Both the position numbers and the translations under genes were made by a program. This document shows positions 1 to 64,000 of a stretch of DNA of 64,000 bases, in pieces. Source of the DNA: Naegleria gruberi. Its lineage: Eukaryota. The number at the start of each line of letters is the position of its first letter. Within the stretch, counting starts at the first letter, position 1. Under the pieces are notes generated by a model, which saw only the letters and a list, made by a program, of their open reading frames with translations, was not told where the DNA came from and searched no databases. The stretch lies in the NCBI GenBank assembly GCA_000004985.1, contig GG738847.1. One strand, written 5' to 3'.

Positions 1-1382
1 TGAATGAAATTCCACCCTTCCCTGAGAGTAAAAAGAAGCAGAATCAATACTTTTATGTTGAAAAGAATGGATTGGACGAGAGTGATTTCACACCCCCATT
101 AGCTACCAGTTCAACATCTCCAGTGTTGGCCAGTTCTGTAACCATAGATTCTACTCCATCGATGGACAAGAAGGAACATGTCAAATCAAGTTCCACCTCT
201 AATATTAACGAAAATTTATTGTTGTGTGATGAAGAAGATTTGTCAACTCCAAATATTGAAAAGGATTTGGATTCAATTAAGAAGAAGACAACAACAGCAA
301 GCAATACTCCACTCATGAAGAGTTCATCATCAAATATGATGATTACCGATGATGATGACGACATGGATGAAGATGAAGAAGAAGCTCAATTGACCATTGA
401 TGAAATGGACACAGATAAGGCCAGTATTCCACAATCCAAGCCATTATCACTACCTTCTCACCACCACGCCCAACACTCTGCTTCAACAAGTACTCCTGAT
501 GTAATGAAGAAGGAAATTCCAGAATCTCCACAGCTAATGAACTCTCCAGCCATTGTCGGCGCCTCTCCATCTGTAGCCAATGAAAAACCAAAGAAACGTT
601 CCAGTGCATTGAATAGAATGAGAGCGAATATCAATGTTTGGGTACCATTCAGTGAGAGTGAGGAAATTGTTTTGAGAAGAGAAATTTCCAAACAATTGAA
701 CCAACATTCAGGTTCTTCCTCCTCTGCTTCTTCAGCTAATACTCCAGTTTTGACAAGTGGCAATATACTTTCTACTGTTGATCCAAATGCTCCAAAACCA
801 ATTCAAGTCATTTCCTTCTCGAACCATAATGAGGATTTCTTAGATCGAATTGATTTTGTAACTATTCTAAGGGAGAATACTTCATCTTTCCATCCATTGA
901 GAACTCCAGTTTCACTTAAAGTTCACTCTCAAGCTTTGAGACAAGAATTGGGAGATTCAGTTTTAATTGACGAAAATTTCAAAGGAGAAACACCTCGTTC
1001 ACTCTATGAAAAGAGTAATTCGCATTCGTGGCTTGCATCCAGTAAGAATGCAAGAACTAGCAACAGTGGAACAAATGCAAGTGGAAGCACAAATGAAACA
1101 AAGCCAAGAAGAAGAAAGAATCATATTGATGCTAGTGGAGATAATCTTACAGGTAGCTCAGCATCATCTGGAAAACCACCAGTTCCTGGAAGAAAGAGAA
1201 AGCAAAATGTTCCAATTTCAAATTCACCTGCAATGGCCATGCAAGCAAATAACAATGGTGCTGACTCATCTTCTGTTTTGGAACCTTCTCAGAAAAAGAC
1301 TAAAGTTGACGAACCTCCACAAGCTGCCAATTCGACATTCCTTGTTTTATTACTGGGTAAAGGGAGGACCAAAAGAAACTAG
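1..1382 (+). CDS. 5'-truncated CDS whose reading frame is open from the window edge. Ser/Thr/Asp/Glu-rich low-complexity protein with basic KPRRRK and PGRKRK NLS-like motifs. Function unknown.
   Basis: Frame-0 ORF is uninterrupted from nt 3 to the TAG at 1380-1382. The track 'M' at 72 is a TTG, not a real start. Codon usage matches other genes here. A structured-looking C-terminal segment (MCLPLDTTLFGLVAKIREELSLDYDPQLICDFMPVRNYGQTLQELMEENEIKINELLIQYK, ends 1587) lies in the +1 frame just downstream, so the 3' end is uncertain (unresolved intron or indel). Confidence 0.5.
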   Translation, partial: NEIPPFPESKKKQNQYFYVEKNGLDESDFTPPLATSSTSPVLASSVTIDSTPSMDKKEHVKSSSTSNINENLLLCDEEDLSTPNIEKDLDSIKKKTTTASNTPLMKSSSSNMMITDDDDDMDEDEEEAQLTIDEMDTDKASIPQSKPLSLPSHHHAQHSASTSTPDVMKKEIPESPQLMNSPAIVGASPSVANEKPKKRSSALNRMRANINVWVPFSESEEIVLRREISKQLNQHSGSSSSASSANTPVLTSGNILSTVDPNAPKPIQVISFSNHNEDFLDRIDFVTILRENTSSFHPLRTPVSLKVHSQALRQELGDSVLIDENFKGETPRSLYEKSNSHSWLASSKNARTSNSGTNASGSTNETKPRRRKNHIDASGDNLTGSSASSGKPPVPGRKRKQNVPISNSPAMAMQANNNGADSSSVLEPSQKKTKVDEPPQAANSTFLVLLLGKGRTKRN

Positions 1383-4300
1383 ACAAATTCAACCATCCAA
1401 GATGTGTCTTCCTTTGGACACAACCTTATTTGGATTAGTTGCAAAAATCAGAGAGGAATTATCACTCGATTATGATCCTCAATTGATTTGTGATTTTATG
1501 CCAGTGAGGAATTATGGTCAAACTTTACAGGAATTAATGGAAGAGAATGAAATTAAGATTAATGAATTGTTGATTCAATATAAATAAATTGATAAGTTAA
1601 TTCTACCATTCAAATTAAGAAGAGAAATTGTATTATTGCAAAGAAGTGTTCATAGTACTGGTGTTCAAGCCAGTCATTACTAGAGCAACGACCATCAAAT
1701 CCTAAGGATTCTGAGATATTACATTTGTCACAAATACTGTCATTACCTAGTAAAATTGAGTTGTGGAGATTAAAATAGAGGAGTCTTTTCTGATAATAAT
1801 ACAAGAGTTTCTCCAAGTGCCATTATCTAATTGGCCCAACTCAGTATGTAGTTTTTCTGGATCGCTGAGTTTCAATGATAGCCTTTCTAAGGTTGGAGAC
1901 AGGTTTGTGATACACAAGAAGACCCATTCATTATCTGTGGATTGAAGTAATATTTCAGATCTTTCATTGTAGTGGCAGCATTTTTCATCAGTTAATATGT
2001 AGTTTCACCCTTTTGAGCAAGTCGATGCGACTTTTTGGGTAATAGGAGAGGTAGAATTGACAAACCTACAGACACGTGGAAAGGATGAAAGCCAAGACAC
2101 CTTGAGATTTATCACACTTAGATAACGGCTTTAGAGAGCCTGTTGTCACATCCAATTCTTTTCTTATTACTAAATAATGAATTTCCACAAAAACTATTAT
2201 GAAAAGAAAACAATATTGATGATGGTTCAATAATCGGATGATGATTTGTATTTTCCAACCTTCCATAGTAGTAAATTACTATTATTACTATCCATATTCA
2301 CAACATGTTGAGGTTTGAAATTCTTGAAGTCTCTCTTTTCCTGTGTGGATTTGCAATTCTCCAAATACTAATTTCAAAAGCACCGAAAAGTTTTGAAACT
2401 TTCTAGGATGATACAATCATGATTTAAAACATGATGTTGCCAATGATGTTCTTGTTGAATGTTATCCTTCATGATGAAAATATCTATTTAATAAATTGAT
2501 GATGAAATTATTCATGGATGTAAAACATTTAATCATTAATCAAAATATAATGTAATAATATATGGTGTGTTCATGATAATGATGGAGTTTTCTCCCAATT
2601 ATAAACTGATGGTCATTCCGTATTGGTGCATTTTCCGATCATTTTTTTCTATTAAACTTTATTGTTAATTTATATTTTAATAATAATAATAATAATAGTA
2701 AACAAATGCTACATTCATATGAAGAGGCAAGTTATAACCCAATCACATATAACAAACTTTCATTCAATTGAATAATGTTTTTTTAAAATGAAATTGCAAC
2801 TATTTTGCATTTTCAAGATTGTTAATAACTTTCATTAACTTTCGAATATATTGAATTAAGGTTGAATTAAAAGAGAATTATGATGAATTTAAATTTTATA
2901 CAATGATCATATTGATTGTTGACTTTTGGTGCAGCATAACGAATTTGGAAAGAAATAGTTGCAGTATCGTGTCCTTTTTGAATGCATTTTTACCTTCCTC
3001 ATTCTGCTTGTTGAATTCTGGATTAGTCTGATATCGTCCATTTAATTAGAAAGGAAGGTGAAACTCTTAGCAAGCCCAAATATAAGTCATTCACTTATAT
3101 CATTGATTGTACTTTGAAGTAGCAATAGATTTTATACAATGATTCGAAAACGTTAAGAGTTTCAATTCGAATATTGTAAAAGTTGAAGCACTAATTATCA
3201 ACATTCATGGTATGGTTCAATTATAGTTATTCCTCCTGAGATTCAAAAAAGTTTATCAATTCAATGATTGTAAACAAGCATTACTGCGAATTATTAGAAA
3301 CATTTCTAATAATTTTCACGTTGTAAACTTGTGTGTTGACCATTTCACTCTTGAATATTACAAAACAGTCTAGCTGACCGGTAGGGAGGTTTAAATTCAA
3401 AAATGGTCGGTTTCCTCACATGGGAAGTGAAATCTTTTGAATTCGAATGTCACCTCTGAATGCTAAACATTTTATACAATCAAATAATACTGTAAATTGT
3501 TTACAAAATATTGAATGATGGACAGTTGATATTATTGTTGTGTTGATGGATCGAATATTGTGTTAGATTACGGTATGGCTAATGACCATTTCTTCTTGAA
3601 AAATATTCGAATCTCTCAAACATGTCCACTTTCAAATAGCCGTTCAATATTAAATATTCAATTATAATAATATTCAATTGTGCATGAACAGTATTGCCAC
3701 TTCATTATGCTGTAGAATACACTTCATTAACATTTTAATATTTCTTTCTTCCAAATGCAATGTATAGTATTTAACCGAAATAGCTCGCTCTCTATCCAAC
3801 ACAATCCAAGAAACAATGATGTTGGAACTGAAGGAGCACTTCTATCACTGACTCAACTCAATGAACTGTTCATTGCCAACCATACAAAGCATTCAGTGAA
3901 AAACAGTTCAAAAGAGAAAACGTGTTGATCTAAGATTAGATATCAAGTTTGAAAGTTTATAACACGTTTTTCACGTGTTTTTCATTGTTGGTGAGTGGTA
4001 TGATATTTGATATTTGATTTTGAAATGAACTTGTTTTAATCACATCCACAGGGGATATTTAAAATGGATCTTTGTATGGAGGTAGAAGCGCTAAGAAGGG
4101 GTGATAAAATACCGTTTTGCAACATCCAATAATTGTTATTTTGTAAAATGTCAAGTCAACTGGCAAAACACCTTTTCGGGTAGTGGTTAACAATTTGGAT
4201 GATTTAATCACATTGTAATAACGTGCATAAAGATCTCCTCCTTTACATGGCCAATTCAGAAATACCTCACCATTTCATTGATTAGAATAACCAACTCTTA

Positions 4301-5740
4301 TTGAGATAAGAGCACATTCAACAATTGGACTAATCTCTCTTACTCCTACTACCATCTCGATTAGTTGTTTTTGAATATTAATATCCAATATCCATAAGTT
4401 ATAAATTTAACAATTGATTTCCAATGTAATAATATTAAACATCTGACCAAGTATACAGCAAGAGAATCACCCATCTCTCTTGATGTTACCATTTAACAAT
4501 TTGATGTGATGATACCAAATTAATAATATTTACAATTGTAATACTTGTTGTATTGAAACGAGCACATTATTTACGATACCGATCCAACCATTGATGTTAG
4601 AGTTGAATAAGGTCTTTGAACAAACACTTTTTGCTGTAATCAAACCCTTGGATCCAAATGGAAGAATGGAACAGTGGCAAAATAAGGAAGAGGGTCTCCT
4701 TAAACCTTTTCGCCGTTTTTTTTCGTGAATCTTTTTCGATCCCTTATTTGCGTGTTTTGTATGAAACTTACAGCCCCTTAATATCGAAGGTATTCATTCT
4801 CTCGAGTTGTATATCTCAAATATTTCCTCAAAAGAAACCGAGTGAGTGACAATATAGAGGTAAAATTGTTAAGTTCATTTCCAAAATATGTTATTCATGA
4901 AAACAATGAGAAATATTATTATTGAATAATCCATTCAATAATATTTAATGTGAATATTGAGAAGTAATTTCCAACACGTTATTGTTGGAATAATCTATTC
5001 CTTAAAAAATTTGGAATATTGAGCAGGTGATGGCAAATGATCGCTTGCCTTTTATTCCAGATTCTTAACACATTTCCCTCATTGTGTTGTCATTCCCAGT
5101 AAGGGACTTTCTACTCTTTGGCATTGTATTGACAAATTGACGTTTGGCCAATCGACAATCAAATACCAATATTCGCATTCGACACCTGCTTTGGTCAATT
5201 GATGGATGGCGGGAGAAGTCTATCACAAAATATTTTGCTTTAAAGCAGCAATAGCAAGTCACATTATGGGATCAAAAAGACGCAACGTGAAGGTACTAAA
5301 TTTTCTTGGTCGCACCGTATTGATCACACAATGACGCACAAGCAAAAAACCATTATGAGAACGAGTTTAGCAAATGGAGGTTGTGCTGAAAAGTTTCGCG
5401 GGTCTTTACCACTGCCAATTTTCGACTTTAAAAAAACCACCAACACCAAACTCACTTCTCCATCCACCACATTTCTTTGTTGTGCACAACCGAATAATTA
5501 TTGAGAGCTAACATCTACATTGATCATCATCTCTCTCTGTTCTAGTAGTACAATAAGAAAAATTTTGATTCTCTCCCTCAACAACTCTAGTCGACTCCAC
5601 CTGATAGATTCAACAACGTGTATTGTCAAGTACCCATCACGAAGTTTTTTCAATTCTATCAAACTAACACAACGGCCAACAACCATAGACGTCCATCATT
5701 GAGAGTTTTTATCAAACATCAATACCGATACTAGTATCTA

Positions 5741-7207
5741 TTGAAAACGTACTATTCATTTTCCAATCATCTCTATAGAAAGAAAACAATGACACACAAT
5801 AATACTGTTGTACAATCAACAAGTACCACTACTACTAATACTACTACTTCTAGTAATTCTAAACACTATGAAGGCGAATTAATTAATACAAGATCAAGAG
5901 CTTCTTCTAATGTAAGAAACTCTGAGCGATCACGATCTGTTAGTAATGCAAGTGTGTCGAGCACTACAATTTCCTATCCAAATCAAACTAGTAATAATAA
6001 TGAACACCAATACGAAGCTCCTGTATCATCATCAACCAATCTAACTCAACCTGAATCCCTCCACCACCACCAACAACAAACTGTATCACCACCATCTAGA
6101 GCATGCCAACCAACCCTTTCCAATACAACATCTTCTAACGTCCAACAACTTAATTTAATGCATCCTACTCCTCAACAACGATTGACGATAGAAAGACTCT
6201 TACAAATACCACCAGAATCAGTACAATCACGTAATCCAAAACTCTATGATTTACTAGTACAATTAAGAAGACAATATATGTGGCAAGCTGTTACTACTCC
6301 AATAACAACAACAACAACAACAGCTGCTGTAGACAAGTCATCCACTACTAATGCACATCCTTTAGAGAAGATGAAACAAGAAGATGCAATGGTCTTCTCT
6401 TCGCATATTGATGAAATTTGTGCTTGTGTCAATCAGCTCTTAGAAGATTTAGATGTTGAGGAGTATGGTTTGGGACAAAACCTAGGCTATAAGGCTGTTT
6501 GGGTACAAGAAGAAGAATTAAAGGCAAAAGCTAAACGTGAAGTACTTGCAGTACCTGAAGATCAAATGCAAGACGAAGATTGCGAAGAAGAGTGCGAAGA
6601 GGAAGAATTTGAAGAAGAGGTTGAAGAATCTCTTGATCAAACTCCTCAACCTTCAGCATCCACTGCTCCAATTCTTTCCAACAATGATGATGGTTGTGAT
6701 GAAGATGATTCTTGTCCATCATTGATGGAAGATGAGGATGAAGAAGAAGAATCTTCTTGTGATGCTGAAGAAACAACACAAGCAACTGTCAATGCTCAAT
6801 CACAAGATGGATCTAGTACCAAACTCCAAGAATTCTTTAGACAGTTAGAAAATGTTGAACCAATTCCAAACGGTAAATTATCCTTTTTCCAAAACCACCA
6901 TTTGGTAGTTGGAAAGTTTGACAAGAAGTTGCTCGTTGAGAACAATGTTCTGTCTTGTACTGTAATGAAGAAGAGTACCCTCAATGTTGTAGTTCATAGA
7001 AGATGTACTCGTCTGAAGAAGGACAATGACAGATTCCCATTCGATGCAACTTCTGGAAACTATCATGACAGAAGAATACTCAAGAAACAATCTCTTGCAA
7101 AATCAGTTGTAAGATTTGCCAAAGTTAAGGTTGATTTTGGACAGATTGTTGAAGAAGTTATTCGTAAATCAACCAGCCCTGTTTGTGACGAAAACGATAA
7201 AAAATAA
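5741..7207 (+). CDS. Single-exon CDS: Thr/Ser/Asn-rich N-terminus, acidic E/D-rich middle (EDEDEEEESSCDAEE), basic C-terminal globular region. Function unknown.
   Basis: 488-codon ORF with TAA stop. Likely true ATG at 5789 (MTHNNTVVQ...). Low-complexity runs are encoded by the AAT/ACT/CAA codons typical of this genome. No convincing domain recognised. Confidence 0.55.
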   Translation: MKTYYSFSNHLYRKKTMTHNNTVVQSTSTTTTNTTTSSNSKHYEGELINTRSRASSNVRNSERSRSVSNASVSSTTISYPNQTSNNNEHQYEAPVSSSTNLTQPESLHHHQQQTVSPPSRACQPTLSNTTSSNVQQLNLMHPTPQQRLTIERLLQIPPESVQSRNPKLYDLLVQLRRQYMWQAVTTPITTTTTTAAVDKSSTTNAHPLEKMKQEDAMVFSSHIDEICACVNQLLEDLDVEEYGLGQNLGYKAVWVQEEELKAKAKREVLAVPEDQMQDEDCEEECEEEEFEEEVEESLDQTPQPSASTAPILSNNDDGCDEDDSCPSLMEDEDEEEESSCDAEETTQATVNAQSQDGSSTKLQEFFRQLENVEPIPNGKLSFFQNHHLVVGKFDKKLLVENNVLSCTVMKKSTLNVVVHRRCTRLKKDNDRFPFDATSGNYHDRRILKKQSLAKSVVRFAKVKVDFGQIVEEVIRKSTSPVCDENDKK

Positions 7208-7371
7208 AAAAACCAAAAAAAATTAAATAATTAATTGAATTTTTAGTTTTATTAAATTTGATAATACAAAAGTGGTTGATAATCTTTGCATTCTTTAATC
7301 GTTAATCAATTTAGATTGATTTGGCTTTCAATATGTTTATTTCAAATAACATTTGAAGTTAATTAATGGAT

Positions 7372-10300
7372 TTACTGCATGTAACAACATGAAAAACAGC
7401 CAAAGTTTGATGTGTTACCATAGAGTCTATTTCTCTCAATGAAAGCTTGTGTCCTCTCAAACAGTTGAATGTATTCCTCTACCAGTGGAGCTGGATCGTT
7501 CGTGAGCTTGTAATTCAGATACCATTCAGAATAGCCAATAATATCTGAGCCGTGCATGGAAGATTTCATGCTAGAATTTGGATTTTTGGGAATTATCATT
7601 GCACTATTGTTTAGGATGAGTTCAAGTGCTTTCGAGGCATTGTCAAGAATATTTGGTAATAATGAACTATAACCAGTTTGCTTTTCAACTAGCTCACTCT
7701 TCATGAGAATCAACTTGAGAATTTTACAATCAATCAAAACATTTGAATGATTAATTAGTAAATCACAAATTTCATATAAACTCTCAGGTCTGTCGATAAA
7801 ATCTTTGACAAACACATGCGTAATTAAATTGACACCAATATTCAAATCTCTATCAATTTTTTGCAAGTTGAATTTCTTGTCTTGTTCTCTAAATCTTGTG
7901 CATAATAATTTGTAAATTTGCAAAATGTCAAGAGAGTAGACAGGTTTTGGTTCATTATTCCTAATTTCAATCTTGCTAATAATCTTGAGAAAATTGTCCT
8001 TATTTTTGAAACTTCCAGAGCTTCTAATGAGATTCCTACCGGTACTAATTGATGATTTCCAAGCTTCCTCTATTGATTTGAATGAATTTTCATTCTCAAA
8101 GTCTGCTAGAGGGTCCATATTAAAGAAGGTAAATAAACGATCAAGAATAATTGTTGGATTTTGAGTAAGTAGGAATTCTGCAAAGTGTTTGCTATGGAAA
8201 CATCTGCTCACAAATTTTGGATCAATCTTGTTCATTTTTTTAGCATAATCCAAGAAAGGTGCCATATTAATATTCTCAAGAAGGAAGAATAAAATCTCTT
8301 TTCTATTCATATCAATAGAAAACTTATCAATTAGGTAATCAAAGAATGAAAGAGCTACAGTATTTTCACCATTATTTTGAAAGCATGCCTTAATAATAGA
8401 AATATGAGGGTCAATAATACTTTCAGTTGTTGTAGATGTCAATTTCTTAAAATGAGAAGCTATTTGCTTATTATCAATTCCGTAATGAGTTTGCATAATA
8501 TCAAAGAGCATATCTACAATATGTCTATAATCTCCTTCTTCCATTGCTGCAGAAGGTATTATCTTGTTGATCACGAAATGGAGAAAATCACTCTCAGCAC
8601 TCTTGTGTTTGATTTTTCCTCTTCCATGGTCTACCAGTTTGGTTAAACGAGGAGTGAGCTGCGTTTCATAATCGAAAAACTTTTCCTTTGCCTTCTCAAG
8701 TATGAGAACGAGAAGTTTGTTCTTACCAATACGGGCAAAGGAATCCATAAAGAGTGATAATACATCAAAACTAATTTCAGGATTCAATCTATCCACAACA
8801 AGTGTAAAGTATTTGGTAATTAGTTTGTCAGCTAAAAATTGAGCCTCAGTGCTATTTGAACATTTTGCAGTTTCTGAAGGCATGATTTTCCTCAACTCTC
8901 CATAAAACTCAGGATAATCAATGGGATTTGTAATCAAGTTGGTCTTTAGTGCTTTAAGACCCATCAAGAATAGAGAAAAGAATTGAACTGAAATATGTTG
9001 GAATAACTCGGTCATGAATCGATTCTTTTCAGAGACTTCAAGCTTTCCAACAATAATACTCTTGGCAGAGGATAAAAATTTAGCCACAGGGGAATACAAT
9101 TGAGGGAAGAAAAAGTAGGTCATTCTGGATATGCTATACTCCTTATCCACAAGACATTTAACCAATTGAACAGGTTGCAAAATTTTAAGTCCAATCTGAA
9201 TTCTTGATCTTGTTTCATCTTTCACCAATTCTAAATAGATTTGCTTGGATGATAATTCCTCAACTTGTTCTTGTTTTGGAGGTTTGCTCTTCTTAACAGG
9301 TGCCTTTTTCATATCAAAGAGAGAGGCTGTTGAATGGGCGTGTTTTCGAGGAGACATCAAGTTTGGAATAGCAGTGCTGGATGGAGGGCTAGTTGGATTT
9401 TGAAAACCAAATCCAACAAAGTTTGATAAGTCGTCAAATCTGGGAGATGTGAGTCTATCAGTAGAGCTGGATGTTCTTCTTCTGGTTTCCAAATTTTCAA
9501 ACTGTTTAAAGTTGGCAATTGTTCCTCTTCTCACATGAATAATTTCAGGTTCAGCTGTTGGTATAAAATTAATTGGCTTGGCTGTTGTCAACTCTTTTTG
9601 GAGGGCTTTTAAAAATTTGTATCTCTTGTTCAATAATCTGTACTTGATGGATATACCTTCCTTCTTCTTTGGTTGGAGACCAGATTTTGGATGACTCTCA
9701 CTAAAACCATAATATGCTCCAACAGTATCCCAATAACTCTTGATAAGATTTTCTAAGTAATTCAAATACATGGCTCTCCAAACATTGTCATCATCAAGGA
9801 AAGAATGCCATGTTGAACAGACTTCTCTCAATATAAAGAATTGATTTCCTCCTTTGCAGAATGAACAAATTAATAGGAGAGTATCTGCACAGAAAAGGGA
9901 TTCGAGTTTCTTAATTGGTTCTTTTGGTGAGTTGTGCCTTGAACTGTTTGGTATTACTACAGTGGGTGTTGGTGGAGATAAAGTAAAGATATCATCTTGG
10001 GTCAAGTTGGCAGGTTGTGTCTGTAACTTTTTGTTGTGCTTTGGAGAGTTTAGGAATTCTGGTTTGTCTGGTAGGGATAATTTTCTTTTTGGAGCTTCTT
10101 CTTGTTTAATATTGTCAAAAATGGTTTTCTTCTCACCTCTGTGAGTTCTAGAACTCTTTGGACCTTCAAACAATGTTGGCACAATTTGTGAAAAATTCAA
10201 GAGGGAAACTTTTGGAGATTTTGTCTTGTCTTCTGAAAATGGTGAAGAGGGTGAAAAAACCATTGGTGAAGCATCAGAATATTGAGAGGTCATATCATTT

Positions 10301-11826
10301 GCAGAGCTATAAAATCTTTGTCTATTTGTTGCTAGAATATTCCTGAGGGATGAAATTTGTGGATTACTCGATTTACGAGGTGTTTCAGGAGATTTTTCAA
10401 TGATTTTCAAGATTGGATTCTTTAAATCAATTTCGCTTGCATTGCTGACAAAACTATTCATACTACTGATACTCGTGTTGAAAGTGTCTGCAGATTGAGA
10501 TTTTTCACTTAATAAGTGTGAGTATTGTTGGTTATTTTCTAGCAACAGTAGAGGTGGACGATCAGTTGTAGCAACATGATCAGTGCTACTACTATTTACA
10601 TTCTTTTTGTGCTTTGACCTCCAAGTTGAAATCTTATTCTGTATGGTAACAGAGAGTGAGAGTTTTCTCTTGTGTGGTGATTGATCAATATCTGCATTCA
10701 TGAGAGATGTGGCTTCTGAAGGATTTCTATGATGTGAAGGATTACTTCTTTCTTCTGAATCATTTGTAGTACTCTTCTTTTTTCGTTTCTGTGAAGAGTT
10801 AGAGTTGTTCGAATCGCTGGATTGTTTTCGTGGACGAACAGGATCTGAATTCTTCTTTTTAGGACTTTGTTTAATACTACTTTTATCATTGCTATTATTA
10901 CTATTATTACTAATCAGAGGTGCTGAGGAAGAAGGAGAGTTATCTTTTGAATGATTACTGCCAATAACTGATGATGAAGGTGTTGTTGGCTTGTTAGAAG
11001 AAGAAGGATTAATTGGAGAGTTGGGATTTGTTGCTTTAAGTCCTTTCAAAATATCTCCAATAGAAATCCTTGGTTGTTGTTGATTGGTCGATTCTTGAAT
11101 TTTCACTTCATTATTATTATCACTATTCTTCCTACTATTATTTTCATCCAATAACATTCCATTATTATTATCACTATTCTTCCTATTATTATTGTTCAAT
11201 AATTTTCCGTGTTGTTGTTCCTCATCGTCCAATAATATTTGATCATCATTTCTATTCGCCATCATCATTTCATCAAATTCCTTCTCATCCTCATGATTAA
11301 TATCATTACCCGAAGGCATGTGATTCATCATCATCATATTCATCATACCCGATGTTGAACAAGCCGACACCAAGGAAGTACTCAGTGTTGTTGTAGTTCC
11401 ATTATTCTCAGTTTCAGACTCATCTTCAAACATGATAATCGATGAGGGAGCTTCATGTGTCGATAGAGAGCCAACAGAGTCTCGTGTGGAGCAAAAATCT
11501 GCAGCACCAGCACCACTCTTTACATGCTGCTGATTGCCGCCATTTTTGTTTACAGTTGTTGTAGTTAATATTGGCGGGTCTTCTTGTGATTTTGTTGTTG
11601 GTAATAATAAAAAAGCGTCGTCGTCATCTTGTTGCTCATTATTGGTGATGAAAAAAGATTTTTGATTTTGTTGTGGTGGATGATGAATATTGTTGTTATT
11701 ATTTGATGGAAATTTACTCGTGTTATGGATGATTGTAGTGGTGTTTGATTGCTGTTCTTCTTGTTGATTTATAATAGTATGTTGCAGTTGTTCGATATGA
11801 ACGTTGGTAAGTTCGGGAGTGGTCAT
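7372..11826 (-). CDS. Large F-box-domain protein (~1484 aa) with a long N/S-rich disordered N-terminus and a ~900-aa alpha-helical C-terminal region of unknown function.
   Basis: Uninterrupted 4455-nt ORF starting MTTPELTNVHIEQLQ. F-box-like motif LESLFCADTLLLICSFCKGGNQFFILREVCSTWHSFLDDDNVWR (L..L..I.S....L.VC..W......D..WR pattern). The short plus-strand ORFs inside this span are antisense noise. Confidence 0.7.
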   Translation of the reverse strand: MTTPELTNVHIEQLQHTIINQQEEQQSNTTTIIHNTSKFPSNNNNNIHHPPQQNQKSFFITNNEQQDDDDAFLLLPTTKSQEDPPILTTTTVNKNGGNQQHVKSGAGAADFCSTRDSVGSLSTHEAPSSIIMFEDESETENNGTTTTLSTSLVSACSTSGMMNMMMMNHMPSGNDINHEDEKEFDEMMMANRNDDQILLDDEEQQHGKLLNNNNRKNSDNNNGMLLDENNSRKNSDNNNEVKIQESTNQQQPRISIGDILKGLKATNPNSPINPSSSNKPTTPSSSVIGSNHSKDNSPSSSAPLISNNSNNSNDKSSIKQSPKKKNSDPVRPRKQSSDSNNSNSSQKRKKKSTTNDSEERSNPSHHRNPSEATSLMNADIDQSPHKRKLSLSVTIQNKISTWRSKHKKNVNSSSTDHVATTDRPPLLLLENNQQYSHLLSEKSQSADTFNTSISSMNSFVSNASEIDLKNPILKIIEKSPETPRKSSNPQISSLRNILATNRQRFYSSANDMTSQYSDASPMVFSPSSPFSEDKTKSPKVSLLNFSQIVPTLFEGPKSSRTHRGEKKTIFDNIKQEEAPKRKLSLPDKPEFLNSPKHNKKLQTQPANLTQDDIFTLSPPTPTVVIPNSSRHNSPKEPIKKLESLFCADTLLLICSFCKGGNQFFILREVCSTWHSFLDDDNVWRAMYLNYLENLIKSYWDTVGAYYGFSESHPKSGLQPKKKEGISIKYRLLNKRYKFLKALQKELTTAKPINFIPTAEPEIIHVRRGTIANFKQFENLETRRRTSSSTDRLTSPRFDDLSNFVGFGFQNPTSPPSSTAIPNLMSPRKHAHSTASLFDMKKAPVKKSKPPKQEQVEELSSKQIYLELVKDETRSRIQIGLKILQPVQLVKCLVDKEYSISRMTYFFFPQLYSPVAKFLSSAKSIIVGKLEVSEKNRFMTELFQHISVQFFSLFLMGLKALKTNLITNPIDYPEFYGELRKIMPSETAKCSNSTEAQFLADKLITKYFTLVVDRLNPEISFDVLSLFMDSFARIGKNKLLVLILEKAKEKFFDYETQLTPRLTKLVDHGRGKIKHKSAESDFLHFVINKIIPSAAMEEGDYRHIVDMLFDIMQTHYGIDNKQIASHFKKLTSTTTESIIDPHISIIKACFQNNGENTVALSFFDYLIDKFSIDMNRKEILFFLLENINMAPFLDYAKKMNKIDPKFVSRCFHSKHFAEFLLTQNPTIILDRLFTFFNMDPLADFENENSFKSIEEAWKSSISTGRNLIRSSGSFKNKDNFLKIISKIEIRNNEPKPVYSLDILQIYKLLCTRFREQDKKFNLQKIDRDLNIGVNLITHVFVKDFIDRPESLYEICDLLINHSNVLIDCKILKLILMKSELVEKQTGYSSLLPNILDNASKALELILNNSAMIIPKNPNSSMKSSMHGSDIIGYSEWYLNYKLTNDPAPLVEEYIQLFERTQAFIERNRLYGNTSNFGCFSCCYMQ

Positions 11827-13019
11827 GTTTTACAAGTTAGAGTTTCATACGGGTAGACTTTCGTGTTCTTTGATTCGAATGGAGTCAATGATTTTTTTTT
11901 TGACTTGTGGCGTGTGACTGTCACTGCTAAGCTATCTAAAGAAGGCAAGAACCCACATAATGTGTGAATGAGAGTAAATCTTGACCGATTTGAGTGAATG
12001 GACCGCTTACAATATTGTAAGATATTAACTCGTAAAATTTTCCCTTTGAAAATAATGCGAATCAAATTAACATTTTTACAAATTTTTATACAATAACACT
12101 TTTGAATCGTTTGAGTTTCACAGATCAGTAAATAGTATTCTGATTTGTTTAAACATGATTTACAACCCTTATTACAAAAAAATGAAACAACTGAAGATGA
12201 TGATGTAGGATACGAACCAAAAATTAAAAGGCTAAAATCTGATCATCCAACCAATGTTAATATCACCATTAATTATTGTCATCAGTACTACCATATATTT
12301 AACCACACGATTGATATTTATAGATGGAGTAGAGAATCACTAGACAAATGCAATGCTCCGAAAAAAGCTTGCATATTTCGTTTGTGGCGGAATGATTTCA
12401 TCCATTGACATATCATTATTGTGCCAAATAATCGAAGAAAATATAATCTCAATGTAATAATTATTGGTAACCAGTGATGGATTAACTTTGCTTGGTAAGG
12501 AAACAAGCAATTATATTCTATCAACAGATGAATGTTTCAAAAGTTATCACTATTACAAACAATCTAATAGATTGTTCTCTATCAAAGATAGCTCTATATT
12601 TGAGATCGATATTGAGATTGAAAAACACTCTGTGGTCAATCTTTTATCTAAAGATATTAGGGATGCTGTGGAAACATTAGGAGGAAAATCCAAAACATTT
12701 TCAAGCGTTCCAAAAGTTCCACTCTCTATTAATTATTTCCAACAAAGAAATTATTAGTTTTATCATTCACATGATATTGATGCTTCAATAATTTTGAATG
12801 TAGCCCCTGGAATAGATAGTAGTTGTAAAAGATTGAATGTTAATGATATTGGTGAGCCAACCATAAAAGATAAGCCATTTAAATTTGTGTTTACTTACCG
12901 AATAATTCAAGATACAGACCTAATATTGATTGGTAGCAATCTCACAAAGAAAAACTATGGTATGGAAGGGGTTTTGGGATTGTTTCATGTTCAAAAGTAC
13001 GCATTTTATATTAGTTAAT

Positions 13020-14078
13020 TTAATTCTTTGTAAAACTCTTCTTTACACTCTTTCTAATTTGTTTCCAAGTTCCCTTAATTCCACCATAACATTGAATATA
13101 ATCAACCAAGGTCAATACAATAGTATACAATACAAAGAAGATAATAATTGAAGCACAAACAGCTGAGCATACACTGACCACTTGATTTGCCTTTTGTTTG
13201 ACACTAACTGCAAATAAGGCCCAAGAAAAGACACTTGCAAATACGAAATCACGTTTCCAATGGAGAAAGATAATTCCCAAACAAACAATAACACCTTCCA
13301 AAATGCATGTCCAAATTACATTAGAAACTCCCCACAATGATCTCTCATAAATATTCGATTCTGTGGTGGAAAAGTGAGTAGTGAGAGTAATGGCAATATT
13401 AATAGTGGTGGCAACACTAATCCAACCCATATACAAACTAATCATTGGTTGAACAATCCAATATTCCCAGAAATTGCATTTTCTTGTCATGGTGAAAGAA
13501 TTTACAAATTTAGCAAGAATTGAATTTCCTTGAATGGTAGGTTTAGAATTTTCCTTTTTTGATGGTTCATAATAATGCACATTCACTCTCAAATACATTA
13601 AAATCAAACTAGCCAAAATTCCAAACATGAAAACCAAACTCAACCACAACAATCCAATATTTCCACGTGCAGAATATTGCCAAGCAAACATCCACAAACA
13701 ATTAAAAAGGAAATTGACAGGTAATAGGATTGAAATCTTTTCATTCAACAGTTCATTATTTCTTCCCATAATCAAGCTCTGAACAGTATTAATAACAATT
13801 ACCAAGGCAATGAATGTATAAATTAATCCCCAAATGGAAAATGCATAACCTGCAGGAGTGAGTGGAGTTTCATATTCATCAGAAACCTTTCCAGTTGGAA
13901 TGTTATTCAAAATTCCAGCCGCTCCCAATGCATTCACTATAATTACCAATATAAAACCAATGATATTGAGGGCAGGAATTAATCGGAGTTGAATCTTTTG
14001 AAATTTTGATGGAGATGGTGCAGAATTTGTGTTTGCTGATTCGTTCATCATTGGATCTTCATTTGTTTCTTCATACAT
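13020..14078 (-). CDS. Multi-pass (~8 TM) membrane protein, 352 aa. The N-terminal half carries a Trp-rich motif faintly reminiscent of the TspO/MBR family (PAGYAFSIWGLIY ... CLWMFAWQY). Function unknown.
   Basis: Complete ORF MYEETNEDP...KSFTKN with many hydrophobic ~20-aa segments. The family assignment is only a motif-level impression. Confidence 0.65.
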   Translation of the reverse strand: MYEETNEDPMMNESANTNSAPSPSKFQKIQLRLIPALNIIGFILVIIVNALGAAGILNNIPTGKVSDEYETPLTPAGYAFSIWGLIYTFIALVIVINTVQSLIMGRNNELLNEKISILLPVNFLFNCLWMFAWQYSARGNIGLLWLSLVFMFGILASLILMYLRVNVHYYEPSKKENSKPTIQGNSILAKFVNSFTMTRKCNFWEYWIVQPMISLYMGWISVATTINIAITLTTHFSTTESNIYERSLWGVSNVIWTCILEGVIVCLGIIFLHWKRDFVFASVFSWALFAVSVKQKANQVVSVCSAVCASIIIFFVLYTIVLTLVDYIQCYGGIKGTWKQIRKSVKKSFTKN

Positions 14079-14275
14079 TTTTGAATAGTAATAAAATAAA
14101 TATTGTGATTATTGTTGATGCTTGTTGTATTGTTTTTTTATGTTGTTTTTCAAAAATCTAGGGTTAAATCTGAAAAGTTGAGATTCAAGTATGGATAATT
14201 GTCGTAGAATTGCGTACTTGAGGCGCGCTTTACAATCGAAGATAAAATATTATATCAATGATGAATTGAAGTTGT

Positions 14276-15529
14276 TTATTCGTTTTGATGAGAATGTGTT
14301 ATTAAGGAATGGTTTCGTATTTGAAGTAGATACCAATGTAGTAATTTGAGCTTTGTCAATATTCTACTAATTGCATAATTCCAATTCTCTGTCGATTTGT
14401 TCATCATTGGAAAATTGAGACATTTGAGAATGACTTTCAAAGTCTTGTCCTCCAGGAAGAATGTCGAATGTTCTGAAATAAATAACTTTTCTGGTGCATG
14501 TGTTTCCAAGTGATTACACAAATCGTAGAGAATTCTAGTGAAATATTTGACTCCCTCATTGAAATTGGATGTATTGTTTCCATTCAGGAATAAATCAAAG
14601 GTTTTTCCTTCATAGTAAATTTGAGTGAATTCTCCTAAGAATATTAAGTTTGCTTTGCTATCTGAATTGTAATGATTCAATGGAGGTGGAAGATTTTGGA
14701 TATCCTTAATGAGAGAAAAGAGCATTTGACAGCATCTAGTCCAACCATGATTGCTGTCATGTATTATTTGTGAATCAGAACGATTTCTGTCAATACTCAA
14801 AATATAGCCATCAATTGTACTTTTCGAGTAATCAATGAGACAGAAACTTGGACTTATTGAACCCCTATTCATTAATAGCAATCTCTCTTCTTTCAATACT
14901 TTGTCAATTTCTATATCCATTAAAAGCTCATTATTCTCCTTCCAATAAAATTCCTCCTCTAATTGACAGATTTTTACAAATTCTGCATCAAGATTTGGCT
15001 GCTGATTTTTCTGTAGTTTTTCTATAGATAATTGAAGAGTCTTTTCCTCTTCCAATAATTCCATATATTCCAATTCCAATTTTTCAATAAGATTTCTCTC
15101 ATCCCCATCCTTACCTTCTTCCACTTTCTTCTCATATATCTGAATTGATTTCTCCAAAAATTTAATTTCATTCCCAAAAACGTTAAACACTTCTTCCAAA
15201 CATTTCCAACACGTCACTTTAAAATCTTTACAAATTCTCCCTTCACCAATCATTTTCTCAAAATATTGCACAATCAATTCATCATCATCATTATCAATTT
15301 GATCCATTAAAATTAATTTCCAATTAATTTTAGATTCAAATTCTTCATCATTTTCTTCATTTTCTTTGCTGGGAAGAGGAAAAATTAGTAAATTACAAGA
15401 AAGACAATGTAGAGGTGCATTCGGATCATTTTCTTGTGGTTGGTGGTGCTGTTCTGATGAGTGGCTGTATAATTGTGAAGAGGTGAGGTTTGCCATTTTT
15501 TTTTTGAAAATTCCTAATATTGGAATCAC
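14276..15529 (-). CDS. Coiled-coil protein with two N-terminal CxxC pairs (LHCLSCN ... VTCWKCL) and a C-terminal globular domain. Possibly Atg14/UVRAG-like (weak).
   Basis: ORF of 417 codons. The likely true ATG is at 15496 (aaaaaaaaATGGCAAAC, giving MANLTSSQLYS). The central heptad-rich EKLELEYMELLEEEKTLQLSIEKLQK segment indicates a coiled coil. Confidence 0.6.
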   Translation of the reverse strand: MIPILGIFKKKMANLTSSQLYSHSSEQHHQPQENDPNAPLHCLSCNLLIFPLPSKENEENDEEFESKINWKLILMDQIDNDDDELIVQYFEKMIGEGRICKDFKVTCWKCLEEVFNVFGNEIKFLEKSIQIYEKKVEEGKDGDERNLIEKLELEYMELLEEEKTLQLSIEKLQKNQQPNLDAEFVKICQLEEEFYWKENNELLMDIEIDKVLKEERLLLMNRGSISPSFCLIDYSKSTIDGYILSIDRNRSDSQIIHDSNHGWTRCCQMLFSLIKDIQNLPPPLNHYNSDSKANLIFLGEFTQIYYEGKTFDLFLNGNNTSNFNEGVKYFTRILYDLCNHLETHAPEKLFISEHSTFFLEDKTLKVILKCLNFPMMNKSTENWNYAISRILTKLKLLHWYLLQIRNHSLITHSHQNE

Positions 15530-15949
15530 GTTTTGTTGTAAACTTGAAACTCTTTTTCACGTTTTGGATTTATTGAAGATTGAAATTGTTCTCAATCTTT
15601 TTTAATCTAATAATTTTATTGTAATGTTTAGTCAACCCGACTAGAGTCGGAAATCAAACTGAAATATCTTTATCTCCAAGCACATGGAATCCAAACTAAA
15701 TTTACAACAACTATTCAATACAGTAAATAGTAGTGTGTGTTTTTGACTTTACTTTTTCCAAACATTCTTAAAAAGTTAACCTTCCAAATCCTCTTCTCCA
15801 AAATTATCATCATCACCAAACTCCAACCAACACCAAACAACACAATCAGCAAACACCATCAAACAATCAACGTTATTAATTTTTGCTTTGTGTTTGTGTG
15901 CTGAGATTTTCAATTCATTCGTGCTTGGACCTCACAAGCTTAAAAAAAA

Positions 15950-18900
15950 ATGTCCACTCGCAAAAGTTGTAAAAGAGAATCATCATCTCTGATAATGATG
16001 ATGATGGTGCTGATGGTGGTAGTGTTCATGTCATGCTCGGTGTTGTTGGTTGAGGGACAAACGTGTGCAGCCAATAAGAAGTATCCGAATAGTTATACTC
16101 ATTGTGTGGGATTGACTTGTGGAGGAACAACACCAATGATCTTTGTTAATAATCCAACATCACCAACCAGATCGGTTAGGAGAGAATTATCTCATCATCA
16201 TCTTTAACTAGTAGTAGTAGTAGCACTTCAGAAGAAATTGTATTGAGAGGAGATTTGCCTCTCACTGTTGGTTGTACATGTGATCCACTGGTTGATATTG
16301 GTGCTCGTTTTACTCAGTGTGATAATTCAACAAATACTAAATCAGCCTTCTACTTTTACAAACCACCTGCTGTATGTACAGGATATGAATTACCAACTCC
16401 AATCAGTGGTCTTCCATGTGATTTGGTTTGTGAGGAAGGCACTCGTTTGGATGTTAACTCAAAGAAGTGTTTACATTGTGAGCCTGGTAGTTATGCCCAC
16501 AGTGGTGAATTGTCCATGATTAGTTGGACTTCTACTGGTCTCGATCTTGATACCAATACTGGTATGTTTTTAATAATTTAATATTTAATCTAATTCTCTC
16601 TCTATTAATTCATTCATTCTGATCCTCGATCCTCTATCAAATCCTACGATTGTTATTATCTGATCTTACATTATTATTAATTAATATTTACAGAATCACC
16701 TGTTTTCCCACCACAAATGCGTTCCTATTGCAGTAATTATGCTTGGAGTTCAGCATGTTCACCTTGGCAACCAAGAGGTGATTATGTTGACAGTGGTAAT
16801 AATAGAGGAAAAAACTTTGCAAAGAATTACCTTGAATTTTATGTTGAAATTTCACAACTTGCTGTTGATAGTGGAAATGCTAGTGTTTCTTTTGAATATC
16901 AAGTTGATGCTGAACAATTTTATGACTTTTTCTTTTTCGGAATTGATAGTACTCAAGATTTCCTCATGAGAGCAGATCAACAACTTACTTGGAAGAAGCA
17001 AACATTTAAATTCAATAAGGCTGGTTTCCACACCTTGATTTGGGCCTATATTAAGGACAGTTCAAAGGATGAAGGTGAAGATAGAGCCAAGGTTAGAAAT
17101 ATTGTTATCAATGGTTCTGTTGATAAGGAAGTTGTTCTCAGATGTGAACTTTGTCCTAAGGGATCTGCTTCTGATGGTACTGTTCCATGTCAAAAGTGTC
17201 AACCAGGTACCTATGCTGATGAAGAAGGTTTGGATCAATGTAAGCCATGTGCTCCTGGAAAGACTTCTTTCTCTGGATCTACAGATTGTTTCTTGGCTGA
17301 TATTCCTTGTACTTCAGCTGATTATTCATACAGATATGGATCCACTTGTGAAAATGATTTGAGAACTATGGAATATTTCTGGGTTTCACCAATCATTTGT
17401 AATGCATCCAATCCAGATAGCGCTCCATTACCAGCATTATCTAATACTAAATGCTCTGAAACACTCAAATGTCCACTCGGTATGAAAAAGTCCATTCAAG
17501 GAAATATTCAATCCTGTGTTTATTGTGAACCTGGTTCATTCAATGATCATGATAATCGTAATAATAATGAAACTGAAACTGATACTCAACTCAGATCAAT
17601 TCAACATGCTGAAACTGAATGTGAAGCTTGTCAAACCAATGAAGCTTCCAAATATAAGGTTGTTCATATTTATGATGTTGTAGCTGGAATTTCATCACCA
17701 TATGTTTCCAGTTGTACTGGTGAATGTATGTCTGCTATTGGTTGGAGAGATCTTGGTGCTGTTGGTTTGGATTCGGGTACTAGTAATGGTAAATCAGTTG
17801 CCAAAGTCTTGTTCCAAAACATGCCAACTGTAAGTATGGAAGAAGATGTTACTCCATATTTCAGTACCAGATTGTTCCTTTCATGCCCAGCTAACAGTGG
17901 AAATAGAGTTGACTTTTTAATTGATGGTGTTGTAAGAAAGTCAGTCTTTTGTGGAGGATGCATTCCATTCGAACAAGATGAAAATGAAATTGAGGAAGAT
18001 TGGATGACTGTCGATGTTCCATTAACCCTTACTGAACGTAAGAAGCTTCCATTGACCTTTGAAGTTTACTTTGTTTCTGTTAATCCTGTTTCTACTGTTA
18101 ATGATACTTACAATTGTGATCGTGCTGTTATTTCAAAGGTTTCACTCTATGGTGTTGCCAATCAAGGAGGTGCTGTAGTTTGTAAGACATGTGCAGGTGG
18201 TAAATATCCATTGTTGGATGAATGTAAGGATTGTGCTGCTGGTTCTTATTCACCTCCTGGTAGTGCCAGTTGTGGTATTTGTAATGCTAATCAATTCAGT
18301 TATAATGCTAGTGATCGTTGTTATGATTGTGGTGAAGGACAAACTAGTGCTAAGGGAAGTCAAGCTTGTTCATGGAAAGGCCAAGTTTGTGAAAATACTC
18401 ATAATGTTGGTGGTGCTGACAAGACATTCAATATGAATAAGTTTAGTGAATTATTAGGTGGAGCCAGATTCTATAATCCAACCATCCTTGATGCCTCATT
18501 CTACTTTGACATTTGTAAGAATCCATCCTCTGTTAATCTTCGTTCAAATATTTTCAATTTCCAAGAACAGGAATTATATGATCTCATTAAGCCATTGAAT
18601 AGCATGATGGAAGTTGGTGAATATGCCAGTGTTTGTCCAGCCAATTCCTATGCTTGTATCAGATATAGAAATGGTCAAGTTGTTGATTTTGGTAACTCTC
18701 TTTCCATGACTCCAATTCTCGATAGCCACAATGTTGGTGTCAATATCACTTTGAGAAATTATCAAAATGTATGCTATAACAATGTTACTGGAAGAGATGG
18801 TCCATCAATGATTAGTGTTATTGCCATGTGTACTACAGACAGTGCCACTGAATCTTCTCTTGCTGACTCTCCAAGAATTGTTGCCACTGACGACAGCAGA

Positions 18901-19272
18901 TGTAACTTCCGTTTGGAAACATTGTCCATTCATGGTTGTCCATTGTGTACTGAAAGCAATTTCAATCGTTTGGAAGGTGAATGTTCCTCTGAAACAAAGA
19001 CCAGAACAATCAGATATGCCAGAAAGGAAGGATTGGTCAATAAGTGTGCCAGAGGAGATGGTGATTTGACCAATGTTGTCAAGACTGAAGCTTGTGAGCC
19101 ACTCTCAATTACTGCTCCATATTGGATTGTTGCCATTGTATTGGTTGTTGGTTTGGTCATTGTCATTGGTATTTCAATTGTTGCTGTCTTTTTATACTTT
19201 AAATACAGATCTATGGCTAAGAAGTATTACAGTCAAATAAGAGATGATGATACAACTAATCAAACTCTTTAG
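15950..19272 (+). CDS. Three-exon gene for a ~1030-aa cysteine-rich type I membrane glycoprotein. It has a signal peptide, GCC2/GCC3 (ephrin-receptor-like / TNFR-like) Cys repeats, a C-terminal TM and a short cytoplasmic tail with a YSQI (YxxPhi) sorting motif. Possibly ELAPOR/EIG121-like.
   Basis: Exon 1 starts at ATG 15950 and encodes a signal peptide (SLIMMMMVLMVVVFMSCSVLLVEG). Exon 2 ends at 16561, with phase-1 donor g|GTATGT. Intron 16562-16693. Exon 3 runs 16694-19272 after acceptor tttacag|aa; the junction reads ..DLDTNT-E-SPVFPPQMRSYCSNYAW. The exon 1/2 junction is unresolved: candidate donors are at 16081 (GTATCC) or 16092, with acceptors ending at 16223 or 16231. Repeats such as CELCPKGSASDGTVPCQKCQPGTYADEEGLDQCKPCAPGKTSF. 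TM is WIVAIVLVVGLVIVIGISIVAVFLYF. Confidence 0.7.
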
Positions 19273-19379
19273 TGTGAACATTAACTTGTGAATAAATGTA
19301 ATTAATCAATAATGGAACCTAGTGATCAATCCGATTTGACAAGTTTCAAATATTATTCGAAATTAAAATTTAAAAAAAA

Positions 19380-20688
19380 ATGGCAACCTCATCACTCACA
19401 ACAACCTTGACCAATTCACGTCCCTTCCTCATCGATGATTTATTAGAAGTAAACATTTACAAGGGCACTTCATTCCCAGTCACTGATTTGGATGGAACTA
19501 GTGATCCATACATTATTGTAAACAAAACTTCAAGTCAAAAGAATCAACCTGTTAAAACAAGTGTCATTCACAATTGTTTAAATCCCGTTTGGAATGAACA
19601 AGCAAAACTTGTTTATTCTACTATTAACAAATTTGATGGATTAAAATTTCAAGTTATGGATAAAGATCATTTGACTAGAGATGTAAGTTGTGTTTTTTTT
19701 ATTGGAAACTTTAATTTGTGAATATATTATTATTTATTTATTTGAATATATATAGGATAATGTTGGTGAGATTTGTATTGATATGAAATCTCTTCCTATC
19801 AATGTTTCTAAAAAAGATGTTAGAGCAATTAGTTCTAAATATTCCAATTCGAAACTTGAATTCGAATATCAATTGACTAGAATGGATCCATTGTTTTTGA
19901 ATGCAACGATTGATCCATCTACTCAATTACAATCATTTTCAAATTCAAAACTTGAAGGTTTGAATTTATTTATTCCAAAATCTTGGAAATTCATTGATTA
20001 TCATCACGAATCACCACATTACAAAATTGGTAATTTAGATTCGAATAGTGTTGTTACATTCTTGACTGAAAAGGGAAAGAATGATGAAACTGATGTTCAC
20101 ATTGATGTTTGTGAACATGTTAGTTTACAAATTGTAAACAGTTTGGAAAAATTCCATTCACGTGTTGAATTATTTGATTCCATTTATAGAAATCATTTAC
20201 AACATTACAATGAAGCTGATTTTGAATTGGTTAATGAAGAAGAAGGAAATCACAAATCAGATTATTTTGCAATTGGAAAATTATTCGAAAAGGAAGATAA
20301 TTTACAATATTATCAATCTCAATATGTTTTTAGAAAGAAATCTAAAGGTTCAGTTAATGAATCAGGACTCAAGATTCGTTATTTCCTTGTTGGAGAAAGT
20401 AGTGGAGATATGGATAAGGTTTTAATTGTTAAATTTGCAACTGAACATTCATTATTCGAAACCTTGTCAATGCATCAAACTAATCCTTCTTTAGTTTCTA
20501 AAAAGACAGATACCACTGGTTCTCATCTTCCTCTCATTGCTCAACCTTCTTTCGTATTGAAAAATTTACCACCAATTCCATTCTTGAAACAAGAAGAAAC
20601 TACTCAATCAGAAACTTCACAAGTTTTGAATTATAGAAAGATTGTTAGTGAATTACAACAAGTACTAATCAAATTAAGTTTCGATTAG
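19380..20688 (+). CDS. Two-exon gene for a C2-domain protein (~412 aa): N-terminal C2 domain plus a C-terminal region of unknown function.
   Basis: Exon 1 is 19380-19682 and ends ..DHLTRD|GTAAGT. The intron is 19683-19755 (73 nt, AT-rich). Exon 2 is 19756-20688 and starts DNVGEICIDMKSLPIN. C2 hallmarks: LEVNIYKGTSFPVTDLDGTSDPYIIV ... NPVWNEQ ... DKD...RD. Confidence 0.8.
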
Positions 20689-20932
20689 GTTGTTTTCATC
20701 ACTATTTCGATTATTTTCATTTAATTAACAGGAATGAGAAATTAGTCGAATCAAATTTAAATAAAATTGTAAAGAATTTCATGTTAAACAGTAATGTTTG
20801 GTGAAAATAATGAAATTTGATCGAGAATATTATGATCTGATGAAAAGTAATTGTTTCTAATACATTTTCATGTAGATTCGAATACTTGTAAAACGTCACT
20901 TGATTTGTTTGTCAAAATAATAATCAAAAAAA

Positions 20933-21729
20933 ATGTCAGCAACACAAACAACAACAGAAAAAGCTGAATTATTTAAAATTGCCGTAGTTGGGAGTGGAGG
21001 TGGTATGTTTCATAATATTCAATGTCATCATTCGAATAAATTCTAGTTGGAAAAAGTGCCATTACGCTCCGATTTGTTAATAATACATTCGTTGATTATT
21101 ATGATCCGACCATTGAAGATAGTTATTCGAAACAAGTGCTTGTTGATGGAAAAACTGTAAAACTAGAAATTTTGGATACTGCTGGACAAGGTATGAGTTA
21201 ATGTTTCGGATAAAAATTTATCAATTTTATCAATTTAAAGATGGTGAGTAGTTTAAATATTTACAGAAATGGTGAAATTAATTTAAAATTTAATCATCCT
21301 CACCACTTCAATTTGGGAATATCTTCAAAAATTATAATAGAATATGAAATATTACGTGATTCCTATATGAGAAATAATGATGGATTTATTCTAGTTTATT
21401 CCATGGTTGATCGTTCATCATTTGAGGAATTGGAGAAAAAGTTTATGAATCACATTGTTCAATGTAAGGATGGAAGTATGGATGTACCAATGGTGCTTGT
21501 TGGAAATAAATGTGATTTGGAATCAAGTAGACAAGTTCAAAAGAGTGTTGGAAGAGACATGGCTAAAAAGTGGAATATCCCATTTTTAGAATTGTCTGCA
21601 AAACAAGGAACTAATGTACAGGAATGTTTCCAAGCAATTGTTAGACAATTGAGAGAAATGAATGAGGAAGAGGATGGTCAACCAAAGAAAGATACTACTG
21701 ATGGACAAAAGAAGTGTCTGATTATGTAA
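20933..21729 (+). CDS. Three-exon Ras-family small GTPase (~201 aa) with a C-terminal CAAX box (CLIM).
   Basis: Exon 1 is 20933-21002 ([23 protein letters not shown]-), with donor g|GTATGT. Exon 2 is 21047-21190 ([48 protein letters not shown]), with donor g|GTATGAGT. Exon 3 is 21341-21729 ([21 protein letters not shown]...LVGNKCDL...[11 protein letters not shown]...CLIM*). Motifs G1 GSGGVGKS, G3 DTAGQEEY, G4 NKCD and G5 SAK are all present. Splice phases were checked. Confidence 0.8.
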
Positions 21730-21748
21730 ACTAGTAAATTTTGTAATT

Positions 21749-24700
21749 TTATTCAGCATCTTGTTCATATTCAAAGTTTTCAGATTGAACCTTAGTTTGA
21801 CCAACAAGAGCTCCTTCAACATACATACTAATAATGTAATTACCTGGTTTTTGAATCAAGTATTTGATTTGGAAAAGTCCTTCACCCACATAGTTAATGT
21901 TATACTTGATTTCTTCAGTTAGAGCATTGGTTTCTTCCTCAACGAAAGTGACCTTTACAGATTCCAATTCTTCCTCATCAGGATCAGTGTACTTGTTTCC
22001 TTGATCATCAAATAATTGAATTTGGAATGATCTTTCTGTAAGTTTGGCAAGTAATCCTCCTGGTGGAAGAATATTGATACCTCTTGCAGGAGAATTTCTA
22101 ACTGGAGCTCTATTCACCTTTACATCAATATTATATTTGCCAGGAACGAGTGGTGTCCATTCAACTTCATGTACACCATTTGGTTTTTCGGTAATCTTAA
22201 CCTTTTGAGGTGGATATCTGTCCAATGTTGGATCTTCTGGAGTTACATTAACAGTAACATCAGTAGCACCAGGAACTCTAACTGGTTTTCCATCCTTAGT
22301 TCTCAGTTTGACATCAAAAGTGATTGGTTTGTGTACAAATCCAGTCTTTGAAACTGGTCCCATTTCGCATCTGGTTGGATCTGGAGCATATTGTGAGTCA
22401 GTGACAGGAACTTGGTATGGGGAATCCTTAATTGGTTTACCCTTGTGTGCAATATTTACATTGTGAACACCAACATTAGTTGGAGTGTAAAGGTATGGAT
22501 AAACTCCATTCTCCTCAACTGGCAATGGCTTGACATTGACTTCATCACCATTTGAATCATGAACAGTAACATCAAATGACAAGTTAGGATCTTGAACTCT
22601 ATTATCATTGTGATCTCTAGCTTCCACATAGAAAATGGCTGGTGTATCGACAAAACCTTTCACCAAACCAGGACCATAGGCAATAGTGTTAGAAGGTTCA
22701 ATACCATCAGAGACAATCATTGGATGAGGAGAGAATTGAAGAGCTTGATCATTGAGTGTCAAATCAAAAGTGTAAATACCAGGTTGTTCTGGAACAAAGT
22801 CAATAGAATAAGTTCCGTCAAAATTATCGGTCAGAACATTATCTGGAGCTTCAAGTTTGATACCATTTTGTGTCTTTTTGTCTGGACGATAGTAAACTTG
22901 AGTGAGAATTGGTTCACCTCCACTCTTGACAGCAACACCTCGTTGATCTCTGGCTTGAACATTGAATTTGAGCGGGAGTCCATTTCTGCTGTACAAATCT
23001 CCACCATTCAATTCATTTCCAAATATTGTACACATTCCAGGGTCAACTCTTGGTACAGCTGTTATGGTAATGTCGGCAAGAATTGGAGAATCATTAATCT
23101 TGGCCTTGAAATTGTACTTTCCTGGAACTGGACAAACAAATGTAACATCATACTTGCCAGTGTCATTGTCGGAAATAAAGGTCATTACTTGATCACCAAA
23201 TTCACTCTCCAAAACAATTTCAACATCATCACCTCCACAAAGCTTCTTATCACCATTAGTATCGTATGTTGTGAGTGAGAATGTTTGAGGAACATCAACA
23301 GGAACAGTGGTAGACAACTCGGTCACCAAAGTACGAGTTGGATCCATTTCAAATTCAACCAACAAGTGAACTGGTGAATTATTGATTGGTTCTCCATTGA
23401 AAAGTACCTTAACTGGGAAAACACCAGACTTCTTTGGTATATATGGAACAGTATAACTACCATTATTATTATCCTTAATATCCTTAATATCCAAAACAGT
23501 TCCATCCTCCAATTCACATGTAACTTCATCTCCACCTTCAATAATATCCATTCCATTTTCATCCTTAGCTTGCACATAAAACTCTCCAGGACAATTCACA
23601 TAATTTGGTTTGTAAGGCTTTGTCTTTTGTTCAGGATTATACAATGAATCACCATAAGCCATAGCTTCTCTAGCCAAAGGCAATGGATGTACAGTAACTT
23701 GTCTCGGACCATACTTGCTTGGTTTTCCCTTCACCTTAAATTCAATTAAATAATTTCCAGGACCATCTGTTGGTATAAAATCCAATTCAAGTTGATCATT
23801 CTCATCATTCTCATCATTATTATCCATAACAGTCTTCTTCCTAGCCTTCACCACACCACAATTACCATTCGGTCCAACCCACTCAGCCTCCACTTGATCA
23901 GGTGGCACTCGTACATTTTTTCCCTTGTTATTTTTGGCGGTAAAGTTAATCTTACCGATTTGTCCACTTCGTAAGCCATCACGTAAGCCTCTTCCCTCAA
24001 CATTGATATCCTCAATGTCTTCCTCTGGTTCCTCGATTGGGAGGGTTGGAGGGATGAGGGGAAGTTTGAGTGGATTCTGAGAGATATTCTCCAATGTTGG
24101 ATCGATTGAGGAAGGTGTGTTGATGTGAGGCTGTGGTGGTTGTTGCTGCTCGAGAATGGCCTGTTGCTTACGTTGTTTCTTGAGGGCTTTCTCTTCCAAG
24201 TCAATGCAACGAACGCTAATGTGGAGATCGCCTGAAACTTTGTCTTTGGAAGTTCTCTTTTGGAGAGGAAGCCATACTGTTTGTTGAGGATGAAGAAGAT
24301 ATTTGTAATAAGTATTATTTGATGATGACGATTGTTATAATGGATCAAGTTGTGTGTATTATAATTGATGTATAAATTAATTTCATAATATTTTGATGAT
24401 GAAATTAATAATATATAATATATAATATTTAAATAAAAATATAACATGATTATAAAGGAAATAGAATGTGGAAAACTTACATTCAAACCACTTTCCAGTA
24501 GTTTCCTTCAAAGCAGCATAATCATTAAATCTAATAGTAACTTCTCCGAGAAAATCATGTTCATGATCATCACTCTTACTCCAATCGTACAATTCACAAC
24601 GAATATTCATTGGTTGTTTGGTCTTGGTCCAATTTCTACAATATACATTCAATGTTTGATTCCACTTTGGACTGGTTGTCTTCTTTTGGGGTTCAGTAGT

Positions 24701-25027
24701 AACTCTTGGAAATGATTCCTTTAAAACATAAACTCCAAGATATGGATTTGGTTTTTTAATGATACTTCCTACAAGATTTCTAGCTTCAATGGCTGTTGTT
24801 GTTGTTGAGTTGGATCATATATGATGATGATCATTATTAATATGAAATAATATGAATATTAATATTGTTTAGGATAATCTAATGTAAAGATTTATGGAAA
24901 GTGGAAGAAACTAACCTTGTACTTGAATTTCAATATCATCATCTTTTCTTTCGTTGGCTGTTGGATCGACAACTTTGTGGCTTCTTGGTCCTTGTTGTTC
25001 CTTTTTGCTTGCCTCTCCTAACACCAT
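21749..25027 (-). CDS. Three-exon gene for a ~980-aa protein with an N-terminal C2 domain followed by about six filamin-type (ABP-120 / gelation-factor-like Ig-fold) rod repeats.
   Basis: Exon 1 is 25027-24916 (MVLGEASKKEQQGPRSHKVVDPTANERKDDDIEIQVQ-), with donor G|GTTAGT. Exon 2 is 24792-24481 and is a complete C2 domain: AIEARNLVGSIIKKPNPYLGVYVLKE...WNQTLNVYCRNW...SDDHEHDFLGEVTI...TGKWFE. Its donor is T|GTAAGT. Exon 3 is 24276-21749, entered at acceptor caaacag|ta, giving ..WFE-L-WLPLQKR.. Filamin repeat signatures include PGKYNFKAKINDSPILADITITAV, KGKPIKDSPYQVPV and VNRAPVRNSPARGINILPPG. Exon phases check out, with +/-1 nt uncertainty on the exon-1 ends. Confidence 0.8.
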
Positions 25028-25373
25028 TTTTTTTTTTGATTTGATGGTTGACGTTAAATGGTTTTATGTAATGACATGACATTCATAGTATGATAACAAG
25101 CTCTCTTTACCCTGGTGATGCAATTTTTCACACCCTTAAAAACAATATTATGAACATCTTAATTGAACTGTAGTCAATTCAAGTTCATTGTTCCAAGACC
25201 TTATCTCTACATGTGTTGGATACACTCCTTATTTTACCAACCTCAATATCAAACAAAATTACTGTCAAATGAACCTCAATTTCAATCATGAAAAAAACCT
25301 TAAATCCACTCTGAAATTTTCCAAATTTTAAACTTCATAACAAAAAAAAGAAAACAAACTTGAAAACAAAAAA

Positions 25374-25820
25374 ATGATGCTCAATACACAAGTGAGTGAT
25401 GAAATTATTCAATCCTATGAAGAGATGAGACTTGGAAAGGGAAAATTCAAAGAAAGCAAGTTCATCGTCCTTCACATGGAAGAAGGTTCAATTCAAATTG
25501 ATCAAAATTTAACTCGCTTACAAAATCTTGATGAATTGGTTGACAAATTGCCAGCAAAAAATTCTCGTTTTATTTGTTATCATTTGAGTTTTGAAATGCC
25601 ATCCCAAACAAGTGGATTAAGAGAAGGAAAGAGAACGAAAATGGTATTTATTACTTGGTGTCCAAACGAGGTAAATGTCAAGGAAAAGTTTAAGGTTGCT
25701 GCCACTTGTAAAACTGTCAAAGCAAAGCTTAATGGAATGTCAATGAGTTATTATGCTGGTTGTAAAGGAGAACTTGATGAAAAGCAACTCATTGAAAAGT
25801 GTATTACATTTATCAAGTAG
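25374..25820 (+). CDS. ADF-homology-domain protein (cofilin/ADF/actophorin-like actin depolymerising factor), 148 aa, single exon.
   Basis: MMLNTQVSDEIIQSYEEMRLGKGKFKESKFIVLHME...LPAKNSRFICYHLSF...KRTKMVFITWCPNEVNVKEKFKVAATCKTVKAKL fits the ADF-H pattern (V.D.....F.E.K ... LP....RY..Y.... K..FI.W.P... K..Y...K...K.L). The ATG is preceded by an A-run. Confidence 0.8.
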   Translation: MMLNTQVSDEIIQSYEEMRLGKGKFKESKFIVLHMEEGSIQIDQNLTRLQNLDELVDKLPAKNSRFICYHLSFEMPSQTSGLREGKRTKMVFITWCPNEVNVKEKFKVAATCKTVKAKLNGMSMSYYAGCKGELDEKQLIEKCITFIK

Positions 25821-25973
25821 AGCAATAATTAATTGTAAAATCTTTTCTGTATTTTTAAATGTAAATAAATTGATAATTAATTTAAATTCTCGAAGTTTAT
25901 TTACATTATTCGTCATATATCTATTATACACAATATTACAAAATTTCCAAATTCACAAGCTCAATAACTTGTG

Positions 25974-27333
25974 TTATTCTGATGTCATATTAATTGATGA
26001 CAAGATTGAACTATCCAAGCTCATTGATAGCTGCTGATCACTTCCTTCACCAGTTGGACTTGTTGGTGATTTCAACTTTTTAACATCCAACATTTCATTG
26101 GAAGAAGTTGGCGAGAGAACCAAATCTTGAGTTGAATTTCTCGATTTTCCATTTGAAGAAGATAATGAAACATTCGAAGCTTGTGGAATAATCTTTTGAT
26201 CAGAATCCATTCTAAACAACTTTTGTACCTCTCTCAATGGATTGTAAATTGAGAGAATCAATACTACAAACGCAATAATTCCAATATTGTAAAGCATGTG
26301 AAAGAAATTCATGAAATAATTCCAAGTTAAGGTGAGTGGAATGAAAACGAAACCAATAAATTGGAAAATCAATGAAATGGTCAATCCGTATTGAATAGCC
26401 ATTGATTTTCTCAAGGCAACTTTCTTGAATTTGTAAGTTTTGATTTTTTCAACACTTTTTCCCTTAATTTCGGATGGAGAAACTCCACGAAGCATATTCT
26501 TGATTTTTTCCTTGCTTTCTTTCAAACTCTTGATGAGTTTTCTGCCAATCACATTGAGGAAGATTGAAACGGAAACTGTTGAGATGAAAAATAAAAGAGC
26601 TGCGCTCAGGAAGAAACCCAATTGGAGATAGCTCAATAAATCTGGGTCAATATTGGCACGACCAGCTGCTAAACCTCCAAAAGCAATGGTAATGCAACAG
26701 AGGAGAACGAACAATCCACCCAAAATGATCAAGAAGGCAAATAATCCCTTTCTAACAATTTCGAATGCTCTTTCAGATAAAACACTGATAGAACGACAAG
26801 TTTCGGCACTATTTGCAAAGATTGTTAATAGGAATTATATCAAAAGAAACTTACAAAATGTAACAAATATGAGCCATCAACACTACTTCAACATAAATTG
26901 CAATATTCACAAAACATCTGTCAAAAATCTTGATAACAACACTTGCCACTTTTCCTTCATTTGGAACCATGTGTAATAGAGCCAGCTCACTTGAAATTCT
27001 AGTTAGCATATTGACAAACACCAAACTTTCCAGAACAAACAAAATAGCAAACAAAATGTGTTGATTTCTCTTCATGTTCTTTTGTTGCATCAAGTAACTG
27101 ACAACTGACGCAATAAATAAACCACCAAATATCAAAACGAAAGGAGAAGTCAAAGATATAACAACAGTGTTGTAATCACCATAAATCGCGCTTGTTGTTG
27201 TAGAACTATTGGTAGAATTGACCAATTCAACAGCTGACAGTTGTCCCATCAATGGCAGTGAAACATCTTGTTGATCGATAACTAATGGACCCAACAGAAA
27301 TTCTGATGGTAATTGGGAATGATATCTAGACAT
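25974..27333 (-). CDS. Two-exon gene for a seven-transmembrane protein (~425 aa) with receptor-like topology: glycosylated N-terminus, basic third intracellular loop, and a Ser-rich C-terminal tail.
   Basis: Exon 1 is 27333-26855 (MSRYHSQLPSEF...VVLMAHICYI-), with donor TT|GTAAGT. Exon 2 ends at 25974. It starts either at 26769 (85-nt intron, junction ..ICYI-L-AFEIVRKG..) or at 26808 (46-nt intron, ..ICYI-F-AETCRSISVLSERAFEIVRKG..). Both are in phase, and a 46-nt intron is validated elsewhere in this window. Seven hydrophobic helices, an N-glycosylation motif NSTNSS, and a basic loop KSLKESKEKIKNMLRG. The family is not identifiable. Confidence 0.65.
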
Positions 27334-28541
27334 TCTTTTTGATTTTGTTTCTTTCGTATTGCATCTCTCGCTATTCGATAGGTATTGGTGGATGTGATAA
27401 TAGTTTAGGATGGACCTGTCAGTTATAGATGATTTCAATAAATTGGGACATTTCATCAACCATCTTTCTGAACGCTTTGGAAAAACGACATGTTTTTGAT
27501 GGGACAAAATTGACAAGTTGACACATAGCAAGTATGATAACAAATTAGTGATTTGCCTAGTTGAGTTTTAGAGGATGTAGTGAGCTTTATTGGATTGTTG
27601 CATTTTGATTCTGGAATCCAGAAGAATCTTGTTTCGATTTTTCCTTAAGAAAAAAAGGTTTCGTCGCTTCATTTACAGGATGTGTATCCGAAAGGTTGAG
27701 TTGTAAAAGAACATGTTTTGTTGAAGGATGATTTCTCAAGTTTCATTCACTAGTCCAATATGAAATCTTTGAAACTGTCATCTGTAGGTCAGTTTCTTAA
27801 TGTTTATTCAAACCTTTCCAATGAAAAAAATGTAAAAATCAACAATTTAAACACATGTTATTTTTGATTAATAGTGACATTGCCTGTTATTGTGGAATTG
27901 GTAGAATAATCCAATAATTGAAGTGTTGATTTAGAAGTTGTAAACTAAAGTACAACAATTCACACCCATCACAAACTACTGCATTCTTCCATTACAATCA
28001 TTGATGAGTGGAAAGTTGTACATTTCTGAGTGTTTGATTTTTCAATAATTGTAAAACAATAATGTTATTGGATAACACAACAATTTCTCCTCTTGATTCA
28101 TTCTCATGCAGTATTGCACTAAGAGAGGTAAAACTTTTCAAACTTCACTTGTTTGTGTTGAATGAATTGTAGATATCGAACAATGAAATTAATTTTTTTA
28201 AAACTGTCTCTCTGTGTAATCCATTTCCAATACTGAAAACTAATTATTGAATTATCAATAATTCATCATCTCCAAAGAAAATGTGATTGACTTGAGTCAT
28301 TGTTATAACCAACAATTAAAAGAGACGTTTCAAACCATTGAAGTGAGGGTGTTAAATGTTGAATTTCAACGAAGAAAGGGGAGACACTTCACCAATCAAC
28401 AAAATTGCTGTAAAGTTGACAACAAGTGTCTACTGTCATCTTATCACAAACTAGAAAAAAAAAACTCAATACTTGATCAACGCAAATCTTCACACAGTTC
28501 ACATAAATTGATTGCAATATTTTGTAACCCATCATCACACA

Positions 28542-30359
28542 ATGAGTAACAATAATTCTGAAGATATTGCTGCTTCAAGTTTTGCCAATAGAAAGGCTCT
28601 ATTCCAAAACCTACAGAGCAATCCAAGTAATAGTAGCACAACTACCAAATCTACTACTACTCAATCTTCCACTTCCACTACTACCACTGGTAAATTACCT
28701 GCATTCAATCCGATCAATAAATCATCGACACCAAGCAACTCGTCATCTACTACCTCCAGCACAACTCCCGCCAATTCTAATACAGTAGTCACCAACAACA
28801 CAAGTGGCAGTGGAGGAGGTTCGAGCCAATTTAGGGAAGCTTTGAAAGGATTGAGTGGTGCAGCTGGAGGTAATCCACTGTTTGCTGGTGGTTTTGTGAA
28901 GAGTACAACAACAACTGCAACCACCAGTTTGCCAACTTATAAACCATCAACACCGAGAGGTAATAATAATAACAGTGGTGTTGTAAATTCGGTGAGTGAA
29001 AAGAAGGAACCACCTAAATTACCACCACGTAGAGGATCTGGTATTGGATCAAACAATACAAGCACTGCTACACTCACATCAGGTGGTAGTAATAATAATA
29101 ATAATAATTTGCAAACAGCAACAACAACAACAACTAGTCAACCTCCTCCTGCTTTGCCTCCTAGAAAACTTTCACAAAAGAAAGATGAACCACCACAAAT
29201 ACCAATTGTTACTAAGCAACAAGTTGTCGTAGAGGAAGAACCAATTGTTGAGGAGGAAATTCATCACGAAGAAGAAGAGGAAGACGAGGAAGAAGTTATT
29301 CAAGTACGTGATAGTATTCGACATGAAAGTGATGACGAGGATGAGTCAGACTCGGAGGAAAGTTCTACACCTTCTACACCAAGTGGAACATCATCTTCTA
29401 CTACATCAATTAACAATAACAATAATTCACTTCCACAAACATTGACCATTCAGAGTACTCCACCTCCTCTACCAAAGAAAACACCAAGTCAAGAAACACC
29501 AATTGTTGATAGTTATTCCATCACATTACATAATGCTACACAATCTTTGAACAACAACAAATCAAATCAGAATGATGACGAAGATCCAACAGCAAATCTA
29601 CCAAAGGGATGGACAGCCTACTTTGACCCTGGTCGTCAGGCCCACTATTACCACAATGAATTTACTGGAAAAACAACATGGAAGAAGCCTCCATCCGATG
29701 TTATTGTCTCCTCTTCATCATCTACTTCTGCAACAACAACAAAGGAAGAAGAACAATTAGAAGATGGATGGACAGCCTATTTCGACTCTGGTAGACAAGC
29801 CTACTACTATCATCACGAACAGACTGGTAAAACTACATGGAAGAAACCAATCAAGCAACAACAACAACCAAAGGTTTCTCCTCGCAAGCAAACTCCACCT
29901 CCAACTAGTACTACCACTTCTGCTGTACAACAACAACAAACTTCTCCACAGAAACAAACACCTCCAGTTGTCCCAACTAGAAAACTCTCACAAAAGAAGG
30001 ATGATGTTGCTCAGGAATCAACAACGCAACAACCTCCTTCTATTCCTCCTGTAAAACCAACTCGTCCTGCTACCAAGAGTATTATTGAGAATAATCCTCC
30101 TCCAGTTGTTGTTGTCGAGAGCAAACTTCCATCATTACCACCTGCAAAACCAATTAGAAAGGAAACAAATTCTCCAACAACAACTCAAGGAGATTCATCT
30201 GCTCCACCTCTTCCTCAGGAAAACCACTCAACAAGGCAACACCCCCACCACAAATTCCAACAGGAAAACCATCAAGAAATCCTTTGGAATCTTCTGCAAA
30301 GAATGATCATCGTCAATCGACAGTCATTAGGGAAGATGTCATGTTGCAACCACAATTAA
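28542..30359 (+). CDS. N-terminal segment (frame 0) of a probable single WW-domain-myosin gene: Ser/Thr/Asn-rich, two WW domains, and repeated Pro-rich motifs.
   Basis: ATG at 28542 (MSNNNSEDIAASSFANRKALF). WW domains are LPKGWTAYFDPGRQAHYYHNEFTGKTTWKKP and LEDGWTAYFDSGRQAYYYHHEQTGKTTWKKP. PPxxP motifs: PPPALPPRKLSQKK, TPPVVPTRKLSQKK, PPAKPIRKE. The ORF runs on in frame 0 to a TAA at 30359 and overlaps the downstream myosin ORF, which sits in the -1 frame. The frame switch is best explained by a 1-nt error at the C5 run at 30242-30246. Confidence 0.6.
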   Translation: MSNNNSEDIAASSFANRKALFQNLQSNPSNSSTTTKSTTTQSSTSTTTTGKLPAFNPINKSSTPSNSSSTTSSTTPANSNTVVTNNTSGSGGGSSQFREALKGLSGAAGGNPLFAGGFVKSTTTTATTSLPTYKPSTPRGNNNNSGVVNSVSEKKEPPKLPPRRGSGIGSNNTSTATLTSGGSNNNNNNLQTATTTTTSQPPPALPPRKLSQKKDEPPQIPIVTKQQVVVEEEPIVEEEIHHEEEEEDEEEVIQVRDSIRHESDDEDESDSEESSTPSTPSGTSSSTTSINNNNNSLPQTLTIQSTPPPLPKKTPSQETPIVDSYSITLHNATQSLNNNKSNQNDDEDPTANLPKGWTAYFDPGRQAHYYHNEFTGKTTWKKPPSDVIVSSSSSTSATTTKEEEQLEDGWTAYFDSGRQAYYYHHEQTGKTTWKKPIKQQQQPKVSPRKQTPPPTSTTTSAVQQQQTSPQKQTPPVVPTRKLSQKKDDVAQESTTQQPPSIPPVKPTRPATKSIIENNPPPVVVVESKLPSLPPAKPIRKETNSPTTTQGDSSAPPLPQENHSTRQHPHHKFQQENHQEILWNLLQRMIIVNRQSLGKMSCCNHN

Positions 30360-33300
30360 TGCCATCTCTTCCAGATGAAGTTGGATTTTCTAGAAAGTCC
30401 ATCTCACGTGATCGTTATCAACCAATCAACTCTGCATATCAACAAGATTTCCGTGTTCGTAGATTGGAAGATCGTGAAATGTGTGACGATTTAACATTGC
30501 TCCTTTCACAAAGTTCAATGAAATCAAAGAAATCCGAGCAAATGGTGGTTCCACAAAAGACTGAAATTACAGAAATTGATTTGACCAACATTTTGGCCAA
30601 TCGTTATTATCAAAATGAAATTTACACATGTGTTGGTCCTGCCATTCTCTCAATCAATCCATATAAGGCTGTAAAGGGTCTATACAGTAATGAAACAAAG
30701 GCTCTCTTCCACTCTCACATTCCATACGAGTTGGCTCCTCATATTTATTCACTTGCTGAGGATGCTTATCGTACATTGTTGGAACATGCCACTGCTAACA
30801 AGCCAACCTCCACTCATGTCACAAGAGCTAGACCTGCCATTACTGCTGTGTCATCTTCTTCTGCTCACTCTAAAAAGATGCCACCTCCTCCACCTCCTGG
30901 TAAACCAATCAATAAGGAAGCTGATTTGGATGATGATACATTCATTATTAATGATTTCAGTATTTCAGATGGTATTGGTGTTGGACAAGCAATTATTATT
31001 CAAGGTGAATCTGGTTCTGGTAAGACACTAGCCAGCAGAATTATCATGGAATACTTGGCTGCTGTTTCAATTTCTGGATTGGAAACTCAAAGAATCAAGG
31101 ATTCAATTCTTCAAAGTAATCCACTCTTGGAAAGTTTTGGTAATGCCAAGACTCTTCGTAACAACAACTCTTCTCGTTTCGGTAAATTTACCAACTTGTA
31201 TTTTAACTTTAAGGGCCAACTCATGGGAGGTGAGCTCACAACCATTCTCCTCGAAAAGGCCAGAGTTGTCAAGAGAAGACTTGGAGAACGTAATTTCCAT
31301 ATCTTTTACCAATTGTTATCTGATGATTATATTAGAAAACAACTCAATCTTGGTTTCCCAGAAGAGTACAATTACCTCAACAATAATGTTATCAATATTA
31401 ACGAAGTTGATGACAAGTCAGAATTTGAAACAACCAAACGTGCCATGGATTTATTGGACATGAGTGTTCCAGAACAAATGGCTGTTTTCAAGATTGTTGC
31501 TGCCATTTTGCAATTGGGTAATATTACCTTCACAGCCATTGAAGATCCTGAGGAGAGAAAGAGAAGAAACATCGCTCCTGGTGTTGAAGCTTGTGATGTT
31601 TCTAATGAAGCTTCATTGAAATTGGTTGCCAACACTCTCCAAATTGATGCTGAATTCTTGAGAAGATCAATGATTATCAGAGTTATCAAGACTGTTGGTT
31701 CTCCAATGCCAATTGAACAAACTCAATCAGTGGAACAAGCTGAATTCAACAGAGATACTCTCGCCAAGAATATCTATGAACGTTTGTTCTTGTGGTTGGT
31801 CAAGAGAGTCAACAGAGCATTGAGAGTTCCTGACTATGAAGATTTTGTTGCCAAGAAGAATTCTGAAACTTACTACAATATTGGTATCTTGGATATTTAT
31901 GGTTTTGAAATCTATGACAAGAATATTGGAACAGGAAAGATTGTTGATCAAGATGAAGCATCCAATCAAGGCAAACTCAAGAACGGCTTTGAACAATTGT
32001 GTATCAACTTTGTCAATGAAAAGATTCAAAGTGGTGTTCAAAGATCCATCAAGAAGGAACAAGAAGACATTCAAAAGGAAATTTATGGAGATGACTTTAA
32101 GCCAACTCTTGCCTCTACTCAAGAGAGAAACAAGAGATTCGACTCTGATGCTGCTATTCAAATGATTGCTGGCAAGCCAATCAGTGTCTTTTCATTGTTG
32201 GATGAAGAATCCATGTTCCCTAATGGTAATGATGTTAACTATGTTCAAAAGATGAAGACCAACATCAAACATCCATACTTTAAGATTCCAAGAATTGCAG
32301 AACCAACAGAATTTGAATTGGAACACTTTGCAGCTCTCGTCAAGTATAACACTGCAGATGGATGGGTTGACAAAAATCGTGACACTTTACTCGCTGAAAT
32401 GCTCTACACTATGCAAAATACAAAGGACCACTTGCTTATGGCTCTCTTCCCTAAGAATGAACAAGCTAATGATGTTCTCTCTAAAAAGCCAGCCAATGCA
32501 GGAACCAAACTTCAACAAACAACTGCTGAAAAGTTCTTGAGAGATGTCAGCAAGTTGATGAATCAATTGAGTTCATGCAGCTTGAAACATCACCACATTA
32601 GATGTATCATTCCAAACTATGAAGGAAGAGCTGATGATTTCCAAAAGGACGTTGTTAATCACCAAGTTAGATATTTGGGTATTTTAGACACTGTCCTCTC
32701 GAGAAAAGCCGATGATTTGGGATCCAATGTGACTGGTTACAGCATTAAGATTCCGTACGATACCTTCCTTGAAAGATACAAGCTTCTCTGTCCTGAAACA
32801 TTCCCATATTGGGAAACTTTCATTACCAACAAGTATGGTCCTGTTGAGGAATTCACTATTGAACACAAGAAGGAAGCAGTCCATCAAATTTTGAGCCAAG
32901 AACATATTGGTATGACCAATCCACAAGATTTCTTCTTGGGTAGAGGTAATGTCTTGTTGGCCTCTCCAGTTCAACTCTTCCAATTGGATGAAATGATCAG
33001 AGAACAAAAACATGAAATGGCTAGAAAGATTCAAAACTCCTTCAGAAGATACAGAAAGAAGAGAGCTGGAAAGATGGAAGAAATGATGAAGAAGGCTATC
33101 AAGACAACTGAACCAACCAAGCAAAAGGAAGCTCCTGAAGAAATCAGAATTAGACATGACGGTTTCAGAACATCCAACTTTGGTGAAACAAAGAAACGTG
33201 TCTTGATCACTGGTAGTGACAGAAGAAATATTTTCCTCTTGGATACTACAAGCTCATCTTCAGAGTTTGAACAATTGAGAAAGATTGCCATTAGAGATAT

Positions 33301-35959
33301 CAAGAAGATTTACATTTCACCATACTCTGATAATTACATGATTTTCAAGTTGGACATGGATGAAGGTGATGAATTGGTAGAACTAGATAACAAGTGGGAA
33401 TTTTTGGAAGAATTTAACAAGCTTATTGAATCAACTGCCTCTAACTTTAAGGGTGAACATGTTCCAAGAGTTGAAGTTACCAAGGACATTAGTATCCTCA
33501 ATCATCAAAAGGACAAGAACACTGGTACTCAAAATTTATTGGTCAGATTTATTCCATCTGCCTACAATACCAAGAAGACTGTTACCACTGAATGCTATGC
33601 TGATGAATTTGATAATAGACTCTTCATTGTCAACACCTTCACTCAAGCTGATATTTACAATCAAAGAAAGTTGAGAAGAAAGGCCTCACTCTATGCCAAG
33701 CAAGATCAAAACAGAGATTACTTGAGAATGCAAAACAGTGAATTGATGCAACTCTTAAAGAAGGATTATGATGACTCCAAAGTTCTATTCTCTGGTGTCG
33801 TTTCCAAGTATAACAAGAGATTCAAGAAGCAAGACAGAATTTTCATGGTCACCGATAAGGCCATTTATAATATTGATCCAAGTGGTGGTTACCTCATCAA
33901 TAGACGTGTTCCAATTGGCCAAGTAACCTCTGTCACTGTCTCACCTTACACTGATAACTTCTTTGTTGTTGATCATCCAGATCAAGATATTTTGAGTGAA
34001 AGTGCCAAGAAGACTGAAATTTTGGAATCCATTTTGGAAAGCTTCCAAAATGCTACCAATCAATTGTTACCGGTCAAGGTCACTACCAACTATTACATTA
34101 ACTTGGCCAAGAAGAATACCAAGCGTGTCGCTATTTCATGGATTATTGAACCAGAAAATCAAACACAATTCTCAGTTTCTACACTTGTTCCAAATACTGC
34201 TGGTGGAGCTGATGTTCATGTTGTTTCTGAAGTTGATAACGATAATGACAAGTCAATGAATGATTTGGCTGTTAGACAATCCTTCCAACGTAGATCAGTT
34301 CGTGGTAAGATGGTTAAGAATGGTGATATGGATGAGGTTGATTTGAATGACGTCTTTGGTGGTTTGAAGGTTCGTAGAAAGGACTCTCTCCTCGTCTGGT
34401 TCCAAGGTGATTATTTGAACTTTAAGGACAATCCAAAATTCATCGAAATGGTCAAGAAGCACGATCCAGAATGGAATGGACAAGTTCTCTTCTCTAACCT
34501 AATGACTAAAGTCAATAAGAGATTCAGAACTCAACCTAGAAAGGTTGTAGTTACACCAAATTACATTTACACTCTCGATGATGAAAAGTTACACTTTAAC
34601 AGAATTACTCCAATCAAGGATTTGAGTGGTATTTCTCTCAGTACTATGAGAGATGCCTTCTTTGTTGTCCACTGCCCAACTGATCACGATTTATTTGCAT
34701 CTTGTAAGAAGAAGACTGAATTAGTTTCTGTTATTTGTGATGCCTTCAAAGATAAGACTGGTATGGATCTCCCAGTTCACGTAGAAGATAAATTCGTCTA
34801 CAAACCAAGTACAGATGTTAAAGGTGTTAAAACAATTGAATTTAGACATGATCCAACCACCAAGGTTCCAATCCTTACTCCAACCAAGTTGGGTTGTCTC
34901 ATTCAAGTTAACAATTCTGATCCTGAAAAGGTTAAACAAAACTTACCAACTGCCAAACAACAAAAACCAGCTGCAACTCCACAACTCAAGTTATATGAAG
35001 GTTCTGATGAAAGAGGTATTCAAGATAAGATGGATTCCATCTATACAGGAAGAAAGGGACGTAATAGAAGATCTCTCCTTCGTGAATATCTTGGTGACTA
35101 TTTGAGATTGGAAGGTACACAAAGAATGAAGAAGGTTTTCGATAGAAATGGTGATACTGAATTAATCTTCTCTGGACAAGTTCTCAAATATAACAAGAAC
35201 TTTAAGAAGCAACATCGTTTATTGGTTGTAACAGACAAGAATGTTTACAATATTGATGAACAAGAATTCAAGATTAAGAGAAAGATTCCACTTGAAGAAA
35301 TTACAGGTGTCTCTGTTTCTCCATTCGACGACAATGTATTTGTTATGCACTGTCCAACTAGTGGTGACTATTTGTTGGAAGATGAAAAGAAGACTGAAAT
35401 TATTTCTGCTCTCCAAAATGCAAGACTCAGACACTTGAAACAACCATTGAAGATTAATGTTGATGACCAATTTAACTTTGCTCCAAACTCTTCATCTACC
35501 ATGCCAGTTACTTTCATTAGTGATGATCACTGCAAGGATACTTGGGCTGAGAATAGAGCTAATGCATTGGTTGTTCACGTAAAGAGACAAGAACCTGGTG
35601 TAGTATTGGAAGCTGCCTATCTCTATTTGAATGAAGAATCTAAACCAATTGAAGTTAAATCAACACCAATTCTTATCAAATTGAAGAAGAGATGGACCTA
35701 CAAGTTGCAAATTCGTTTCTATGTCAATGAATACTTGGCAGGATGTGAATTCCACGAAAAGATTGATACTGTGTCTTCGAGACTTGAATTTGTATCCAAA
35801 GTTGTTGAACTGGAACCAAAAGAAGAACGTTATGTTATTACCCTTCCTGAAAGAAAGGTAATTTATTCATTGCTTTCCAAAACCAGAGTCAAGTGCAAGC
35901 TAGTTGATCCAAGTGGTAAAGTTCTCATGGCTGTTCGTTTTGTTTATGATATTCAATAA
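30284..35959 (+). CDS. Unconventional myosin, class-I-like. The head has GESGSGKT P-loop, NNNSSRFGKF switch I and DIYGFE switch II. One IQ motif follows, then a tail of 3-4 tandem TH1-like (PH-like) modules. This is probably the C-terminal continuation of the upstream WW-domain ORF.
   Basis: Frame-2 ORF is open from about 30175 to the TAA at 35957-35959. The track start at 30284 is a TTG. The first in-frame ATG (30338) is still upstream of the earlier ORF's stop, so the two ORFs cannot be separate genes. The motor begins TEIDLTNILANRYYQNEIYTCVGPAILSINPYK. IQ motif: ARKIQNSFRRYRKKR. TH1-like repeats: VLFSGVVSKYNKRFKKQDRIFMVTDKAIYNID..VSPYTDNFFVV; VLFSNLMTKVNKRFRTQPRKVVVTPNYIYTLD..FFVVHCP; LIFSGQVLKYNKNFKKQHRLLVVTDKNVYNID..VSVSPFDDNVFVMHCP. 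Confidence 0.85.
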   Translation: MESSAKNDHRQSTVIREDVMLQPQLMPSLPDEVGFSRKSISRDRYQPINSAYQQDFRVRRLEDREMCDDLTLLLSQSSMKSKKSEQMVVPQKTEITEIDLTNILANRYYQNEIYTCVGPAILSINPYKAVKGLYSNETKALFHSHIPYELAPHIYSLAEDAYRTLLEHATANKPTSTHVTRARPAITAVSSSSAHSKKMPPPPPPGKPINKEADLDDDTFIINDFSISDGIGVGQAIIIQGESGSGKTLASRIIMEYLAAVSISGLETQRIKDSILQSNPLLESFGNAKTLRNNNSSRFGKFTNLYFNFKGQLMGGELTTILLEKARVVKRRLGERNFHIFYQLLSDDYIRKQLNLGFPEEYNYLNNNVININEVDDKSEFETTKRAMDLLDMSVPEQMAVFKIVAAILQLGNITFTAIEDPEERKRRNIAPGVEACDVSNEASLKLVANTLQIDAEFLRRSMIIRVIKTVGSPMPIEQTQSVEQAEFNRDTLAKNIYERLFLWLVKRVNRALRVPDYEDFVAKKNSETYYNIGILDIYGFEIYDKNIGTGKIVDQDEASNQGKLKNGFEQLCINFVNEKIQSGVQRSIKKEQEDIQKEIYGDDFKPTLASTQERNKRFDSDAAIQMIAGKPISVFSLLDEESMFPNGNDVNYVQKMKTNIKHPYFKIPRIAEPTEFELEHFAALVKYNTADGWVDKNRDTLLAEMLYTMQNTKDHLLMALFPKNEQANDVLSKKPANAGTKLQQTTAEKFLRDVSKLMNQLSSCSLKHHHIRCIIPNYEGRADDFQKDVVNHQVRYLGILDTVLSRKADDLGSNVTGYSIKIPYDTFLERYKLLCPETFPYWETFITNKYGPVEEFTIEHKKEAVHQILSQEHIGMTNPQDFFLGRGNVLLASPVQLFQLDEMIREQKHEMARKIQNSFRRYRKKRAGKMEEMMKKAIKTTEPTKQKEAPEEIRIRHDGFRTSNFGETKKRVLITGSDRRNIFLLDTTSSSSEFEQLRKIAIRDIKKIYISPYSDNYMIFKLDMDEGDELVELDNKWEFLEEFNKLIESTASNFKGEHVPRVEVTKDISILNHQKDKNTGTQNLLVRFIPSAYNTKKTVTTECYADEFDNRLFIVNTFTQADIYNQRKLRRKASLYAKQDQNRDYLRMQNSELMQLLKKDYDDSKVLFSGVVSKYNKRFKKQDRIFMVTDKAIYNIDPSGGYLINRRVPIGQVTSVTVSPYTDNFFVVDHPDQDILSESAKKTEILESILESFQNATNQLLPVKVTTNYYINLAKKNTKRVAISWIIEPENQTQFSVSTLVPNTAGGADVHVVSEVDNDNDKSMNDLAVRQSFQRRSVRGKMVKNGDMDEVDLNDVFGGLKVRRKDSLLVWFQGDYLNFKDNPKFIEMVKKHDPEWNGQVLFSNLMTKVNKRFRTQPRKVVVTPNYIYTLDDEKLHFNRITPIKDLSGISLSTMRDAFFVVHCPTDHDLFASCKKKTELVSVICDAFKDKTGMDLPVHVEDKFVYKPSTDVKGVKTIEFRHDPTTKVPILTPTKLGCLIQVNNSDPEKVKQNLPTAKQQKPAATPQLKLYEGSDERGIQDKMDSIYTGRKGRNRRSLLREYLGDYLRLEGTQRMKKVFDRNGDTELIFSGQVLKYNKNFKKQHRLLVVTDKNVYNIDEQEFKIKRKIPLEEITGVSVSPFDDNVFVMHCPTSGDYLLEDEKKTEIISALQNARLRHLKQPLKINVDDQFNFAPNSSSTMPVTFISDDHCKDTWAENRANALVVHVKRQEPGVVLEAAYLYLNEESKPIEVKSTPILIKLKKRWTYKLQIRFYVNEYLAGCEFHEKIDTVSSRLEFVSKVVELEPKEERYVITLPERKVIYSLLSKTRVKCKLVDPSGKVLMAVRFVYDIQ

Positions 35960-36433
35960 ATTAATTGTTATTTTAACAACTACCAACAAACAGTAAGGCA
36001 AACAAGGTCAATTTCCAATCATACACGTCAATGCACTGGTTTTGTAATATGCGTTCTCATATTTCTATGTGAAAGATTCGAGTACATGGTACAGATCTCC
36101 GCTATTGGAGTTGGTTGTGAAGGTCCTTATAATTCCAAAAACATGAATTAATAGGTGATGTAAAATTGGGTCAGGCAAAACCCTAAGGGAGTAAGAATTT
36201 CTAATTATCGTCGAGCCGGCAAAAAAATTTACAAGTCGAGCCACAGAAGATCAGTACTTGGTCTCGACTCTAAAACAATTTGGTTGGAACAACGAATACA
36301 TGGCATGATACTCCAAATGAATTCGTAACTGCTTGTTGTCCAGAGATTTATATATTGTATTTTAATTTCCTTAATAATTTATTATTTTTAAAATTTTAAA
36401 GATGTATTTTGAACAAAAAATTACATTTTTATT

Positions 36434-37744
36434 TTAAAAAGACAAGTCAATCTTTTTCGAGTAAAATTGTTTGTACCACCTTCTCAACTTCATCACTGGC
36501 CCATCACCCTTCACCAAACTCGGTGTTCTCTTATAAATCTTATTCTCCCAAACTGTGATATCATTCTGCCACTGAGCTACCCAATTTCCCACAACATACC
36601 AAACTAATAGTCGAGGAATTTTCTTCTCTGCATACGCAACAAAGCCAACATCCAGATTTGTTTTGCTCTTTGGAGAATGTGTATGGAATAGATAGATTCT
36701 GCCAAAACTTCCATCAAATCTGAAAAGTGCAATTCCTGCAGGACCAAATAATTCAATTCGAGCATTTACGGTCGTGGAGGTGAGTTTCTTACCGAAAATT
36801 TCGAGACATGCCTTGTTAGTAAAGTAGGCAATATGAGGATCTGAATCTGAGAGTTTAAATTCTGCTTGATGTATAATTTGGACGAAAGGAACCTGAATTG
36901 AACGACCAAATATTGATCTAGGTCCACTCCATGGCAAAACCATTTGGCCATGCAAGGGTTGGAAATGTTGAAAATCTGCCGAGTTCTCAGCAAAATCTTG
37001 AATATTCATTCTAATATCTTCATATGAATAATTCCCAAAATGGTAAAATTTGTCCATGTCCAAATCTTGTGGATTCAACAATGGATACTGAGGTGGTAAA
37101 CCTTCCTTCTCTGAATGGAACCACACCAAAATCATACCATACTTCTCTTCACAATACCACGATCGAGTGTGAGCATTCTTTGGAATTGTTTCATTACAAT
37201 TTTCTGAATGTTGACATGAGCTCTTGTCACAATTATTTGGAATTTTGACACATTGACCATCTCTATCAAATTCCCATAAATGAAATGGACATTGAATGTT
37301 ATTTCCAATAACCTTACCTTCCACTCCTAAATTACTTCCCAAATGTGGACAATAAGCATCTAAAACTCCGACAGAACCATCAAATCCTCGAAACACAACC
37401 ATGTCCTCGCCAAAGTAGTGGACAAGTTTGGAGCTACCTTTTGATAACTCATTTGAGAAACAAATTCTGAACCAACCGTTTGGAAACTGATCAATAAACG
37501 TACTTTCTCTAAATTTAGATGATGCATTTCTATTCGATTCTGCTGAATGTTTTTGATCTTTCGTTTTGAAATCATACCACTTGTTGGCTATCAGGACTGC
37601 CAATAGTACAAGATTGAGAAGTAAACTAACTGCAATAAGCGTTTCAGTTTCAAAACTAAACATTTTTTTTAACTTTCTCAAATTGACTAGACGAAACTGA
37701 TTGTACTCACGTGTTATTGAAGTGAAAATAGAGAAAGGATGCAT
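36434..37744 (-). CDS. Rieske [2Fe-2S] non-heme iron oxygenase with an N-terminal membrane anchor. Neverland/DAF-36-like (cholesterol 7-desaturase family) candidate.
   Basis: Rieske ligands CPHLGSNLGVEGKV...NIQCPFHLWEFDRDGQC (CxH...CxxH). The motif GWFRICFSNELSKG..LVHYFGEDMVVFRGFDGSVGVLDAYCPH is characteristic of the Neverland family. N-terminal TM TLIAVSLLLNLVLLAVLIANKWY. The likely true start is the second ATG at 37663 (AAAAAAAATG context); the ORF is otherwise open from 37744. Confidence 0.75.
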   Translation of the reverse strand: MHPFSIFTSITREYNQFRLVNLRKLKKMFSFETETLIAVSLLLNLVLLAVLIANKWYDFKTKDQKHSAESNRNASSKFRESTFIDQFPNGWFRICFSNELSKGSSKLVHYFGEDMVVFRGFDGSVGVLDAYCPHLGSNLGVEGKVIGNNIQCPFHLWEFDRDGQCVKIPNNCDKSSCQHSENCNETIPKNAHTRSWYCEEKYGMILVWFHSEKEGLPPQYPLLNPQDLDMDKFYHFGNYSYEDIRMNIQDFAENSADFQHFQPLHGQMVLPWSGPRSIFGRSIQVPFVQIIHQAEFKLSDSDPHIAYFTNKACLEIFGKKLTSTTVNARIELFGPAGIALFRFDGSFGRIYLFHTHSPKSKTNLDVGFVAYAEKKIPRLLVWYVVGNWVAQWQNDITVWENKIYKRTPSLVKGDGPVMKLRRWYKQFYSKKIDLSF

Positions 37745-38227
37745 TTAAATCATCTCTTTAGTCAATCGGAAGTGAGGAGGAAATCCTCAAACCCTATACA
37801 CCCTCATTTGTCCATTCTCTAAAATTAAACCGCCAACAAGATCCTCGCTCAAATAAATTGGCCAATCAGCACAATCATTAGGAAGTCCGAATAATTTTGG
37901 AGGTAAAACTAACAATTAAAAACCTTATGCAAGCGAATCTCTGATACAAAATGTCCTTAATGAACCACATGCGTGTATTATATAAGGCACCAGCACAATT
38001 TCGCTACAAAAATTGCCACACCCTTAAATGAAACTGTCTTTATAAAAGTATAGTGCACTGCCTTATTACTGTATAACTTCCTAAATCGTTCCTTGAATGA
38101 TCCAGGAACAAATTGGAATGCGTGCCACTTTTTCTGAATTGTTCCAATGTTGTAGTTGTTTTAAAAAACATTAAAAAAACAGTGCAACGCCCAAACACCT
38201 CCAAATCTCCATCACAAAGACAATTGT

Positions 38228-39154
38228 TTGTTCTGTGTGTGTGAATCTCTTTTCTCAAAACCTCTATTCTCTGTTTTTTATACAAGAACAAGAATAAATA
38301 CTCTTTATCAAATGCTTAATGATACTGTAAGAATGGAAAATCAAGATTGTGATGTGAGTGGTGCTGCTTGTACTGTTGATTGTCCTGCTAACAACTCTAC
38401 TTCAGCTCGATCTAGAATTCGTGCCACCTCTCTTCCCCTTATTTCCTCTGTTAATTCCTTAGATGTGTCCATGACGTCTCCTCTCCTTCATGATGAAGAG
38501 TCCGAGAGTGTGATATCATCAATTCCCTCCCCAAAGTCATCATCATCATCATCATCATCTCCCTCCAACTTTATTATAGCCGAGAATCCATCCCAATCAC
38601 CATTCAATTCAACAACTCATGCAATTCCGCCATCATCCCCTAATCAAAGATTGAGACTTTTATGTGAAAAGTATAATTCCTCTGCCCATCAAAACAATAG
38701 ATCCAATTCTTGTATACCCAACCAACCATGCTCTCTGAAAACCTTACTAATGGATGACTTGCAATCTAGTCGATCCAATAGCTCTATTTCAGGAAACACT
38801 TTCCATGCAAAACATTGTCCATTTCACAGACATTCAACCAGTGACTTGTTTTGTGTTTCTAGAACTAAGATGAGCGATGCATATTTCCACTCTAACATTG
38901 GAAAGCCCTCTTCCTCATCCTCTCCAATGGATGACATGGAAAATAGTGGTGGATGCACTGAAAGTGAAATGGCACACATGTTCTTTTACTTTGTCTTGGG
39001 AATTGTCATGGTTATTGTACAATTCGCCAAAAAGTGTTTCAAAGATGATGTCAGGTCTCAAACAATTTCACAAACCTCTTCCTCCTCCTATAAAACTCCA
39101 ATCATTGTTGGTGAGCCATCCTCAGCAACAACAACCTCATCATCAATACGATGA
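38228..39154 (+). CDS. Ser-rich protein with a C-terminal hydrophobic segment (FFYFVLGIVMVIVQFAKKCF). Function unknown.
   Basis: ORF of 308 codons. The likely ATG is at 38312 (MLNDTVRMENQDCD). Runs of poly-Ser (SSSSSSSSPS). No recognisable domain. Expression and start are uncertain. Confidence 0.45.
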   Translation: MFCVCESLFSKPLFSVFYTRTRINTLYQMLNDTVRMENQDCDVSGAACTVDCPANNSTSARSRIRATSLPLISSVNSLDVSMTSPLLHDEESESVISSIPSPKSSSSSSSSPSNFIIAENPSQSPFNSTTHAIPPSSPNQRLRLLCEKYNSSAHQNNRSNSCIPNQPCSLKTLLMDDLQSSRSNSSISGNTFHAKHCPFHRHSTSDLFCVSRTKMSDAYFHSNIGKPSSSSSPMDDMENSGGCTESEMAHMFFYFVLGIVMVIVQFAKKCFKDDVRSQTISQTSSSSYKTPIIVGEPSSATTTSSSIR

Positions 39155-39612
39155 TAAATCAAAATCCAAAAACAACAAATAAATTATTTTTCTCCGTAAG
39201 ATATAATTAAGGTGTTTGGTTAGTTCGTTCCATAATAATTCGATAGTCGCAGGAGATAATAAATAAGGTACCTTGGTGAATTATCTCTTCTCAACAATGA
39301 ATAAGAAGTGAAAAGTGTTAAATATATTGATTCTTGGTTCCTTAAATCCAAACTTGGTATTGTAAATTTACAAAATACGATACGAATAAACGTGGCAGGT
39401 AGAGTGGAATATTTATTTCAGGAAAAGGCAACCAATCACAATCCTCCAACCTTTTTTAGTTCGAGAAAAATCCTTTTTGCAGCCAACTAAAAAAATTCTG
39501 TTGGCGAGAATTGCAATTAACAGAAACAACAAAAAAAACTTGTTCACAAGGTGCTCGGCTACACTTCAACAATTTTCATCATCTTTTGAAGTGGATACCT
39601 AAAATACAATAC

Positions 39613-42600
39613 ATGACAGCAGCTGTCAATAATCGAAAGAAAATGAAGTGTTCAAATAAGAGACGACAACAGTTGACCACCACCATCATGATGTTCATGG
39701 TGATGGTGATTGGAATTATTTTACTCACCAAAAATGTTCAAAGTTTATTACCACGATATAAAATTGAAGTGCTATCCGGAAATCCATACATGTCCACAGC
39801 ACTCTATGATGGAATTATGGCCACAGATGCAATTCTCAACCTTCCAAGAAACGTACTCCTCTACAATGATGAATTGTACATATCCGATACCTTTAATCAC
39901 ATGATTAGAAAGGTTTCGAAAAATGGAACACTCACCACATTGGTAGGAGTTGGTGCTGCTGGTTCAAATGATGATGATGGTTTGCTTGGAATTGATACTC
40001 AACTAAACAATCCGAATGGTTTATCCATTTCTCCAAATGGTGAATTATTGTTTATTGCTGATACTGATAACAAATTGATTCGAGTTTTGAATATGAAAAC
40101 AATGATTTGTAATGTATTTAAAATGTTTACATCGAGTGGGGTGTTAGATACCTTGACGAAACCAGTTGGTGTTTCCATTACAAGTAATTGGAATATTTAC
40201 ATAACCGATGACAAGTATGTGAAAAAGGTTAATTATTATACAAGAGTAGTTACAATTATTGCAGGAGGTATGTTATATTGTTATTGTTTTTAATACGAAA
40301 CTATTGAAATTTGTTTTTTTTTGTTCTGATTGACTAAAAAGGTGGAAGTGGTAGTTATAAAGATAATGTCGTTCCAACAACCATTTCAATCACAAGTCCT
40401 AAACTCATTCATACCATTCCTTACACTCCTGATTCTACTCTTGTAGTTTTTACTGATGCCACAACTGCTAAATTTATTATAGATACAGAAAGTTTACAAT
40501 CAACCACAAAAACAGGACTTGTAGGAGGGTAAGTTTTAATCATCAATTTATTGAGTACTAGAGTAATATATTTTGAAAAATAGTTCAAATATTCCAGCAA
40601 TTTTTCCATTTTCCACCACAACATTTTACTATTCTTTGGGAAATGGGATTTTTAACTTGGAAAGTGGAATTAATACTCCTAAATCTGCAACTACTGGTGG
40701 TGATGCTGGAAAGTATAGTGTAACTAATATGGCGTATTCTTATTTTAACACTTCTTATGGATTACATGGAAATAGTTCAGTGATTTATATTGCAGATTCG
40801 GCTAATTATTGTATTAGAAAGTATGATATTGCGAATAATTCTGTATCAACTGTTGCAGGTTTCAAATATCAACCTTCTTTTGAAGGAGTTTATGCTTTAT
40901 CTGTTTATGCAGATTTGAAAATTCAAAAGTTAACCGTGACCTACAAGGATGAAATTATTTATCTTGACACTAACAACAGAGTTAGAATGATTACAGCCAA
41001 TGGAAGAATCAAAACACTCATTGGATCTGAGTATACATCCAAATATCCAGTTTGTGTTTCAACATCTATTGCTTTGGAATGTAGGGCAACTAACGCGATT
41101 GATATTATGAGCGTTGGAGATTCTCTAATTCTCTCAACTTTAAAATTATTCAGTTATGATTTGGCAAGCATTTCAGGAACATCTACCATTACCCAACAAG
41201 GTACTGAACTAGTAGGTACTTTCTCTCTAAGAGCAATGAATGGCTCATCAGGTGCTGTCGTATATTTCCTAAATAATGCCAATCAATTGTTAAAAAAATC
41301 TTTAACTGGTTTGGAAACAGTTGTGAAAGGATCATTATCTGCATCAGATTTCAATATTGTAAATATTGATACTGATTTCGCTAGAATTTGCTATATTGAG
41401 AGTGGAATTATCACTTGCTTTAATGAGACTGATTTAAGTTCAATTGTTCTCCCAATGCCATCTGGAGAAACCAAGTTCACAAGCGTTGCACTCACTAGTA
41501 CTACTGTCTATGCATCAACAAGTAATAGAATCTATGCCTATTCAGTTTCTGATTATTCAACTGCTTACCTAATTGCAGGTTCAAAGCCAGTTAATGTGAA
41601 TGGACAAACTTTTGATTATAGTGGGTACAACAGTGATTACATTTTGGCAACTAGTGCTATTTTGAGTGATATCAGTAATTTGCAAGTCTCTTCTTCTAAT
41701 GGAAATATCTATTTTGTGAGTGGTGGTACTTTGATTAGAAGAATTGCCAATGGATTTGTTTCTACAGTTGCTGGTATTTCACCTCTCCATACAGAAGGTA
41801 TAACACCAATGGCAATTGCAAGAGATTCAGCTAAAAAGATCACCTATTTCATTGACAGTAATACACATGTTAAAATGATGGATGAAGCCAGTGGAATTAT
41901 TAGTCCACTTACTTTACCAATTAAACCAAGTCCTGATCCACAAAATATTACATTACCATTAACATTTTTAAGAGCTCCACCAAAGAATGCAGGTCAATTA
42001 TTGACTTATTCCTCCTATGATGGTTTATTATATCTTGCAGATTATTGCAGAATTATTTCCATCAATGTTACATCTGCTTCATACAAGCTTGTAACTGGTA
42101 CTGTGTGTGGAGATAGTGCTGACAATATTTTAGCAATCAATTCATTCATTCAAACACCAAGTTCCATGACAGTCGACTCTAAAACTGGAGATTTATACTT
42201 TACGTTTGGAACAAAGATTTTGAAAATTGAAAAGAAAACTGGTTTATTAACGACATTATATGGCAGTACTGGTAAAATTGGAACTGTTGTGAATGGAATA
42301 ATTTCCAAAACTTCTCTCCTCACCAACATTACAAGTTTGGTCGTGTCTGATGATATTATTTACTTTGCAGATATTACTCGTAGCGTTAGACAAATAGCTC
42401 TATCAAACAGTAATTTGACAACTTTGGTTACCATGGCTGCGGTCACTGAAAAGATGCTTTCAATTTCACTCGATAAGAATGGTGACATTTTCATTCTCGA
42501 TACCTATACTTACTTAATTAGCAAGTACATTAAAAGTTCAGGTGGGGTCCCCAAAGAGGTAGCAGGAAAACAATTTGGTAAAGGATTCAATGGAAGATAC

Positions 42601-44089
42601 AATGCTCAGGCAACGAATTCCAATTTGAGAAATTTTATTTCCTCTGTCAACATTGACAATGGAATAATGTTTACTGAAATTGCAGATAAGACTGGTGGTC
42701 TCATTAGAAAAATAACAGCTCAATGTGATGGAAATTCAACCCTGGACTCTAGTGGAGGTAGTTGTGTCTGTAATGATGGATACACTGGAGATTCTTGCAA
42801 TGTATTCGTTTGTTATGGTTTAACTGCAACTAGTTCAGAAGTATGCTCAGGAAATGGATCGTGTATTGATGTGAATGTGTGTAAATGTAGGGATGGATTC
42901 GAAGGTTCCTCATGTAATATTGTTAAGGCTGCAAATGTCACAACAGGAGATTCATTGGGTGTGATTTTACCTGCTGTTCTCGTTCCAATATTGGTTATTT
43001 TGATTATTATTGTAATTATAATTGTAGTGGTAATCATTGTGTTTGCCACAAAAAAGAAGAAGAAGAAGGATAAGGGATTGGAAGAAACCACAGATTTTGA
43101 TGAAGTTCCAATGAGTGATTTGCCATCTGACATGTCTGTCATTTTGAGTAGCAGTTTGACAAGAAGTGTTTCATCATCAACCAATGAAGAAGAAAATCTC
43201 TTTACAAGATATCAAGATATTGTCAAGATTGGACAGGGAGCATTCGGTAGTGTTTTTAAAGTTAGAGATACCAAAGACGGAGACAAGATCAAAGCTGTTA
43301 AAGTTTTGAAATTTAATTCTGTCAGTGATTTGAATATGATTATGAAAGAAGGTGCTCAATTAACAAACGCCAAACACAACCACATTCTCAAAGTCAATGA
43401 TTATTTCATTACTAACGACAATTTACTTTGTATTGATATGGACTATTATGAAAAGGGAGATTTGTCTCAATTTACCAAAACTGATTGTCCAGAACATATT
43501 GTAAAACAAATTCTCTATCAATTATGTGATGCTTTGAGTTATGTTCATGGAACTCTTTCCATGATTCACAGAGATATCAAGCCAACTAACATTTTTGTAA
43601 AGGAATATGATGGAACAAATGTCAGTGTCATTCTTGCTGATTTTGGTTTAGCCAAACAAGCTCAAGAATCAGCTGCAAATTCATATGCTGGTACTCCACT
43701 TTGTAAGTTTTTAATTTTCCTTTTTATTTACAAATATTTCAATTAATTTTACAATTTTAATTTTTTTAATATTTCAATTGTTAATTAATAATATTTCAGA
43801 TATGAGTCCTGAACTTGGATTAGGAGGAAAATATTATCCAAACTCTGATACTTATTCACTAGGTGTTACAATTTATCAAATAATGACAAAGGACCTTACC
43901 ACATCAATCAGTCACTTGTTGTTGAATGATCCACAAAATGCTCAATCGAAATTGAGAGACAAGATGAAACAATCTAAACTGGGTTACTCAGATCAGCTTA
44001 TTGACTTGATTATTAGAATGTTGGACAAGGACAGTTTAACTAGACCTAATGCTGCAGACATTCTTTCAGATTCGTATTTCAGAAGATAA
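39613..44089 (+). CDS. Four-exon gene for a ~1400-aa receptor-like protein kinase. It has a signal anchor, NHL-repeat beta-propeller region(s), EGF-like modules, a single TM, and a cytoplasmic Ser/Thr-type kinase domain.
   Basis: Exon 1 is 39613 (ATG, MTAAVNNRKK; the ORF is open from 39511) to 40267, with donor g|GTATGT. Exon 2 is 40342-40528 (GGSGSYKDNVVPTT...TGLVGG-), with donor gg|GTAAGT. Exon 3 is 40584-43702, ending ..SYAGTPL-, with donor t|GTAAGT. Exon 4 is 43800-44089, giving the junction GTPL-Y-MSPELGLGGKYY. Phases are consistent, and intron 2 (55 nt) is anchored to the ORF track. NHL-like repeats: LYISDTFNHMIRKV...LLFIADTDNKLIRVLN. EGF: CVCNDGYTGDSCN...CKCRDGFEGSSCN. TM: ILPAVLVPILVILIIIVIIIVVVIIVF followed by KKKKKK. 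Kinase motifs: IGQGAFGSVFKV, AVKVL, HRDIKPTNIFV, DFGLAK, GTPLYMSPE. Confidence 0.8.
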
Positions 44090-44377
44090 TTAAACCGCAA
44101 TCATTTGATTACTTTCTGCACATTATTTTATTATCATTCGAATGAGTTGGTTTATTATTGGTGCTCAAATGGTTTCTTTGGAACTTCAAATATGGAAATC
44201 AATTTTTATCTCAAACAAATTGGAGAAAAATTGGTTCAATTTGGTGCATAAAGAAGAAACAATTGGATAAAAACCATTAATCACCCAATTTGAGACAATG
44301 ATGACAATGCTATTTTAAAACTTTCAATCTACAATATTGAAATATCCAACTTTAAAAAAAACAAGCAAGTTACTTCA

Positions 44378-45757
44378 ATGACTTCTATCGATTTGGAAAT
44401 AATTGATGACCCAAAGTTGGTCAATTCATATCATTCACATAAGAAACATAATCATAATGATCACCATCATTTGAATCACCATCACAAACACTCATGTCAA
44501 GAGGAGGAAGAAGAATTGCAACCTGTTGAATTGACAACTACTCGTGTTAGATTGGACAATTCAACCTTGAGGAAGATCTATCTCTCAAAGAACAAACCAT
44601 TATGGAAGGAAGCTGATTTTATCAAGATGATCATAATGATTGCCATGATTTTTGTCATGTTTGGTGCTGAACTTTCTGTTGGTATCTTGGCTGCATCTTT
44701 AACACTTCTGGCCGATTCGTTCCATATGCTTTCAGATGGAATTTCTCTAATTGTTGGTGCAGCATGCATTTGGTTGGCTAAGAAGGGACCTACTGCAAAT
44801 ATGACCTTCGGTTTTGGAAGAGCTGAAACATTGGGTGGTTTAATTAATGCTGTGTTTTTGGTGAGTGTTGTGCTGTATGTGATAATGGAATCTATTCAGA
44901 GATTTTTCATGCCAGAGAGAATTGAGGATCCAATACTTGTGTTGTGTGTTGGAGGTGCTGGTTTGTTGATTAACTTGATTGGTCTTTTTATGTTTTGTGG
45001 CCACCATCCTGGACATGACCATGATCATGGACACGAACATGACCACAAACACTCAAAGGAAGAAGACCACCAACATGAATCTCATGAACACGATCATGAA
45101 CATACTGACCCACAATCCAACAATTCTCAAAAGAAAGAACACAAAGAACACAAGCACAGATCTGAAAATATTTTTGGTGTTTTTTTACACATTTTGGGTG
45201 ATTTTCTTGGCTCAGTTGCTGTCATGATTTCCTCTGGTCTCATTCTCATATTTGACCAAAAGGATGAGCAAGGCAATTATCCAAATACATGGGTTCTCTA
45301 TGTTGACCCAGTTCTCAGTTTAGTAATGAGTGGAATCATCTTATTCACAGCTGTTCCACTATTGAAATCAACATGTAGAACCTTGTTGCAATCAGTTCCT
45401 ACAGCAGTTGACATTCCTCAATTGAAAGCAAATATATTGGAAGTGGAGGGTGTAATTTCGTGTCATGAATTGCATGTTTGGCAACTTGCTGGAAAAACTA
45501 GCGTTGCAAGTGTTCACATTCTAACATCTGAAAGCAATGAAGAGTTTATGAGAATTGTTAAACGAGTACAACAGATATTCCACAAATTCAATGTTCATGC
45601 AACAACGATTCAACCAGAGTTTATTTCACTAAATTCCATGCAAGGAAATGAATCTCAACCTTGTCATTTAATTTGCTCTCCGTCATGCTATGAACAATTT
45701 TGTTGTGCACCAAATCCAGTGGAAATGGATATTGTAGATCCATCCAATAAAGTTTAA
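44378..45757 (+). CDS. Cation diffusion facilitator (CDF / ZnT / SLC30-like) zinc transporter with a His-rich cytoplasmic loop, 459 aa.
   Basis: Six TM helices with the CDF signature (ILAASLTLLADSFHMLSDGISLIVG; HILGDFLGSVAVMIS). A His/Asp-rich loop (HHPGHDHDHGHEHDHKHSKEEDHQHESHEHDHEH). A C-terminal cytoplasmic domain with HELHVWQL. Confidence 0.85.
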   Translation: MTSIDLEIIDDPKLVNSYHSHKKHNHNDHHHLNHHHKHSCQEEEEELQPVELTTTRVRLDNSTLRKIYLSKNKPLWKEADFIKMIIMIAMIFVMFGAELSVGILAASLTLLADSFHMLSDGISLIVGAACIWLAKKGPTANMTFGFGRAETLGGLINAVFLVSVVLYVIMESIQRFFMPERIEDPILVLCVGGAGLLINLIGLFMFCGHHPGHDHDHGHEHDHKHSKEEDHQHESHEHDHEHTDPQSNNSQKKEHKEHKHRSENIFGVFLHILGDFLGSVAVMISSGLILIFDQKDEQGNYPNTWVLYVDPVLSLVMSGIILFTAVPLLKSTCRTLLQSVPTAVDIPQLKANILEVEGVISCHELHVWQLAGKTSVASVHILTSESNEEFMRIVKRVQQIFHKFNVHATTIQPEFISLNSMQGNESQPCHLICSPSCYEQFCCAPNPVEMDIVDPSNKV

Positions 45758-45768
45758 TAGCCCTTTAT

Positions 45769-46963
45769 TTAATTAAAAACTTCCCAAATTGGCCTCAATG
45801 ATTTGTATGGAATTGCAAATGGAATCTCAATGAATCCTCTAAAGATCTTCATCACATCTAATCCTGCCAACACACCAATAATTGCACCAATTTCTCCCAA
45901 AGCAGATTCAAGCGTAACAGAATGAATCTCTTCAATTTCATACTGATTCAGTGTTGCATACGCAAATGAAACTACAATGATATCTTCCTCATGTTCAGTC
46001 AATCCAATTGCTGCCAAAGAGGCTCTCTGAAAACAATCATTAATCCAATAAATCCTATTTAACAATACTTACCCATCTCATTTCTTCTCTTGTGGAGGAA
46101 CTGCTACTAGTTTCGCTAGTGCTACTTCCTTCCCCAGAAGATTTAATTGATTGAGCTTTTCTTGCTGATATACTTTCAACAGTTCCAGAGCTACCTGATT
46201 GGTGACTGTCCAAATACTTGGTATGATACTTTGTCAAAATGAAAAAATTATCAACTCCAGCCATTGCAAAATTACTTTCCGAAACTACATCAGGAACTGT
46301 TCCTTGTTTGTGAAATGAAACTTGTAATCCGTATCTAAAATAAAGATTGTTTGGCATCTTGGGAACTTTGAAAAAGAGTGAATAGGAAGCTCCATATCCA
46401 GTCAAGGAAGCTTCTGGAAGTGGATGATGGGTATCATTATTAATAACAATGCAATGAAAACTATCAATCACTGCCGAATCGTAATGCATTTCAAAGTCTA
46501 TGATAGATCCATTTTCTAAAACTCTTGTAGTATGTTCCAATGTGAGGTTACAAGTATCACAATGCTTCAAAGCATTATAATTACAAATAGTAATTGCAGG
46601 AAAAGCCATCGGAATGTGTTCAACCAATGAAAGTGAAGTCACAGGATTATGTAAGGCATGAAGGTAGTGAGTTGCCACATCATATATAAACCAAATTGTG
46701 AAGGATATCGCAGCAATCCAACAAACAAATATTATTAATTCCTGATATCTAATTCCGAAAGGTAATTTAGGAAATCCAAAATCATTCTTTTCAAATCTCT
46801 TTTTCTTCAGTGTTTTCGAATCCACTTCTCCGTCATGATTTAATGGAACAACCTTGTTAGTATTTATTGAAGCTGTCTTTTTAGCCTCTTCTTGTTGTTT
46901 GCTTTTTGATGATGCCGTAGGAATTTGATGTTGCTGCTGTTGATCCCCCACCACAGCTGCCAT
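45769..46963 (-). CDS. Two-exon gene for a DEG/ENaC (amiloride-sensitive Na+ channel / ASIC superfamily)-like two-TM channel subunit, ~385 aa.
   Basis: Exon 1 is 46963-46073 (MAAVVGDQQQQ...REEMRW), with donor TGG|GTAAGT. The intron is 46072-46027 (46 nt). Exon 2 is 46026-45769 (RASLAAIGLTEHEED...). TM1 is LIIFVCWIAAISFTIWFIY. The post-TM1 motif MAFPAITICNYN matches the family hallmark FPA(V/I)T(I/L)CN. A Cys-rich extracellular domain follows. The pre-TM2 segment LGEIGAIIGVLAGLDVMKIF resembles ASIC LLGDIGGQMGLFIGASIL. The intron is confirmed by colinear alignment to the intron-less equivalent region of the paralog at 47141. Confidence 0.75.
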
Positions 46964-47140
46964 TATTATTTCTTTTTTGTTATTTTTGAGCCAAAATCTA
47001 CAGTTAACGGTTATTAAGGTTTATAAGGGCAATTTCGCTACGTTTTAACGCCATGTACTTTACATGTTCACAAACCAAGTTGTTGGTATTCATATGTTTA
47101 TACTATGCTCATCACGAGTGCGGATTTTTGAAAAGAAAAA

Positions 47141-48246
47141 ATGTCTAATATTCATCAAGGTGTGGAATTAAAAGAAGTGGGAGCTACAGCTCTTGCAAAG
47201 GAAGAGACTGTTATTAAGGTATTGAGGATTTCAAATTCGGAAGAACAACACAAGGAAGAGGAAAAACCAAAAAGAAAAACTATTGTGCATCATCATCATG
47301 GCGATTATGAGGAAGGAGAAGAATCGGAAGCAGATTGCTTACACTCTAAAATAGGATACTCCATTAAGGATTTAATTTTAGTGTGTATTTGGTTTATATT
47401 ATTAGGGTTTTATATATGGTATCTTGTTGAATTGGCAATTTCCTTAGATGAGGAACTGAATAATCCAACAACATCAATCTCCTTTGTTGAGAAGATTCCC
47501 AAGGATTTACCTCAAGTCACAGTGTGTAATTGGAATTCATTTGAAGGTTGTGGAGGGCAGTGTAATTTAACTCTAGTTGATTGTTCGCAAGTTGACTCGG
47601 AAGGTACTCCCATCCCTTGTGTAAATCATCCTCGTTATGTTCAATATGAACAGAATGGTAATACTTTTTACTGTTATCAATATAATTATGATGAGAAGCA
47701 TCCTATTCAAGTTAAGAGTACTGGTTATGAGGGAAGTGTTTCATTGTACTTTAATTTCCCAACAATGCCTCAAACTGAGACCAATAGAAATGGCCTACAG
47801 GTGACATTTAACAAGATTGGCCATGAACCAAATGTTTTGGATGAAACCAATTATGCCTATGAGAATGTAGATAATTTCTATGTCATGACTCACGTTGTTG
47901 TTGAAACCTTGGCTAAGAATGATAATCATCAACCTGAATATTGGGATTTATCCTATTCTAGAATTGGAACTGCCACGGAAAATGTGACAGTGGTATCATT
48001 CTGTTATGCTACCTTGAATATCAATGATGTTAAGGAAGTTCAAACTGTAACAAATATTGAAATTTTTGCCAAAGTTTGTGAAATGTTATTAATCTTAGTG
48101 GTAAGTTGTTGGTGTAACAAATACTTTGTCTCATTAATATATAATCAAAGGGAATTGATTTTATCAAAGTTATAAGAGGAATTGTGCTCATCCCAGAAGC
48201 AATCAAATATAGAGAATTCAAGGAAATCTTTGAAACTTTCATCTAA
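47141..48246 (+). CDS. Two-exon paralog of the adjacent DEG/ENaC-like channel gene, ~350 aa, divergently transcribed from it.
   Basis: Exon 1 is 47141-48100 (MSNIHQGVELKE...FAKVCEMLLILV), with donor GTG|GTAAGT. The intron is 48101-48150 (50 nt). Exon 2 is 48151-48246 (GIDFIKVIRGIVLIPEAIKYREFKEIFETFI*), homologous to the partner's GLDVMKIFRGFIEIPFAIPYKSLRPIWEVFN*. TM1 is LILVCIWFILLGFYIWYLV. LPQVTVCNWNSFEGCGGQCNLTL parallels FPAITICNYNALKHCDTCNLTL. The two start codons are only ~177 bp apart (46963 / 47141). Confidence 0.75.
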
Positions 48247-49463
48247 ATTACATTTTACTGTTTGAATGATGAAGTAATGAAAATGAACAATTATTAATCA
48301 GAACATTTGATATGTGATTTGAAGAAGAAGGGAAAGAAAGTCATCAATTTTACAGATTTTTTCGTAATAAATGTTATTGTTTGCAAGATTGTTGAATATC
48401 TTGTGGTGAACCAACATGATTATCGTGTTCTCTTGTTGAATATCAAAATTAATAACTTGAAAATATTCTAGTTTGCCAAACAAAATTTTCCTTTAATTTA
48501 ATCGTTGCCTTTTAAAATTCAAATCCAATAAAATCAACTTTACACATTCCATATAATCCTATCCTATTGTCCTGAAAATATTTTGCACTGAGATGAAGAA
48601 TTGCCTTTGAAAATCATAATAGATGTGATGAATTTTTTAATTAATGTATTTTTTTTCAAAAATAACAAACAAATTCAATTCCTATTCAACAAAATTAAAA
48701 GAAGAATATCTAAAACTTGTAGCAATATGATTAGAAGAAAAGTTTCAAATATTAAAATTAAACTCCAAATGTAAGATATTAAATATACACTTGAGCCGAG
48801 AATCAACCCTGCATAGCATGAAATTCCAACTTGGTAAATTGACAACGTGACGATAATTTGATGAAAATATATGGAGTTTATTAGTGATTTAAATAATAGT
48901 ACTAGAAGAGTGTATTCAAGTTGGTGATATGTATGTTAAAAAATTCACATGTACCTATCCCTATCATATCTTGACCAAGATTGATCAGAGAAATACTCCT
49001 ACCTACTATTGACCATTCCGAACAATGCTACATTAACAGTTTTCCAGCTTGTCCAGTAGATACAGTAGTGATGATGAATTTAGTGAAAATTTTGACATTT
49101 CACCAAAATTACATTACTAAAAATTAATTTCCACAAATAATACTATTATTATTTTGATGGCAAACAACATTGATGATGTGAATGATCCGATGATTAAACA
49201 CCAACTTGTGATTTTCCATTATGAAAAATAAATTCCAATTTCATGATGATAATTCACCAATAAAAATTACTATTATTACTACTATTTAGATGATGTTGAG
49301 ATGATGATGTGAAAGTTTGGTTGTTTAGTGATGTAAAACCACTCCGAAAATCAGCAGTTGTTTGTTGAAGTTTGGTTGGTATTTTTTTCAACTTCCTAAA
49401 ACACTTTTCGTCCGATAAGGCAATAAATTCGTTGGACCTTTCTTGGACTCATCACAAAAAAAA

Positions 49464-52383
49464 ATGAGATTAAAGGTGGTGAAACGTATTGTTTCCTCTT
49501 CTGCTAGTGGATCCTCACCAACATTGCGAAAATATTCATCATCCGGATCAATTAAATTATCTACCACAACTATTTCTTCTGCATCATCATCATCCAGTGT
49601 TGGTGCTAATACAATTGTTGGCTCCTACTCTTCATCGGCAGATCATCATCAGGAATTATTTATTTGTTTTTATCATGAAACAACAGAGAGATGGATTGTC
49701 TTGACAGATTTGATTAATCACTTATCTACCATGTCAATATTTTGGAATGATTCACAGAGTATGGATGAACCTCCATCACCTTCTAAAATTCTATCATCGG
49801 GTGAGTTTTTCCAAGTGTTTAGTTAATTAATTTATTATGGGTAATTTGAATATTGATACATGGATGTTAATGTGTATGAATTGTGAATTTTTGTGATTAA
49901 TATAGGGTGTATGGGACATCATAAAGATCATTTAGAATTGATCAAATCTTCTATGGAGAAGAATTCACGTATTGGTTCTGATATGTGTGAATTTTTGAAG
50001 TTCTACAAGGAACATGGTGATCAGATCAAGGCATTCCTTCTTCATTGTCCTGAGTTGACCATTGAATTGAAGGATTTGTTGAGAAAGAACAAACATAGAG
50101 ATATGTTTATTGATGGAACCGAATTCAGTGATGCAAAAACATCAACAGATGTTGCCTCTGACTGTCCATATCAAGATTTATTACCTTTCAAACCAAAATC
50201 CTTCAGGGACGCTTCATTGTGGCTTTCACATAATATTAGAGCAGCAAGAGGATTGGCAAAGATGACACTTCCACTTGCTTATTATTCTGTAATTTTCCCA
50301 TTTGAGAATATCTTTCCAAGGATTACATTCCCAGTTTTCAATCCTTCAAAATCATTCTTTGATCATCCAATTTTCTATATTGGAAATCCATTGACAATGT
50401 ATGGAAATGGGGCTGAGATTCCATATCCACATTTTTGTAAGAATTTGGACTATGAATTGGAAGTTGGAGCATATCTTATTAAACAAATTAGAAATGCCAG
50501 TGCTGAAGAAGCTGAAAATGCAATTGGTGGATTTGTCTTATTGAATGATTTTTCAGATCGTAGTAATCAATTTAGAGAAATGGTAAGTTTCTATTGGTTT
50601 TTAAGTACATTGTTTGAATTAAAATCCACAGACCAAGGACAGATTTGGACCATACAAATGTAAATCATTTGGTACAGGGTTGGGCACTGTTGTAGTTACA
50701 CCTGATGAATTGAGAGATGAATGGAAGAATGGTGTTCAAGGACAGGTGTTGATTAATGGTAAGAAAGTTGCTCAAAGTGATAGAGTCACTCTCATCAATA
50801 ATGGAGTTGATAAGCAATACGGAGAGGCTCCATATTATACATTTGGAGAAACTATTGCTTATATTTCTTCATCGGAGACAATCTATCCAGGTGAGTTGGT
50901 TGGATCTGGTACATTGCCAAATCTTGCTGGTATTGAAAACGACATATCACTCAAGGAGGGTGACAGTGTCACTCTTTCTATGGAACCTTTTGGAAAATTG
51001 ACTCACAAAATTGGCCAGAAAGAGGAAATTCCAGAAAATCATTGGAGGAGTACACAAAAGAGAGCCAGAAGAACCAAGCCAACCAGTGCCTGTTTGACAT
51101 TTTTGATGTACTTGTGCTTCTTCTTATCAATTCTAATTGGATTTTTGTTTTATACACCACCAAGTGTTGATACTCCGCAATGGGATGTACCAAAATCTGT
51201 TCCTTTTGACAAGTTGTCTGCTCCAATCTATAACATTCAACATTCTCTAAATTTGGATCCACTATATTCGAAAGGTTTTTACTCTTCACCTGAATCTACC
51301 TTGATTCGAAATGGATATTTGTACAGCGGTCTGTCGGATGGTACTATTAGCAGAGTGAAAGTTTTGGCCAGAAAATCAACTAGTGGCTCCACAGAGTTTG
51401 ATTTTGGAACACCAGAAATTGTCATATCAATGAGGGTTTTAGGTAAGGAGCCAATAACTCTAGAGGAATGTCGAATTGGAAAGAAAGAAAGCGAAAACAA
51501 ATGTGGTCGTCCACTCCAACTCAAATTTGATGGAAGAGGAGCTCTATATGTTGCCGATGCTGTTTTTGGACTCGTAAAGGTTTATTCAAAGAATTCAGAA
51601 GATATTGAAACTAAAGGTGGTTCTTTGGCTAGTGATCTTCAAGTTGACAGATTGGCCAATATTCCATTCGCTAATACTCTCGTTATTCAAGAGCCATACA
51701 TTTATATTACCATGACTTCTTCAAAGTTTGGAAGAAATGAACATATACTCGAAGTTTTGGATGGTGGTGGCAATGGAGCTCTATTCAGATATGACATGAG
51801 AAATGGAGCTACTGAAACTTTGATCAATGAATTGCACTTCCCTAATGGTATGGTCTTCTACAAGAATTCACTTTATTTCGCTGAATTGACTAGATATAGA
51901 ATTACTAGATATGAACTCACCACACGTAAAGTAACTGTTCACATGGATAACTTGTCATGCATTCCAGATAATTTCTCTTTCATTACCAAGAATGAAAAAC
52001 CACACGTTTGGATTGGATGTTCAGGACCTCGTATCCCATTCTTGGATTTCCTCCATAAAAATCCAATCGCTGCCAAGCAACTTTCCAAAATCAAAGCTAT
52101 AATGGAACCAATACTCTCTTTCATTAGAAAACCAATTGGCCATGCCCTTCAAGTTAATTTGGAGGATAAAAAAGTGAGTAGAGTATTGCAAGATTTGAGT
52201 GGAAAGCATTTCCATCTGATCAGTGAGGTAATTGCTGCTAATCTTGTGCCATCTAACAATTCTGAATGGCCTTTACAATTTGAGGAAGCACATGAAGATT
52301 CTCCTTCCCAAAATTATTACATTATCGGAAATGTTAATTATGGAGCTAAATTGTCTATTGTTAATCCAGTCGAATCTGAATAA
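49464..52383 (+). CDS. Three-exon gene (~920 aa): a fumarylacetoacetase (FAH)-like hydrolase region fused in-frame to a TM segment and a strictosidine-synthase-like (APMAP/hemomucin-type SSL) beta-propeller domain.
   Basis: Exon 1 is 49464-49800 (MRLKVVKRIV...ILSSG-), with donor g|GTGAGT. Exon 2 is 49906-50582 (..GCMGHHKDHL...FVLLNDFSDRSNQFREM), with donor ATG|GTAAGT. The intron is 50583-50631 (49 nt). Exon 3 is 50632-52383 (TKDRFGPYKCKSFGTGLGTVVVTPDEL...). FAH-like matches: CKNLDYELEVGAYLIK versus CKLLDMELEMAFFVGP; FVLLNDFSDRSNQFREM-TKDRFGPYKCKSFGTGLGTVV versus [41 protein letters not shown] versus PGDLLASGT. Then TM ACLTFLMYLCFFLSILIGFLFY. Then SSL-like GRGALYVADAVFGLVKVY ... GGGNGALFRYDMRNGATETLINELHFPNGMVFYKNSLYFAELTRYRITRYEL. 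There is no stop between the two halves. Confidence 0.7.
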
Positions 52384-52673
52384 ATTTCAGCTTCGTTACA
52401 CCCCACTATCAACATTCCACTGTGTAACTGCGGAAAACGTTGTGTTGTACAAAATGCTAAAATTTATTTCGATTTCCATTAAGTCCTTTCAAATTATGCT
52501 TATCCGGTATTCCATGTTATATTATTGCTCACAAATTTATTAAGGTAATGTAATTTCTTTTCAAAAAATAACATTAGTAAGTGCGCCCTTGCTGGTAATC
52601 CTTGTGGAAGCGCTTAATTTACATCTTAAAAAAAACCAACACGCAAACCAGGCTTTCACACTCTCCACATAAA

Positions 52674-54275
52674 ATGTGCTTCAACAACAAACAAGTTAGG
52701 CACAGTTTGTATGCTGGCATCTTTGCTGTTCTCATCATCATTGGTTGCCTCACCAGTTTTACTATGGGAGCCACAGAACACACAAGTCATCATAGAGATC
52801 CATTACCTAATCACGACTCTAATGATTACACTTATCAACATTCAAGCGGTTACATCCTGGTCAACTCCACTTATCAAAAACATTATTGGTACTATTTCCA
52901 ACAAGCTGCAACTAATCCAATTGAACGACCACTGATCTTGTTCTTGAATGGAGGTCCAGGTTGTTCATCAATGGAATATTTTGGAAGTGGCATTGGAAAT
53001 GTCAATGTTTCAACTGATGGAAAGCTCGCAATGGAAGATAACTACTATTCATGGAATAGGTTTGCAAATGTTATTTATTTGGATGCTCCAGCTGGTGTTG
53101 GTTACAGTTACGCAAATGACACCAGTGTTTATAAAGTGAATTCTGATGCACAAACAGCAGCAGAAACAAGATCTTTCCTCATTGAATTCCTAAACCATTA
53201 TTCCAAGTTCAGAAATAATGAGGTTTACATTTCTGGAGCTAGCTATGGTGGAAAATATGTTCCAGCTTTGGCAAAACTCATCTTGGAAGAAAATCTAAAG
53301 GGTGAATTCGTCATTAACTTGAAAGGAATCACACTTGGTAATCCCTTAATTCATTGGCAACAATCATTTATCTCATCATCCAATTACTATGCCTCTGTGG
53401 GAATGATTTCGAAAGAATTACTTGTAGAAGCTGCTTCAATTTGTGGATGGAACGATCCAGATAATTGGTTGGTTACTCACTCTGGCAATCAAGAATGCAC
53501 TGACAAATGTATGACTATCTATACTCAAGCTCATTCTGGAATTAATATTTTTAACTTGTTTAAGGATACATGTAACAATAATAATTTGAATAGCCTTGCT
53601 TGTTATGGAGAACATTTGAAGAAGTATATGAATTTGGAATCTGTTCAATCCTTCTTCAAGCTGAGAAGTAAGGTGGATTGGGATGCTTGCTATCCAAGAA
53701 ATGGTTTCGAATATGGAAAGGACGAATTTGTAAATGGTCTTCCAGCACTTCAATATCTTCTCGATAGGAAGAATTTCAAAACTTTGATTTATACTGGAGA
53801 TATGGATGGATCTACTCCTGTCGTGGGATTCTATGATGTTTTTGCTAAGGCAAATGGATTGACTGTTCAAGCAAATCTCACAACTTGGTCTGTTGATTAT
53901 CAAGTTGCTGGTAGAAAGACAGTTTACAGTAATGGATTGACATATGCAACAGTTAGAGGAGCAGGTCATATTGCTCCACTCGATCAACCAGCTAGAGTTT
54001 ATGCTTTGGTTTCAAACTTTATTCAAAATGGTGTCATTCCTGATTCGATTCTTCTACCAGAACTTCCAGAACCAGATCAGATCAATACTCCAGAAGTCAT
54101 TGCCCTGAAAACTCTCTCCGTTTTATTCATTTTTCTGACCATTATCCTTACCATTGTTGTCATTGTTTTGGCTGTCTGTTTGGGACGCCAATGTTCGAAA
54201 GTTAGAAAGGCAGGCGACTTTTTAAAGAGCTCTCAAATTCTATTGGTTTCAGATACTAACAAGGAACTATTATAA
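52674..54275 (+). CDS. Serine carboxypeptidase, peptidase family S10 (Kex1/cathepsin-A-like), with an N-terminal signal anchor and a C-terminal TM anchor.
   Basis: ATG at 52674 (MCFNNKQVRHSLYAGIFAVLIIIGCLTSF; the track start at 52602 is a TTG). S10 motifs: LFLNGGPGCSS; active-site Ser region VYISGASYGGKYVP (GESYAG variant with Ser retained); Asp in YTGDMDGSTP; His in VRGAGHIAPLDQP. C-terminal TM LSVLFIFLTIILTIVVIVLAVCLG. The 183-aa minus-strand ORF 53436-53987 is antisense noise. Confidence 0.85.
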   Translation: MCFNNKQVRHSLYAGIFAVLIIIGCLTSFTMGATEHTSHHRDPLPNHDSNDYTYQHSSGYILVNSTYQKHYWYYFQQAATNPIERPLILFLNGGPGCSSMEYFGSGIGNVNVSTDGKLAMEDNYYSWNRFANVIYLDAPAGVGYSYANDTSVYKVNSDAQTAAETRSFLIEFLNHYSKFRNNEVYISGASYGGKYVPALAKLILEENLKGEFVINLKGITLGNPLIHWQQSFISSSNYYASVGMISKELLVEAASICGWNDPDNWLVTHSGNQECTDKCMTIYTQAHSGINIFNLFKDTCNNNNLNSLACYGEHLKKYMNLESVQSFFKLRSKVDWDACYPRNGFEYGKDEFVNGLPALQYLLDRKNFKTLIYTGDMDGSTPVVGFYDVFAKANGLTVQANLTTWSVDYQVAGRKTVYSNGLTYATVRGAGHIAPLDQPARVYALVSNFIQNGVIPDSILLPELPEPDQINTPEVIALKTLSVLFIFLTIILTIVVIVLAVCLGRQCSKVRKAGDFLKSSQILLVSDTNKELL

Positions 54276-54541
54276 AATAAATCCAAGTACTAAGACTGTT
54301 CATCATTCCAACAACAAAGTGCATTTCAAAATGTCAACATGGATCAATATTCATTTTATGATTTTCATACAATTGAATTAACCTCAATAAACGTTTTTGA
54401 AGTGACACACATTTTGCAAACAAGTCATTCACCCATCAACCTACTTGAACAAATCATTGAACCTGTCATCACAATTATTATTTAACCATCACATCCCGAT
54501 CAACTTGACAAAATTCACAAACAAAAAAAAAATAATTCAAC

Positions 54542-55675
54542 ATGTCCTTCTGTGAAGACGTTCAAGCCCTCGTTGTCGATAACGGTTCTGGTATGTGTAA
54601 AGCTGGTTTTGCTGGTGATGATGCTCCAAGAGCTGTCTTCCCTTCAATTATTGGTAGACCAAAGCAAAAATCAATCATGGTTGGTATGGGTAACAAGGAT
54701 GCCTATGTTGGTGATGAAGCTCAATCAAAGAGAGGTATCTTAACTTTGAAGTATCCAATTGAACATGGTATTGTTACCAATTGGGATGATATGGAAAAGA
54801 TTTGGCATCACACTTTCTACAATGAATTGAGAGTTGCTCCAGAAGAACACCCAGTCTTGTTGACTGAAGCTCCTTTGAATCCAAAGGCCAACAGAGAAAA
54901 GATGACTCAAATCATGTTTGAAACCTTCTCAGTTCCAGCAATGTATGTTGCTATTCAAGCTGTCTTGTCCTTGTATGCTTCTGGTAGAACTACTGGTATT
55001 GTTTTGGACTCTGGTGATGGTGTCTCTCACACTGTTCCAATTTATGAAGGTTATGCTTTGCCACACGCCATTTTGAGATTGGATTTGGCTGGTCGTGACT
55101 TGACTGATTATTTGATGAAGATTTTGATGGAAAGAGGTTACTCATTCAATACTACTGCTGAAAGAGAAATTGTCAGAGATATTAAGGAAAAGCTCTGTTA
55201 TATTGCTTTGGACTTTGAAGCTGAAATGAAGGTTGCTGCTGAATCATCCTCTGTTGAAAAGTCATACGAATTGCCAGATGGTAATGTCATTACTGTTGGT
55301 AATGAAAGATTCAGATGTCCAGAAGTCTTGTTCCAACCTAATTTCATTGGTATGGAAGCTGCTGGTGTTCATGAAACTACTTTCAACTCCATTGGTAAAT
55401 GTGATATTGATATCAGAAAGGACTTGTATGGTAACGTTGTCTTGTCTGGTGGTACTACTATGTTCGAAGGTATTGCTGAAAGAATGACCAAGGAATTGAC
55501 TGCTATGGCTCCTGCCTCAATGAAGATTAAGGTTGTTGCTCCACCAGAAAGAAAGTACTCTGTCTGGATTGGTGGTTCCATCTTAGCGAGCCTTTCGACC
55601 TTTCAGCAGATGTGGATCACAAAGGAAGAATATGAGGATGCCGGTCCAGGTATCGTTCACAGAAAGTGTTTCTAA
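54542..55675 (+). CDS. Conventional actin, 377 aa, single exon.
   Basis: [41 protein letters not shown]...[17 protein letters not shown]. Near-complete identity to canonical actins over its whole length. The ATG is preceded by an A-run. The N-terminus MSFCED and K41-Q42-K43 are mildly unusual. Confidence 0.95.
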
Positions 55676-56094
55676 ATTGGCACTTTGTATAGTCAACTAT
55701 CGAGCTCTGTAAAAATAAATCTGTAATTTAAATGAATTTTTCAAAAATGACTTGATTTTTGGAATCTCCATGGTTTGTTTGGTGGGCCCAGGTGTGTGAA
55801 CCTTTTTAAATTGTCAAGTAGTTAGCGATGGGGAAGGCAACGATTGAAATTAGAGAGCTAGACAATATTTCATTGGCAAAAAAAATAAATGAACACCTCA
55901 AAAGGTTTGGTTTGGAATTCGAGTTGACTTATTTGGGTTATTAAAGATATTACTTAGTGAAGATTGATTGTATTTTTATGATCTATTAATGATGTAAATT
56001 TGAAGGTTTAAATTCTTGTCGGCTTTTCCATAAATCTGTTTTGTGACCACTGAGATAATTTGATGTTACCATTTCTAAGCTTAGTAATGATCTT

Positions 56095-56437
56095 TTATAT
56101 ATGATGATAGAAAATTGGGTCACGTTTCAAAGCTTTTCTATCAATCAAGGACCAAATAAGAGTAATTTCTCTTTTAATATTATCATAAGACCATGAAATT
56201 GGAAAAACTATTCTCTCAATATTGGCCCAAAATTGAAGGGATGGTCTCAAGGCTTCAACACGAGATGATTGACCTTGAATTGTAAGATAAGCAATTATAA
56301 ACGTAGTTCCTTCGAATTTGTTCCATAATTCGGATAATGGTTTGANNNNNNNNNNNNNNNNNNNNNNNNNNNNNNNNNNNNNNNNNNNNNNNNNNCGAAT
56401 TTGTCCATAATTCGGATAATGGTTTGATTAAAAGCAT
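56095..56437 (-). CDS. Putative small minus-strand CDS, interrupted by the 50-nt assembly gap. The lower-coordinate part encodes ...KPLSELWNKFEGTTFIIAYLTIQGQSSRVEALRPSLQFWANIERIVFPISWSYDNIKREITLIWSLIDRKALKRDPIFYHHI*. Function unknown.
   Basis: Minus-strand frame is open from ATG ~56437 (MLLIKPLSELW) into the gap. The sequence on the two sides of the gap is a near-exact duplicate (cgaatttgt(t)ccataattcggataatggtttga), so the gap is probably a contig-overlap artefact. A possible upstream exon MDPITRCLKLPEKPT with a GTAAAA donor lies at ~56690. Weak model. Confidence 0.3.
56346..56395. other. Assembly gap (50 N) flanked by a ~33-bp direct duplication. Likely a scaffolding join of overlapping contig ends.
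   Basis: N-run 56346-56395. Left flank is ...cgaatttgttccataattcggataatggtttga and right flank is cgaatttgtccataattcggataatggtttga... Confidence 0.9.
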
Positions 56438-56731
56438 CCTTCTTGTGATACTTTTTCTCTTCTTTAATCTTGGTAGTTAATAGCTTTACGAGTTGAGGCC
56501 ACCAAATCTAGGAGCTCCATTCTGGAATTACAAATGTCGCTATTGATCCCTGGATTTGATAAGATGAATGAGAGCTTGACTGATCAATCCTATTGGGTTT
56601 AAGGAACACAATAACTCACTAGTTCTTTTACCTAGTTGGCTTCTCAGGGAGTTTCAGACAGCGGGTAATTGGGTCCATAAGAAAACACACATTTGGATTG
56701 GAATACAAAAAGGTATTTATTTAAAGAGAGA

Positions 56732-59700
56732 TTAAACATGCTTCAATTCAATCGTAGAACTGCTTTCTTGTGTTTGCATGTATGAGTGTGAATTTCTTGT
56801 ATTGTTCTTATCTTTACCGAGTTTCTTTACTACAAACCAAATAATTACTGCAATTAGTAGGGCAGTTAGTGGAATGAGGACTAGTAACATTAATAACCAC
56901 ATTAATGGATTGCTAGTTGCAGGTTTTTTGACAATTATATTTGAATTTGATGAAGAGGAGGTTGATGCAGTTTCAATTGATTTGTATTCAAGAATTGCAA
57001 GATTATATCTTAATGAAGAGCATTCACAAGTTGCTATTTGGTTCTTGATAGAAATGGAACAATCAGTTTCCAATGATGCTGATCCAATGTTAGCACAAAC
57101 ATAAGTTGACTGACTGTCGTATTGTTTCATCTCAATGTCGAATAAGTATTTTGAATAAGATTGAGGTGAAGGATCAAGTTGTAAACTATTTACAACTGAA
57201 TTGATAGATATCATCTTTCCAGGTTGCTTTAAAATTGCAATGGTATCTGTATTTTTTTGAATATTCCATCTATACTTGATTGGTGACTTGATTGAATTGG
57301 TTTTCAAGAAAGATGAAATGTTCAATGGTAACGTGATATTTACCATCTCACTTTCGAATTTCATTCCATTCATTTCATTCTTGAAATGCTTGTTTAAAAC
57401 TGTCAAATAACTGTTAGTTTCAAATTTAAATGGTGTTTGACCAATTAAAACATTTCTCAATAAAACTTGTCCTAATAATTCAAAAGTTTCCAATAATTTT
57501 TCATTTGAAACTAAAGCCATTAAATTTTCTTGCAAATTCATAATATTTTGCAAGTTGACCAAATCGCCTCTAGACAGAACAAAGGCAGTGCTTGATTGAA
57601 CTGATGCCAAAGCATCTCTCAATAAAAATAAACTAGAGTTGGCCGTTTGGTTGGAATGATATTCAGAATTTTGTGAAATTGAATTCAATCCAAATAATAA
57701 ATTTGTAATGTAATTTCTATTTGTTGATTCTGCAGCAGTTGTCATGATTTGACTGGAACCCATAAAATCATTCAATAAATCTCTAATTAAAGATTGAATA
57801 AATTCAAAATCTTCAATGGTCCATCTACAATTACTTGTTGTAAATCCAGAATTACAAACACATTTCCCATCCTTAAATTGTCCATTTCCATTACATAAAC
57901 CTCTCTTTGAACTTATACTGTTAATTAATAAATTCATTGTTCTAGAAATGGTTGCAGTATTGAAAACACTTCGTTGATAATCACCAATAGGAGCCAGTGC
58001 TGCAATTTGGTTCCAAGAAGCTGTTAACTTTTTGATTTCTGCTAAACTTTTGACAACTGGAAGAGTGATGGTAACTTGTTTGGTTGTTATGGAGCTAGAT
58101 CCTGTTAATGGATCAATTACCTTGATATAAAGATCTAATTTGTTTCCAGAATTTGGCATTGGAAGTTTTTGATATAATTCTTCTGTTTTAGAAAGTGGAA
58201 AGGTAGATTTTGAAAAATCATCCATAAAACCATATTCGAAAGTATTACTATTCTGATCGTTTTGACATTTTGGACAATTGAAAGTAAATATTGTTGTCAT
58301 TGCAATACCACTCAAAGGTGACACTTGACAGTCACATGGTTTTGGTGATTTGTTAATTATAAATGAATGATTCAAAGAGGCAGATAACAAAGACTCAATA
58401 TTAGTAACTTTGAAAGAAATTTGATAAGTAGAACCTTCTGTCAAAGAAGACGTGTCCAAAATTAATTCGTTGGACTCGGAAAGTTGCATTCTCATAGTAC
58501 TTGTCAATTCTGAAGGAATAGATTGACCATTCATTGTCCATTCTCTAATAATATTGCTGCTTGCACTCGAAACAATACTTTGTACGCTTAATAAAGTTCC
58601 CTTATTCAATTTAGATGGGGGTGAGTTAGCTGGTGTGATGGAAGGTGGAATTTTTTCAGGAGATTCTGGGAATAAAATGGAGAGAGTTGAAGTGGAATAT
58701 CTGGAAACCTTACTTGACCTTAATGAAATGTCGAATTGAGAAGCACCGTTCACTAATGATTTTGTAATTGTTAATGTATTATTCTTGATAGATGATAGAT
58801 ATTGTAAGATGTTGTCATTGTTATTCAAATTATTGGTAGACCATTCTCTTTCGAATGGAATAGTTTGCAAATCAGAATCCATTTCTTCAATCTCAATTGT
58901 TACTTGGTCAATTGTTAATTCAATTTGGATCAAGTTAACAACCAGTGGACTAGCTGTCATTTGGATATTAAGATTGGCTGATGAAATTTGATCTTCTTTG
59001 CCTTTCAAATATGATGAAACTTTAACTTGATGTGTTAACTGTGCCAAATCATTAAATTTAACAATCTTCAAGTTATTGTAAGAGTCAACTTGATATTCCA
59101 TTCCAGTTCCACTCAAATATTCCCATTTTACAATAATTTCAGAGTTTGAAGGTAAACAAGAAGGTAAGGTTATTAATTTTCTTACAATCAAAGGCAATGA
59201 ACTTGTTGAAAGAGAAAGGCTGTCACTTCCGTCAATAGAAATGACAGGTGTTGCATAATTCATCTTTTGGAATGTGACTTGCTTAGATGAGGATGCTTTC
59301 AAAATTTGGCTTGTAGCTGTCAATTTGAAAGTATGACTTCCAGCATTTATACTGTCAAAAATGATTGACAATTTGCTTGAATAATTGTTTGGAAGTGTCA
59401 TCATGTTTGAAGATACAATTTCCCATTTATAGGAAATTTGTTTTCCATCTGTGGAATAACTTTCACTTGCATCCAATAGAATATTTTCACAACTTGAATA
59501 TGTTGTTTTTGAAGAAATTAAAATTGTTGGGCGAATGGGATTTTCAGCATTTCCAATTTTGAATGATTGATAATCATTTCCTAATTTGTTTCTATTAAAC
59601 ACATTTCTATTCAATAAAATTTCTTGATCAACTTGAATAGAATTATCAGTTCCCAATTCAATAATAAAATCATTGGATGTCTTATTAGAATATCTACAAA

Positions 59701-60600
59701 CTACATTTGAACCAAATGAGGAAATACTTGAAGAATCTAATAAATTGTTACAATCAACATTTAAGGATGTGAAATGATTTGGAGAGGTCATTTGGAAAAG
59801 TAATCCATTTCCTTCATTATTGAAATGTACATTGGACAATTGAGTCATGCAATCTTCTCCATAAAATCCATCATTGCAAGTATTACAATTAGTTCCATTC
59901 CAATAACCGTTAGTTTCGTCTTGGAAACAAGTACAGAAACCATAGTCATCACATGTACCATGTGAATTGCATTTCAATGTAGCATTACACTTTTCAATAA
60001 CAGTACAATTAATTCCAGAGTATGGAATTTTACACTTGTCACAATTTGTTCCAACAAAGTGACCATCAATATCATTATCAAAACATGAACAGTTATTTGG
60101 AGCATTACATTTACCAACTCCATTGCAAACTTTCTTTGAATTCGATGAAATTCCATAGCAGATTGGATACTGACATATTGGCCCTTCGTAACCTTCCTCA
60201 CAAAAACATCCAACAGTTGACATGTTGAATTTACATGTACCATGTTGAGAACAAACTTTTGGATCTTTTTGTGGTAACCACATATCAACTCCTGCCTTAC
60301 ATAAAATCGTTTCACATTGTGGACCTATTGCTCTTCCACTTTCGGATTCCAAACAAGTACATTGATTAGCACCTGTGCATTTTCCTTGACCATTCGTACA
60401 AGCTTTCGAGTCATTATTGGATTTAAAACCAAAGCATGAATGAGAGGAACAAGTTTCTCCATCATATCCATCTAGACATTTGCATGTGTCCAAGGTTATG
60501 CATTGGCCATGGGAGGAACAAACTGAAGAATTGTAAAATGGAATTCCAAAACAAGATGGGAAATTACACTTAGCCCCAAACCATTTAGGATTACAAGAAC
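56732..60600 (-). CDS. 3' portion (>=1290 aa) of a large extracellular/type I membrane protein. It has multiple EGF-like / laminin-EGF-like repeats, a long S/T/N-rich region, a C-terminal TM (LMWLLMLLVLIPLTALLIAVIIWFVV) and a short cytoplasmic tail. The 5' end is lost in the assembly gap.
   Basis: ORF 56732-60493 (track M is a TTG). The same frame stays open upstream to the gap edge (..CNPKWFGAKCNFPSCFGIPFYNSSVCSSHGQCITLDTCKCLDGYDGETCSSHSCFG..), so the gene continues into 60601-63071. EGF patterns: CxC..G..G..C. The plus-strand ORFs inside are antisense noise. Confidence 0.75.
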
Positions 60601-63071
60601 NNNNNNNNNNNNNNNNNNNNNNNNNNNNNNNNNNNNNNNNNNNNNNNNNNNNNNNNNNNNNNNNNNNNNNNNNNNNNNNNNNNNNNNNNNNNNNNNNNNN
60701 NNNNNNNNNNNNNNNNNNNNNNNNNNNNNNNNNNNNNNNNNNNNNNNNNNNNNNNNNNNNNNNNNNNNNNNNNNNNNNNNNNNNNNNNNNNNNNNNNNNN
60801 NNNNNNNNNNNNNNNNNNNNNNNNNNNNNNNNNNNNNNNNNNNNNNNNNNNNNNNNNNNNNNNNNNNNNNNNNNNNNNNNNNNNNNNNNNNNNNNNNNNN
60901 NNNNNNNNNNNNNNNNNNNNNNNNNNNNNNNNNNNNNNNNNNNNNNNNNNNNNNNNNNNNNNNNNNNNNNNNNNNNNNNNNNNNNNNNNNNNNNNNNNNN
61001 NNNNNNNNNNNNNNNNNNNNNNNNNNNNNNNNNNNNNNNNNNNNNNNNNNNNNNNNNNNNNNNNNNNNNNNNNNNNNNNNNNNNNNNNNNNNNNNNNNNN
61101 NNNNNNNNNNNNNNNNNNNNNNNNNNNNNNNNNNNNNNNNNNNNNNNNNNNNNNNNNNNNNNNNNNNNNNNNNNNNNNNNNNNNNNNNNNNNNNNNNNNN
61201 NNNNNNNNNNNNNNNNNNNNNNNNNNNNNNNNNNNNNNNNNNNNNNNNNNNNNNNNNNNNNNNNNNNNNNNNNNNNNNNNNNNNNNNNNNNNNNNNNNNN
61301 NNNNNNNNNNNNNNNNNNNNNNNNNNNNNNNNNNNNNNNNNNNNNNNNNNNNNNNNNNNNNNNNNNNNNNNNNNNNNNNNNNNNNNNNNNNNNNNNNNNN
61401 NNNNNNNNNNNNNNNNNNNNNNNNNNNNNNNNNNNNNNNNNNNNNNNNNNNNNNNNNNNNNNNNNNNNNNNNNNNNNNNNNNNNNNNNNNNNNNNNNNNN
61501 NNNNNNNNNNNNNNNNNNNNNNNNNNNNNNNNNNNNNNNNNNNNNNNNNNNNNNNNNNNNNNNNNNNNNNNNNNNNNNNNNNNNNNNNNNNNNNNNNNNN
61601 NNNNNNNNNNNNNNNNNNNNNNNNNNNNNNNNNNNNNNNNNNNNNNNNNNNNNNNNNNNNNNNNNNNNNNNNNNNNNNNNNNNNNNNNNNNNNNNNNNNN
61701 NNNNNNNNNNNNNNNNNNNNNNNNNNNNNNNNNNNNNNNNNNNNNNNNNNNNNNNNNNNNNNNNNNNNNNNNNNNNNNNNNNNNNNNNNNNNNNNNNNNN
61801 NNNNNNNNNNNNNNNNNNNNNNNNNNNNNNNNNNNNNNNNNNNNNNNNNNNNNNNNNNNNNNNNNNNNNNNNNNNNNNNNNNNNNNNNNNNNNNNNNNNN
61901 NNNNNNNNNNNNNNNNNNNNNNNNNNNNNNNNNNNNNNNNNNNNNNNNNNNNNNNNNNNNNNNNNNNNNNNNNNNNNNNNNNNNNNNNNNNNNNNNNNNN
62001 NNNNNNNNNNNNNNNNNNNNNNNNNNNNNNNNNNNNNNNNNNNNNNNNNNNNNNNNNNNNNNNNNNNNNNNNNNNNNNNNNNNNNNNNNNNNNNNNNNNN
62101 NNNNNNNNNNNNNNNNNNNNNNNNNNNNNNNNNNNNNNNNNNNNNNNNNNNNNNNNNNNNNNNNNNNNNNNNNNNNNNNNNNNNNNNNNNNNNNNNNNNN
62201 NNNNNNNNNNNNNNNNNNNNNNNNNNNNNNNNNNNNNNNNNNNNNNNNNNNNNNNNNNNNNNNNNNNNNNNNNNNNNNNNNNNNNNNNNNNNNNNNNNNN
62301 NNNNNNNNNNNNNNNNNNNNNNNNNNNNNNNNNNNNNNNNNNNNNNNNNNNNNNNNNNNNNNNNNNNNNNNNNNNNNNNNNNNNNNNNNNNNNNNNNNNN
62401 NNNNNNNNNNNNNNNNNNNNNNNNNNNNNNNNNNNNNNNNNNNNNNNNNNNNNNNNNNNNNNNNNNNNNNNNNNNNNNNNNNNNNNNNNNNNNNNNNNNN
62501 NNNNNNNNNNNNNNNNNNNNNNNNNNNNNNNNNNNNNNNNNNNNNNNNNNNNNNNNNNNNNNNNNNNNNNNNNNNNNNNNNNNNNNNNNNNNNNNNNNNN
62601 NNNNNNNNNNNNNNNNNNNNNNNNNNNNNNNNNNNNNNNNNNNNNNNNNNNNNNNNNNNNNNNNNNNNNNNNNNNNNNNNNNNNNNNNNNNNNNNNNNNN
62701 NNNNNNNNNNNNNNNNNNNNNNNNNNNNNNNNNNNNNNNNNNNNNNNNNNNNNNNNNNNNNNNNNNNNNNNNNNNNNNNNNNNNNNNNNNNNNNNNNNNN
62801 NNNNNNNNNNNNNNNNNNNNNNNNNNNNNNNNNNNNNNNNNNNNNNNNNNNNNNNNNNNNNNNNNNNNNNNNNNNNNNNNNNNNNNNNNNNNNNNNNNNN
62901 NNNNNNNNNNNNNNNNNNNNNNNNNNNNNNNNNNNNNNNNNNNNNNNNNNNNNNNNNNNNNNNNNNNNNNNNNNNNNNNNNNNNNNNNNNNNNNNNNNNN
63001 NNNNNNNNNNNNNNNNNNNNNNNNNNNNNNNNNNNNNNNNNNNNNNNNNNNNNNNNNNNNNNNNNNNNNNN
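60601..63071. other. Assembly gap (2471 N).
   Basis: Continuous N-run. It removes the 5' part of the EGF-repeat gene and any sequence between it and the subtelomere. Confidence 0.95.
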
Positions 63072-63592
63072 GGTACTGTATCAATTTCATAATGATCTGT
63101 ATAGTAGATGTCATTGTCTCATCCCTGTATGTATCAAGTGGATCAGCCATGTACCATGAATGATATGGATGATCTTCAAAATCATATAGATATATTTAAT
63201 TATCATGTATAGATGTATTGGAAGTGAATTGAAGTGGTATAGATTTCTATCTTCAATGTTAGTATAGGTCAGTTGACAAGTTGAATAGTAAATATCCTGA
63301 AATGATACCAAAGTATTTGAAATTGATATATATCGTTATAAACATGATTTATAAGATGATATATTGATTTGAAATGATTTTGAAATGTTTTCATTGATAT
63401 TCTAATTGTCTAATCTATTATATGAAATTAACTTATATAAGTCATTATAATGATGTAATATTATGTTATTATATGATTATATATTCAATTTGGAGTATAT
63501 TGATATATAATATATTGATTTATAATGAGTATTTATTGAGATAATTAATTAAGATGAATAAAAGTCAAAATGTTGGGTCTGACCTTAGTCGT
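63072..63592. repeat. Subtelomeric AT-rich sequence with degenerate short repeats (tgatatat / atgattt / tatatga variants); telomere-associated sequence.
   Basis: ~85% AT with no ORFs. It is rich in imperfect tandem/interspersed motifs and sits immediately internal to the telomeric tract. Confidence 0.5.
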
Positions 63593-64000
63593 GGGTTTGG
63601 GTTTGGGTTTGGGTTTGGGTTTGGGTTTGGGTTTGGGTTTGGGTTTGGGTTTGGGTTTGGGTTTGGGTTTGGGTTTGGGTTTGGGTTTGGGTTTGGGTTT
63701 GGGTTTGGGTTTGGGTTTGGGTTTGGGTTTGGGTTTGGGTTTGGGTTTGGGTTTGGGTTTGGGTTTGGGTTTGGGTTTGGGTTTGGGTTTGGGTTTGGGT
63801 TTGGGTTTGGGTTTGGGTTTGGGTTTGGGTTTGGGTTTGGGTTTGGGTTTGGGTTTGGGTTTGGGTTTGGGTTTGGGTTTGGGTTTGGGTTTGGGTTTGG
63901 GTTTGGGTTTGGGTTTGGGTTTGGGTTTGGGTTTGGGTTTGGGTTTGGGTTTGGTTTGGGTTTGGGTTTGGGTTTGGGTTTGGGTTTGGGTTTGGGTTTG
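63593..64000 (+). repeat. Telomere-like tandem repeat (GGGTTT)n, about 68 units, with the G-rich strand running 5'->3' toward the window (chromosome) end. Truncated by the window edge.
   Basis: Perfect hexamer array from 63593 to the end of the window. There is one TTTGG variant near 63950. The G-strand orientation is as expected for a right-hand chromosome terminus. Confidence 0.85.

What the first reader, a model, noticed from the sequence alone, without database searches (positions are those of the whole stretch)
28542..35959. WW-domain ORF and myosin ORF overlap in -1 frame at a C5 homopolymer: probably one ~2470-aa WW-Pro-rich-myosin gene
The WW/Pro-rich ORF (frame 0) runs to a TAA at 30359. 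The myosin ORF (frame 2) is already open from ~30175, and its first ATG (30338) lies inside the upstream ORF. There is no intergenic space and no plausible intron, because the region is not AT-rich and has no GTAAGT. Adding one C to the C5 run at 30242-30246 joins ..ENHSTRQHP to PPPQIPTGKPSRNP.., which continues the upstream PPxxPxxKP motif series and runs straight into the motor domain. The result is either an assembly homopolymer error or a real pseudogenising frameshift. If fused, the product is a myosin with an N-terminal extension carrying two WW domains plus polyproline motifs, an uncommon architecture.
Basis: seen in the sequence. Interest (0 to 1): 0.7.

Follow-up and report, generated by a model that had tools for sequence, protein, structure and literature searches.

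The report
Frameshift-split WW-myosin gene in Naegleria gruberi
Two overlapping reading frames in this Naegleria gruberi window are one 2,472-residue unconventional myosin gene, broken by a one-base frame error that probably comes from the reference sequence, so the finding mainly corrects an annotation.

Summary
The window is Naegleria gruberi NEG-M: the annotated 'myosin' XP_002682373 matches it at 100% identity. A 605-codon ORF with two WW domains (28542-30359, frame 0) overlaps by 202 nt a 1,9xx-codon myosin ORF (frame 2, open from 30158, ending 35959). A C5 run sits at 30242-30246.

The one-gene reading is strongly supported. The N. fowleri ortholog is a single uninterrupted 7,629-nt ORF (2,542 aa) with WW x2, motor and four TH1 domains in three assemblies. 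Protein-level conservation continues upstream of the first frame-2 ATG. The gene has no canonical intron donor, and the overlap has no slippery site.

The break is probably not at the C5 run. Codon usage, DNA and protein alignment to N. fowleri, and the PxxPx[K/R] motif series all place the missing base at about 30204-30226 (CTTCCTCAGGAAAA), giving APPLPxGKPLNK.

Whether the break is a consensus error in the Sanger draft (my estimate 0.65) or a real recent or allelic lesion (0.25) cannot be settled without reads.

The architecture already exists, unnamed, in N. fowleri database entries. Side finding: the conserved C-terminal ~120 residues fold like RhoGDI.

The parts
28542..30217 (+). 5' part of the gene, read in frame 0. 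It encodes the N-terminal extension: an S/T/N-rich region, an acidic patch, two WW domains and PxxPx[K/R] motifs. The start codon is ATG 28542.
   Evidence: ORF. The N-terminus MSNNNSEDIAASSFANRKALFQNLQS aligns with the N. fowleri start MSDKDNNSQQDVSSTSFANRKALFQQLQS. pN 0.20 against pS 0.63 over 28575-28619.
29598..29690 (+). WW domain 1
   Evidence: Pfam PF00397, residues 353-383 of the 605-aa ORF. 27/36 residues identical to N. fowleri, with pS 0.71 and pN 0.17.
29760..29849 (+). WW domain 2
   Evidence: Second WW stretch in Pfam. 28/33 residues identical to N. fowleri, with pS 0.74 and pN 0.10.
29964..30268 (+). Series of PxxPx(0-2)[K/R] (SH3-ligand-like) motifs that runs across the frame break. 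PVVPTRK, PSIPPVK and PSLPPAK are in frame 0. PPLP at 30204-30215 follows. PQIPTGK is in frame 2.
   Evidence: Regex scan. N. fowleri has the matching units PPSVPSNKP / PPPLPSVGAKP / PPPSVPSNKP.
30204..30226 (+). Most likely interval of the 1-nt deficit (frame 0 to frame 2): CCACCTCTTCCTCAGGAAAACCA. Candidate sites are C 30216, GG 30218-30219 and the A4 run 30220-30223. The repaired product is APPLPxGKPLNKATPPPQIPTGKP.
   Evidence: The codon-usage log-likelihood is highest here. The N. fowleri protein alignment score plateau starts at 30212. In the DNA alignment, CCACCT (frame 0) and AAACCA (frame 2) are both in register with N. fowleri codons, with a net gap of 10 nt between them. The motif series agrees.
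30242..30246 (+). It lies inside the permitted interval but is not the best-supported site.
   Evidence: Sequence. Codon-usage profile is -2.7 to -6.3 ln units relative to the maximum. Alignment score is 281 against 287.
30158..30359 (+). The 202-nt overlap in which both frames are open. The frame-0 TAA is at 30357-30359. After the break, frame 0 encodes an unconserved tail (…ENHSTRQHPHHKFQQENHQEILWNLLQRMIIVNRQSLGKMSCCNHN).
   Evidence: Translations. No XXXYYYZ slippery heptamer. 58% A+T.
30218..30478 (+). Frame-2 coding sequence upstream of the annotated N. gruberi myosin start (ATG 30479). It contains the first frame-2 ATG at 30341-30343 and conserved residues on both sides of that ATG (STVIREDVMLQPQLMPS, YQQDFRVRRLED).
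   Evidence: P0007 (XP_002682373) begins MCDDL at 30479. Conservation with N. fowleri and Willaertia magna. Over 30317-30379, 15/21 residues are identical, with pS 0.73 and pN 0.17.
30578..32995 (+). Myosin motor domain. P-loop GESGSGKT is at 31004-31027, switch I NNNSSRFGK at 31160-31186 and switch II LDIYGFE at 31889-31909. A loop-1 insertion at 30788-30937 contains PPPPPPGKP.
   Evidence: Pfam Myosin_head, E 1.5e-164. Motif coordinates.
33020..33064 (+). Neck: one IQ-like motif (ARKIQNSFRRYRKKR).
   Evidence: Read from the sequence. It matches the IQxxxRxxxxR consensus from my own knowledge; it was not scored with a profile.
33185..35527 (+). Four tandem TH1 (PH-like, lipid-binding) tail domains: about 33185-33487 (partial match), 33674-34138, 34373-34861 and 35060-35527.
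   Evidence: Pfam Myosin_TH1 on separate segments: E 3e-10, 8e-30, 3e-35 and 2e-39.
35600..35956 (+). C-terminal RhoGDI-like beta-sandwich domain. The stop codon is at 35957-35959.
   Evidence: AF2 model with pLDDT 84. Foldseek against PDB finds RhoGDI with E 1e-9 and TM 0.69-0.78. The Pfam Rho_GDI hit is weak: 17.4 bits against a cut-off of 26.5. The domain is 62-89% identical across 10 heterolobosean homologs.

Best explanation
Positions 28542-35959 are one intron-less gene of Naegleria gruberi NEG-M. It encodes a 2,472-residue class-I-like unconventional myosin. The domain order is: a low-complexity N-terminus, two WW domains, a run of PxxPx[K/R] proline motifs, the motor, one IQ-like motif, four TH1 lipid-binding domains, and a RhoGDI-like C-terminal domain.

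In the reference sequence the reading frame is broken by a net deficit of one nucleotide. The deficit most probably lies within 30204-30226 (CTTCCTCAGGAAAA) and not at the C5 run. The most likely cause is a base-call or consensus error in the draft assembly. As a result, the public gene model (XP_002682373, 1,826 aa, starting at 30479) is truncated by 646 residues.

Shown here: the two parts are colinear with one ORF in the sister species, both parts are under purifying selection, and there is no intron or slippery site.

Inferred: the exact site of the missing base, that the break is an artefact, and how the protein works. I infer that the TH1 domains tether the motor to membranes, that the WW domains and proline motifs recruit proline-ligand and SH3 partners, and that the RhoGDI-like domain binds a lipidated cargo.
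For: Species and current model:
- P0007 'myosin [Naegleria gruberi]' is 100% identical to the window.

One gene:
- N. fowleri FDP41_008028 is 2,542 aa and 71-76% identical. It is a single 7,629-nt ORF in GCA_008403515.1 and in an independent Logan assembly. A third assembly gives a 2,543-aa product in the same 90%-identity cluster (CAG4718897.1). Pfam finds WW x2, a head domain and four TH1 domains.
- tblastn places N. fowleri residues 6-653 on frame 0 and residues 628-2541 on frame 2.
- The W. magna ortholog is also one exon, with a long proline-rich N-terminal extension.

Coding on both sides of the break:
- pN is 0.10-0.20 against saturated pS of 0.57-0.74. This includes 30317-30379, which straddles the first frame-2 ATG.

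Not an intron:
- No + strand GTAWGT occurs in 26438-40215.
- The overlap is 58% A+T against 78% for a verified intron.
- Of the five other overlapping or abutting same-strand ORF pairs, four show GTAAGT...AG introns.

Not ribosomal frameshifting:
- No XXXYYYZ heptamer.

Site of the break:
- Codon-usage maximum at 30204-30225.
- Alignment-score plateau at 30212-30246, with the best value at 30212-30219.
- DNA alignment register.
- Motif series.
Against: - No reads, transcripts or second N. gruberi assembly could be reached. Exact look-ups of the window's ORF products found nothing. A metagenome scan for the junction also found nothing. So 'artefact' rests on priors, not on data.
- The preferred site has no long homopolymer (only GG and A4), which gives no obvious mechanism for a miscall.
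- The region is low-complexity, so the alignments that locate the break are soft. The protein alignment score separates the two sites by only 6 BLOSUM62 units.
- All functional statements about the protein are inferred from domain content alone.
Confidence: 0.65

Rival explanations
1. The frameshift is real in NEG-M. It would be a recent 1-nt deletion, fixed or present on one haplotype of this long-cultured axenic laboratory clone. It interrupts an ancestrally single gene. The locus would then produce a 605-aa WW/proline-rich protein with a 46-residue out-of-frame tail. It might also produce an N-terminally truncated myosin initiated at ATG 30341 or 30479. This would be an incipient pseudogene or a gene fission.
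For: - The sequence as given contains the break.
- The reference is a Sanger assembly, whose consensus indel error rate is low. This is my own knowledge and was not tested here.
- The break is the only frame break without an intron found in 64 kb, so the assembly is not riddled with indels.
- Both ORFs remain otherwise intact.
Against: - Both halves are under strong purifying selection relative to N. fowleri, including the segment between the break and the first downstream ATG. Any real lesion must therefore be very recent.
- N. fowleri (three assemblies) and W. magna have intact single ORFs.
- No secondary disabling mutation occurs anywhere in 7.4 kb.
Confidence: 0.25
2. The two frames are joined by splicing of a short non-canonical intron. 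An example is GTATTA at 30079 to the good acceptor TCTTCCTCAG at 30218 (140 nt).
For: 72 GT...AG pairs of the right length class exist mechanically. The acceptor-like CTCTTCCTCAG|G ends at 30218, exactly where the frame change is inferred.
Against: - The candidate intron is 59% A+T, like exons. A verified intron is 78% A+T.
- It lacks the GTAAGT/GTATGT donor used by the introns seen in this window.
- It is open in frame 0 and encodes LPSLPPAKPIRKE and SPTTTQGDSSAPPLP. These continue the motif series and align to N. fowleri TTTSDSVSRSVPPPLP.
- The N. fowleri and W. magna orthologs are intron-less.
Confidence: 0.04
3. The break is decoded on purpose, by programmed -1 ribosomal frameshifting or by transcriptional slippage. 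This would yield a short WW protein and a full-length myosin in a fixed ratio.
For: The geometry fits a -1 overlap of 202 nt. A4 and C5 runs lie in the overlap.
Against: - No X XXY YYZ heptamer occurs in any frame in the overlap.
- The ortholog in N. fowleri needs no recoding.
- The frame-0 tail after the break matches nothing in the N. fowleri protein.
- Cellular -1 frameshifting is rare in eukaryotes (my own knowledge).
Confidence: 0.02
4. These are two independent genes that happen to overlap: a WW adaptor gene and a myosin gene that starts at ATG 30341 or 30479.
For: The public annotation treats the myosin as starting at 30479.
Against: - Protein-level conservation with N. fowleri and W. 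magna extends upstream of both ATGs (STVIRED at 30317-30337).
- The proline motif series continues across the junction.
- No ortholog examined has a separate WW gene. In N. fowleri the WW part is fused. In W. magna the next upstream gene is on the other strand, 630 nt away.
Confidence: 0.03

Closest known systems
Naegleria fowleri FDP41_008028 (XP_044568826.1 / KAF0984113.1; also CAG4718897.1), annotated only as 'hypothetical protein'
   Same: This is the ortholog. It is 71% identical over 86% of the repaired protein and 76% identical over the myosin part. It has the same order of domains: WW x2, proline motifs, head, four TH1 domains and the conserved C-terminal domain. The upstream neighbour genes are conserved.
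   Different: It has one uninterrupted 7,629-nt ORF. Its S/T-rich linkers are longer. At the position of the break it reads PPPLPSVGAKPSIGANRSPPPSVPSNKP.
Heterolobosean class-I-like myosins with four TH1 domains (e.g. N. lovaniensis C9374_007282, W. magna ABK040_005772 and ABK040_010980, Acrasis kona 'myosin')
   Same: They share the motor, four tandem TH1 domains and the same highly conserved C-terminal ~120-residue domain. Kollmar and Muehlhausen 2017 count six heterolobosean class-1 myosins (PMC5583752).
   Different: The paralogs (36-40% identical) have no N-terminal extension and no WW domain. The W. magna ortholog (56% identical) has a proline-rich extension without WW domains.
Class IV myosins (Acanthamoeba HMWMI type)
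   Same: WW domain(s) are attached to a myosin and can be N-terminal to the head (PMC3942036).
   Different: Class IV is defined by a MyTH4 (with or without SH3) tail. This protein has TH1 domains and no MyTH4.
Kinetoplastid Myo1 (e.g. T. cruzi TCDM_07314)
   Same: It is a class I myosin from the Discoba that combines TH1 and WW domains (PMC5778035, Table 1).
   Different: It has a single TH1. The WW domain lies C-terminal to TH1 and is followed by a FYVE-like domain. It is about 1,165 aa with no N-terminal extension.
RhoGDI / PDE6-delta / UNC119 lipid-binding beta-sandwich proteins
   Same: The C-terminal domain has the same fold: Foldseek E 1e-9, TM 0.69-0.78, 125-144 aligned columns.
   Different: Sequence identity is only 17-20%, and the Pfam Rho_GDI score is below the gathering cut-off. 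The N-terminal GTPase-binding arm of RhoGDI is absent. Here the fold is a tail domain of a motor protein.

Membership tests
Myosin superfamily | Motor domain with P-loop, switch I and switch II | tested here: met
   Pfam Myosin_head E 1.5e-164. GESGSGKT, NNNSSRFGK and LDIYGFE are all present.
Class I myosins | TH1 (PH-like) membrane-binding tail directly after a short neck | tested here: met
   Four Myosin_TH1 matches, E 3e-10 to 2e-39. The usual number is one, so the copy number is atypical.
Class I myosins | Motor domain groups with class I in a phylogeny | tested here: inconclusive
   All best hits outside Heterolobosea are myosin-I proteins (Ie, Ib, IB, ID) at 30-36% identity. No tree was built.
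Class IV myosins | MyTH4 domain in the tail | tested here: not met
   No PF00784 hit at E <= 1 on any tail segment.
WW domain | A ~31-residue module matching PF00397 above the gathering score | tested here: met
   68-71 bits against a cut-off of 26.9, in two stretches.
Spliceosomal intron (as seen in this genome) | GTAAGT/GTATGT donor, A+T-rich body, pyrimidine-rich AG acceptor | tested here: not met
   No + strand GTAWGT in 26438-40215. The overlap is 58% A+T against 78% for a verified intron. The candidate intron encodes conserved motifs.
Programmed -1 ribosomal frameshift site | X XXY YYZ slippery heptamer in the zero frame (plus a downstream structure) | tested here: not met
   No XXXYYYZ in 30150-30356 in any frame. 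Downstream structure was not examined because there is no slippery site.
Assembly or consensus error | Raw reads or independent assemblies disagree with the reference at the site | not testable with these tools
   No reads were available. Exact-product look-ups and a junction scan found no second N. gruberi sequence.
RhoGDI-like fold (C-terminal domain) | Immunoglobulin-like beta sandwich superposable on RhoGDI | tested here: met
   AF2 pLDDT 84. Foldseek E 1e-9, TM up to 0.78.
Pfam Rho_GDI family (PF02115) | Score above the gathering threshold | tested here: not met
   17.4 bits against 26.5. The domain has the fold, but sequence membership in the family is not shown.

The most novel reading that the evidence does not exclude
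The frameshift is genuine in NEG-M. The locus is then a gene fission caught in the act. A free WW/PxxP adaptor protein would be expressed alongside a motor that has lost its N-terminal targeting module. This would be a natural experiment on what the WW extension does for a four-TH1 myosin. A more exotic version, in which the break is bypassed by recoding, is not strictly excluded, but I put it at about 2%.
Probability: 0.25. Interest if true: 0.45.

Novelty: new member of a known kind. Interest (0 to 1): 0.3.

Why it matters
The main consequence is practical. The reference N. gruberi myosin model (XP_002682373 / D2V147) is used in pan-eukaryotic myosin inventories. It lacks 646 N-terminal residues, including two WW domains and about nine SH3-ligand-like proline motifs. 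Domain-architecture surveys based on that model will therefore miss a WW-plus-class-I combination in Heterolobosea.

The repaired protein is an unusual motor: WW x2, proline motifs, head, four TH1 domains and a RhoGDI-like domain. It could link membranes, SH3/WW partners and possibly lipidated GTPases in an organism whose crawling depends entirely on actin.

The frameshift itself is ordinary. It is a single-base problem of the kind routinely fixed by read mapping.

Tried and rejected
Searches that found nothing:
- The search for homologous proteins with the full repaired protein returned only six hits and missed the 100%-identical N. gruberi entry. I think low-complexity words swamped the candidate list.
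- The same tool with a 405-aa junction-centred query returned nothing at all.
- The search of protein representatives with the 605-aa WW ORF returned only generic multi-WW proteins. It says nothing about fusion.
- Exact-product look-ups found nothing for ORF1, three start variants of ORF2, the annotated P0007 and a neighbouring gene. One of these used 30338, which is a Val codon and not the ATG. The TTG-start look-up may also have failed only because TTG translates as Leu rather than Met.
- The 605-aa ORF is not in the protein collection as an exact sequence. I therefore could not establish whether JGI annotated a separate WW gene.
- A metagenome scan for the junction, allowing a variable gap, gave 0 hits.

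Explanations considered and rejected:
- An intron ending at the good acceptor TCTTCCTCAG (30218).
- -1 programmed frameshifting.
- Two independent genes.

The reasons are given under the rival explanations.

Literature:
- The myosin surveys I read (PMC3942036, PMC5583752, PMC2375034, PMC5778035) do not mention this gene's WW extension, its four TH1 domains or a RhoGDI-like tail.
Full report
**Identity of the window.** The myosin ORF is 100% identical to 'myosin [Naegleria gruberi]' (EFC49629.1 / XP_002682373.1 / D2V147, 1,826 aa). The window is therefore from the N. gruberi NEG-M reference genome. That public model starts at ATG 30479 (MCDDL...).

**Check of the observation.**
- ORF1 runs in frame 0 from ATG 28542 (an upstream TTG lies at 28512) to TAA at 30357-30359. 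It carries two WW domains (Pfam 68 bits).
- The myosin ORF is in frame 2. It is open from 30158 and ends at 35959.
- The two ORFs overlap by 202 nt. The C5 run is at 30242-30246.
- Two small corrections apply. The first frame-2 ATG is 30341, not 30338. Adding a C gives HPPPQIP, not HPPPPQIP.
- A one-base insertion anywhere in the overlap yields a single 2,472-codon ORF.

**One gene or two.**
- The closest homolog is N. fowleri FDP41_008028 (2,542 aa). Pfam finds two WW domains, a myosin head and four TH1 stretches in it.
- Its gene is one uninterrupted 7,629-nt ORF in GCA_008403515.1 and in an independent Logan assembly of SRR29240419. A third N. fowleri assembly gives a 2,543-aa product in the same cluster.
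- tblastn of this protein against the window puts residues 6-653 on frame 0 and residues 628-2541 on frame 2.
- The N-termini match: MSNNNSEDIAASSFANRKALFQNLQS against MSDKDNNSQQDVSSTSFANRKALFQQLQS. ATG 28542 is therefore the conserved start.
- The Willaertia magna ortholog (2,121 aa) is also a single exon with a proline-rich N-terminal extension. It has no WW domains, and the next upstream gene is on the opposite strand only 630 nt away.
- Conservation continues upstream of both candidate myosin start codons. STVIREDVMLQPQLMPS (30317 onward) matches ATVIRTDTILQPQLMPS in N. fowleri and STVIHENTVIKPMIVP in W. magna.
- In ungapped blocks on both sides of the break, synonymous differences are saturated (pS 0.57-0.74) while non-synonymous differences stay at 0.10-0.20.
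- An old fission would have left 30218-30340 untranslated and free to decay. It has not decayed.

**Not an intron, and not recoding.**
- The window contains clear introns. One runs from 16562 to 16693 (GTATGT...TTTACAG, 78% A+T).
- Five other same-strand ORF pairs in the window overlap or abut. Four of them show a GTAAGT...AG, A+T-rich intron at the junction. I saw none in the stretch read for the fifth pair (7372-12242).
- The gene studied here has no + strand GTAAGT or GTATGT anywhere in 26438-40215. The overlap is 58% A+T, like the surrounding exon sequence.
- One mechanically possible intron deserves mention because its acceptor is good: 30079 GTATTA ... TCTTCCTCAG 30218. It would remove LPSLPPAKPIRKE and SPTTTQGDSSAPPLP, which continue the motif series and align with N. 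fowleri. I reject it.
- There is no XXXYYYZ slippery heptamer in the overlap, and the ortholog needs no recoding.

**Where the frame breaks.** Four analyses point about 20-35 nt upstream of it.
1. I computed a codon-usage likelihood for 'frame 0 up to x, frame 2 after x', trained on the rest of the gene. It peaks at 30204-30225 and is 2.7-6.3 ln units lower at 30243-30246.
2. Global alignment of every possible repaired product to the N. fowleri segment gives a score plateau from 30212 to 30246. The best score (287) is at 30212-30219, and the score at the C5 run is 281.
3. In a DNA alignment, N. gruberi CCACCT (frame 0, Pro-Pro) and AAACCA (frame 2, Lys-Pro) are both in register with N. fowleri codons CCA CCT ... 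AAA CCA. The net gap between them is 10 nt, which is 3n+1. The missing base therefore lies in CTTCCTCAGG (30210-30219).
4. Every other proline unit has a K/R within two residues after PxxP: PKLPPR, PALPPR, PPLPKK, PVVPTR, PSIPPVK, PSLPPAK and PQIPTGK. N. fowleri has PPPLPSVGAKP at the homologous place.
   - A break right after PPLP gives PPLPxGKPLNK.
   - The C5 repair gives PPLPQENHSTRQH.

Candidate lesions are a missing C near 30216, GG to GGG at 30218-30219, or A4 to A5 at 30220-30223. The region is low-complexity, so each line of evidence is soft. Together I put about 85-90% on 30204-30226.

**Artefact or real.** This cannot be decided here. No reads, transcripts or second N. gruberi assembly were reachable.
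- In favour of an artefact: both halves are otherwise intact, and there are no other disabling changes in 7.4 kb. Strong constraint is seen on both sides. The break lies in a C-rich low-complexity stretch.
- In favour of a real lesion: the reference is a Sanger assembly (my own knowledge), this is the only intron-less frame break found in 64 kb, and NEG-M is a long-cultured laboratory clone.
- My estimates are 0.65 for an artefact and 0.25 for a real recent or allelic frameshift. The remainder is spread over intron, recoding and two separate genes.

**What the gene encodes.** The following is domain evidence. The mechanism is inferred.
- About 340 residues of S/T/N-rich and acidic sequence.
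- WW1 (29598-29690) and WW2 (about 29760-29849).
- A proline-motif linker across the break.
- A motor with intact P-loop, switch I and switch II, and a loop-1 insertion that itself contains PPPPPPGKP (30872-30916).
- One IQ-like motif.
- Four TH1 domains.
- A C-terminal domain of about 120 residues.

The C-terminal domain is 62-89% identical in all ten heterolobosean four-TH1 myosins aligned. It models confidently (pLDDT 84). It superposes on RhoGDI (Foldseek E 1e-9, TM 0.69-0.78), with PDE6-delta and UNC119 as more distant matches. Pfam's Rho_GDI model scores below its cut-off.

The likely working model is a membrane-tethered motor. The four PH-like TH1 domains would bind membranes. The N-terminal WW and PxxP module would recruit proline-ligand and SH3-domain partners. 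The tail end might hold a lipidated cargo. None of this was tested.

**Comparison with known systems.**
- WW domains N-terminal to a myosin head are described for class IV myosins, which have MyTH4 tails (PMC3942036). This protein has no MyTH4.
- Kinetoplastid Myo1 combines TH1 and WW, but the WW domain is C-terminal and is followed by a FYVE-like domain (PMC5778035).
- Six heterolobosean class-1 myosins are counted by Kollmar and Muehlhausen (PMC5583752). None of the surveys I read mentions the WW extension, the four TH1 domains or the RhoGDI-like end.
- Among the 120 best myosin hits, only the N. fowleri ortholog has WW plus head plus TH1.
- The architecture is therefore uncommon. It is already present, unnamed, in public N. 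fowleri entries.

**Verdict.** The C5 site is probably wrong by 20-35 nt. The cause of the break is most likely a reference error, but this is unproven. The finding is a useful annotation correction and a modestly interesting myosin variant. It is not a new kind of system.

Noticed in passing
window 35600-35956: The last ~120 residues of the myosin fold as a RhoGDI/PDE6-delta/UNC119-type lipid-binding beta sandwich: AF2 pLDDT 84, Foldseek to RhoGDI E 1e-9, TM 0.69-0.78. The domain is 62-89% identical in all ten heterolobosean four-TH1 myosins aligned. Pfam Rho_GDI scores only 17.4 bits. I found no mention of such a myosin tail domain in the surveys I read.
   Followed up: partly
window 33185-35527: The tail has four tandem TH1 domains instead of the usual one. 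The same count is found in N. fowleri, N. lovaniensis, W. magna, Acrasis kona and unnamed metagenome or transcriptome homologs.
   Followed up: partly
window 30788-30937: An insertion of about 50 residues in the motor, at the loop-1 position just before the P-loop, contains KKMPPPPPPGKPINK. This is another PxxPxK-type motif like those in the N-terminal extension. N. fowleri has KKRPPPPPTEE at the same place.
   Followed up: no
window 30479: The public N. gruberi model XP_002682373 starts at the second frame-2 ATG (MCDDL). This is downstream of coding sequence conserved with N. fowleri and W. magna. The model would be N-terminally truncated even if the frameshift were real.
   Followed up: yes
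L003 8001-14366 (Willaertia magna JBEGDK010000055.1): The W. magna ortholog is a single exon with a ~430-residue S/T/P-rich N-terminal extension but no WW domains. The WW pair is therefore either a Naegleria gain or a Willaertia loss.
   Followed up: partly
window 16562-16693, 43703-43797, 50583-50632, and minus-strand junctions near 24475 and 26850: These are canonical short introns (GTAAGT or GTATGT donor, A+T-rich, ...CAG/TAG acceptor). They explain four of the other five same-strand ORF pairs that overlap or abut in different frames. No intron was seen in the stretch read for the fifth pair (7372-12242). They served as the local standard for what an intron looks like in this genome.
   Followed up: partly
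window 15992-20484 and 26190-27183 versus L002: Synteny with N. fowleri is only partial. The genes upstream of the N. fowleri myosin match the window just upstream (26190-27183). The N. fowleri downstream genes (C2-domain and Ephrin_rec_like proteins) match window 15992-20484, on the other side, which indicates a rearrangement.
   Followed up: no
window 28929-28940 (repaired protein residues 130-133): The only [PL]PxY motif in the repaired protein is LPTY, in the N-terminal extension. It is a possible intramolecular ligand for the protein's own WW domains. This is pure speculation.
   Followed up: no

What the first reader, a model, noticed from the sequence alone, without database searches (positions are those of the whole stretch)
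32940..35959. Myosin tail built from 3-4 tandem TH1-like modules
After a single IQ motif (ARKIQNSFRRYRKKR), the tail contains repeated ~120-aa modules. Each begins VLFSG/LIFSG-x-V-x-KYNK-x-FKKQ-x-R-(I/L)(F/L)VVTDK-x-(I/V)YNID and contains V(S/T)VSP(Y/F)(T/D)DN-x-FV(V/M)(D/H)(H/C)P. That is the tail-homology-1 (PH-like, lipid-binding) pattern of class I myosins, here reiterated at least three times with a more degenerate first copy. Class I myosins normally carry one TH1. The head has class-I-like DIYGFE switch II, but no obvious TEDS-rule acidic/phosphorylatable residue at the expected position. This looks like a distinct myosin class or subclass.
Basis: partly seen in the sequence, partly recalled or inferred. 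Interest (0 to 1): 0.55.

Follow-up and report, generated by a model that had tools for sequence, protein, structure and literature searches.

The report
Naegleria class-I myosin, four TH1 domains
This is an already catalogued Naegleria gruberi class-I myosin whose tail really does carry four tandem lipid-binding TH1 domains, a feature published in 2017; it also ends in a RhoGDI-like domain that I could not find described anywhere.

Summary
The 1891-codon ORF at 30284-35959 (+) encodes a myosin motor, one IQ-like motif and four Myosin_TH1 domains. Each TH1 scores above Pfam's threshold when scanned alone (41.5, 102, 116 and 135 bits). The repeat period is about 230 aa, not about 120.

The interpretation does not hold. 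The window is Naegleria gruberi, and the protein is the annotated myosin D2V147. Kollmar & Mühlhausen 2017 (PMC5583752, Additional file 1) place heterolobosean myosins of this architecture in class 1. [quoted passage not shown] The motor alone scores best against solved class-I motors.

All 11 relatives examined, including one from Pharyngomonas, have exactly four TH1 domains. Repeats 2-4 best match the same-numbered repeat in the other five family members compared, so the tail is old and conserved.

Two additions:
- The two WW domains lie in the upstream ORF (28542-30215). A 1-nt frame break separates them from the motor, and the public gene model omits them.

Verdict: real, but already known. 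Modest interest.

The parts
28542..30215 (+). N-terminal extension of the same gene. It is low-complexity and Pro/Ser/Thr/Asn-rich, with two WW domains (nt 29610-29690 and 29769-29849). It sits in a different reading frame from the motor ORF.
   Evidence: Pfam WW scores 68.4 bits in two stretches. The ORF is collinear with the N-terminus of the N. fowleri orthologue P0002, a single 2542-aa protein: the start motif SFANRKALFQ and both WW domains align, E 1e-38.
30160..30360 (+). Zone where the WW frame and the motor frame are both open. Comparison with N. fowleri puts a 1-nt frame break at about 30215 (PPLP | SGKP...).
   Evidence: Three-frame translation, plus no GT..AG intron that spares conserved residues. 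The N. fowleri sequence across the junction is. The window also contains N-run assembly gaps, so a draft-sequence error is plausible.
30539..32998 (+). Myosin motor domain with P-loop GESGSGKT (aa 241), switch I NNNSSRFGK (aa 293) and switch II DIYGFE (aa 537). It has two lineage-specific insertions, one before the P-loop (aa 176-232) and one directly after switch II (aa 543-567). The TEDS site is Met.
   Evidence: Pfam Myosin_head 545-549 bits. The best PDB matches are class-I motors.
33020..33064 (+). Single IQ-like motif, ARKIQNSFRRYRKKR.
   Evidence: Read directly from the sequence. It fits IQxxxRxxxx(K/R). No Pfam IQ hit was reported at E<=1.
33170..33604 (+). TH1 domain 1 (aa 963-1107), degenerate. 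The Lys of the PH-type K/R signature is replaced.
   Evidence: Pfam TH1 41.5 bits, above the gathering score of 31.1. My own HMM gives 19.7 bits.
33656..34354 (+). TH1 domain 2 (aa 1125-1357), including the N-terminal RRK..GDYL-type motif and an intact K/R signature.
   Evidence: Pfam 102.1 bits. It best-hits repeat 2 of the other five family members compared.
34355..35041 (+). TH1 domain 3 (aa 1358-1586), with an intact K/R signature.
   Evidence: Pfam 115.8 bits. It best-hits repeat 3 of the other five family members compared.
35042..35581 (+). TH1 domain 4 (aa 1587-1766), the most canonical copy.
   Evidence: Pfam 135.4 bits, covering profile positions 5-185 of 185. phmmer against the Myo1c tail 4R8G gives E 5e-6. 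The AF2 model matches 4R8G with Foldseek E 1.4e-8.
35582..35959 (+). C-terminal RhoGDI-like immunoglobulin-fold domain (aa 1767-1891) plus the stop codon. It has no RhoGDI N-terminal regulatory arm.

Best explanation
What it is. This is the Naegleria gruberi member of a heterolobosean-specific subfamily of class-1 (class I) myosins. The full gene most likely runs from ATG 28542 to the stop at 35959. Its parts, in order:
- an N-terminal proline-rich extension of about 560 aa with two WW domains;
- a class-I-type motor;
- one IQ-like light-chain site;
- four tandem TH1 domains;
- a terminal RhoGDI-like Ig domain.

Shown here: the domain identities, their order, the count of four, and the conservation of that count. 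The position-by-position orthology of repeats 2-4 extends to Pharyngomonas, so the tail was built before the sampled Heterolobosea diverged and has been kept intact.

Inferred mechanism:
- As in other class-I myosins, the motor works on actin while the tail holds a membrane.
- TH1 domains 2-4 each keep the basic Lys/Arg pair that, to my knowledge, is required for phosphoinositide binding in the Myo1c PH-like core (residue numbers K892/R903 are recalled, not checked here). The tail would therefore bind acidic lipids multivalently. That would give high avidity, long membrane residence, or bridging of two membrane patches.
- TH1-1 has lost the Lys and more likely acts as a spacer or protein-binding module.
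- The terminal RhoGDI-like beta-sandwich would add a second kind of contact. The most attractive version is insertion of a prenyl or other lipid group from a Rho/Rac-type GTPase or similar cargo.
- The WW domains would recruit, or fold back on, PPxY/PPLP-type proline motifs.
For: Identity:
- 100% match to the N. gruberi myosin D2V147.

Domains:
- Pfam hits for the motor, the four TH1 domains and the WW domains.

Class:
- The best PDB motor hits are all class I.
- Kollmar & Mühlhausen 2017 describe exactly these two heterolobosean class-1 peculiarities.

Conservation:
- My HMM finds exactly 4 TH1 domains in the window protein and in P0001-P0011. These come from N. fowleri, N. lovaniensis, Willaertia and Pharyngomonas, plus unnamed environmental sequences.
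- Repeats 2, 3 and 4 each best-match the same-numbered repeat in the other five family members compared.

Lipid signature:
- The Lys and Arg columns that align with Myo1c in 4R8G are invariant in repeats 2-4 of six family members. The Lys is lost in repeat 1.
- Repeats 2-4 and the C-terminal domain carry net positive charge, +4 to +8.

RhoGDI-like domain:
- The same domain follows TH1 in motor-less proteins: RING+TH1+domain, and a Willaertia protein with 3xTH1+domain. This suggests that TH1 and this domain work together.
Against: - No experiment exists for this protein. Lipid binding by any of its TH1 domains, and ligand binding by the RhoGDI-like domain, are inferences only.
- The RhoGDI similarity is at fold level. 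Identity is 17-20%, Pfam Rho_GDI scores 17.3 bits against a cut-off of 26.5, hhalign probability is 8.9%, and a profile search of PDB sequences found no RhoGDI.
- The profile found no canonical RhoGDI among 1.84 billion representatives. Common ancestry is therefore unproven, and the prenyl pocket was not examined.
- In this assembly the WW region is out of frame with the motor, so in N. gruberi it might not be translated together with it.
- The TEDS site is Met, which is atypical for class I.
- My NJ tree used only class I and class XI sequences, so it cannot by itself prove class membership.
Confidence: 0.8

Rival explanations
1. A new myosin class or subclass defined by a reiterated TH1 tail.
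For: - In the 120-protein hit list, multi-TH1 tails are absent from every protein outside this family, apart from one protein with two TH1 domains.
- The 4xTH1 motors form their own clade, sister to the other class-I sequences sampled.
- The motor has an atypical TEDS residue and insertions near the P-loop and switch II.
Against: - The published classification, based on thousands of myosins, already puts heterolobosean myosins with this architecture in class 1 and reports the TH1 duplications.
- The motor's best PDB matches are class I, by 34-60 bits over the best non-class-I motor.
- The protein is already in GenBank and UniProt as a myosin.
Confidence: 0.07
2. The extra TH1 copies are not independent lipid binders. 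They are a rigid or semi-rigid spacer that extends the reach of a single functional membrane-binding unit, TH1-4 plus the C-terminal domain.
For: - TH1-4 is the most canonical copy (135 bits) and TH1-1 is clearly degenerate.
- TH1 followed directly by the RhoGDI-like domain recurs as a unit in motor-less proteins.
Against: - Repeats 2 and 3 keep the Lys/Arg signature invariantly in all six family members aligned.
- Each is conserved position by position. A pure spacer would not be expected to show this.
- Both repeats are net basic.
Confidence: 0.2
3. The C-terminal domain is a generic Ig-like protein-protein interaction module. Its resemblance to RhoGDI is structural convergence, with no lipid or GTPase connection.
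For: - Sequence-level evidence is sub-threshold.
- The profile retrieves no canonical RhoGDI.
- The regulatory arm of RhoGDI is absent.
Against: - In Foldseek the next group consists of the other lipid-binding members of the same fold (UNC119, PDE6D, NPC2).
- Pfam's only recurrent weak hit is Rho_GDI, in the correct register, in 5 of 10 members.
Confidence: 0.4
4. The repeats are an assembly or gene-model artefact, such as a collapsed or duplicated region of a draft genome.
For: The window comes from a draft assembly with N gaps and has a frame break just upstream of the motor.
Against: - The repeats are only 32-37% identical to each other.
- They lie in one uninterrupted ORF.
- The same four-repeat order is found in independent genomes and transcriptomes from four named genera.
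Confidence: 0.01

Closest known systems
Heterolobosean class-1 myosins as catalogued by Kollmar & Mühlhausen 2017 (PMC5583752, Additional file 1, Fig. S5; N. gruberi shown as representative)
   Same: Same organism group and same architecture. [quoted passage not shown]
   Different: Nothing differs in kind. Their text gives no repeat number and makes no statement on positional orthology of the repeats. It does not mention a RhoGDI-like terminal domain: the string 'GDI' occurs 0 times in the paper and its held supplements.
Canonical short-tailed class-I myosins (vertebrate Myo1b/Myo1c; Myo1c tail structure 4R8G)
   Same: - The motor is most similar to Myo1b and Myo1c.
- An IQ motif is followed by a TH1 domain.
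- TH1-4 matches the Myo1c tail both by sequence (E 5e-6) and as a model (Foldseek E 1.4e-8).
- The Lys/Arg signature columns are conserved.
   Different: - One IQ-like motif instead of several.
- Four TH1 domains instead of one.
- An added RhoGDI-like domain and an N-terminal WW extension.
- Met at the TEDS site.
- Insertions before the P-loop and after switch II.
RhoGDI (ARHGDIA/ARHGDIB), C-terminal prenyl-binding Ig-like domain
   Different: - Only 17-20% identity.
- Below Pfam's threshold.
- No N-terminal helical arm, the part that contacts the GTPase switch regions and inhibits nucleotide release.
- Fused to a myosin tail rather than free-standing.
- The pocket has not been verified.
Kinetoplastid class-I myosin (TbMyo1 type) with WW and FYVE additions
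   Same: Another class-1 myosin from the Discoba group that has acquired WW domains. Kollmar & Mühlhausen list these as independent, lineage-specific domain gains.
   Different: [quoted passage not shown] Here the two WW domains lie in a long N-terminal extension and the TH1 is quadruplicated.

Membership tests
Class 1 (class I) myosin | The motor domain groups with class-1 motors rather than with any other class. | tested here: met
   - The top eight distinct PDB sequences hit are class I (307-366 bits). The best non-class-I hit is Dictyostelium myosin II at 306 bits.
- All close non-family hits in the 5.8-billion-protein search are class I.
- The published classification places heterolobosean myosins of this architecture in class 1.
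- My NJ tree is only a rough check, with class XI as the sole outgroup.
Class 1 (class I) myosin | Neck with one or more IQ motifs directly after the converter. | tested here: met
   ARKIQNSFRRYRKKR at aa 913-927 fits the IQ pattern. Pfam IQ gave no hit at E<=1, so this rests on reading the motif.
Class 1 (class I) myosin | Tail containing a TH1 domain. | tested here: met
   Four PF06017 hits, each above the gathering score.
Class 1 (class I) myosin | TEDS rule: an acidic or phosphorylatable residue 16 positions before DALAK. | tested here: not met
   The residue is Met in N. gruberi, Thr in N. fowleri and Asn in Willaertia, and Ser or Glu in the other 4xTH1 myosins. To my knowledge the TEDS rule is a regulatory feature of many myosins rather than a strict class criterion, so this does not exclude membership.
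Myosin_TH1 domain (PF06017) | Profile score above Pfam's gathering threshold (31.1 bits). | tested here: met
   41.5, 102.1, 115.8 and 135.4 bits for the four tail segments scanned separately.
Myosin_TH1 domain (PF06017) | PH-like core fold flanked by helices and a C-terminal beta extension, as in the Myo1c tail. | tested here: met
   The AF2 model of TH1-4 (pLDDT about 82-90 across the domain) shows helix, PH-like strands, helix and a beta extension. It matches 4R8G_E at Foldseek E 1.4e-8. TH1-1, TH1-2 and TH1-3 were not modelled.
Myosin_TH1 domain (PF06017) | Basic Lys...Arg pair in the beta1-loop-beta2 region, needed for phosphoinositide binding in Myo1c. The residue numbers K892 and R903 are from my memory of Hokanson et al. 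2006. | tested here: met
   Both columns are invariant in repeats 2-4 of six family members. The Lys is not conserved in repeat 1. Actual lipid binding cannot be tested with these tools.
RhoGDI family (PF02115) | Sequence profile score above the gathering threshold (26.5 bits). | tested here: not met
   17.3 bits (E 0.0037) for the window domain. Five of 10 family members give sub-threshold hits, best E 1.7e-4. The profile found no canonical RhoGDI.
RhoGDI family (PF02115) | Ig-like beta-sandwich with the RhoGDI topology. | tested here: met
RhoGDI family (PF02115) | N-terminal helical regulatory arm that binds the GTPase switch regions. | tested here: not met
   The domain begins directly after the last strands of TH1-4 (aa 1766/1767). 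No helical segment lies between them in the two-domain model.
RhoGDI family (PF02115) | Hydrophobic pocket that accepts a geranylgeranyl group. | not testable with these tools
WW domain (PF00397) | Profile score above the threshold, with two conserved Trp and a Pro. | tested here: met
   68.4 bits in two stretches. WTAYFD...TTWKKP occurs twice. In this assembly the WW domains lie in an ORF out of frame with the motor.
Novel myosin class | The motor lies outside all established classes in a broad phylogeny. | tested here: not met
   Contradicted by the class-1 assignment in the literature and by the PDB score ranking. A full reference phylogeny was not run here.

The most novel reading that the evidence does not exclude
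The conserved C-terminal RhoGDI-like domain is a working lipid (prenyl) pocket. On this reading, these heterolobosean class-I myosins are motors that physically hold a prenylated Rho/Rac-type GTPase or similar lipidated cargo while three TH1 domains grip the membrane. That would be a motor-coupled 'GDI-like solubilising factor', and I found no paper mentioning it. The same domain, paired with TH1 in motor-less proteins (RING+TH1+domain, 3xTH1+domain) or with an RGS domain, would then define a small, uncatalogued domain family. Its named members are heterolobosean; the other members are unnamed environmental sequences.
Probability: 0.2. Interest if true: 0.6.

Novelty: already known. Interest (0 to 1): 0.3.

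Why it matters
For the finding as submitted, the main value is housekeeping. A sequence-only reader recognised a real and unusual tail, but the tail is already in the myosin literature and the gene is already annotated.

Three points could be useful to specialists:
- The four-TH1 tail is ancient and conserved position by position, out to Pharyngomonas. Each repeat is therefore under its own constraint. This makes the tail a natural system for asking what multivalent TH1-membrane binding does for a class-I motor.
- The terminal RhoGDI-like domain suggests a direct link between a class-I myosin and lipidated small GTPases in Naegleria, an amoeba whose crawling and phagocytosis depend on Arp2/3-nucleated actin networks (Velle & Fritz-Laylin 2020, PMC7594500). 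This is testable with simple binding assays.
- The public N. gruberi gene model (1826 aa) lacks the roughly 560-aa WW-containing N-terminus because of a 1-nt frame break. That should be checked and corrected.

Tried and rejected
- Intron as the cause of the frame change between the WW ORF and the motor ORF. Every GT..AG candidate of the right phase between 30100 and 30330 would delete residues conserved with N. fowleri, so a 1-nt indel is more likely.
- Sequence-only detection of RhoGDI. A profile of the C-terminal domain against PDB sequences found nothing relevant (best E 0.52, a PCI-domain protein). The assignment therefore rests on structure comparison.
- Exhaustive profile search of 1.84 billion representatives. 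Only 21 hits, none a canonical RhoGDI.
- Literature searches for a myosin-RhoGDI fusion and searches of both myosin classification papers and their supplements for 'GDI'. Nothing was found. The library lacks most subscription journals, and InterPro/UniProt annotations could not be consulted.
- Foldseek against AFDB50. The library was not available.
- First bootstrap NJ script timed out. I reran it with a faster distance routine.
- The very low GC at the end of the window, which I first took for AT-rich sequence, is mostly an N gap.
- Before the database hit, I guessed from composition that the organism might be a dictyostelid. That was wrong; it is Naegleria.
Full report
**What is in the sequence**

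The region lies in one uninterrupted ORF, 30284..35959 on the + strand, 1891 codons. Pfam on the whole translation gives Myosin_head at 545 bits and Myosin_TH1 at 369.6 bits in four stretches.

I cut the tail into pieces and scanned each alone. All four pieces exceed the TH1 gathering score of 31.1 bits:
- aa 930-1135: 41.5 bits, a partial match to profile positions 53-153
- aa 1136-1370: 102.1 bits
- aa 1371-1595: 115.8 bits
- aa 1596-1780: 135.4 bits

Repeats 2-4 are 32-37% identical to each other, with BLASTP E-values from 2.5e-21 to 3.5e-31. Repeat 1 is degenerate, with E about 1e-5 to repeats 2 and 4.

- the IQ-like ARKIQNSFRRYRKKR at aa 913
- VLFSG, VLFSN and LIFSG at aa 1167, 1401 and 1627
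- DIYGFE at aa 537

The strict TEDS position is Met. The period is about 230 aa (a whole TH1 plus linker), not about 120 aa. There are four copies.

**Whose gene it is**

A search of 5.8 billion proteins returns a 100%-identical entry, 'myosin [Naegleria gruberi]', UniProt D2V147, 1826 aa. The annotated model starts at Met66 of the ORF (nt 30479).

Close relatives:
- N. fowleri, 76% identity, 2542 aa, with WW domains
- Willaertia magna, 55%
- Pharyngomonas kirbyi, 40%; the source was identified by cluster look-up
- a second paralogue in N. lovaniensis and Willaertia
- several unnamed environmental or transcriptome sequences

**Conservation of the four-fold tail**

An HMM built only from the window's repeats 2-4 finds exactly four TH1 domains in the window protein and in each of P0001-P0011. 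It finds one in the roughly 105 other class-I myosins of the hit list, and two in P0038.

In all-against-all BLASTP of the repeats from six family members, repeats 2, 3 and 4 always best-match the repeat with the same number in every other member, including Pharyngomonas. Repeat 1 does so among most members. It has diverged strongly in the WW-bearing paralogue to which the window gene belongs. The quadruplication therefore predates the divergence of the sampled Heterolobosea. Each copy has since been conserved separately. An assembly artefact is excluded.

**Class of the motor**

The motor region alone (nt 30539-33070) scores best against solved class-I motors:
- Myo1b, 366 bits
- Dictyostelium MyoE, 347 bits
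- Myo1c, 340 bits
- another myosin I, 307 bits
- best non-class-I motor (Dictyostelium myosin II), 306 bits

I built a quick NJ tree from 688 motor columns, using class XI as the only outgroup. The 4xTH1 myosins form a clade in 60 of 100 bootstraps, and in 100 of 100 when a single-TH1 Willaertia myosin is included. That clade is sister to the other class-I sequences sampled. This is only a rough check.

**What is already published**

Their Additional file 1 lists lineage-specific domain changes in class 1. [quoted passage not shown] N. gruberi is the representative in their Fig. S5.

That is this architecture. That outcome is met, so the finding is real but already known.

**TH1 details and likely function**

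TH1-4 aligns to the Myo1c tail of PDB 4R8G by sequence, E 5e-6. A two-domain AF2 model (pLDDT 81.9) matches 4R8G at Foldseek E 1.4e-8.

I aligned all repeats from six family members with the Myo1c segment. The Lys and Arg columns are invariant in repeats 2-4. To my knowledge these correspond to the Myo1c residues required for phosphoinositide binding. In repeat 1 the Lys is replaced. Repeats 2-4 are net basic.

From this I infer, without experimental support, that the tail binds acidic membranes through three competent TH1 units. Repeat 1 would act as a spacer or adaptor.

After TH1-4 come 125 residues that are 76% identical on average across the family. Evidence on this domain:
- Pfam gives only a sub-threshold Rho_GDI match: 17.3 bits against a cut-off of 26.5. 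It recurs in 5 of 10 members, best E 1.7e-4.
- An AF2 model has pLDDT 87.9 and is all-beta.
- In Foldseek against the PDB, the top 31 hits are all RhoGDI (E 2e-8 to 6e-7, TM 0.75-0.84). UNC119, NPC2 and PDE6D follow at about 1e-4.
- The RhoGDI regulatory arm is absent, because the domain starts directly after TH1-4.
- A profile search of 1.84 billion representatives finds only 21 proteins and no canonical RhoGDI.
- The hits include motor-less proteins: a Willaertia protein with 3xTH1 plus this domain, a RING+TH1+domain protein, an RGS+domain protein and short stand-alone forms.

I found no mention of this domain in either myosin classification paper or its supplements, or in full-text searches. 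Whether it binds a prenyl group is untested.

**The N-terminus**

The ORF just upstream (28512..30359, first ATG at 28542) contains two WW domains, Pfam 68.4 bits. It is collinear with the N-terminus of the N. fowleri orthologue.

This ORF and the motor ORF are in different frames, and both frames are open across about 30160-30360. Comparison with N. fowleri places the switch at about 30215 (PPLP|SGKP). No intron of the right phase spares conserved residues.

The window is from a draft assembly with N gaps. A one-base sequencing error is therefore plausible, and a real frameshift cannot be excluded. Either way the public model is N-terminally truncated.

**Verdict**

The TH1 assignment is correct. 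The 'new class' reading is not supported, and the multi-TH1 tail is already published.

The RhoGDI-like terminal domain and the gene-model problem are the only parts that may be new. Both need experiments, which are listed under next steps.

Noticed in passing
window 28542-30360: The upstream ORF with two WW domains is the N-terminus of the same myosin gene. A 1-nt frame break near 30215 separates it from the motor ORF. The public model D2V147 starts only at nt 30479 and lacks this region.
   Followed up: yes
window 35582-35956: The last 125 aa of the myosin form a RhoGDI-like Ig-fold domain. It is highly conserved in the family and has no significant Pfam hit.
   Followed up: yes
window 31910-31984 and 30809-30979: There is a 25-aa insertion directly after switch II (DIYGFE-IYDKNIGTGKIVDQDEASNQGKLKN-GFEQLCINF) and a Pro-rich insertion of about 57 aa before the P-loop. 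An insertion at the switch II site is also present in the N. fowleri and Willaertia WW-type orthologues and absent from Pharyngomonas. The effect on the motor is unknown.
   Followed up: partly
window 31706-31708 (aa 475): The TEDS-rule position is Met in N. gruberi, Thr in N. fowleri and Asn in Willaertia. The other 4xTH1 myosins have Ser or Glu there.
   Followed up: partly
window 56346-56395 and 60601-63071: Runs of N (assembly gaps). They explain the apparent 11-17% GC and the extreme GC skew at the end of the window.
   Followed up: yes
window 36434-37744 (-): The neighbouring 436-aa ORF has Rieske [2Fe-2S] and KshA_C domains. It is a sterol-type Rieske oxygenase, convergent with the myosin gene.
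   Followed up: partly
P0082 (EukProt record GECH01012383.1, the same GECH01 transcriptome series as the Pharyngomonas kirbyi protein P0004): An SH3-type class-I myosin whose motor is interrupted just after switch II by an intein-like insertion of about 430 aa. Pfam PF14890 is listed for it, and the sequence runs ...GFEQFCISEGT...VHNCINYVNEKLQ.
   Followed up: no
P0137 (Willaertia magna KAL9653901), P0134, P0133: These proteins have no myosin motor but carry the RhoGDI-like domain. P0137 has 3xTH1 plus the domain, P0134 has RING+TH1+domain, and P0133 has RGS+domain. This suggests a small, uncatalogued domain family, often coupled to TH1.
   Followed up: partly

Follow-up and report, generated by a model that had tools for sequence, protein, structure and literature searches.

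A membrane-anchored Rieske oxygenase of Naegleria gruberi, a candidate sterol C7(8)-desaturase on a sister branch to animal Neverland

A Rieske oxygenase gene on contig GG738847.1 of Naegleria gruberi (assembly GCA_000004985.1) raises the question of whether its product converts cholesterol to 7-dehydrocholesterol (7DHC). Labelling of N. gruberi with U-13C-glucose left cholesterol unlabelled (1.06%), with 4.02% label in ergosterol and 2.46% in cholesta-5,7-dienol, and this intermediate value indicates that part of the amoeba's 7DHC derives from exogenous cholesterol (Zhou 2018, PMC6136796). The same study named a "DAF-36-like" gene as the candidate for the step, a proposal repeated in a 2021 review (PMC8172173) and by Herman 2021 (PMC8296547), where the Naegleria protein is called an orthologue of Tetrahymena DES7. 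Because Naegleria ERG2 and ERG3 allow de novo delta5,7-sterol synthesis (PMC6136796), the labelling evidence for such an enzyme is indirect. The Zhou 2018 table (PMC6136796) lists accession XP_002682415 for N. gruberi, as opposed to XP_002682583 for the gene considered here, and a literature search on this mismatch found nothing. The role in converting cholesterol to 7DHC has thus been proposed in print before, and the gene is a known candidate.

Here, we analyze this gene within a window of 64,000 nucleotides (the whole stretch of DNA under study), determine its domain architecture and phylogenetic position, and weigh the reactions that its product may catalyze. A sequence-only reading of the locus had proposed a Neverland/DAF-36-like sterol 7-desaturase and had taken the source for a dictyostelid, in which such an enzyme would be unexpected. 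The source is the heterolobosean N. gruberi, the encoded protein being 100% identical to XP_002682583.1, so the remark that 7-desaturation is not a standard part of sterol metabolism in dictyostelids no longer applies; for Naegleria, both the reaction and a DAF-36-like candidate had already been published.

The gene is a complete open reading frame on the minus strand (36434..37744) that runs uninterrupted from an ATG start through 436 codons to its stop codon (36434–36436). It had been annotated before: the corresponding UniProt entry, D2V148, carries the automatic name "cholesterol 7-desaturase". The RefSeq model XP_002682583.1 (409 aa) begins at Met28 (37661..37663), while the metagenome gene call for a near-identical environmental strain chose Met1 (436 aa), and both are putative starts. 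Relative to that strain the reading frame differs at 10 synonymous and 2 non-synonymous sites, the latter two in the membrane helix, and this count hints weakly at purifying selection. The N. gruberi copy is a single exon to which homologues align over their full length, end to end, and its orthologues in N. lovaniensis and other Naegleria-like contigs are interrupted by a spliceosomal intron. Flanking genes are typically eukaryotic (myosin I, a WW-domain protein and an NHL/EGF kinase), and the G+C of the flanking sequence is the same as that of the gene, about 36%. We found no redox-partner (reductase or ferredoxin) or sterol gene among the scanned flanking genes (~10 kb upstream and 6 kb downstream), and saw no synteny between Naegleria species within ±10 kb. 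Homology searches gave 285 homologues with a threshold of E ≤ 1e-5 and, at E ≤ 1e-30, 402 clusters of 50% identity, placing the match far beyond chance. Only one N. gruberi and one N. lovaniensis protein combining Rieske and KshA_C domains were among the matches of three protein searches.

By its domains, the product is a membrane-anchored Rieske non-heme iron oxygenase. All features below lie on the minus strand and are numbered from Met1 unless stated otherwise. An N-terminal hydrophobic helix, TETLIAVSLLLNLVLLAVLIANK (aa 33–55; 37580..37648), is the predicted membrane anchor; the 19-residue stretch of highest hydropathy covers aa 35–53 (Kyte-Doolittle 2.76), and the AlphaFold model, which is confident overall (pLDDT 94, pTM 0.88), contains one long helix spanning residues 4–54 in the numbering of the 409-aa form. 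The Rieske [2Fe-2S] domain follows at aa 91–171 (37232..37474; Pfam PF00355, E 2.8e-20), with the cluster motif C132-P-H134...C152-P-F-H155 (CxHx17Cx2H; 37280..37351), whose four ligands are invariant across 86 aligned homologues of both clades described below. A 14-aa Cys-rich insertion, NNCDKSSCQHSENC (aa 170–183; 37196..37237), is visible in the alignment columns as specific to N. gruberi, stands in place of the otherwise conserved Tyr of "IPY", and is modelled with low confidence (pLDDT 67–68).

The catalytic KshA_C domain (aa 207–428; 36461..37126; PF19298, E 2.3e-19) carries the mononuclear iron motif E253-NSA-D257-FQ-H260-FQPL-H265, (D/E)x3Dx2Hx4H (36950..36988), whose positions are nearly invariant across the 86 homologues. 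The carboxylate of the 2-His-1-carboxylate triad is Asp395 (36560..36562), equivalent to D368 in the 409-aa form, which aligns with D304 of Mycobacterium tuberculosis KshA (2zyl) and is invariant in 86/86 homologues. All seven metal ligands are therefore present. Foldseek ranked KshA structures 4qdf, 4qdc and 2zyl highest among PDB matches (E 1e-24 to 1e-22, about 360–375 aligned columns). The sequence-only reading is borne out at this level: the peptide blocks that it quoted all occur in the translation of 36434–37744, the C-terminal iron motif that it named as a check is in place (E253-x3-D257-x2-H260-x4-H265 plus D395), and the Rieske and KshA_C pair, N-terminal helix and full ligand set are those of Neverland and DAF-36.

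The phylogenetic position is less simple. We built a bootstrapped neighbour-joining tree on Kimura distances, a simple method, using trimmed DAF-36/Neverland sequences from a published supplement and full-length congeners, with Tetrahymena DES7 (TTHERM_00310640) left out. All validated Neverland/DAF-36 enzymes included (C. elegans DAF-36 and the Neverland proteins of Drosophila, Bombyx and zebrafish) fall in clade A (96–99% bootstrap), together with Capsaspora, Balamuthia and Diplonema. The Naegleria protein belongs to its sister, clade B (87–91%), whose other eukaryotes are bdelloid rotifers, Physarum, foraminifera, Cymbomonas, Trypanoplasma and early-branching fungi, and whose bacteria are sterol-producing Myxococcota and metagenome-assembled genomes assigned to other phyla, for example Binatia. 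The two clades group together at 94–97% against KshA and other bacterial homologues. By profile scoring, the Naegleria protein reaches 455 bits with clade B, 302 with clade A and 304 with an uncharacterised bacterial group; as the last two values are about equal, the sister relation of A and B rests on the simple neighbour-joining tree. Clade-specific motifs (ENGADxAHL and QFERD in A; ENSxDxQHF and QWxND in B) separate the two, and identity to the animal enzymes is 27–34%, compared with ~40% to Myxococcota homologues. The earlier label "Neverland/DAF-36-like" accordingly holds for architecture and ligands and fails for placement, which is outside the clade of validated enzymes, and calling the conserved block family-specific was an overstatement, as the protein sits in a sister clade for which we found no characterised member.

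Discoba and Amoebozoa occur in both clades (Diplonema and Balamuthia in A; Naegleria, Trypanoplasma and Physarum in B), a distribution that fits old paralogues, although gene transfer could give the same pattern. The bdelloid rotifer genes in clade B were apparently acquired by horizontal transfer. When two sequences suspected to be ciliate-like served as queries, a protein search brought up Capsaspora, Balamuthia, Diplonema, Trypanoplasma and fungi, with no ciliate name among its matches. Among clade B eukaryotes, Naegleria, Physarum, foraminifera, Trypanoplasma and the phagotrophic green alga Cymbomonas are phagotrophic or predatory. Our addition to the published proposal is the neighbour-joining placement of the Naegleria enzyme on a branch separate from animal Neverland.

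Bacterial members of clade B provide some functional context. Three of their genes adjoin sterol-synthesis gene clusters: in one locus (L005) the gene lies ~1 kb away from clustered genes for FA_hydroxylase, 3beta-HSD, ERG4/24, ERG2, oxidosqualene cyclase and a P450, and in two Binatia loci (L035 and L050) ERG4/24, a CYP51-like P450 and the cyclase lie within 1–9 kb. In about 50 of the 55 long loci of bacterial relatives, sterol genes are absent from the neighbourhood, and a search for a conserved partner gene beside the bacterial homologues found none. Named bacterial hosts include Enhygromyxa salina, Plesiocystis pacifica, Nannocystis and Sandaracinus; E. salina produces cholesterol, and Myxococcota are described as a sterol-producing phylum.

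Taking this evidence together, we consider the Naegleria protein to be a sterol-acting Rieske oxygenase and, on balance, probably a C7(8)-desaturase that converts cholesterol to 7DHC. Sterol 7-desaturation, the function first suggested for the locus, is still the best prediction. In its favor we count the intact architecture with seven ligands and an anchor, the KshA-like fold and sister position to the DAF-36/Neverland clade, the organism-level conversion of cholesterol to 7DHC, the single N. gruberi candidate among the matches of three protein searches, the sterol-gene context of bacterial clade B relatives, and the weak signal of purifying selection (10 synonymous against 2 non-synonymous differences). 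Against it we count the position outside the clade of validated enzymes, the many bacterial loci (~50/55) with no sterol genes nearby, the indirect labelling, the XP_002682415 mismatch and the labile regiochemistry of the Neverland family, which is evident from Drosophila pachea Neverland, where a few substitutions switched the substrate from cholesterol to lathosterol.

Fold and ligands suggest how such a desaturase may work. Anchored in a membrane, probably that of the ER, it would desaturate scavenged cholesterol at C7(8) to yield 7DHC, and other delta5-sterols from prey or medium would probably serve as substrates too, so that exogenous sterol would enter the amoeba's delta5,7-sterol pool. 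A putative NAD(P)H-dependent redox partner would reduce the [2Fe-2S] cluster at C132/H134/C152/H155, and the electron would cross the subunit interface to the mononuclear iron (H260/H265/D395), as in trimeric KshA-type oxygenases. O2 would be activated at this iron and two hydrogens taken from C7 and C8 of the sterol B-ring. The present protein would be the one that carries the cholesterol to 7DHC flux in N. gruberi, presumably with this regiochemistry.

A different reaction on a sterol or steroid (C5(6)-desaturation of delta7-sterols, C22-desaturation or a KshA-like ring hydroxylation) is a less probable reading. Clade B membership, with no characterised member found, leaves room for it, as do the shift of D. 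pachea Neverland by few substitutions and the fact that the nearest structural relative, KshA, is a hydroxylase. Some clade B genes lie in de novo sterol clusters, where the need for a step that scavenges cholesterol is not obvious. Zhou 2018 (PMC6136796) found no Naegleria C22-desaturase (ERG5-type) by homology, yet ergosterol is abundant; the table in Herman 2021, however, lists several N. fowleri P450 matches to ERG5/CYP710A queries. A C5-desaturase, ERG3, is already present in Naegleria (PMC6136796), and 9-hydroxylated or ring-opened steroids are not reported. Conversion of cholesterol to 7DHC is the sole enzyme-less sterol activity of N. gruberi that fits such a Rieske enzyme (PMC6136796), which favors the C7(8)-desaturase. 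For clade B as a whole, it is possible though doubtful that it forms an old, separate family of sterol-modifying Rieske oxygenases whose reaction may differ from C7(8)-desaturation; such reactions could include C22-desaturation in Naegleria or B-ring desaturation in bacterial de novo sterol synthesis.

It is rather unlikely that the protein is a true orthologue and full member of Neverland/DAF-36/DES7, with its sister-clade position a tree artefact. UniProt and JGI automatic names for the protein and its relatives ("cholesterol 7-desaturase/dehydrogenase") and the use of "orthologue of Tetrahymena DES7" in Herman 2021 (PMC8296547) agree with this idea, as do the simple tree method and the joint support for A and B. 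Each clade is, however, highly supported by itself, their motifs differ, Discoba and Amoebozoa are represented in both as expected of old paralogues (or gene transfer), and the animal enzymes are only 27–34% identical.

A non-sterol substrate, such as an aromatic compound or a catabolite of chlorophyll from algal prey, is improbable. The chemistry of Rieske oxygenases is diverse, and the next structural matches act on saxitoxin, dicamba and caffeine; Rieske proteins are up-regulated in Naegleria feeding on photosynthetic prey, and most bacterial relatives lack sterol genes nearby. Those light-induced Naegleria proteins have a PAO domain, however, which the present protein lacks, its characterised close relatives (KshA and Neverland/DAF-36) all act on the steroid nucleus, and sterol clusters lie next to three independent bacterial loci. 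A non-working gene (bacterial contamination, a recent dead transfer or a pseudogene), which the missing intron and the ~40% identity to Myxococcota could suggest, is effectively refuted by the intact reading frame with all ligands kept, the eukaryotic neighbours at the same G+C, the intron-bearing Naegleria orthologues, the 10:2 substitution pattern and the reported up-regulation of the N. fowleri counterpart after mouse passage (PMC8296547).

If the assignment as a C7(8)-desaturase is true, the gene accounts for the route by which cholesterol from host or prey enters the delta5,7-sterol pool of Naegleria. Mammals lack the enzyme, and for this reason its N. fowleri counterpart, NF0030090, has been put forward as a drug target in primary amoebic meningoencephalitis (PMC8296547); with the Naegleria enzyme on a separate branch, function and inhibitor sensitivity are not simply transferable from insect or nematode Neverland. 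Clade B also connects the sterol metabolism of protists, rotifers and myxobacteria, and bears on the debate over sterol gene exchange between Myxococcota and eukaryotes.

Several known Rieske systems offer points of comparison. The PAO/CAO/Tic55/PTC52 enzymes share the Rieske domain and mononuclear iron site and have light-induced PAO-like counterparts in Naegleria; membership is rejected, as the sequence-only reading had asked to see decided, because the C-terminal domain belongs to another family and a Pfam scan to E ≤ 0.1 shows no PAO domain (PF08417). The alpha subunits of aromatic ring-hydroxylating dioxygenases, the other class that it had set against its proposal, are likewise excluded: the match is confined to the Rieske domain and leaves out the Ring_hydroxyl_A catalytic domain, at 17–25 bits against NCBIfam cut-offs of 670–830, and PDB matches to these enzymes span aa 86–180 only. 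SdmA, a bacterial Rieske sterol C4-methyl oxidase, is also sterol-acting and supplies the best NCBIfam match (NF052579), but the score is 57.4 bits against a cut-off of 600 with only the N-terminal half matching; bacterial clade B proteins score 51–58 bits with the same model, and the Naegleria protein is not an SdmA. The saxitoxin hydroxylases SxtT and GxtA, of the same alpha3-type fold class, rank second among structural neighbours (E about 1e-19 to 1e-20), but are soluble cyanobacterial enzymes with an alkaloid substrate and 18–20% sequence identity.

KshA, the oxygenase of bacterial 3-ketosteroid 9alpha-hydroxylase (PDB 2zyl, 4qck, 4qdc, 4qdf), is the best solved-structure match by sequence (E 1e-28) and the best fold match (E 1e-24, TM 0.70–0.75 by target length), with the same ligands and a steroid substrate, as predicted for the Naegleria protein. 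In contrast to the membrane-anchored Naegleria protein, with no reductase gene in the scanned flanks, KshA is a soluble, catabolic hydroxylase with a dedicated reductase, KshB, and its sequences form the outgroup in the neighbour-joining tree. Neverland/DAF-36 proteins are the animal cholesterol 7-desaturases (EC 1.14.19.21), with a candidate in Capsaspora and, from the literature, Tetrahymena DES7. The Naegleria protein differs from them in its clade B position, in the sequence around both iron-ligand motifs and in an activity that is predicted only, and N. gruberi makes sterols de novo whereas insects, nematodes and ciliates are sterol auxotrophs. It shares with them the Rieske and KshA_C pair found in all named animal Neverland proteins, the N-terminal anchor, the CxHx16–17Cx2H and (D/E)x3Dx2Hx4H motifs and the conserved Asp ligand, and its host brings about an identical net conversion of scavenged cholesterol.

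The Rieske oxygenase gene (36434–37744, minus strand) is a single, uninterrupted open reading frame (ORF) of 436 amino acids, and its translation contains all of the peptide blocks quoted in the sequence-only reading. A Pfam scan identified a Rieske [2Fe-2S] domain (aa 91–171, E = 2.8e-20) and, C-terminal to it, a KshA_C catalytic domain (aa 207–428, E = 2.3e-19), and detected no PAO domain in the ORF; a strongly hydrophobic helix (aa 33–55) lies N-terminal to the catalytic part. The Rieske ligands C132, H134, C152 and H155 follow the pattern CxHx17Cx2H, the mononuclear iron motif is E253-x3-D257-x2-H260-x4-H265, and the carboxylate ligand is D395, the aligned partner of D304 in M. tuberculosis KshA. 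When 86 homologues are aligned, D395 and all four Rieske ligands prove invariant, and the two histidines, the glutamate and the first aspartate of the iron motif are at least 90% conserved. The original recognition of a Rieske oxygenase was correct in full. The gene is real and intact, and there is a hint that it is under constraint. AlphaFold2 yielded a confident model (pLDDT 94, pTM 0.88). Immediately past the Rieske domain, a 14-residue Cys-rich insertion, NNCDKSSCQHSENC (37196–37237, minus strand), takes the place of the tyrosine in an otherwise conserved 'IPY'; it is modelled with low confidence, and is peculiar to N. gruberi, being found in a near-identical environmental strain too.

A database protein titled 'Rieske non-heme iron oxygenase family protein [Naegleria gruberi]' (XP_002682583.1 / EFC49839.1 / UniProt D2V148; UniRef label 'cholesterol 7-desaturase') matches the ORF product at 100% identity, so that the host is Naegleria gruberi (Heterolobosea, Discoba) and not, as previously assumed, a dictyostelid. 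N. lovaniensis supplies the second-best match (61%). There are two candidate start codons (37661–37744, minus strand): RefSeq begins at Met28 (409 aa) and our ORF at Met1 (436 aa), where the gene call on a near-identical environmental metagenome contig also starts. Directly upstream of the ORF lie three in-frame codons, ATG-ATT-TAA. Twelve nucleotide differences separate the ORF from the environmental contig, ten of them synonymous, and the other two are Ala/Val swaps inside the membrane helix. The N. gruberi gene lacks an intron of ~95–110 bp that its counterparts in N. lovaniensis and on a related Naegleria contig (loci L009, 10001–11394, and L010, 4319–5740) carry ahead of the last ~16 codons; the gene call for homologue P0004 overlooks this intron and so acquires a false C-terminus.

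The flanking genes are ordinary eukaryotic ones (class-I myosin, WW-domain protein, NHL/EGF receptor-like kinase). None of those examined in the window is related to sterols or electron transfer, and the Naegleria species compared have no neighbour genes in common within ±10 kb. The 1891-aa class-I myosin ORF (28512–35959, plus strand) has four stretches matching the TH1 tail-domain profile, and the ORF before it, of 615 aa and bearing two WW domains, overlaps it by 76 nt in a different frame; the two may form one spliced gene. Two adjacent ORFs at 39511–43746 (plus strand) combine NHL repeats, teneurin-like EGF domains and a C-terminal protein kinase domain in a receptor-kinase-like architecture, and may also be a single gene. 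Runs of N at 56346–56395 (50 bases) and 60601–63071 (2471 bases) are assembly gaps; they explain the apparent 11–17% G+C and extreme GC skew at 60–64 kb, and the '884-aa ORF' at 60496–63150, which we reject as their artefact.

Previous work has addressed sterol metabolism in this genus. Zhou et al. (2018; PMC6136796) gave U-13C-glucose to N. gruberi and measured label of 1.06% in cholesterol (still unlabelled), 4.02% in ergosterol and an intermediate 2.46% in cholesta-5,7-dienol. Their conclusion was that 7-dehydrocholesterol comes from two sources, one being scavenged cholesterol converted by a cholesterol C7-desaturase, and they reported a DAF-36-like protein encoded in both Naegleria genomes. 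The two proteins in their table, N. fowleri NF0030090 and N. gruberi XP_002682415, share 60% identity. The latter accession differs from XP_002682583.1, reflecting either an error in the table or a further gene at another place on the scaffold; the window protein is 59.8–60.8% identical to its N. lovaniensis and N. fowleri-like counterparts, in agreement with the published 60%. Herman et al. (2021; PMC8296547) obtained two BLAST matches per N. fowleri strain with DES7, the Tetrahymena sterol desaturase, as query, observed up-regulation of a 'Rieske cholesterol C7(8)-desaturase' in mouse-passaged N. fowleri, noted an N. gruberi orthologue and suggested the enzyme as a drug target. According to a 2021 review (PMC8172173), Naegleria 'most probably' employs a C7-desaturase of the Rieske type. 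Because all three propose a C7-desaturase, the candidate function is already published and the protein an already known candidate; we found no assay of it in the published literature.

To place the protein, trimmed references (C. elegans DAF-36; Drosophila, Bombyx and zebrafish Neverland; supplement of PMC6170570) served as queries to gather named animal orthologues, and the set also took in named protists and fungi, matches to the Naegleria protein and a representative selection from an exhaustive HMMER search, with KshA segments from PDB alignments as outgroup. Trees were built by neighbour-joining, a simple method, with bootstrap, one of them on an L-INS-i alignment with 300 replicates. They resolve two sister clades, jointly separated from KshA and another bacterial group at 94–97%. 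Clade A (96–99%) holds the four validated references, all animals except bdelloid rotifers, Capsaspora, Balamuthia and Diplonema. Clade B (87–91%) holds Physarum, foraminifera, Cymbomonas, MMETSP protists, Trypanoplasma, fungi (Mortierella, chytrids, Hyaloraphidium) and the Naegleria protein, which joins bdelloid rotifers at 87–93%. Identity to the Naegleria protein is 27–34% for animal Neverland proteins (115–190 bits), 36–44% for protist and Myxococcota proteins (260–320 bits) and 48–50% for bdelloid proteins (333–386 bits). With Naegleria and rotifers excluded from its construction, the clade-B profile gives it 455 bits, compared with 302 bits for the clade-A profile and 304 bits for the other bacterial group; such scores are less clear-cut than the trees.

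The proposed Neverland/DAF-36 likeness thus stands for every feature readable from sequence, but in these trees the protein lies outside the clade of validated enzymes and hence outside that family proper. DES7 is probably a clade-A enzyme, since its orthologues in the literature are confined to oligohymenophorean ciliates, Salpingoeca and Capsaspora, and Capsaspora sits in clade A. Both clades include Discoba as well as Amoebozoa, a distribution suggestive of old paralogues, although gene transfer could produce the same spread. What is modestly new is the assignment to a broad sister clade in which we found no characterised member, and function should therefore be tested, not assumed.

Bdelloid clade-B genes (P0007–P0014; Adineta, Rotaria, Didymodactylos), on contigs of up to 2.3 Mb, group with the Naegleria lineage apart from other animals' Neverland, which has the appearance of horizontal gene acquisition with a protist as donor. 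The top matches to the animal-type Neverland profile include no rotifer protein. Several protist versions of 650–745 aa (P0022, P0028, P0053, P0058, P0068, P0069) carry a hydrophobic N-terminal extension of ~330 aa ahead of the Rieske domain. This extension has no Pfam match; the oxygenase may here be joined to a multi-pass membrane module.

The bacterial clade-B sequences included in the tree, mostly from Myxococcota, form one monophyletic group (90%) nested among eukaryotes, suggesting inter-domain transfer. A scan restricted to a single genome for each bacterial species returned 154 clade-B-type relatives, with hosts including Enhygromyxa salina, a published cholesterol producer, Plesiocystis pacifica, Nannocystis and Sandaracinus; the phylum Myxococcota has been described as sterol-producing. 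Further hosts are metagenome-assembled genomes labelled Binatia, Holophagales, Latescibacterota, Gemmatimonadota and 'Poriferihabitaceae'. Clusters of oxidosqualene cyclase, CYP51 or ERG genes adjoin three bacterial clade-B loci. One of them is on a 251-kb metagenomic contig (L005), where ~1 kb separates the Rieske gene from a series of sterol genes: FA_hydroxylase, 3beta-HSD, ERG4/24, ERG2, oxidosqualene cyclase, a P450 and a second 3beta-HSD. In two Binatia genomes (L035, L050) ERG4/24, a CYP51-like P450 and the cyclase lie 1–9 kb away. Most other bacterial loci examined have no sterol genes nearby, and no conserved partner gene accompanies the bacterial homologues. Adjacency is thus occasional; it recurs in unrelated genomes more than we would informally expect by chance, and is independent evidence for a sterol substrate.

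Taken together, the Naegleria protein is very probably a Rieske oxygenase acting on the steroid nucleus, and we lean toward it as the enzyme behind the published conversion of cholesterol to 7-dehydrocholesterol. The main rival, a different sterol reaction, is unlikely. SdmA (57 bits, where the cut-off is 600), aromatic ring-hydroxylating dioxygenases (similarity confined to the Rieske domain) and Naegleria's own light-induced, PAO-like Rieske proteins (a different family) were all rejected. Among solved structures, those closest to the model are of the bacterial steroid 9alpha-hydroxylase KshA (E = 1e-24 to 1e-22), followed by SxtT/GxtA; in the tree KshA is the outgroup.

What the first reader, a model, noticed from the sequence alone, without database searches (positions are those of the whole stretch)
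39613..44089. Receptor-like Ser/Thr kinase with NHL-repeat/EGF ectodomain, four exons, kinase domain split by an intron
Signal anchor, then NHL-type beta-propeller repeats (...LYISDTFNHMIRKV.., LLFIADTDNKLIRVLN), then EGF modules, then one TM followed by a poly-Lys stop-transfer, then a complete cytoplasmic protein kinase. The kinase has HRDIKPTN, so it is Ser/Thr-type rather than Tyr. The intron 43703-43799 splits the activation-segment motif GTPL|YMSPE precisely. Single-pass receptor kinases with this ectodomain combination are rare outside plants and animals, and rare in the amoebozoan kinomes I know. It is a candidate environmental or cell-contact sensor.
Basis: partly seen in the sequence, partly recalled or inferred. 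Interest (0 to 1): 0.6.

Follow-up and report, generated by a model that had tools for sequence, protein, structure and literature searches.

The report
Naegleria NHL-propeller receptor Ser/Thr kinase gene
This is a real, intact gene of the amoeboflagellate Naegleria gruberi for a single-pass membrane receptor with a large beta-propeller/EGF exterior and an active-looking Ser/Thr kinase interior; it belongs to a Naegleria-specific family already in the databases but never studied.

Summary
Window 39613-44089 (+) carries a four-exon, three-intron gene (4251-nt CDS, 1416 aa). Its parts in order are: signal peptide, about 18 degenerate NHL blades, two teneurin-type EGF modules, one TM helix, a KKKKKK stop-transfer, a conserved juxtamembrane motif, and a complete Ser/Thr kinase with all catalytic motifs. 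Intron 43703-43799 splits GTPL|YMSPE as described.

The taxon is wrong. Two window ORFs, including the one immediately downstream, exactly match Naegleria gruberi NEG-M proteins, so this is Heterolobosea, not Amoebozoa.

The architecture is not unique. At least five full-length N. gruberi paralogues, four N. lovaniensis proteins and one N. fowleri protein share NHL(-EGF)-TM-kinase. Sister receptors carry RCC1-like propellers or giant EGF arrays on the same kinase. In three homologues one exon encodes the distal ectodomain, TM and whole kinase, so a two-gene reading is very unlikely.

The kinase cannot be assigned to a named family (MST3, NEK1/2 and ULK1 score alike). The membrane-proximal propeller models as a six-bladed NHL fold resembling the mycobacterial PknD sensor.

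This particular gene gave no self-hit in any protein search, so it seems unannotated. I found no paper on the family. Verdict: a new member of an uncharacterised, lineage-specific receptor-kinase family, of moderate interest.

The parts
39613..40267 (+). Exon 1 (aa 1-218 plus 1 nt): start codon, signal peptide, first NHL blades
   Evidence: First in-frame ATG after an upstream stop. Pfam NHL at aa 131-158 and TEN_NHL at aa 58-113.
39613..39744 (+). Signal peptide / N-terminal hydrophobic segment (aa 1-44; basic n-region, h-region aa 24-40, VQS|LL)
   Evidence: Hydropathy scan. Cleavage is inferred from the -3/-1 rule.
40268..40341 (+). Intron 1 (74 nt, GTATGT..AAG, phase 1)
   Evidence: The junction restores the family-conserved AGGGS.
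40342..40528 (+). Exon 2 (aa 219-280 plus 2 nt of the Gly281 codon): one NHL-like blade
40529..40583 (+). Intron 2 (55 nt, GTAAGT..TAG, phase 2)
   Evidence: Read directly from the sequence: the next AG downstream gives a frame that stops almost at once, so this acceptor is the one that keeps the frame open.
40584..43702 (+). Exon 3 (aa 281-1320 plus 1 nt): remaining NHL blades, EGF modules, TM, juxtamembrane region, kinase up to GTPL
   Evidence: Continuous 1039-codon frame
39745..42711 (+). Extracellular NHL-type beta-propeller region (aa 45-990, spans introns 1-2). About 18 blades, probably three six-bladed propellers.
   Evidence: Custom blade HMM finds 11-12 blades. Closest PDB sequences are teneurin-like protein, SOQ1 and NHLRC2. 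An AF2 model of aa 620-1066 (pLDDT 69.6) matches six-bladed NHL propellers including PknD 1rwi.
42724..42915 (+). Two teneurin-type EGF modules (aa 995-1058; 4 + 6 Cys)
   Evidence: Pfam EGF_Teneurin, EGF_TEN, EGF_2. Six of the ten Cys (C995, C1008, C1024, C1035, C1041, C1047, C1049, C1058 less the two that vary) are invariant in the family alignment; the full invariant list is.
42955..43047 (+). Transmembrane helix (aa 1072-1102)
   Evidence: Maximum Kyte-Doolittle 4.24
43051..43068 (+). KKKKKK stop-transfer / positive-inside signal (aa 1104-1109)
43114..43140 (+). Conserved juxtamembrane motif SDLPSDMSV (family consensus SDFPSDASV)
   Evidence: Family alignment; D1126, P1128 and S1132 are invariant
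43210..44080 (+). Protein kinase domain (aa 1157-1414, spans intron 3). GQGAFGSV, K1187, E1203, HRDIKPTN, DFG, GTPLYMSPE and RPN are intact.
   Evidence: Pfam Pkinase E 3e-47; motifs; PDB comparisons
43703..43799 (+). Intron 3 (97 nt, GTAAGT..CAG, GC 0.11, phase 1 in the Tyr1321 codon), inside the activation segment / P+1 loop
   Evidence: Absent from the N. lovaniensis and N. fowleri homologues and from metagenome contig L002.
43800..44089 (+). Exon 4 (aa 1321-1416 and TAA stop): C-lobe of the kinase

Best explanation
The locus is one intact protein-coding gene of Naegleria gruberi NEG-M. It encodes a type I single-pass receptor Ser/Thr kinase. After a signal peptide, about 945 extracellular residues form roughly 18 degenerate NHL blades, probably three six-bladed beta-propellers. 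Two teneurin-type EGF modules follow next to the membrane, then one TM helix with a poly-Lys stop-transfer. Inside the cell lie a conserved acidic/Ser-rich juxtamembrane motif and a catalytically complete RD-type kinase that ends at the C-terminus. It is one member of a Naegleria-specific family in which a conserved EGF-TM-juxtamembrane-kinase unit carries fast-evolving or exchanged sensor ectodomains (NHL propellers, RCC1-like propellers, giant EGF arrays). Shown here: gene structure, domain content, intact catalytic motifs, family membership, and ectodomain divergence (about 25% identity) against kinase conservation (59-64%). Inferred: the propellers bind an extracellular, probably macromolecular or surface-bound ligand (prey bacteria, substrate or other cells); binding clusters the receptor; the kinase trans-phosphorylates conserved activation-loop residues (S1314/Y1315/T1318) and the juxtamembrane serines; this starts cytoplasmic signalling.
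For: Gene model and ORF statistics. Domains. Topology and catalytic motifs. Organism: (the adjacent ORF equals XP_002682376.1; the actin ORF equals D2V154). Collinear full-length homologues: N. lovaniensis XP_044550582 aligns to aa 87-1415 and XP_044542747 to aa 44-1416. Annotated members with the same Pfam architecture in N. gruberi (D2VCE7, D2VNU7, D2VUG2, D2VK55), N. lovaniensis and N. fowleri; N. gruberi D2VSK9 is counted as a member from its length and its position in the kinase tree. Distal ectodomain, TM and kinase on a single exon in three homologues. An independent metagenome contig with signal peptide, six NHL blades, TM and a kinase of this family on one strand. Six-bladed NHL fold of the membrane-proximal propeller. 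Domain-wise identity. Kinase tree placing the window gene with N. lovaniensis and N. fowleri NHL receptors.
Against: No transcript or protein evidence was available. The gene gave no self-hit in any of three word-indexed protein searches or in the exhaustive search of cluster representatives, so public annotation does not back the model. Several N. gruberi relatives are annotated as kinase-only proteins of 189-290 aa, which on its face allows cytosolic versions. The AF2 model of the larger ectodomain piece was poor (pLDDT 46.8), so 'three propellers' rests on blade counting. Ligand, localisation and activity are untested.
Confidence: 0.8

Rival explanations
1. There are two products rather than one receptor. 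An internal promoter or start, for example at Met1130 just before SVILSSS, would give a cytosolic kinase, and the upstream part would be a separate secreted or membrane NHL protein.
For: N. gruberi models P0121 and P0122 (283 and 281 aa) start exactly at the equivalent position, MIISSS.
Against: Distal ectodomain, EGF, TM, juxtamembrane region and kinase up to GTPL form one uninterrupted exon. The same holds in N. lovaniensis and N. fowleri homologues annotated as single genes of 1405-1584 aa. The short models nest inside the receptor clade next to full-length D2VSK9, which suggests truncated gene models. The juxtamembrane motif upstream of that Met is conserved.
Confidence: 0.05
2. It is a silent or decaying paralogue (pseudogene in the making), which would explain why it is missing from the protein catalogue.
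For: No self-hit. The ectodomain blades are very degenerate; only one passes Pfam NHL on its own.
Against: The 4251-nt ORF is intact with three canonical introns. The chance of the exon-3 frame is about 1e-34. Every catalytic motif and eight of the ten EGF cysteines, invariant across the family, are kept. Codon usage correlates with neighbouring annotated genes at 0.65-0.72, against 0.50 for a shifted frame.
Confidence: 0.07
3. It is a membrane-anchored NEK-family kinase acting in cell-cycle, basal-body or flagellar biology, not an environmental receptor.
For: The single-sequence PDB search ranks NEK2 (94 bits) and NEK1 (91.5) first. The HRDIKPxNIF and GTPxYMSPE motifs resemble NEK (motif comparison from my own knowledge).
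Against: With the family profile, MST3 (128), NEK1 (126.6), NEK2 (125.6) and ULK1 (122.5) are indistinguishable. The kinase is C-terminal, behind a signal peptide, a 1000-aa ectodomain and a TM helix. There is no NEK-type C-terminal tail.
Confidence: 0.1
4. It is mainly an adhesion molecule (teneurin-like cell-cell or cell-substrate contact), with the kinase providing outside-in signalling, rather than a receptor for a diffusible ligand.
For: The ectodomain matches teneurin Pfam families (TEN_NHL, EGF_Teneurin) and the teneurin-like protein 9ifo. The same NHL+EGF ectodomain occurs on adhesion-GPCR-like GAIN/7TM-RGS proteins in Naegleria.
Against: Nothing here separates adhesion from ligand sensing. 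There is no YD shell and no type II topology as in teneurins.
Confidence: 0.3

Closest known systems
Naegleria NHL-EGF-TM-kinase proteins (N. gruberi XP_002678153.1/D2VCE7, D2VNU7, D2VUG2, D2VK55, D2VSK9; N. lovaniensis XP_044550582.1, XP_044542747.1, XP_044543675.1; N. fowleri XP_044563041.1)
   Same: They share the domain order and a similar length. Alignment is collinear end to end. The kinase is 49-64% identical, and the EGF cysteine pattern and SDFPSDxSV juxtamembrane motif are conserved.
   Different: The ectodomain is only 17-26% identical. There is no synteny with the N. lovaniensis or N. fowleri loci. The intron positions differ, and the intron in GTPL|YMSPE was seen only in this gene among those examined. 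All of these proteins are uncharacterised 'predicted proteins'.
Mycobacterium tuberculosis PknD (Mbk): Hanks-type Ser/Thr kinase with an extracellular six-bladed NHL beta-propeller sensor
   Same: A single-pass membrane Ser/Thr kinase whose sensor is an NHL propeller. The model of aa 620-1066 superposes on PknD sensor 1rwi (Foldseek E 1.8e-11, target TM 0.73). The architecture is described in PMC1262709.
   Different: The order is reversed (kinase-TM-NHL in PknD, NHL-EGF-TM-kinase here). PknD has one propeller against about three here, and no EGF. No PknD sensor chain was listed at E <= 0.01 in the ectodomain sequence search, and no PknB/PknD kinase was among the 60 best kinase matches. The resemblance is most simply convergent domain shuffling.
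Teneurins / teneurin-like proteins
   Same: The EGF_Teneurin and TEN_NHL Pfam families match. The best PDB sequence match of the ectodomain is teneurin-like protein 9ifo (83 bits).
   Different: Teneurins are type II proteins with EGF before NHL, a YD shell and a toxin-like C-terminus, and they have no kinase. Here the protein is type I, NHL comes before EGF, no YD/RHS match was found, and the C-terminus is a kinase.
Plant RLK/Pelle receptor kinases (for example the EGF-containing WAKs) and animal receptor Ser/Thr or Tyr kinases
   Same: Type I single-pass design: ectodomain, TM, juxtamembrane region and RD kinase, with fast-evolving ectodomains on a conserved kinase.
   Different: The kinase is not of the IRAK/Pelle/TKL or TK type. 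The best PDB relatives are MST3, NEK and ULK. HRDIKPTN is not the Tyr-kinase HRDLAARN. No plant or animal receptor kinase known to me has NHL propellers outside (own knowledge).
NEK kinases (NEK1/NEK2)
   Same: They are the best single-sequence PDB hits. The catalytic-loop and P+1 motifs are similar.
   Different: The family profile does not prefer NEK over MST3 or ULK1. The architecture is unrelated.
Naegleria NHL-EGF-GAIN/GPS proteins (N. gruberi XP protein P0015 with 7TM+RGS; N. lovaniensis P0002, P0018)
   Same: They have the same kind of long NHL array followed by teneurin-type EGF modules, with collinear 23-25% identity over about 1000 aa.
   Different: The membrane and effector part is GAIN/GPS plus 7TM-RGS, or a single TM with a short tail, instead of a kinase.

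Membership tests
Naegleria NHL-EGF-TM-Ser/Thr kinase family (uncharacterised) | Full-length collinear homology to annotated members | tested here: met
   BLASTP aa 87-1415 against XP_044550582 (31% identity, 509 bits) and aa 44-1416 against XP_044542747; MAFFT alignment.
Naegleria NHL-EGF-TM-Ser/Thr kinase family (uncharacterised) | Kinase domain clusters within the family, well separated from other kinases | tested here: met
   Identity is 49-64% within the family against 35% or less for the next hits. The NJ tree places it with N. lovaniensis and N. fowleri NHL receptors (no bootstrap).
Naegleria NHL-EGF-TM-Ser/Thr kinase family (uncharacterised) | Conserved EGF cysteine pattern, TM, basic stop-transfer and SD[FL]PSDxSV juxtamembrane motif | tested here: met
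   Invariant columns C995, C1008, C1024, C1035, C1041, C1047, C1049, C1058, D1126, P1128, S1132.
NHL-repeat six-bladed beta-propeller | Sequence match to NHL / TEN_NHL profiles | tested here: met
   PF01436 E 8e-11 and PF25021 E 5e-15. PDB sequence hits to teneurin-like protein, SOQ1, NHLRC2 and TRIM2/3 NHL.
NHL-repeat six-bladed beta-propeller | Six-bladed propeller fold | tested here: met
   The AF2 model of aa 620-1066 (pLDDT 69.6, pTM 0.65) matches SOQ1 NHL, the six-bladed designer protein Pizza6, NHLRC2 and PknD 1rwi, with target TM 0.73-0.79. Only the membrane-proximal propeller was modelled usably; the larger model failed.
Eukaryotic protein kinase, active Ser/Thr type | G-loop, VAIK Lys, alphaC Glu, HRDxKxxN, DFG, [AS]PE, subdomain XI Arg | tested here: met
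   GQGAFGSV 1164, K1187, E1203, HRDIKPTN 1276, DFG 1300, SPE 1323, RPN 1402. Catalytic activity itself was not tested.
NEK family | Kinase domain closer to NEKs than to any other kinase family | tested here: inconclusive
   Single sequence: NEK2 94 bits against ULK3 83. Family profile: MST3 128, NEK1 126.6, NEK2 125.6, ULK1 122.5.
NEK family | N-terminal kinase domain with a C-terminal regulatory tail, cytosolic | tested here: not met
   The kinase is the C-terminal 260 aa, behind a signal peptide, ectodomain and TM.
Plant RLK/Pelle (IRAK) or animal TGF-beta-type receptor kinases (TKL group) | Kinase domain of the IRAK/Pelle or TKL type | tested here: not met
   No IRAK, BRI1, BAK1 or TGFBR chains among the 60 best PDB matches with either the sequence or the family profile.
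Receptor tyrosine kinases | HRDLAARN/HRDLRAAN catalytic loop and PxxWxAPE P+1 loop | tested here: not met
   HRDIKPTN and GTPLYMSPE. The rule itself is established knowledge of kinase subdomains VIb and VIII.
PknD-type bacterial sensor kinases | N-terminal Hanks kinase, TM, C-terminal NHL propeller | tested here: not met
   The order is the reverse here. The propeller fold is shared. The PknD architecture is taken from PMC1262709.
Teneurins | Type II topology, EGF array, NHL, YD shell, C-terminal toxin-like domain | tested here: not met
   Only the EGF and NHL modules match. There is no YD/RHS Pfam hit, the topology is type I, and the C-terminus is a kinase.

The most novel reading that the evidence does not exclude
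Naegleria (Discoba) has independently built a modular receptor-kinase system. One conserved EGF-TM-juxtamembrane-Ser/Thr-kinase unit is combined with interchangeable extracellular sensors: triple NHL propellers, extracellular RCC1-like propellers, or giant EGF/GPS arrays. The same NHL-EGF ectodomain is also wired to GAIN/7TM-RGS proteins. On this reading the window gene is an unannotated member of the system. It would be a separate origin of receptor-kinase signalling outside animals and plants. It would also be convergent with bacterial PknD in pairing an NHL propeller with a Ser/Thr kinase, and it may be used to recognise prey bacteria, surfaces or other cells.
Probability: 0.55. Interest if true: 0.55.

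Novelty: new member of a known kind. Interest (0 to 1): 0.4.

Why it matters
Single-pass receptor kinases are usually discussed for animals and plants. A diversified family in a heterolobosean would show that free-living protists far from both lineages assembled the same signalling logic from other parts. The family has exchangeable propeller or EGF ectodomains and a kinase belonging to no named group. It also offers candidate surface sensors for prey, substrate or cell contact in Naegleria, including the pathogen N. fowleri, which has members of the family. In practical terms, the result flags a 4.5-kb gene that seems absent from the public N. gruberi protein set. It also flags several kinase-only models that are probably truncated receptors.

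Tried and rejected
1. Amoebozoan origin: rejected by exact matches to N. gruberi proteins.

2. NEK assignment: the single-sequence lead did not survive the family-profile search.

3. Fetching N. gruberi paralogue loci to test whether the short kinase models are truncated: no N. gruberi DNA is on record.

4. N. fowleri P0128 locus: the gene is cut by the contig end.

5. Orthology by synteny with N. lovaniensis and N. fowleri loci: no shared neighbours.

6. AF2 model of the exon-3 ectodomain (794 aa): pLDDT 46.8, not used for fold search.

I used the exon-3 piece instead.

8. Looking for the gene's own protein in public sets: no 100% hit. The word-indexed search also missed the real full-length paralogues, so its negatives are weak. 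One search, run with a unique ectodomain segment, is the cleanest negative.

9. Literature: no paper combined Naegleria with NHL repeats, receptor kinases or teneurin in a relevant way. The Acrasis genome paper does not mention such receptors. The N. gruberi genome paper is not held.

10. Paralogues inside the window: none. Only EGF-module similarity to the REJ-domain gene at about 60000-60600.
Full report
**Observation.** Reading window 39000-44800 and translating it in three frames shows four coding segments on the + strand: 39613-40267, 40342-40528, 40584-43702 and 43800-44089.
- They join through three GT..AG introns of 74, 55 and 97 nt (GC 0.11-0.20) into a 4251-nt ORF of 1416 codons ending in TAA.
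- The start is the first in-frame ATG after an upstream stop.
- Exon 3 alone is a 1039-codon open frame. At the window's base composition the chance of that is about 1e-34. Codon usage correlates with the neighbouring annotated genes (r 0.65-0.72) better than a shifted frame does (0.50).
- The third intron sits in the Tyr codon of GTPL|YMSPE. Unspliced, the frame stops after 18 codons. Spliced, it restores a motif conserved in all relatives.
- Intron 1 is supported by the conserved AGGGS across its junction.
- No ORF of 150 aa or more lies on the opposite strand of the locus.

**Anatomy.**
- Pfam gives Pkinase at aa 1157-1414 (E 3e-47), TEN_NHL (three stretches), NHL (aa 131-158), EGF_Teneurin, EGF_TEN and EGF_2.
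- Hydropathy shows only two hydrophobic segments. One is aa 24-40, preceded by a basic n-region and followed by VQS|LL, so a likely cleavable signal peptide. The other is aa 1072-1102, followed by KKKKKK. The predicted topology is type I.
- The ectodomain has 13 N-glycosylation sequons and 18 Cys, ten of them in the EGF region (4-Cys and 6-Cys modules, aa 995-1058).
- A blade HMM built from canonical Naegleria NHL repeats finds 11-12 blades. Their spacing, and reading the gaps by eye, suggest about 18, that is three six-bladed propellers.
- An AF2 model of the 794-aa exon-3 ectodomain was poor (pLDDT 46.8).
- A model of aa 620-1066 with a family alignment reached pLDDT 69.6 and pTM 0.65. By Foldseek it matches six-bladed NHL propellers: SOQ1, the designer protein Pizza6, NHLRC2, the M. 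tuberculosis PknD sensor 1rwi (E 1.8e-11, target TM 0.73) and teneurins.
- By sequence, the nearest solved ectodomain relatives are a teneurin-like protein (83 bits), SOQ1 and NHLRC2.
- The kinase keeps GQGAFGSV, K1187, E1203, HRDIKPTN, DFG, SPE and RPN. It is an RD kinase of the Ser/Thr type and not a pseudokinase by sequence.

**Organism.** The ORF immediately downstream (44378-45754) is identical to N. gruberi NEG-M XP_002682376.1 (SLC30 transporter, D2V151). The ORF at 54542-55672 is identical to N. gruberi actin D2V154. Both lie on a 941,567-nt scaffold. The window is therefore Naegleria gruberi (Heterolobosea), not an amoebozoan.

**Relatives.**
- The first full-length search returned mostly bacterial NHL proteins, plus Naegleria NHL-EGF proteins with GAIN/GPS and 7TM-RGS or single-TM ends.
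- The kinase-only search found N. gruberi and N. fowleri kinases at 54-59% identity, then a steep drop to 35% or less. Those Naegleria models are only 189-290 aa.
- An exhaustive HMMER search with the exon-3 piece EGF-TM-juxtamembrane-kinase then found long proteins matching the whole query in one stretch.
- Pfam and exact look-ups identified these. From N. gruberi: D2VCE7 (1397 aa), D2VNU7 (1435), D2VUG2 (1239), D2VK55 (1037) and D2VSK9 (1380). From N. lovaniensis: XP_044550582 (1405), XP_044542747 (1584), XP_044543675 (1426) and XP_044543693 (848). From N. fowleri: XP_044563041 (1507). Those scanned with Pfam are NHL/TEN_NHL (mostly with EGF) plus Pkinase; D2VSK9 and the N. fowleri protein were placed by length, cluster and kinase tree.
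- Sister architectures use the same kinase. One type has RCC1-like propeller, EGF and TM (N. gruberi D2V8B1, N. lovaniensis XP_044552277). Another has giant EGF arrays (D2VPM5, D2VMZ5, D2VGC0; N. fowleri XP_044565022 and XP_044566999, the last with GPS).
- The window protein aligns collinearly with XP_044550582 (aa 87-1415) and XP_044542747 (aa 44-1416).
- Against the N. lovaniensis members, the kinase is 59-64% identical, the EGF region 44-51% and the NHL region about 25%. So the ectodomain diverges fast on a conserved kinase.
- A rough NJ tree groups the window kinase with the N. lovaniensis and N. fowleri NHL receptors. It nests the short N. gruberi models beside full-length D2VSK9, so the short models are probably truncated.
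- All named sources are Naegleria. Unnamed metagenome contigs also occur. One is L002, where a signal peptide, six canonical NHL blades, a TM and a kinase of this family lie on one strand within 3.4 kb.

**One gene or two?** Exon 3 runs without a stop from the fifth blade through EGF, TM and juxtamembrane region to GTPL.
- In N. lovaniensis XP_044550582 a single exon covers aa 617-1405.
- In XP_044542747 one unbroken tblastn match (95% identical) covers aa 599-1584.
- In N. fowleri XP_044563041 a single exon covers aa 876-1507.

Each of these includes the distal ectodomain, TM and the entire kinase. The two-gene reading would need an internal start site, and I rate it at about 5%. Intron positions are not shared between these paralogues. 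The intron in the activation segment was seen only in the window gene among the loci examined.

**Kinase class.** With the single sequence, NEK2 and NEK1 lead the PDB hits (94 and 91.5 bits, against ULK3 at 83 and MST3 at 80). With the nine-member family profile, MST3 (128), NEK1 (126.6), NEK2 (125.6) and ULK1 (122.5) are equivalent. No TKL, IRAK or Tyr-kinase chains are near the top. I therefore treat the kinase as a lineage-specific Ser/Thr kinase family with some NEK-like motifs, not as a NEK.

**Annotation status.** No search returned a 100% match to this gene. That covers the full length, the kinase, the exhaustive search of 50% cluster representatives and a unique 479-aa ectodomain segment. 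The neighbouring genes are present. The gene therefore seems absent from the public N. gruberi protein set, although I cannot exclude that it was withheld from the collection.

**Literature.** Searches combining Naegleria with NHL repeat, receptor(-like) kinase, kinome or teneurin found nothing relevant. The Acrasis kona genome paper (PMC11589745) does not mention such receptors. The N. gruberi genome paper could not be read. Bacterial kinase-TM-NHL proteins (M. tuberculosis Mbk/PknD) are described in PMC1262709.

**Mechanism.** Shown: a type I membrane protein by sequence features, with an NHL-propeller/EGF exterior and an intact RD Ser/Thr kinase interior, belonging to a family whose exterior evolves quickly or is swapped. 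Inferred: the propellers bind an extracellular, probably macromolecular or surface-bound ligand. Clustering then triggers trans-phosphorylation of the conserved activation-loop S1314/Y1315/T1318 and of the Ser-rich juxtamembrane segment around the conserved SDxPSDxSV motif. Whether the role is prey or environment sensing or cell/substrate adhesion cannot be decided here.

**Comparison and verdict.** It works like a receptor Ser/Thr kinase and resembles PknD in pairing an NHL propeller with a Ser/Thr kinase, but with reversed order and a eukaryotic type I layout. It borrows teneurin-type modules without being a teneurin. It fails the kinase-class test for plant RLKs, TGF-beta receptors and RTKs. 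It is a clear member of the uncharacterised Naegleria family. Novelty: a new, apparently unannotated member of a kind already present in the databases. The family as a whole is an undescribed variant of receptor kinases. Interest 0.4.

Noticed in passing
window 56732-60493 (-) and 60496-63150 (-): A large ORF with REJ domain, PKD-like domain and a teneurin-type EGF module, so a polycystin-1-like surface protein. It continues upstream into an ORF that runs into an assembly gap. Its EGF modules are 35-43% identical to those of the receptor kinase.
   Followed up: partly
window 60601-63071 and 56346-56395: Runs of N (2471 and 50 bases), which are scaffold gaps. Any gene model across them is incomplete.
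   Followed up: yes
window 30284-35959 (+): A myosin head followed by four stretches matching the Myosin_TH1 tail domain. This is an unusual multi-TH1 class I-like myosin.
   Followed up: no
window 7372-11826 (-): A 1484-aa ATG-started ORF with no Pfam match at E <= 1e-4. Its exact sequence is not in the protein collection.
   Followed up: no
window 54542-55672 (+): An actin gene whose protein is identical to copies encoded at several other N. gruberi loci (four or more GenBank accessions).
   Followed up: partly
N. gruberi proteins P0121, P0122, P0123, P0126, P0127 (not in window): Kinase-only models of 189-290 aa that begin just after the conserved juxtamembrane motif. P0121 and P0122 cluster with full-length receptor D2VSK9. 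They are probably truncated gene models of receptor kinases.
   Followed up: partly
N. gruberi D2V8B1 (P0332), N. lovaniensis XP_044552277 (P0308), metagenome P0301: Receptor kinases of the same kinase family whose predicted ectodomain is an RCC1-like propeller. Extracellular RCC1 repeats are unusual.
   Followed up: no
N. gruberi P0015; N. lovaniensis P0002, P0018: The same long NHL array plus teneurin-type EGF ectodomain is fused to GAIN/GPS and 7TM-RGS (adhesion-GPCR-like) or to GAIN plus a single TM. This suggests ectodomain shuffling between receptor classes in Naegleria.
   Followed up: partly
L002 (JGI metagenome 3300002220, contig of 3378 nt): A compact relative from an unidentified organism: signal peptide, six near-identical canonical NHL blades, TM and a kinase of this family, without EGF. 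The gene caller split it into three genes.
   Followed up: partly
tool behaviour, vs 44: The word-indexed homologue search with the kinase domain missed the full-length Naegleria paralogues at about 50-64% kinase identity. The exhaustive HMMER search found them. Negatives from the indexed search should be read with care.
   Followed up: yes

Follow-up and report, generated by a model that had tools for sequence, protein, structure and literature searches.

Telomeric repeats across eukaryotes were surveyed by Fulneckova et al. 2013 (Genome Biol Evol 5:468, PMC3622300), who screened 143 genome assemblies for repeats of the TnAmGo type on the basis of the position and the orientation of the repeats. 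In this screen TTTGGG was named, in silico, as candidate telomeric repeat of Naegleria gruberi, the genome of which is also among those behind the telomere phylogeny of the survey. The N. gruberi pattern was rated convincing in the genome-wide screen, which by the criteria given there corresponds to a predominantly terminal location; nothing had been available on the telomeres of this organism before 2013, and the terminal position is said to need experimental tests (PMC3622300). The survey infers that TTAGGG was ancestral in Excavata and that replacements followed (PMC3622300). TTTGGG would thus be a derived repeat, which differs from the ancestral one by a single A-to-T change. Beyond the in-silico report of 2013, the searchable literature contains no experimental telomere, telomerase or TERT data for Naegleria or Heterolobosea, and no heterolobosean telomerase RNA is described in it. 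Nanopore data for N. gruberi are mentioned in PMC12695648.

We here analyse a window of 64,000 nucleotides of N. gruberi DNA (the whole stretch, referred to below as the window), which ends in an array of 68 GGGTTT units. A preceding sequence-only reading of this DNA had interpreted the array as a chromosome terminus with a non-canonical telomere repeat and had considered the repeat to be informative about the organism. The latter holds, as TTTGGG is the published candidate repeat of N. gruberi (PMC3622300). The survey and the present analysis concern the same organism and the same hexamer, and the evidence is of the same type in both, namely terminal location and orientation of the repeat in the JGI assembly. 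In effect, the window belongs to the cases on which the published report is based and differs from it in nothing substantive; the TTTGGG finding, correct as it is, is already known and represents a rediscovery of the in-silico candidate. The significance of the locus is small, and its repeat agrees with the telomere motif reported for the organism in 2013. The present analysis adds the local anatomy, i.e. an array of 60+1+7 units, a unique flank of 521 bp and a gap of 2,471 N.

Among organisms whose telomeres have been characterised experimentally, the trypanosomatids are the closest relatives (PMC3622300). Their "human-type" TTAGGG repeat shares the hexameric length and the GGG core with the window repeat and is distinguished from it by one A-to-T change. 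Tetrahymena (TTGGGG) and Oxytricha (TTTTGGGG) likewise possess homogeneous arrays of the TxGy class without A, yet with a different T:G ratio and in Alveolata as opposed to Discoba/Heterolobosea. G3 and G4 tracts of this kind are able to form G-quadruplexes. The TTTGGG unit itself recurs in the macro- and micronuclear telomeres of Paramecium, which are made by telomerase, consist of A-free T/G hexamers and mix TTGGGG with TTTGGG by misincorporation at one template position (PMC13085455). In contrast, TTGGGG is absent from the 68 units of the window array, which thus does not show the irregular mixture of the variable Paramecium type, and the two organisms are unrelated. The remark in the sequence-only reading that TTTGGG is known mainly as a Paramecium variant is accordingly right with respect to the common unit; it does not extend to the arrays, which are mixed in Paramecium and pure in the window, and no identity of the two had been claimed there. 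A ciliate origin of the window was rejected, as its open reading frames (ORFs) reach 1,891 aa in the standard code, which argues against a ciliate in which stop codons are reassigned, and as it encodes a protein with 100% identity to an N. gruberi sequence.

Dictyostelium discoideum was the other organism considered, the sole ground being that both genomes are AT-rich and that both organisms are amoeboid. The rDNA-derived chromosome ends of D. discoideum carry A-G(1-8) repeats, which are unrelated in structure to the regular T3G3 units found here. Rfam detected no rRNA in the window. Together with the N. gruberi protein and the regular T3G3 unit, this bears out the earlier rejection of a Dictyostelium terminus.

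Anatomy of the terminal array

The (GGGTTT)n array occupies positions 63593-64000 on the plus strand (408 bp) and runs up to the window end. Direct reading, Tandem Repeats Finder (TRF) and a regular-expression parse agree on about 68 hexamers, as had been claimed. Hereby TRF delimits the repeat to 63592-64000 with a period of 6, 68.3 copies, 99% matches and a score of 811, while the parse resolves it into 60 unbroken perfect GGGTTT units (63593-63952), a single variant unit TTTGG and a second block of seven perfect units (63958-63999), followed by a lone G at position 64000. The variant, from which one G has been deleted, lies at 63950-63954 (+), in agreement with its location near 63950 given before; it could be a true variant repeat or a sequencing error close to the end of a read. 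In terms of run lengths the array comprises 68 GGG, 68 TTT and one GG, and no TTGGGG unit was encountered in parsing 63593-64000. The G-rich strand is the plus strand and points 5' to 3' toward the window end, so that the orientation assigned in the sequence-only reading is likewise correct.

The array thus consists of a short T/G-rich unit of the 5-8 nt class in tandem head-to-tail arrangement and has the G-strand polarity of a telomerase-type minisatellite. It lies on the last contig, beyond a scaffold gap, and continues to the terminal base of the window, with unique sequence on its proximal side only; the final base at 64000 falls in the middle of a unit. In the remaining 63.6 kb no (GGGTTT)n or (AAACCC)n run of at least two units is present on either strand. 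Given the base composition of the window, a single unit has a probability of ~1.8e-4, and 60 successive units at a given site have a log10 P of ~ -224, so that a chance origin of the array is negligible.

Array anatomy, polarity and position, along with the published N. gruberi candidate (PMC3622300), support the core of the earlier interpretation, and we regard it as very likely that the array is an N. gruberi chromosome end carrying a TTTGGG telomere made by telomerase. Hereby the assignment depends on the combination of position, polarity, length and genome-wide recurrence, for which the motif alone would be insufficient. Through this array, a scaffold end of the 2010 N. gruberi assembly is recognisable as a probable true chromosome end.

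From general telomere biology, such an array would arise by a TERT protein that elongates the G-rich strand at its 3' end and is guided by an RNA, the template of which holds about 1.3-1.8 copies of CCCAAA. Repeated rounds of copying and translocation would yield a highly homogeneous T3G3 array, the complementary C-strand would be supplied by lagging-strand fill-in, and the array, presumably bound by capping proteins, would offset end-replication loss. In the window the array directly adjoins a short unique AT-rich flank and no subtelomeric satellite. The observed homogeneity, with one variant in 68 units, is consistent with faithful templated synthesis.

The repeat defines the telomerase RNA template to look for. 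The template 5'-CCCAAACCC-3' that had been predicted from it is of reasonable length, whereas its register is one of six circular permutations, among which neither the array nor the window decides. Rfam returned no match of any kind within the window. Permutations of CCCAAA of at least 9 nt are absent from the window outside the array, and the scattered 8-mers occur at about chance expectation; a single window of 64 kb would not in itself be expected to contain the telomerase RNA gene.

As a side observation, (GGGTTT)n is free of stop codons in all six frames, which encode GF, GL and VW or KP, NP and TQ dipeptide repeats. Gene callers can thus output spurious repeat proteins at chromosome ends of this type.

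Flank, scaffold gap and neighbouring genes

The array is preceded by a unique flank of 521 bp (63072-63592, +), which is AT-rich, non-repetitive and devoid of a convincing ORF. Its GC content amounts to 24.4% overall and declines from 32% at the proximal edge to about 18-20% beside the array. The earlier description of this region as ~520 bp of AT-rich degenerate repeats therefore applies to the base composition but not to the repeats: TRF and a repeat search revealed nothing beyond micro-repeats of 8-16 nt in two to three copies. A subtelomeric repeat was considered for the flank and rejected, given that the same searches gave only short AT-rich two-copy matches. At the junction TTGGGTCTGACCTTAGTCGT (63574-63592, +), as read directly, one degenerate TTGGGT unit precedes an abrupt change to the perfect array.

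In a third-order Markov comparison the flank is fitted marginally better by a model trained on the low-GC spacers of the window (-1.265 per base) than by a model of the rest of the window (-1.294 per base), a weak difference. Six-frame translation is stop-rich throughout the flank, save for a minus-strand stretch of ~38 codons at the proximal edge. This stretch (63072-63190, -; 32% GC) stays open up to the adjoining gap and has an ATG within it. A gene that runs on into the gap could have its 5' portion here, and, if the stretch is coding, coding sequence would lie ~400 bp from the telomere.

Position 63072, which had been given as the start of the feature, is not a biological boundary. Immediately before it ends a 2,471-N scaffold gap (60601-63071, located by mapping of N-runs), which the sequence-only reading had left unmentioned; a second gap of 50 N was mapped at 56346-56395. 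The telomere-bearing piece is accordingly a terminal contig of 929 bp, i.e. about the length of one Sanger read. On its proximal side the larger gap cuts an ORF with REJ, PKD and EGF domains (56732-60600, -). An apparent ORF of 884 aa at 60496-63150 (-) was rejected as an artefact, in which the N-run had been translated.

The window has a GC content of 34.5% and encodes, at 16717-19272, a protein of 851 aa that is identical (100%, full length) to NAEGRDRAFT_78118 of N. gruberi, the contig of which measures 941,567 bp, and that has orthologues in N. fowleri (60% identity) and Willaertia magna (46% identity). Further along the window follow a filamin-repeat protein (21749-24199), a myosin with TH1 tail (30284-35959), a Rieske [2Fe-2S]/KshA-C-terminal-like oxygenase ORF (36434-37744, -), an EGF/NHL receptor kinase (40573-43746), a CDF transporter (44378-45757), a serine carboxypeptidase (52602-54275), an intact actin of 377 aa (54542-55675, +; ~8 kb from the telomeric array) and the large, gap-truncated REJ/PKD/EGF protein, ~3 kb from the telomere. 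The Pfam family of the oxygenase bears the name of a bacterial enzyme, 3-ketosteroid 9alpha-hydroxylase, which makes the gene a possible candidate for lateral transfer in Naegleria. The exact product of the actin gene is also encoded on a 1.2-kb Logan contig from run SRR3922091. Up to the gap the genes are of ordinary single-copy types with no sign of a specialised subtelomeric family.

The sequence-only reading had placed all of these genes in a right-arm subtelomeric context. While a terminus at the window end is supported, the connection of the genes to it consists in the 2,471-N scaffold join, and the genes themselves are ordinary. This raises the possibility that the array is a genuine N. 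gruberi telomere, the 929-bp contig of which was placed on the wrong scaffold, so that the genes of the window would not be telomere-proximal. The gap is the sole link between the contig and the gene-bearing scaffold, and a contig of about one Sanger read, the unique part of which comprises just 521 bp, AT-rich and low in complexity, is prone to wrong mate-pair joins; moreover, the actin, carboxypeptidase, transporter and myosin genes, which lie on the scaffold up to the gap, are without subtelomeric character. However, the exact size of the gap, 2,471 N, speaks for an estimate from spanning clone mates and against an arbitrary join. In addition, contigs of the public assembly JAESGV01 (see below), which end in the same repeat, also have genes close to the telomere, and such short distances imply that ordinary genes beside a TTTGGG telomere are not odd. 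Taken together, we consider a misplaced contig improbable and retain the chromosome end as assembled. A more general extension, namely that N. gruberi chromosome ends lack a subtelomeric repeat domain, with ordinary expressed genes (actin at ~8 kb, a giant REJ/EGF receptor at ~3 kb) reaching almost to a high-fidelity, pure T3G3 telomere, is put forward tentatively and appears rather doubtful at present.

The repeat in public metagenome contigs

To place the motif in a wider context, public metagenome contigs were scanned for (GGGTTT)6, and the resulting loci, at least 120 in number, were sorted by their distance to true contig ends and by polarity. Outside JAESGV01 the array is internal at 84 of 108 loci among the matches listed, and the remaining 24, terminal arrays point outward in 13 cases vs inward in 11. 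A split of this kind would be expected if assemblies broke at a plain microsatellite. Together, the prevalence of internal loci and the lack of an orientation bias imply that the TTTGGG motif by itself is not diagnostic of a telomere. Simple repeats of TTTGGG are widespread in nature.

These data bear on a second alternative, according to which the array is a TTTGGG microsatellite or satellite block in the interior of a chromosome, where the assembly or the window merely breaks off. Such a block would fit the environmental loci outside JAESGV01, both in their predominantly internal location and in the mixed polarity of the terminal ones, and would fit the fact that the window is cut in mid-unit at exactly 64,000. 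Yet the environmental arrays outside JAESGV01 comprise 6-20 units among the matches listed, which the 68 units observed here far exceed. Furthermore, the window array is near-perfect, is correctly oriented and is the sole such array in 64 kb, and the N. gruberi pattern was rated convincing in the published genome-wide screen (PMC3622300). An internal block is thus very improbable, and the telomere of an N. gruberi chromosome is the reading with which we proceed. That the contig instead is a contaminant or artefact, i.e. a read from an organism with T3G3 telomeres such as a ciliate, or else a chimeric clone, hardly comes into consideration, even though TTTGGG units occur in Paramecium telomeres (PMC13085455) and translation of the flank and similarity comparisons detected neither coding content nor homology by which it could be linked to Naegleria, since Paramecium arrays are mixed and the window array is free of TTGGGG, the contig is mate-scaffolded to a bona fide N. 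gruberi scaffold, and TTTGGG predominates as terminal pattern throughout the N. gruberi assembly (PMC3622300).

For pipelines that scan for telomeric motifs, the lesson is that position, polarity and genome-wide recurrence should be checked and that gaps beside terminal contigs should be reported. Among the environmental loci, two contigs with a GC content of 64-67% (L090 and L109) show units that change from GGGTTT to GGGGTT toward the contig end. This mixture of T3G3 and T2G4 resembles the Paramecium type but, unlike it, is found in GC-rich contigs.

Terminal TTTGGG arrays in JAESGV01

A different picture emerged for the assembly JAESGV01, where (GGGTTT)6 or more occupies a true end of the contig, its G-strand oriented outward, in 12 of 12 contigs among the matches listed (L005, L028, L029, L040, L054, L078, L080, L084, L085, L086, L106 and L120). 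Each of these arrays is pure and directly adjoins its own distinct unique flank, and the contig ends thus have the same architecture as the window, in which a unique flank passes into a pure TTTGGG array. These contigs show that pure TTTGGG acts as telomere in at least one standard-code eukaryote, and they point to one or more eukaryotes whose telomeres are pure TTTGGG and whose subtelomeres are very short. In some of the contigs long ORFs in the standard code are situated immediately beside the telomere, and in L086 an ORF begins within ~100 bp of the array. A comparison of ORF lengths under alternative genetic codes was indecisive for JAESGV01, because removing stop codons lengthens ORFs in AT-rich DNA.

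Comparison of JAESGV01 with the window revealed no DNA or protein similarity, and the JAESGV01 contigs gave no Rfam matches. In a database search a P4-ATPase fragment from JAESGV01 matched only itself and two relatives. In L086, a Ty3-like ORF with RT, RNaseH and integrase (L086:229-3765, +) adjoins the telomere, and a tandem pair of PPR proteins with DYW deaminase domain is encoded at L086:5668-8616 (-) and L086:8702-11497 (-). The best database matches of the PPR-DYW protein are solely plant PPR proteins, at 20-25% identity. PPR-DYW proteins are plant-type RNA-editing factors and are rare outside land plants; the gene class is present in Naegleria. A heterolobosean affinity of the JAESGV01 organism is a lead only. 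Should this organism prove to be a heterolobosean, the TTTGGG telomere would be a derived trait of the whole lineage, and the repeat would offer a direct handle for finding a heterolobosean telomerase RNA.
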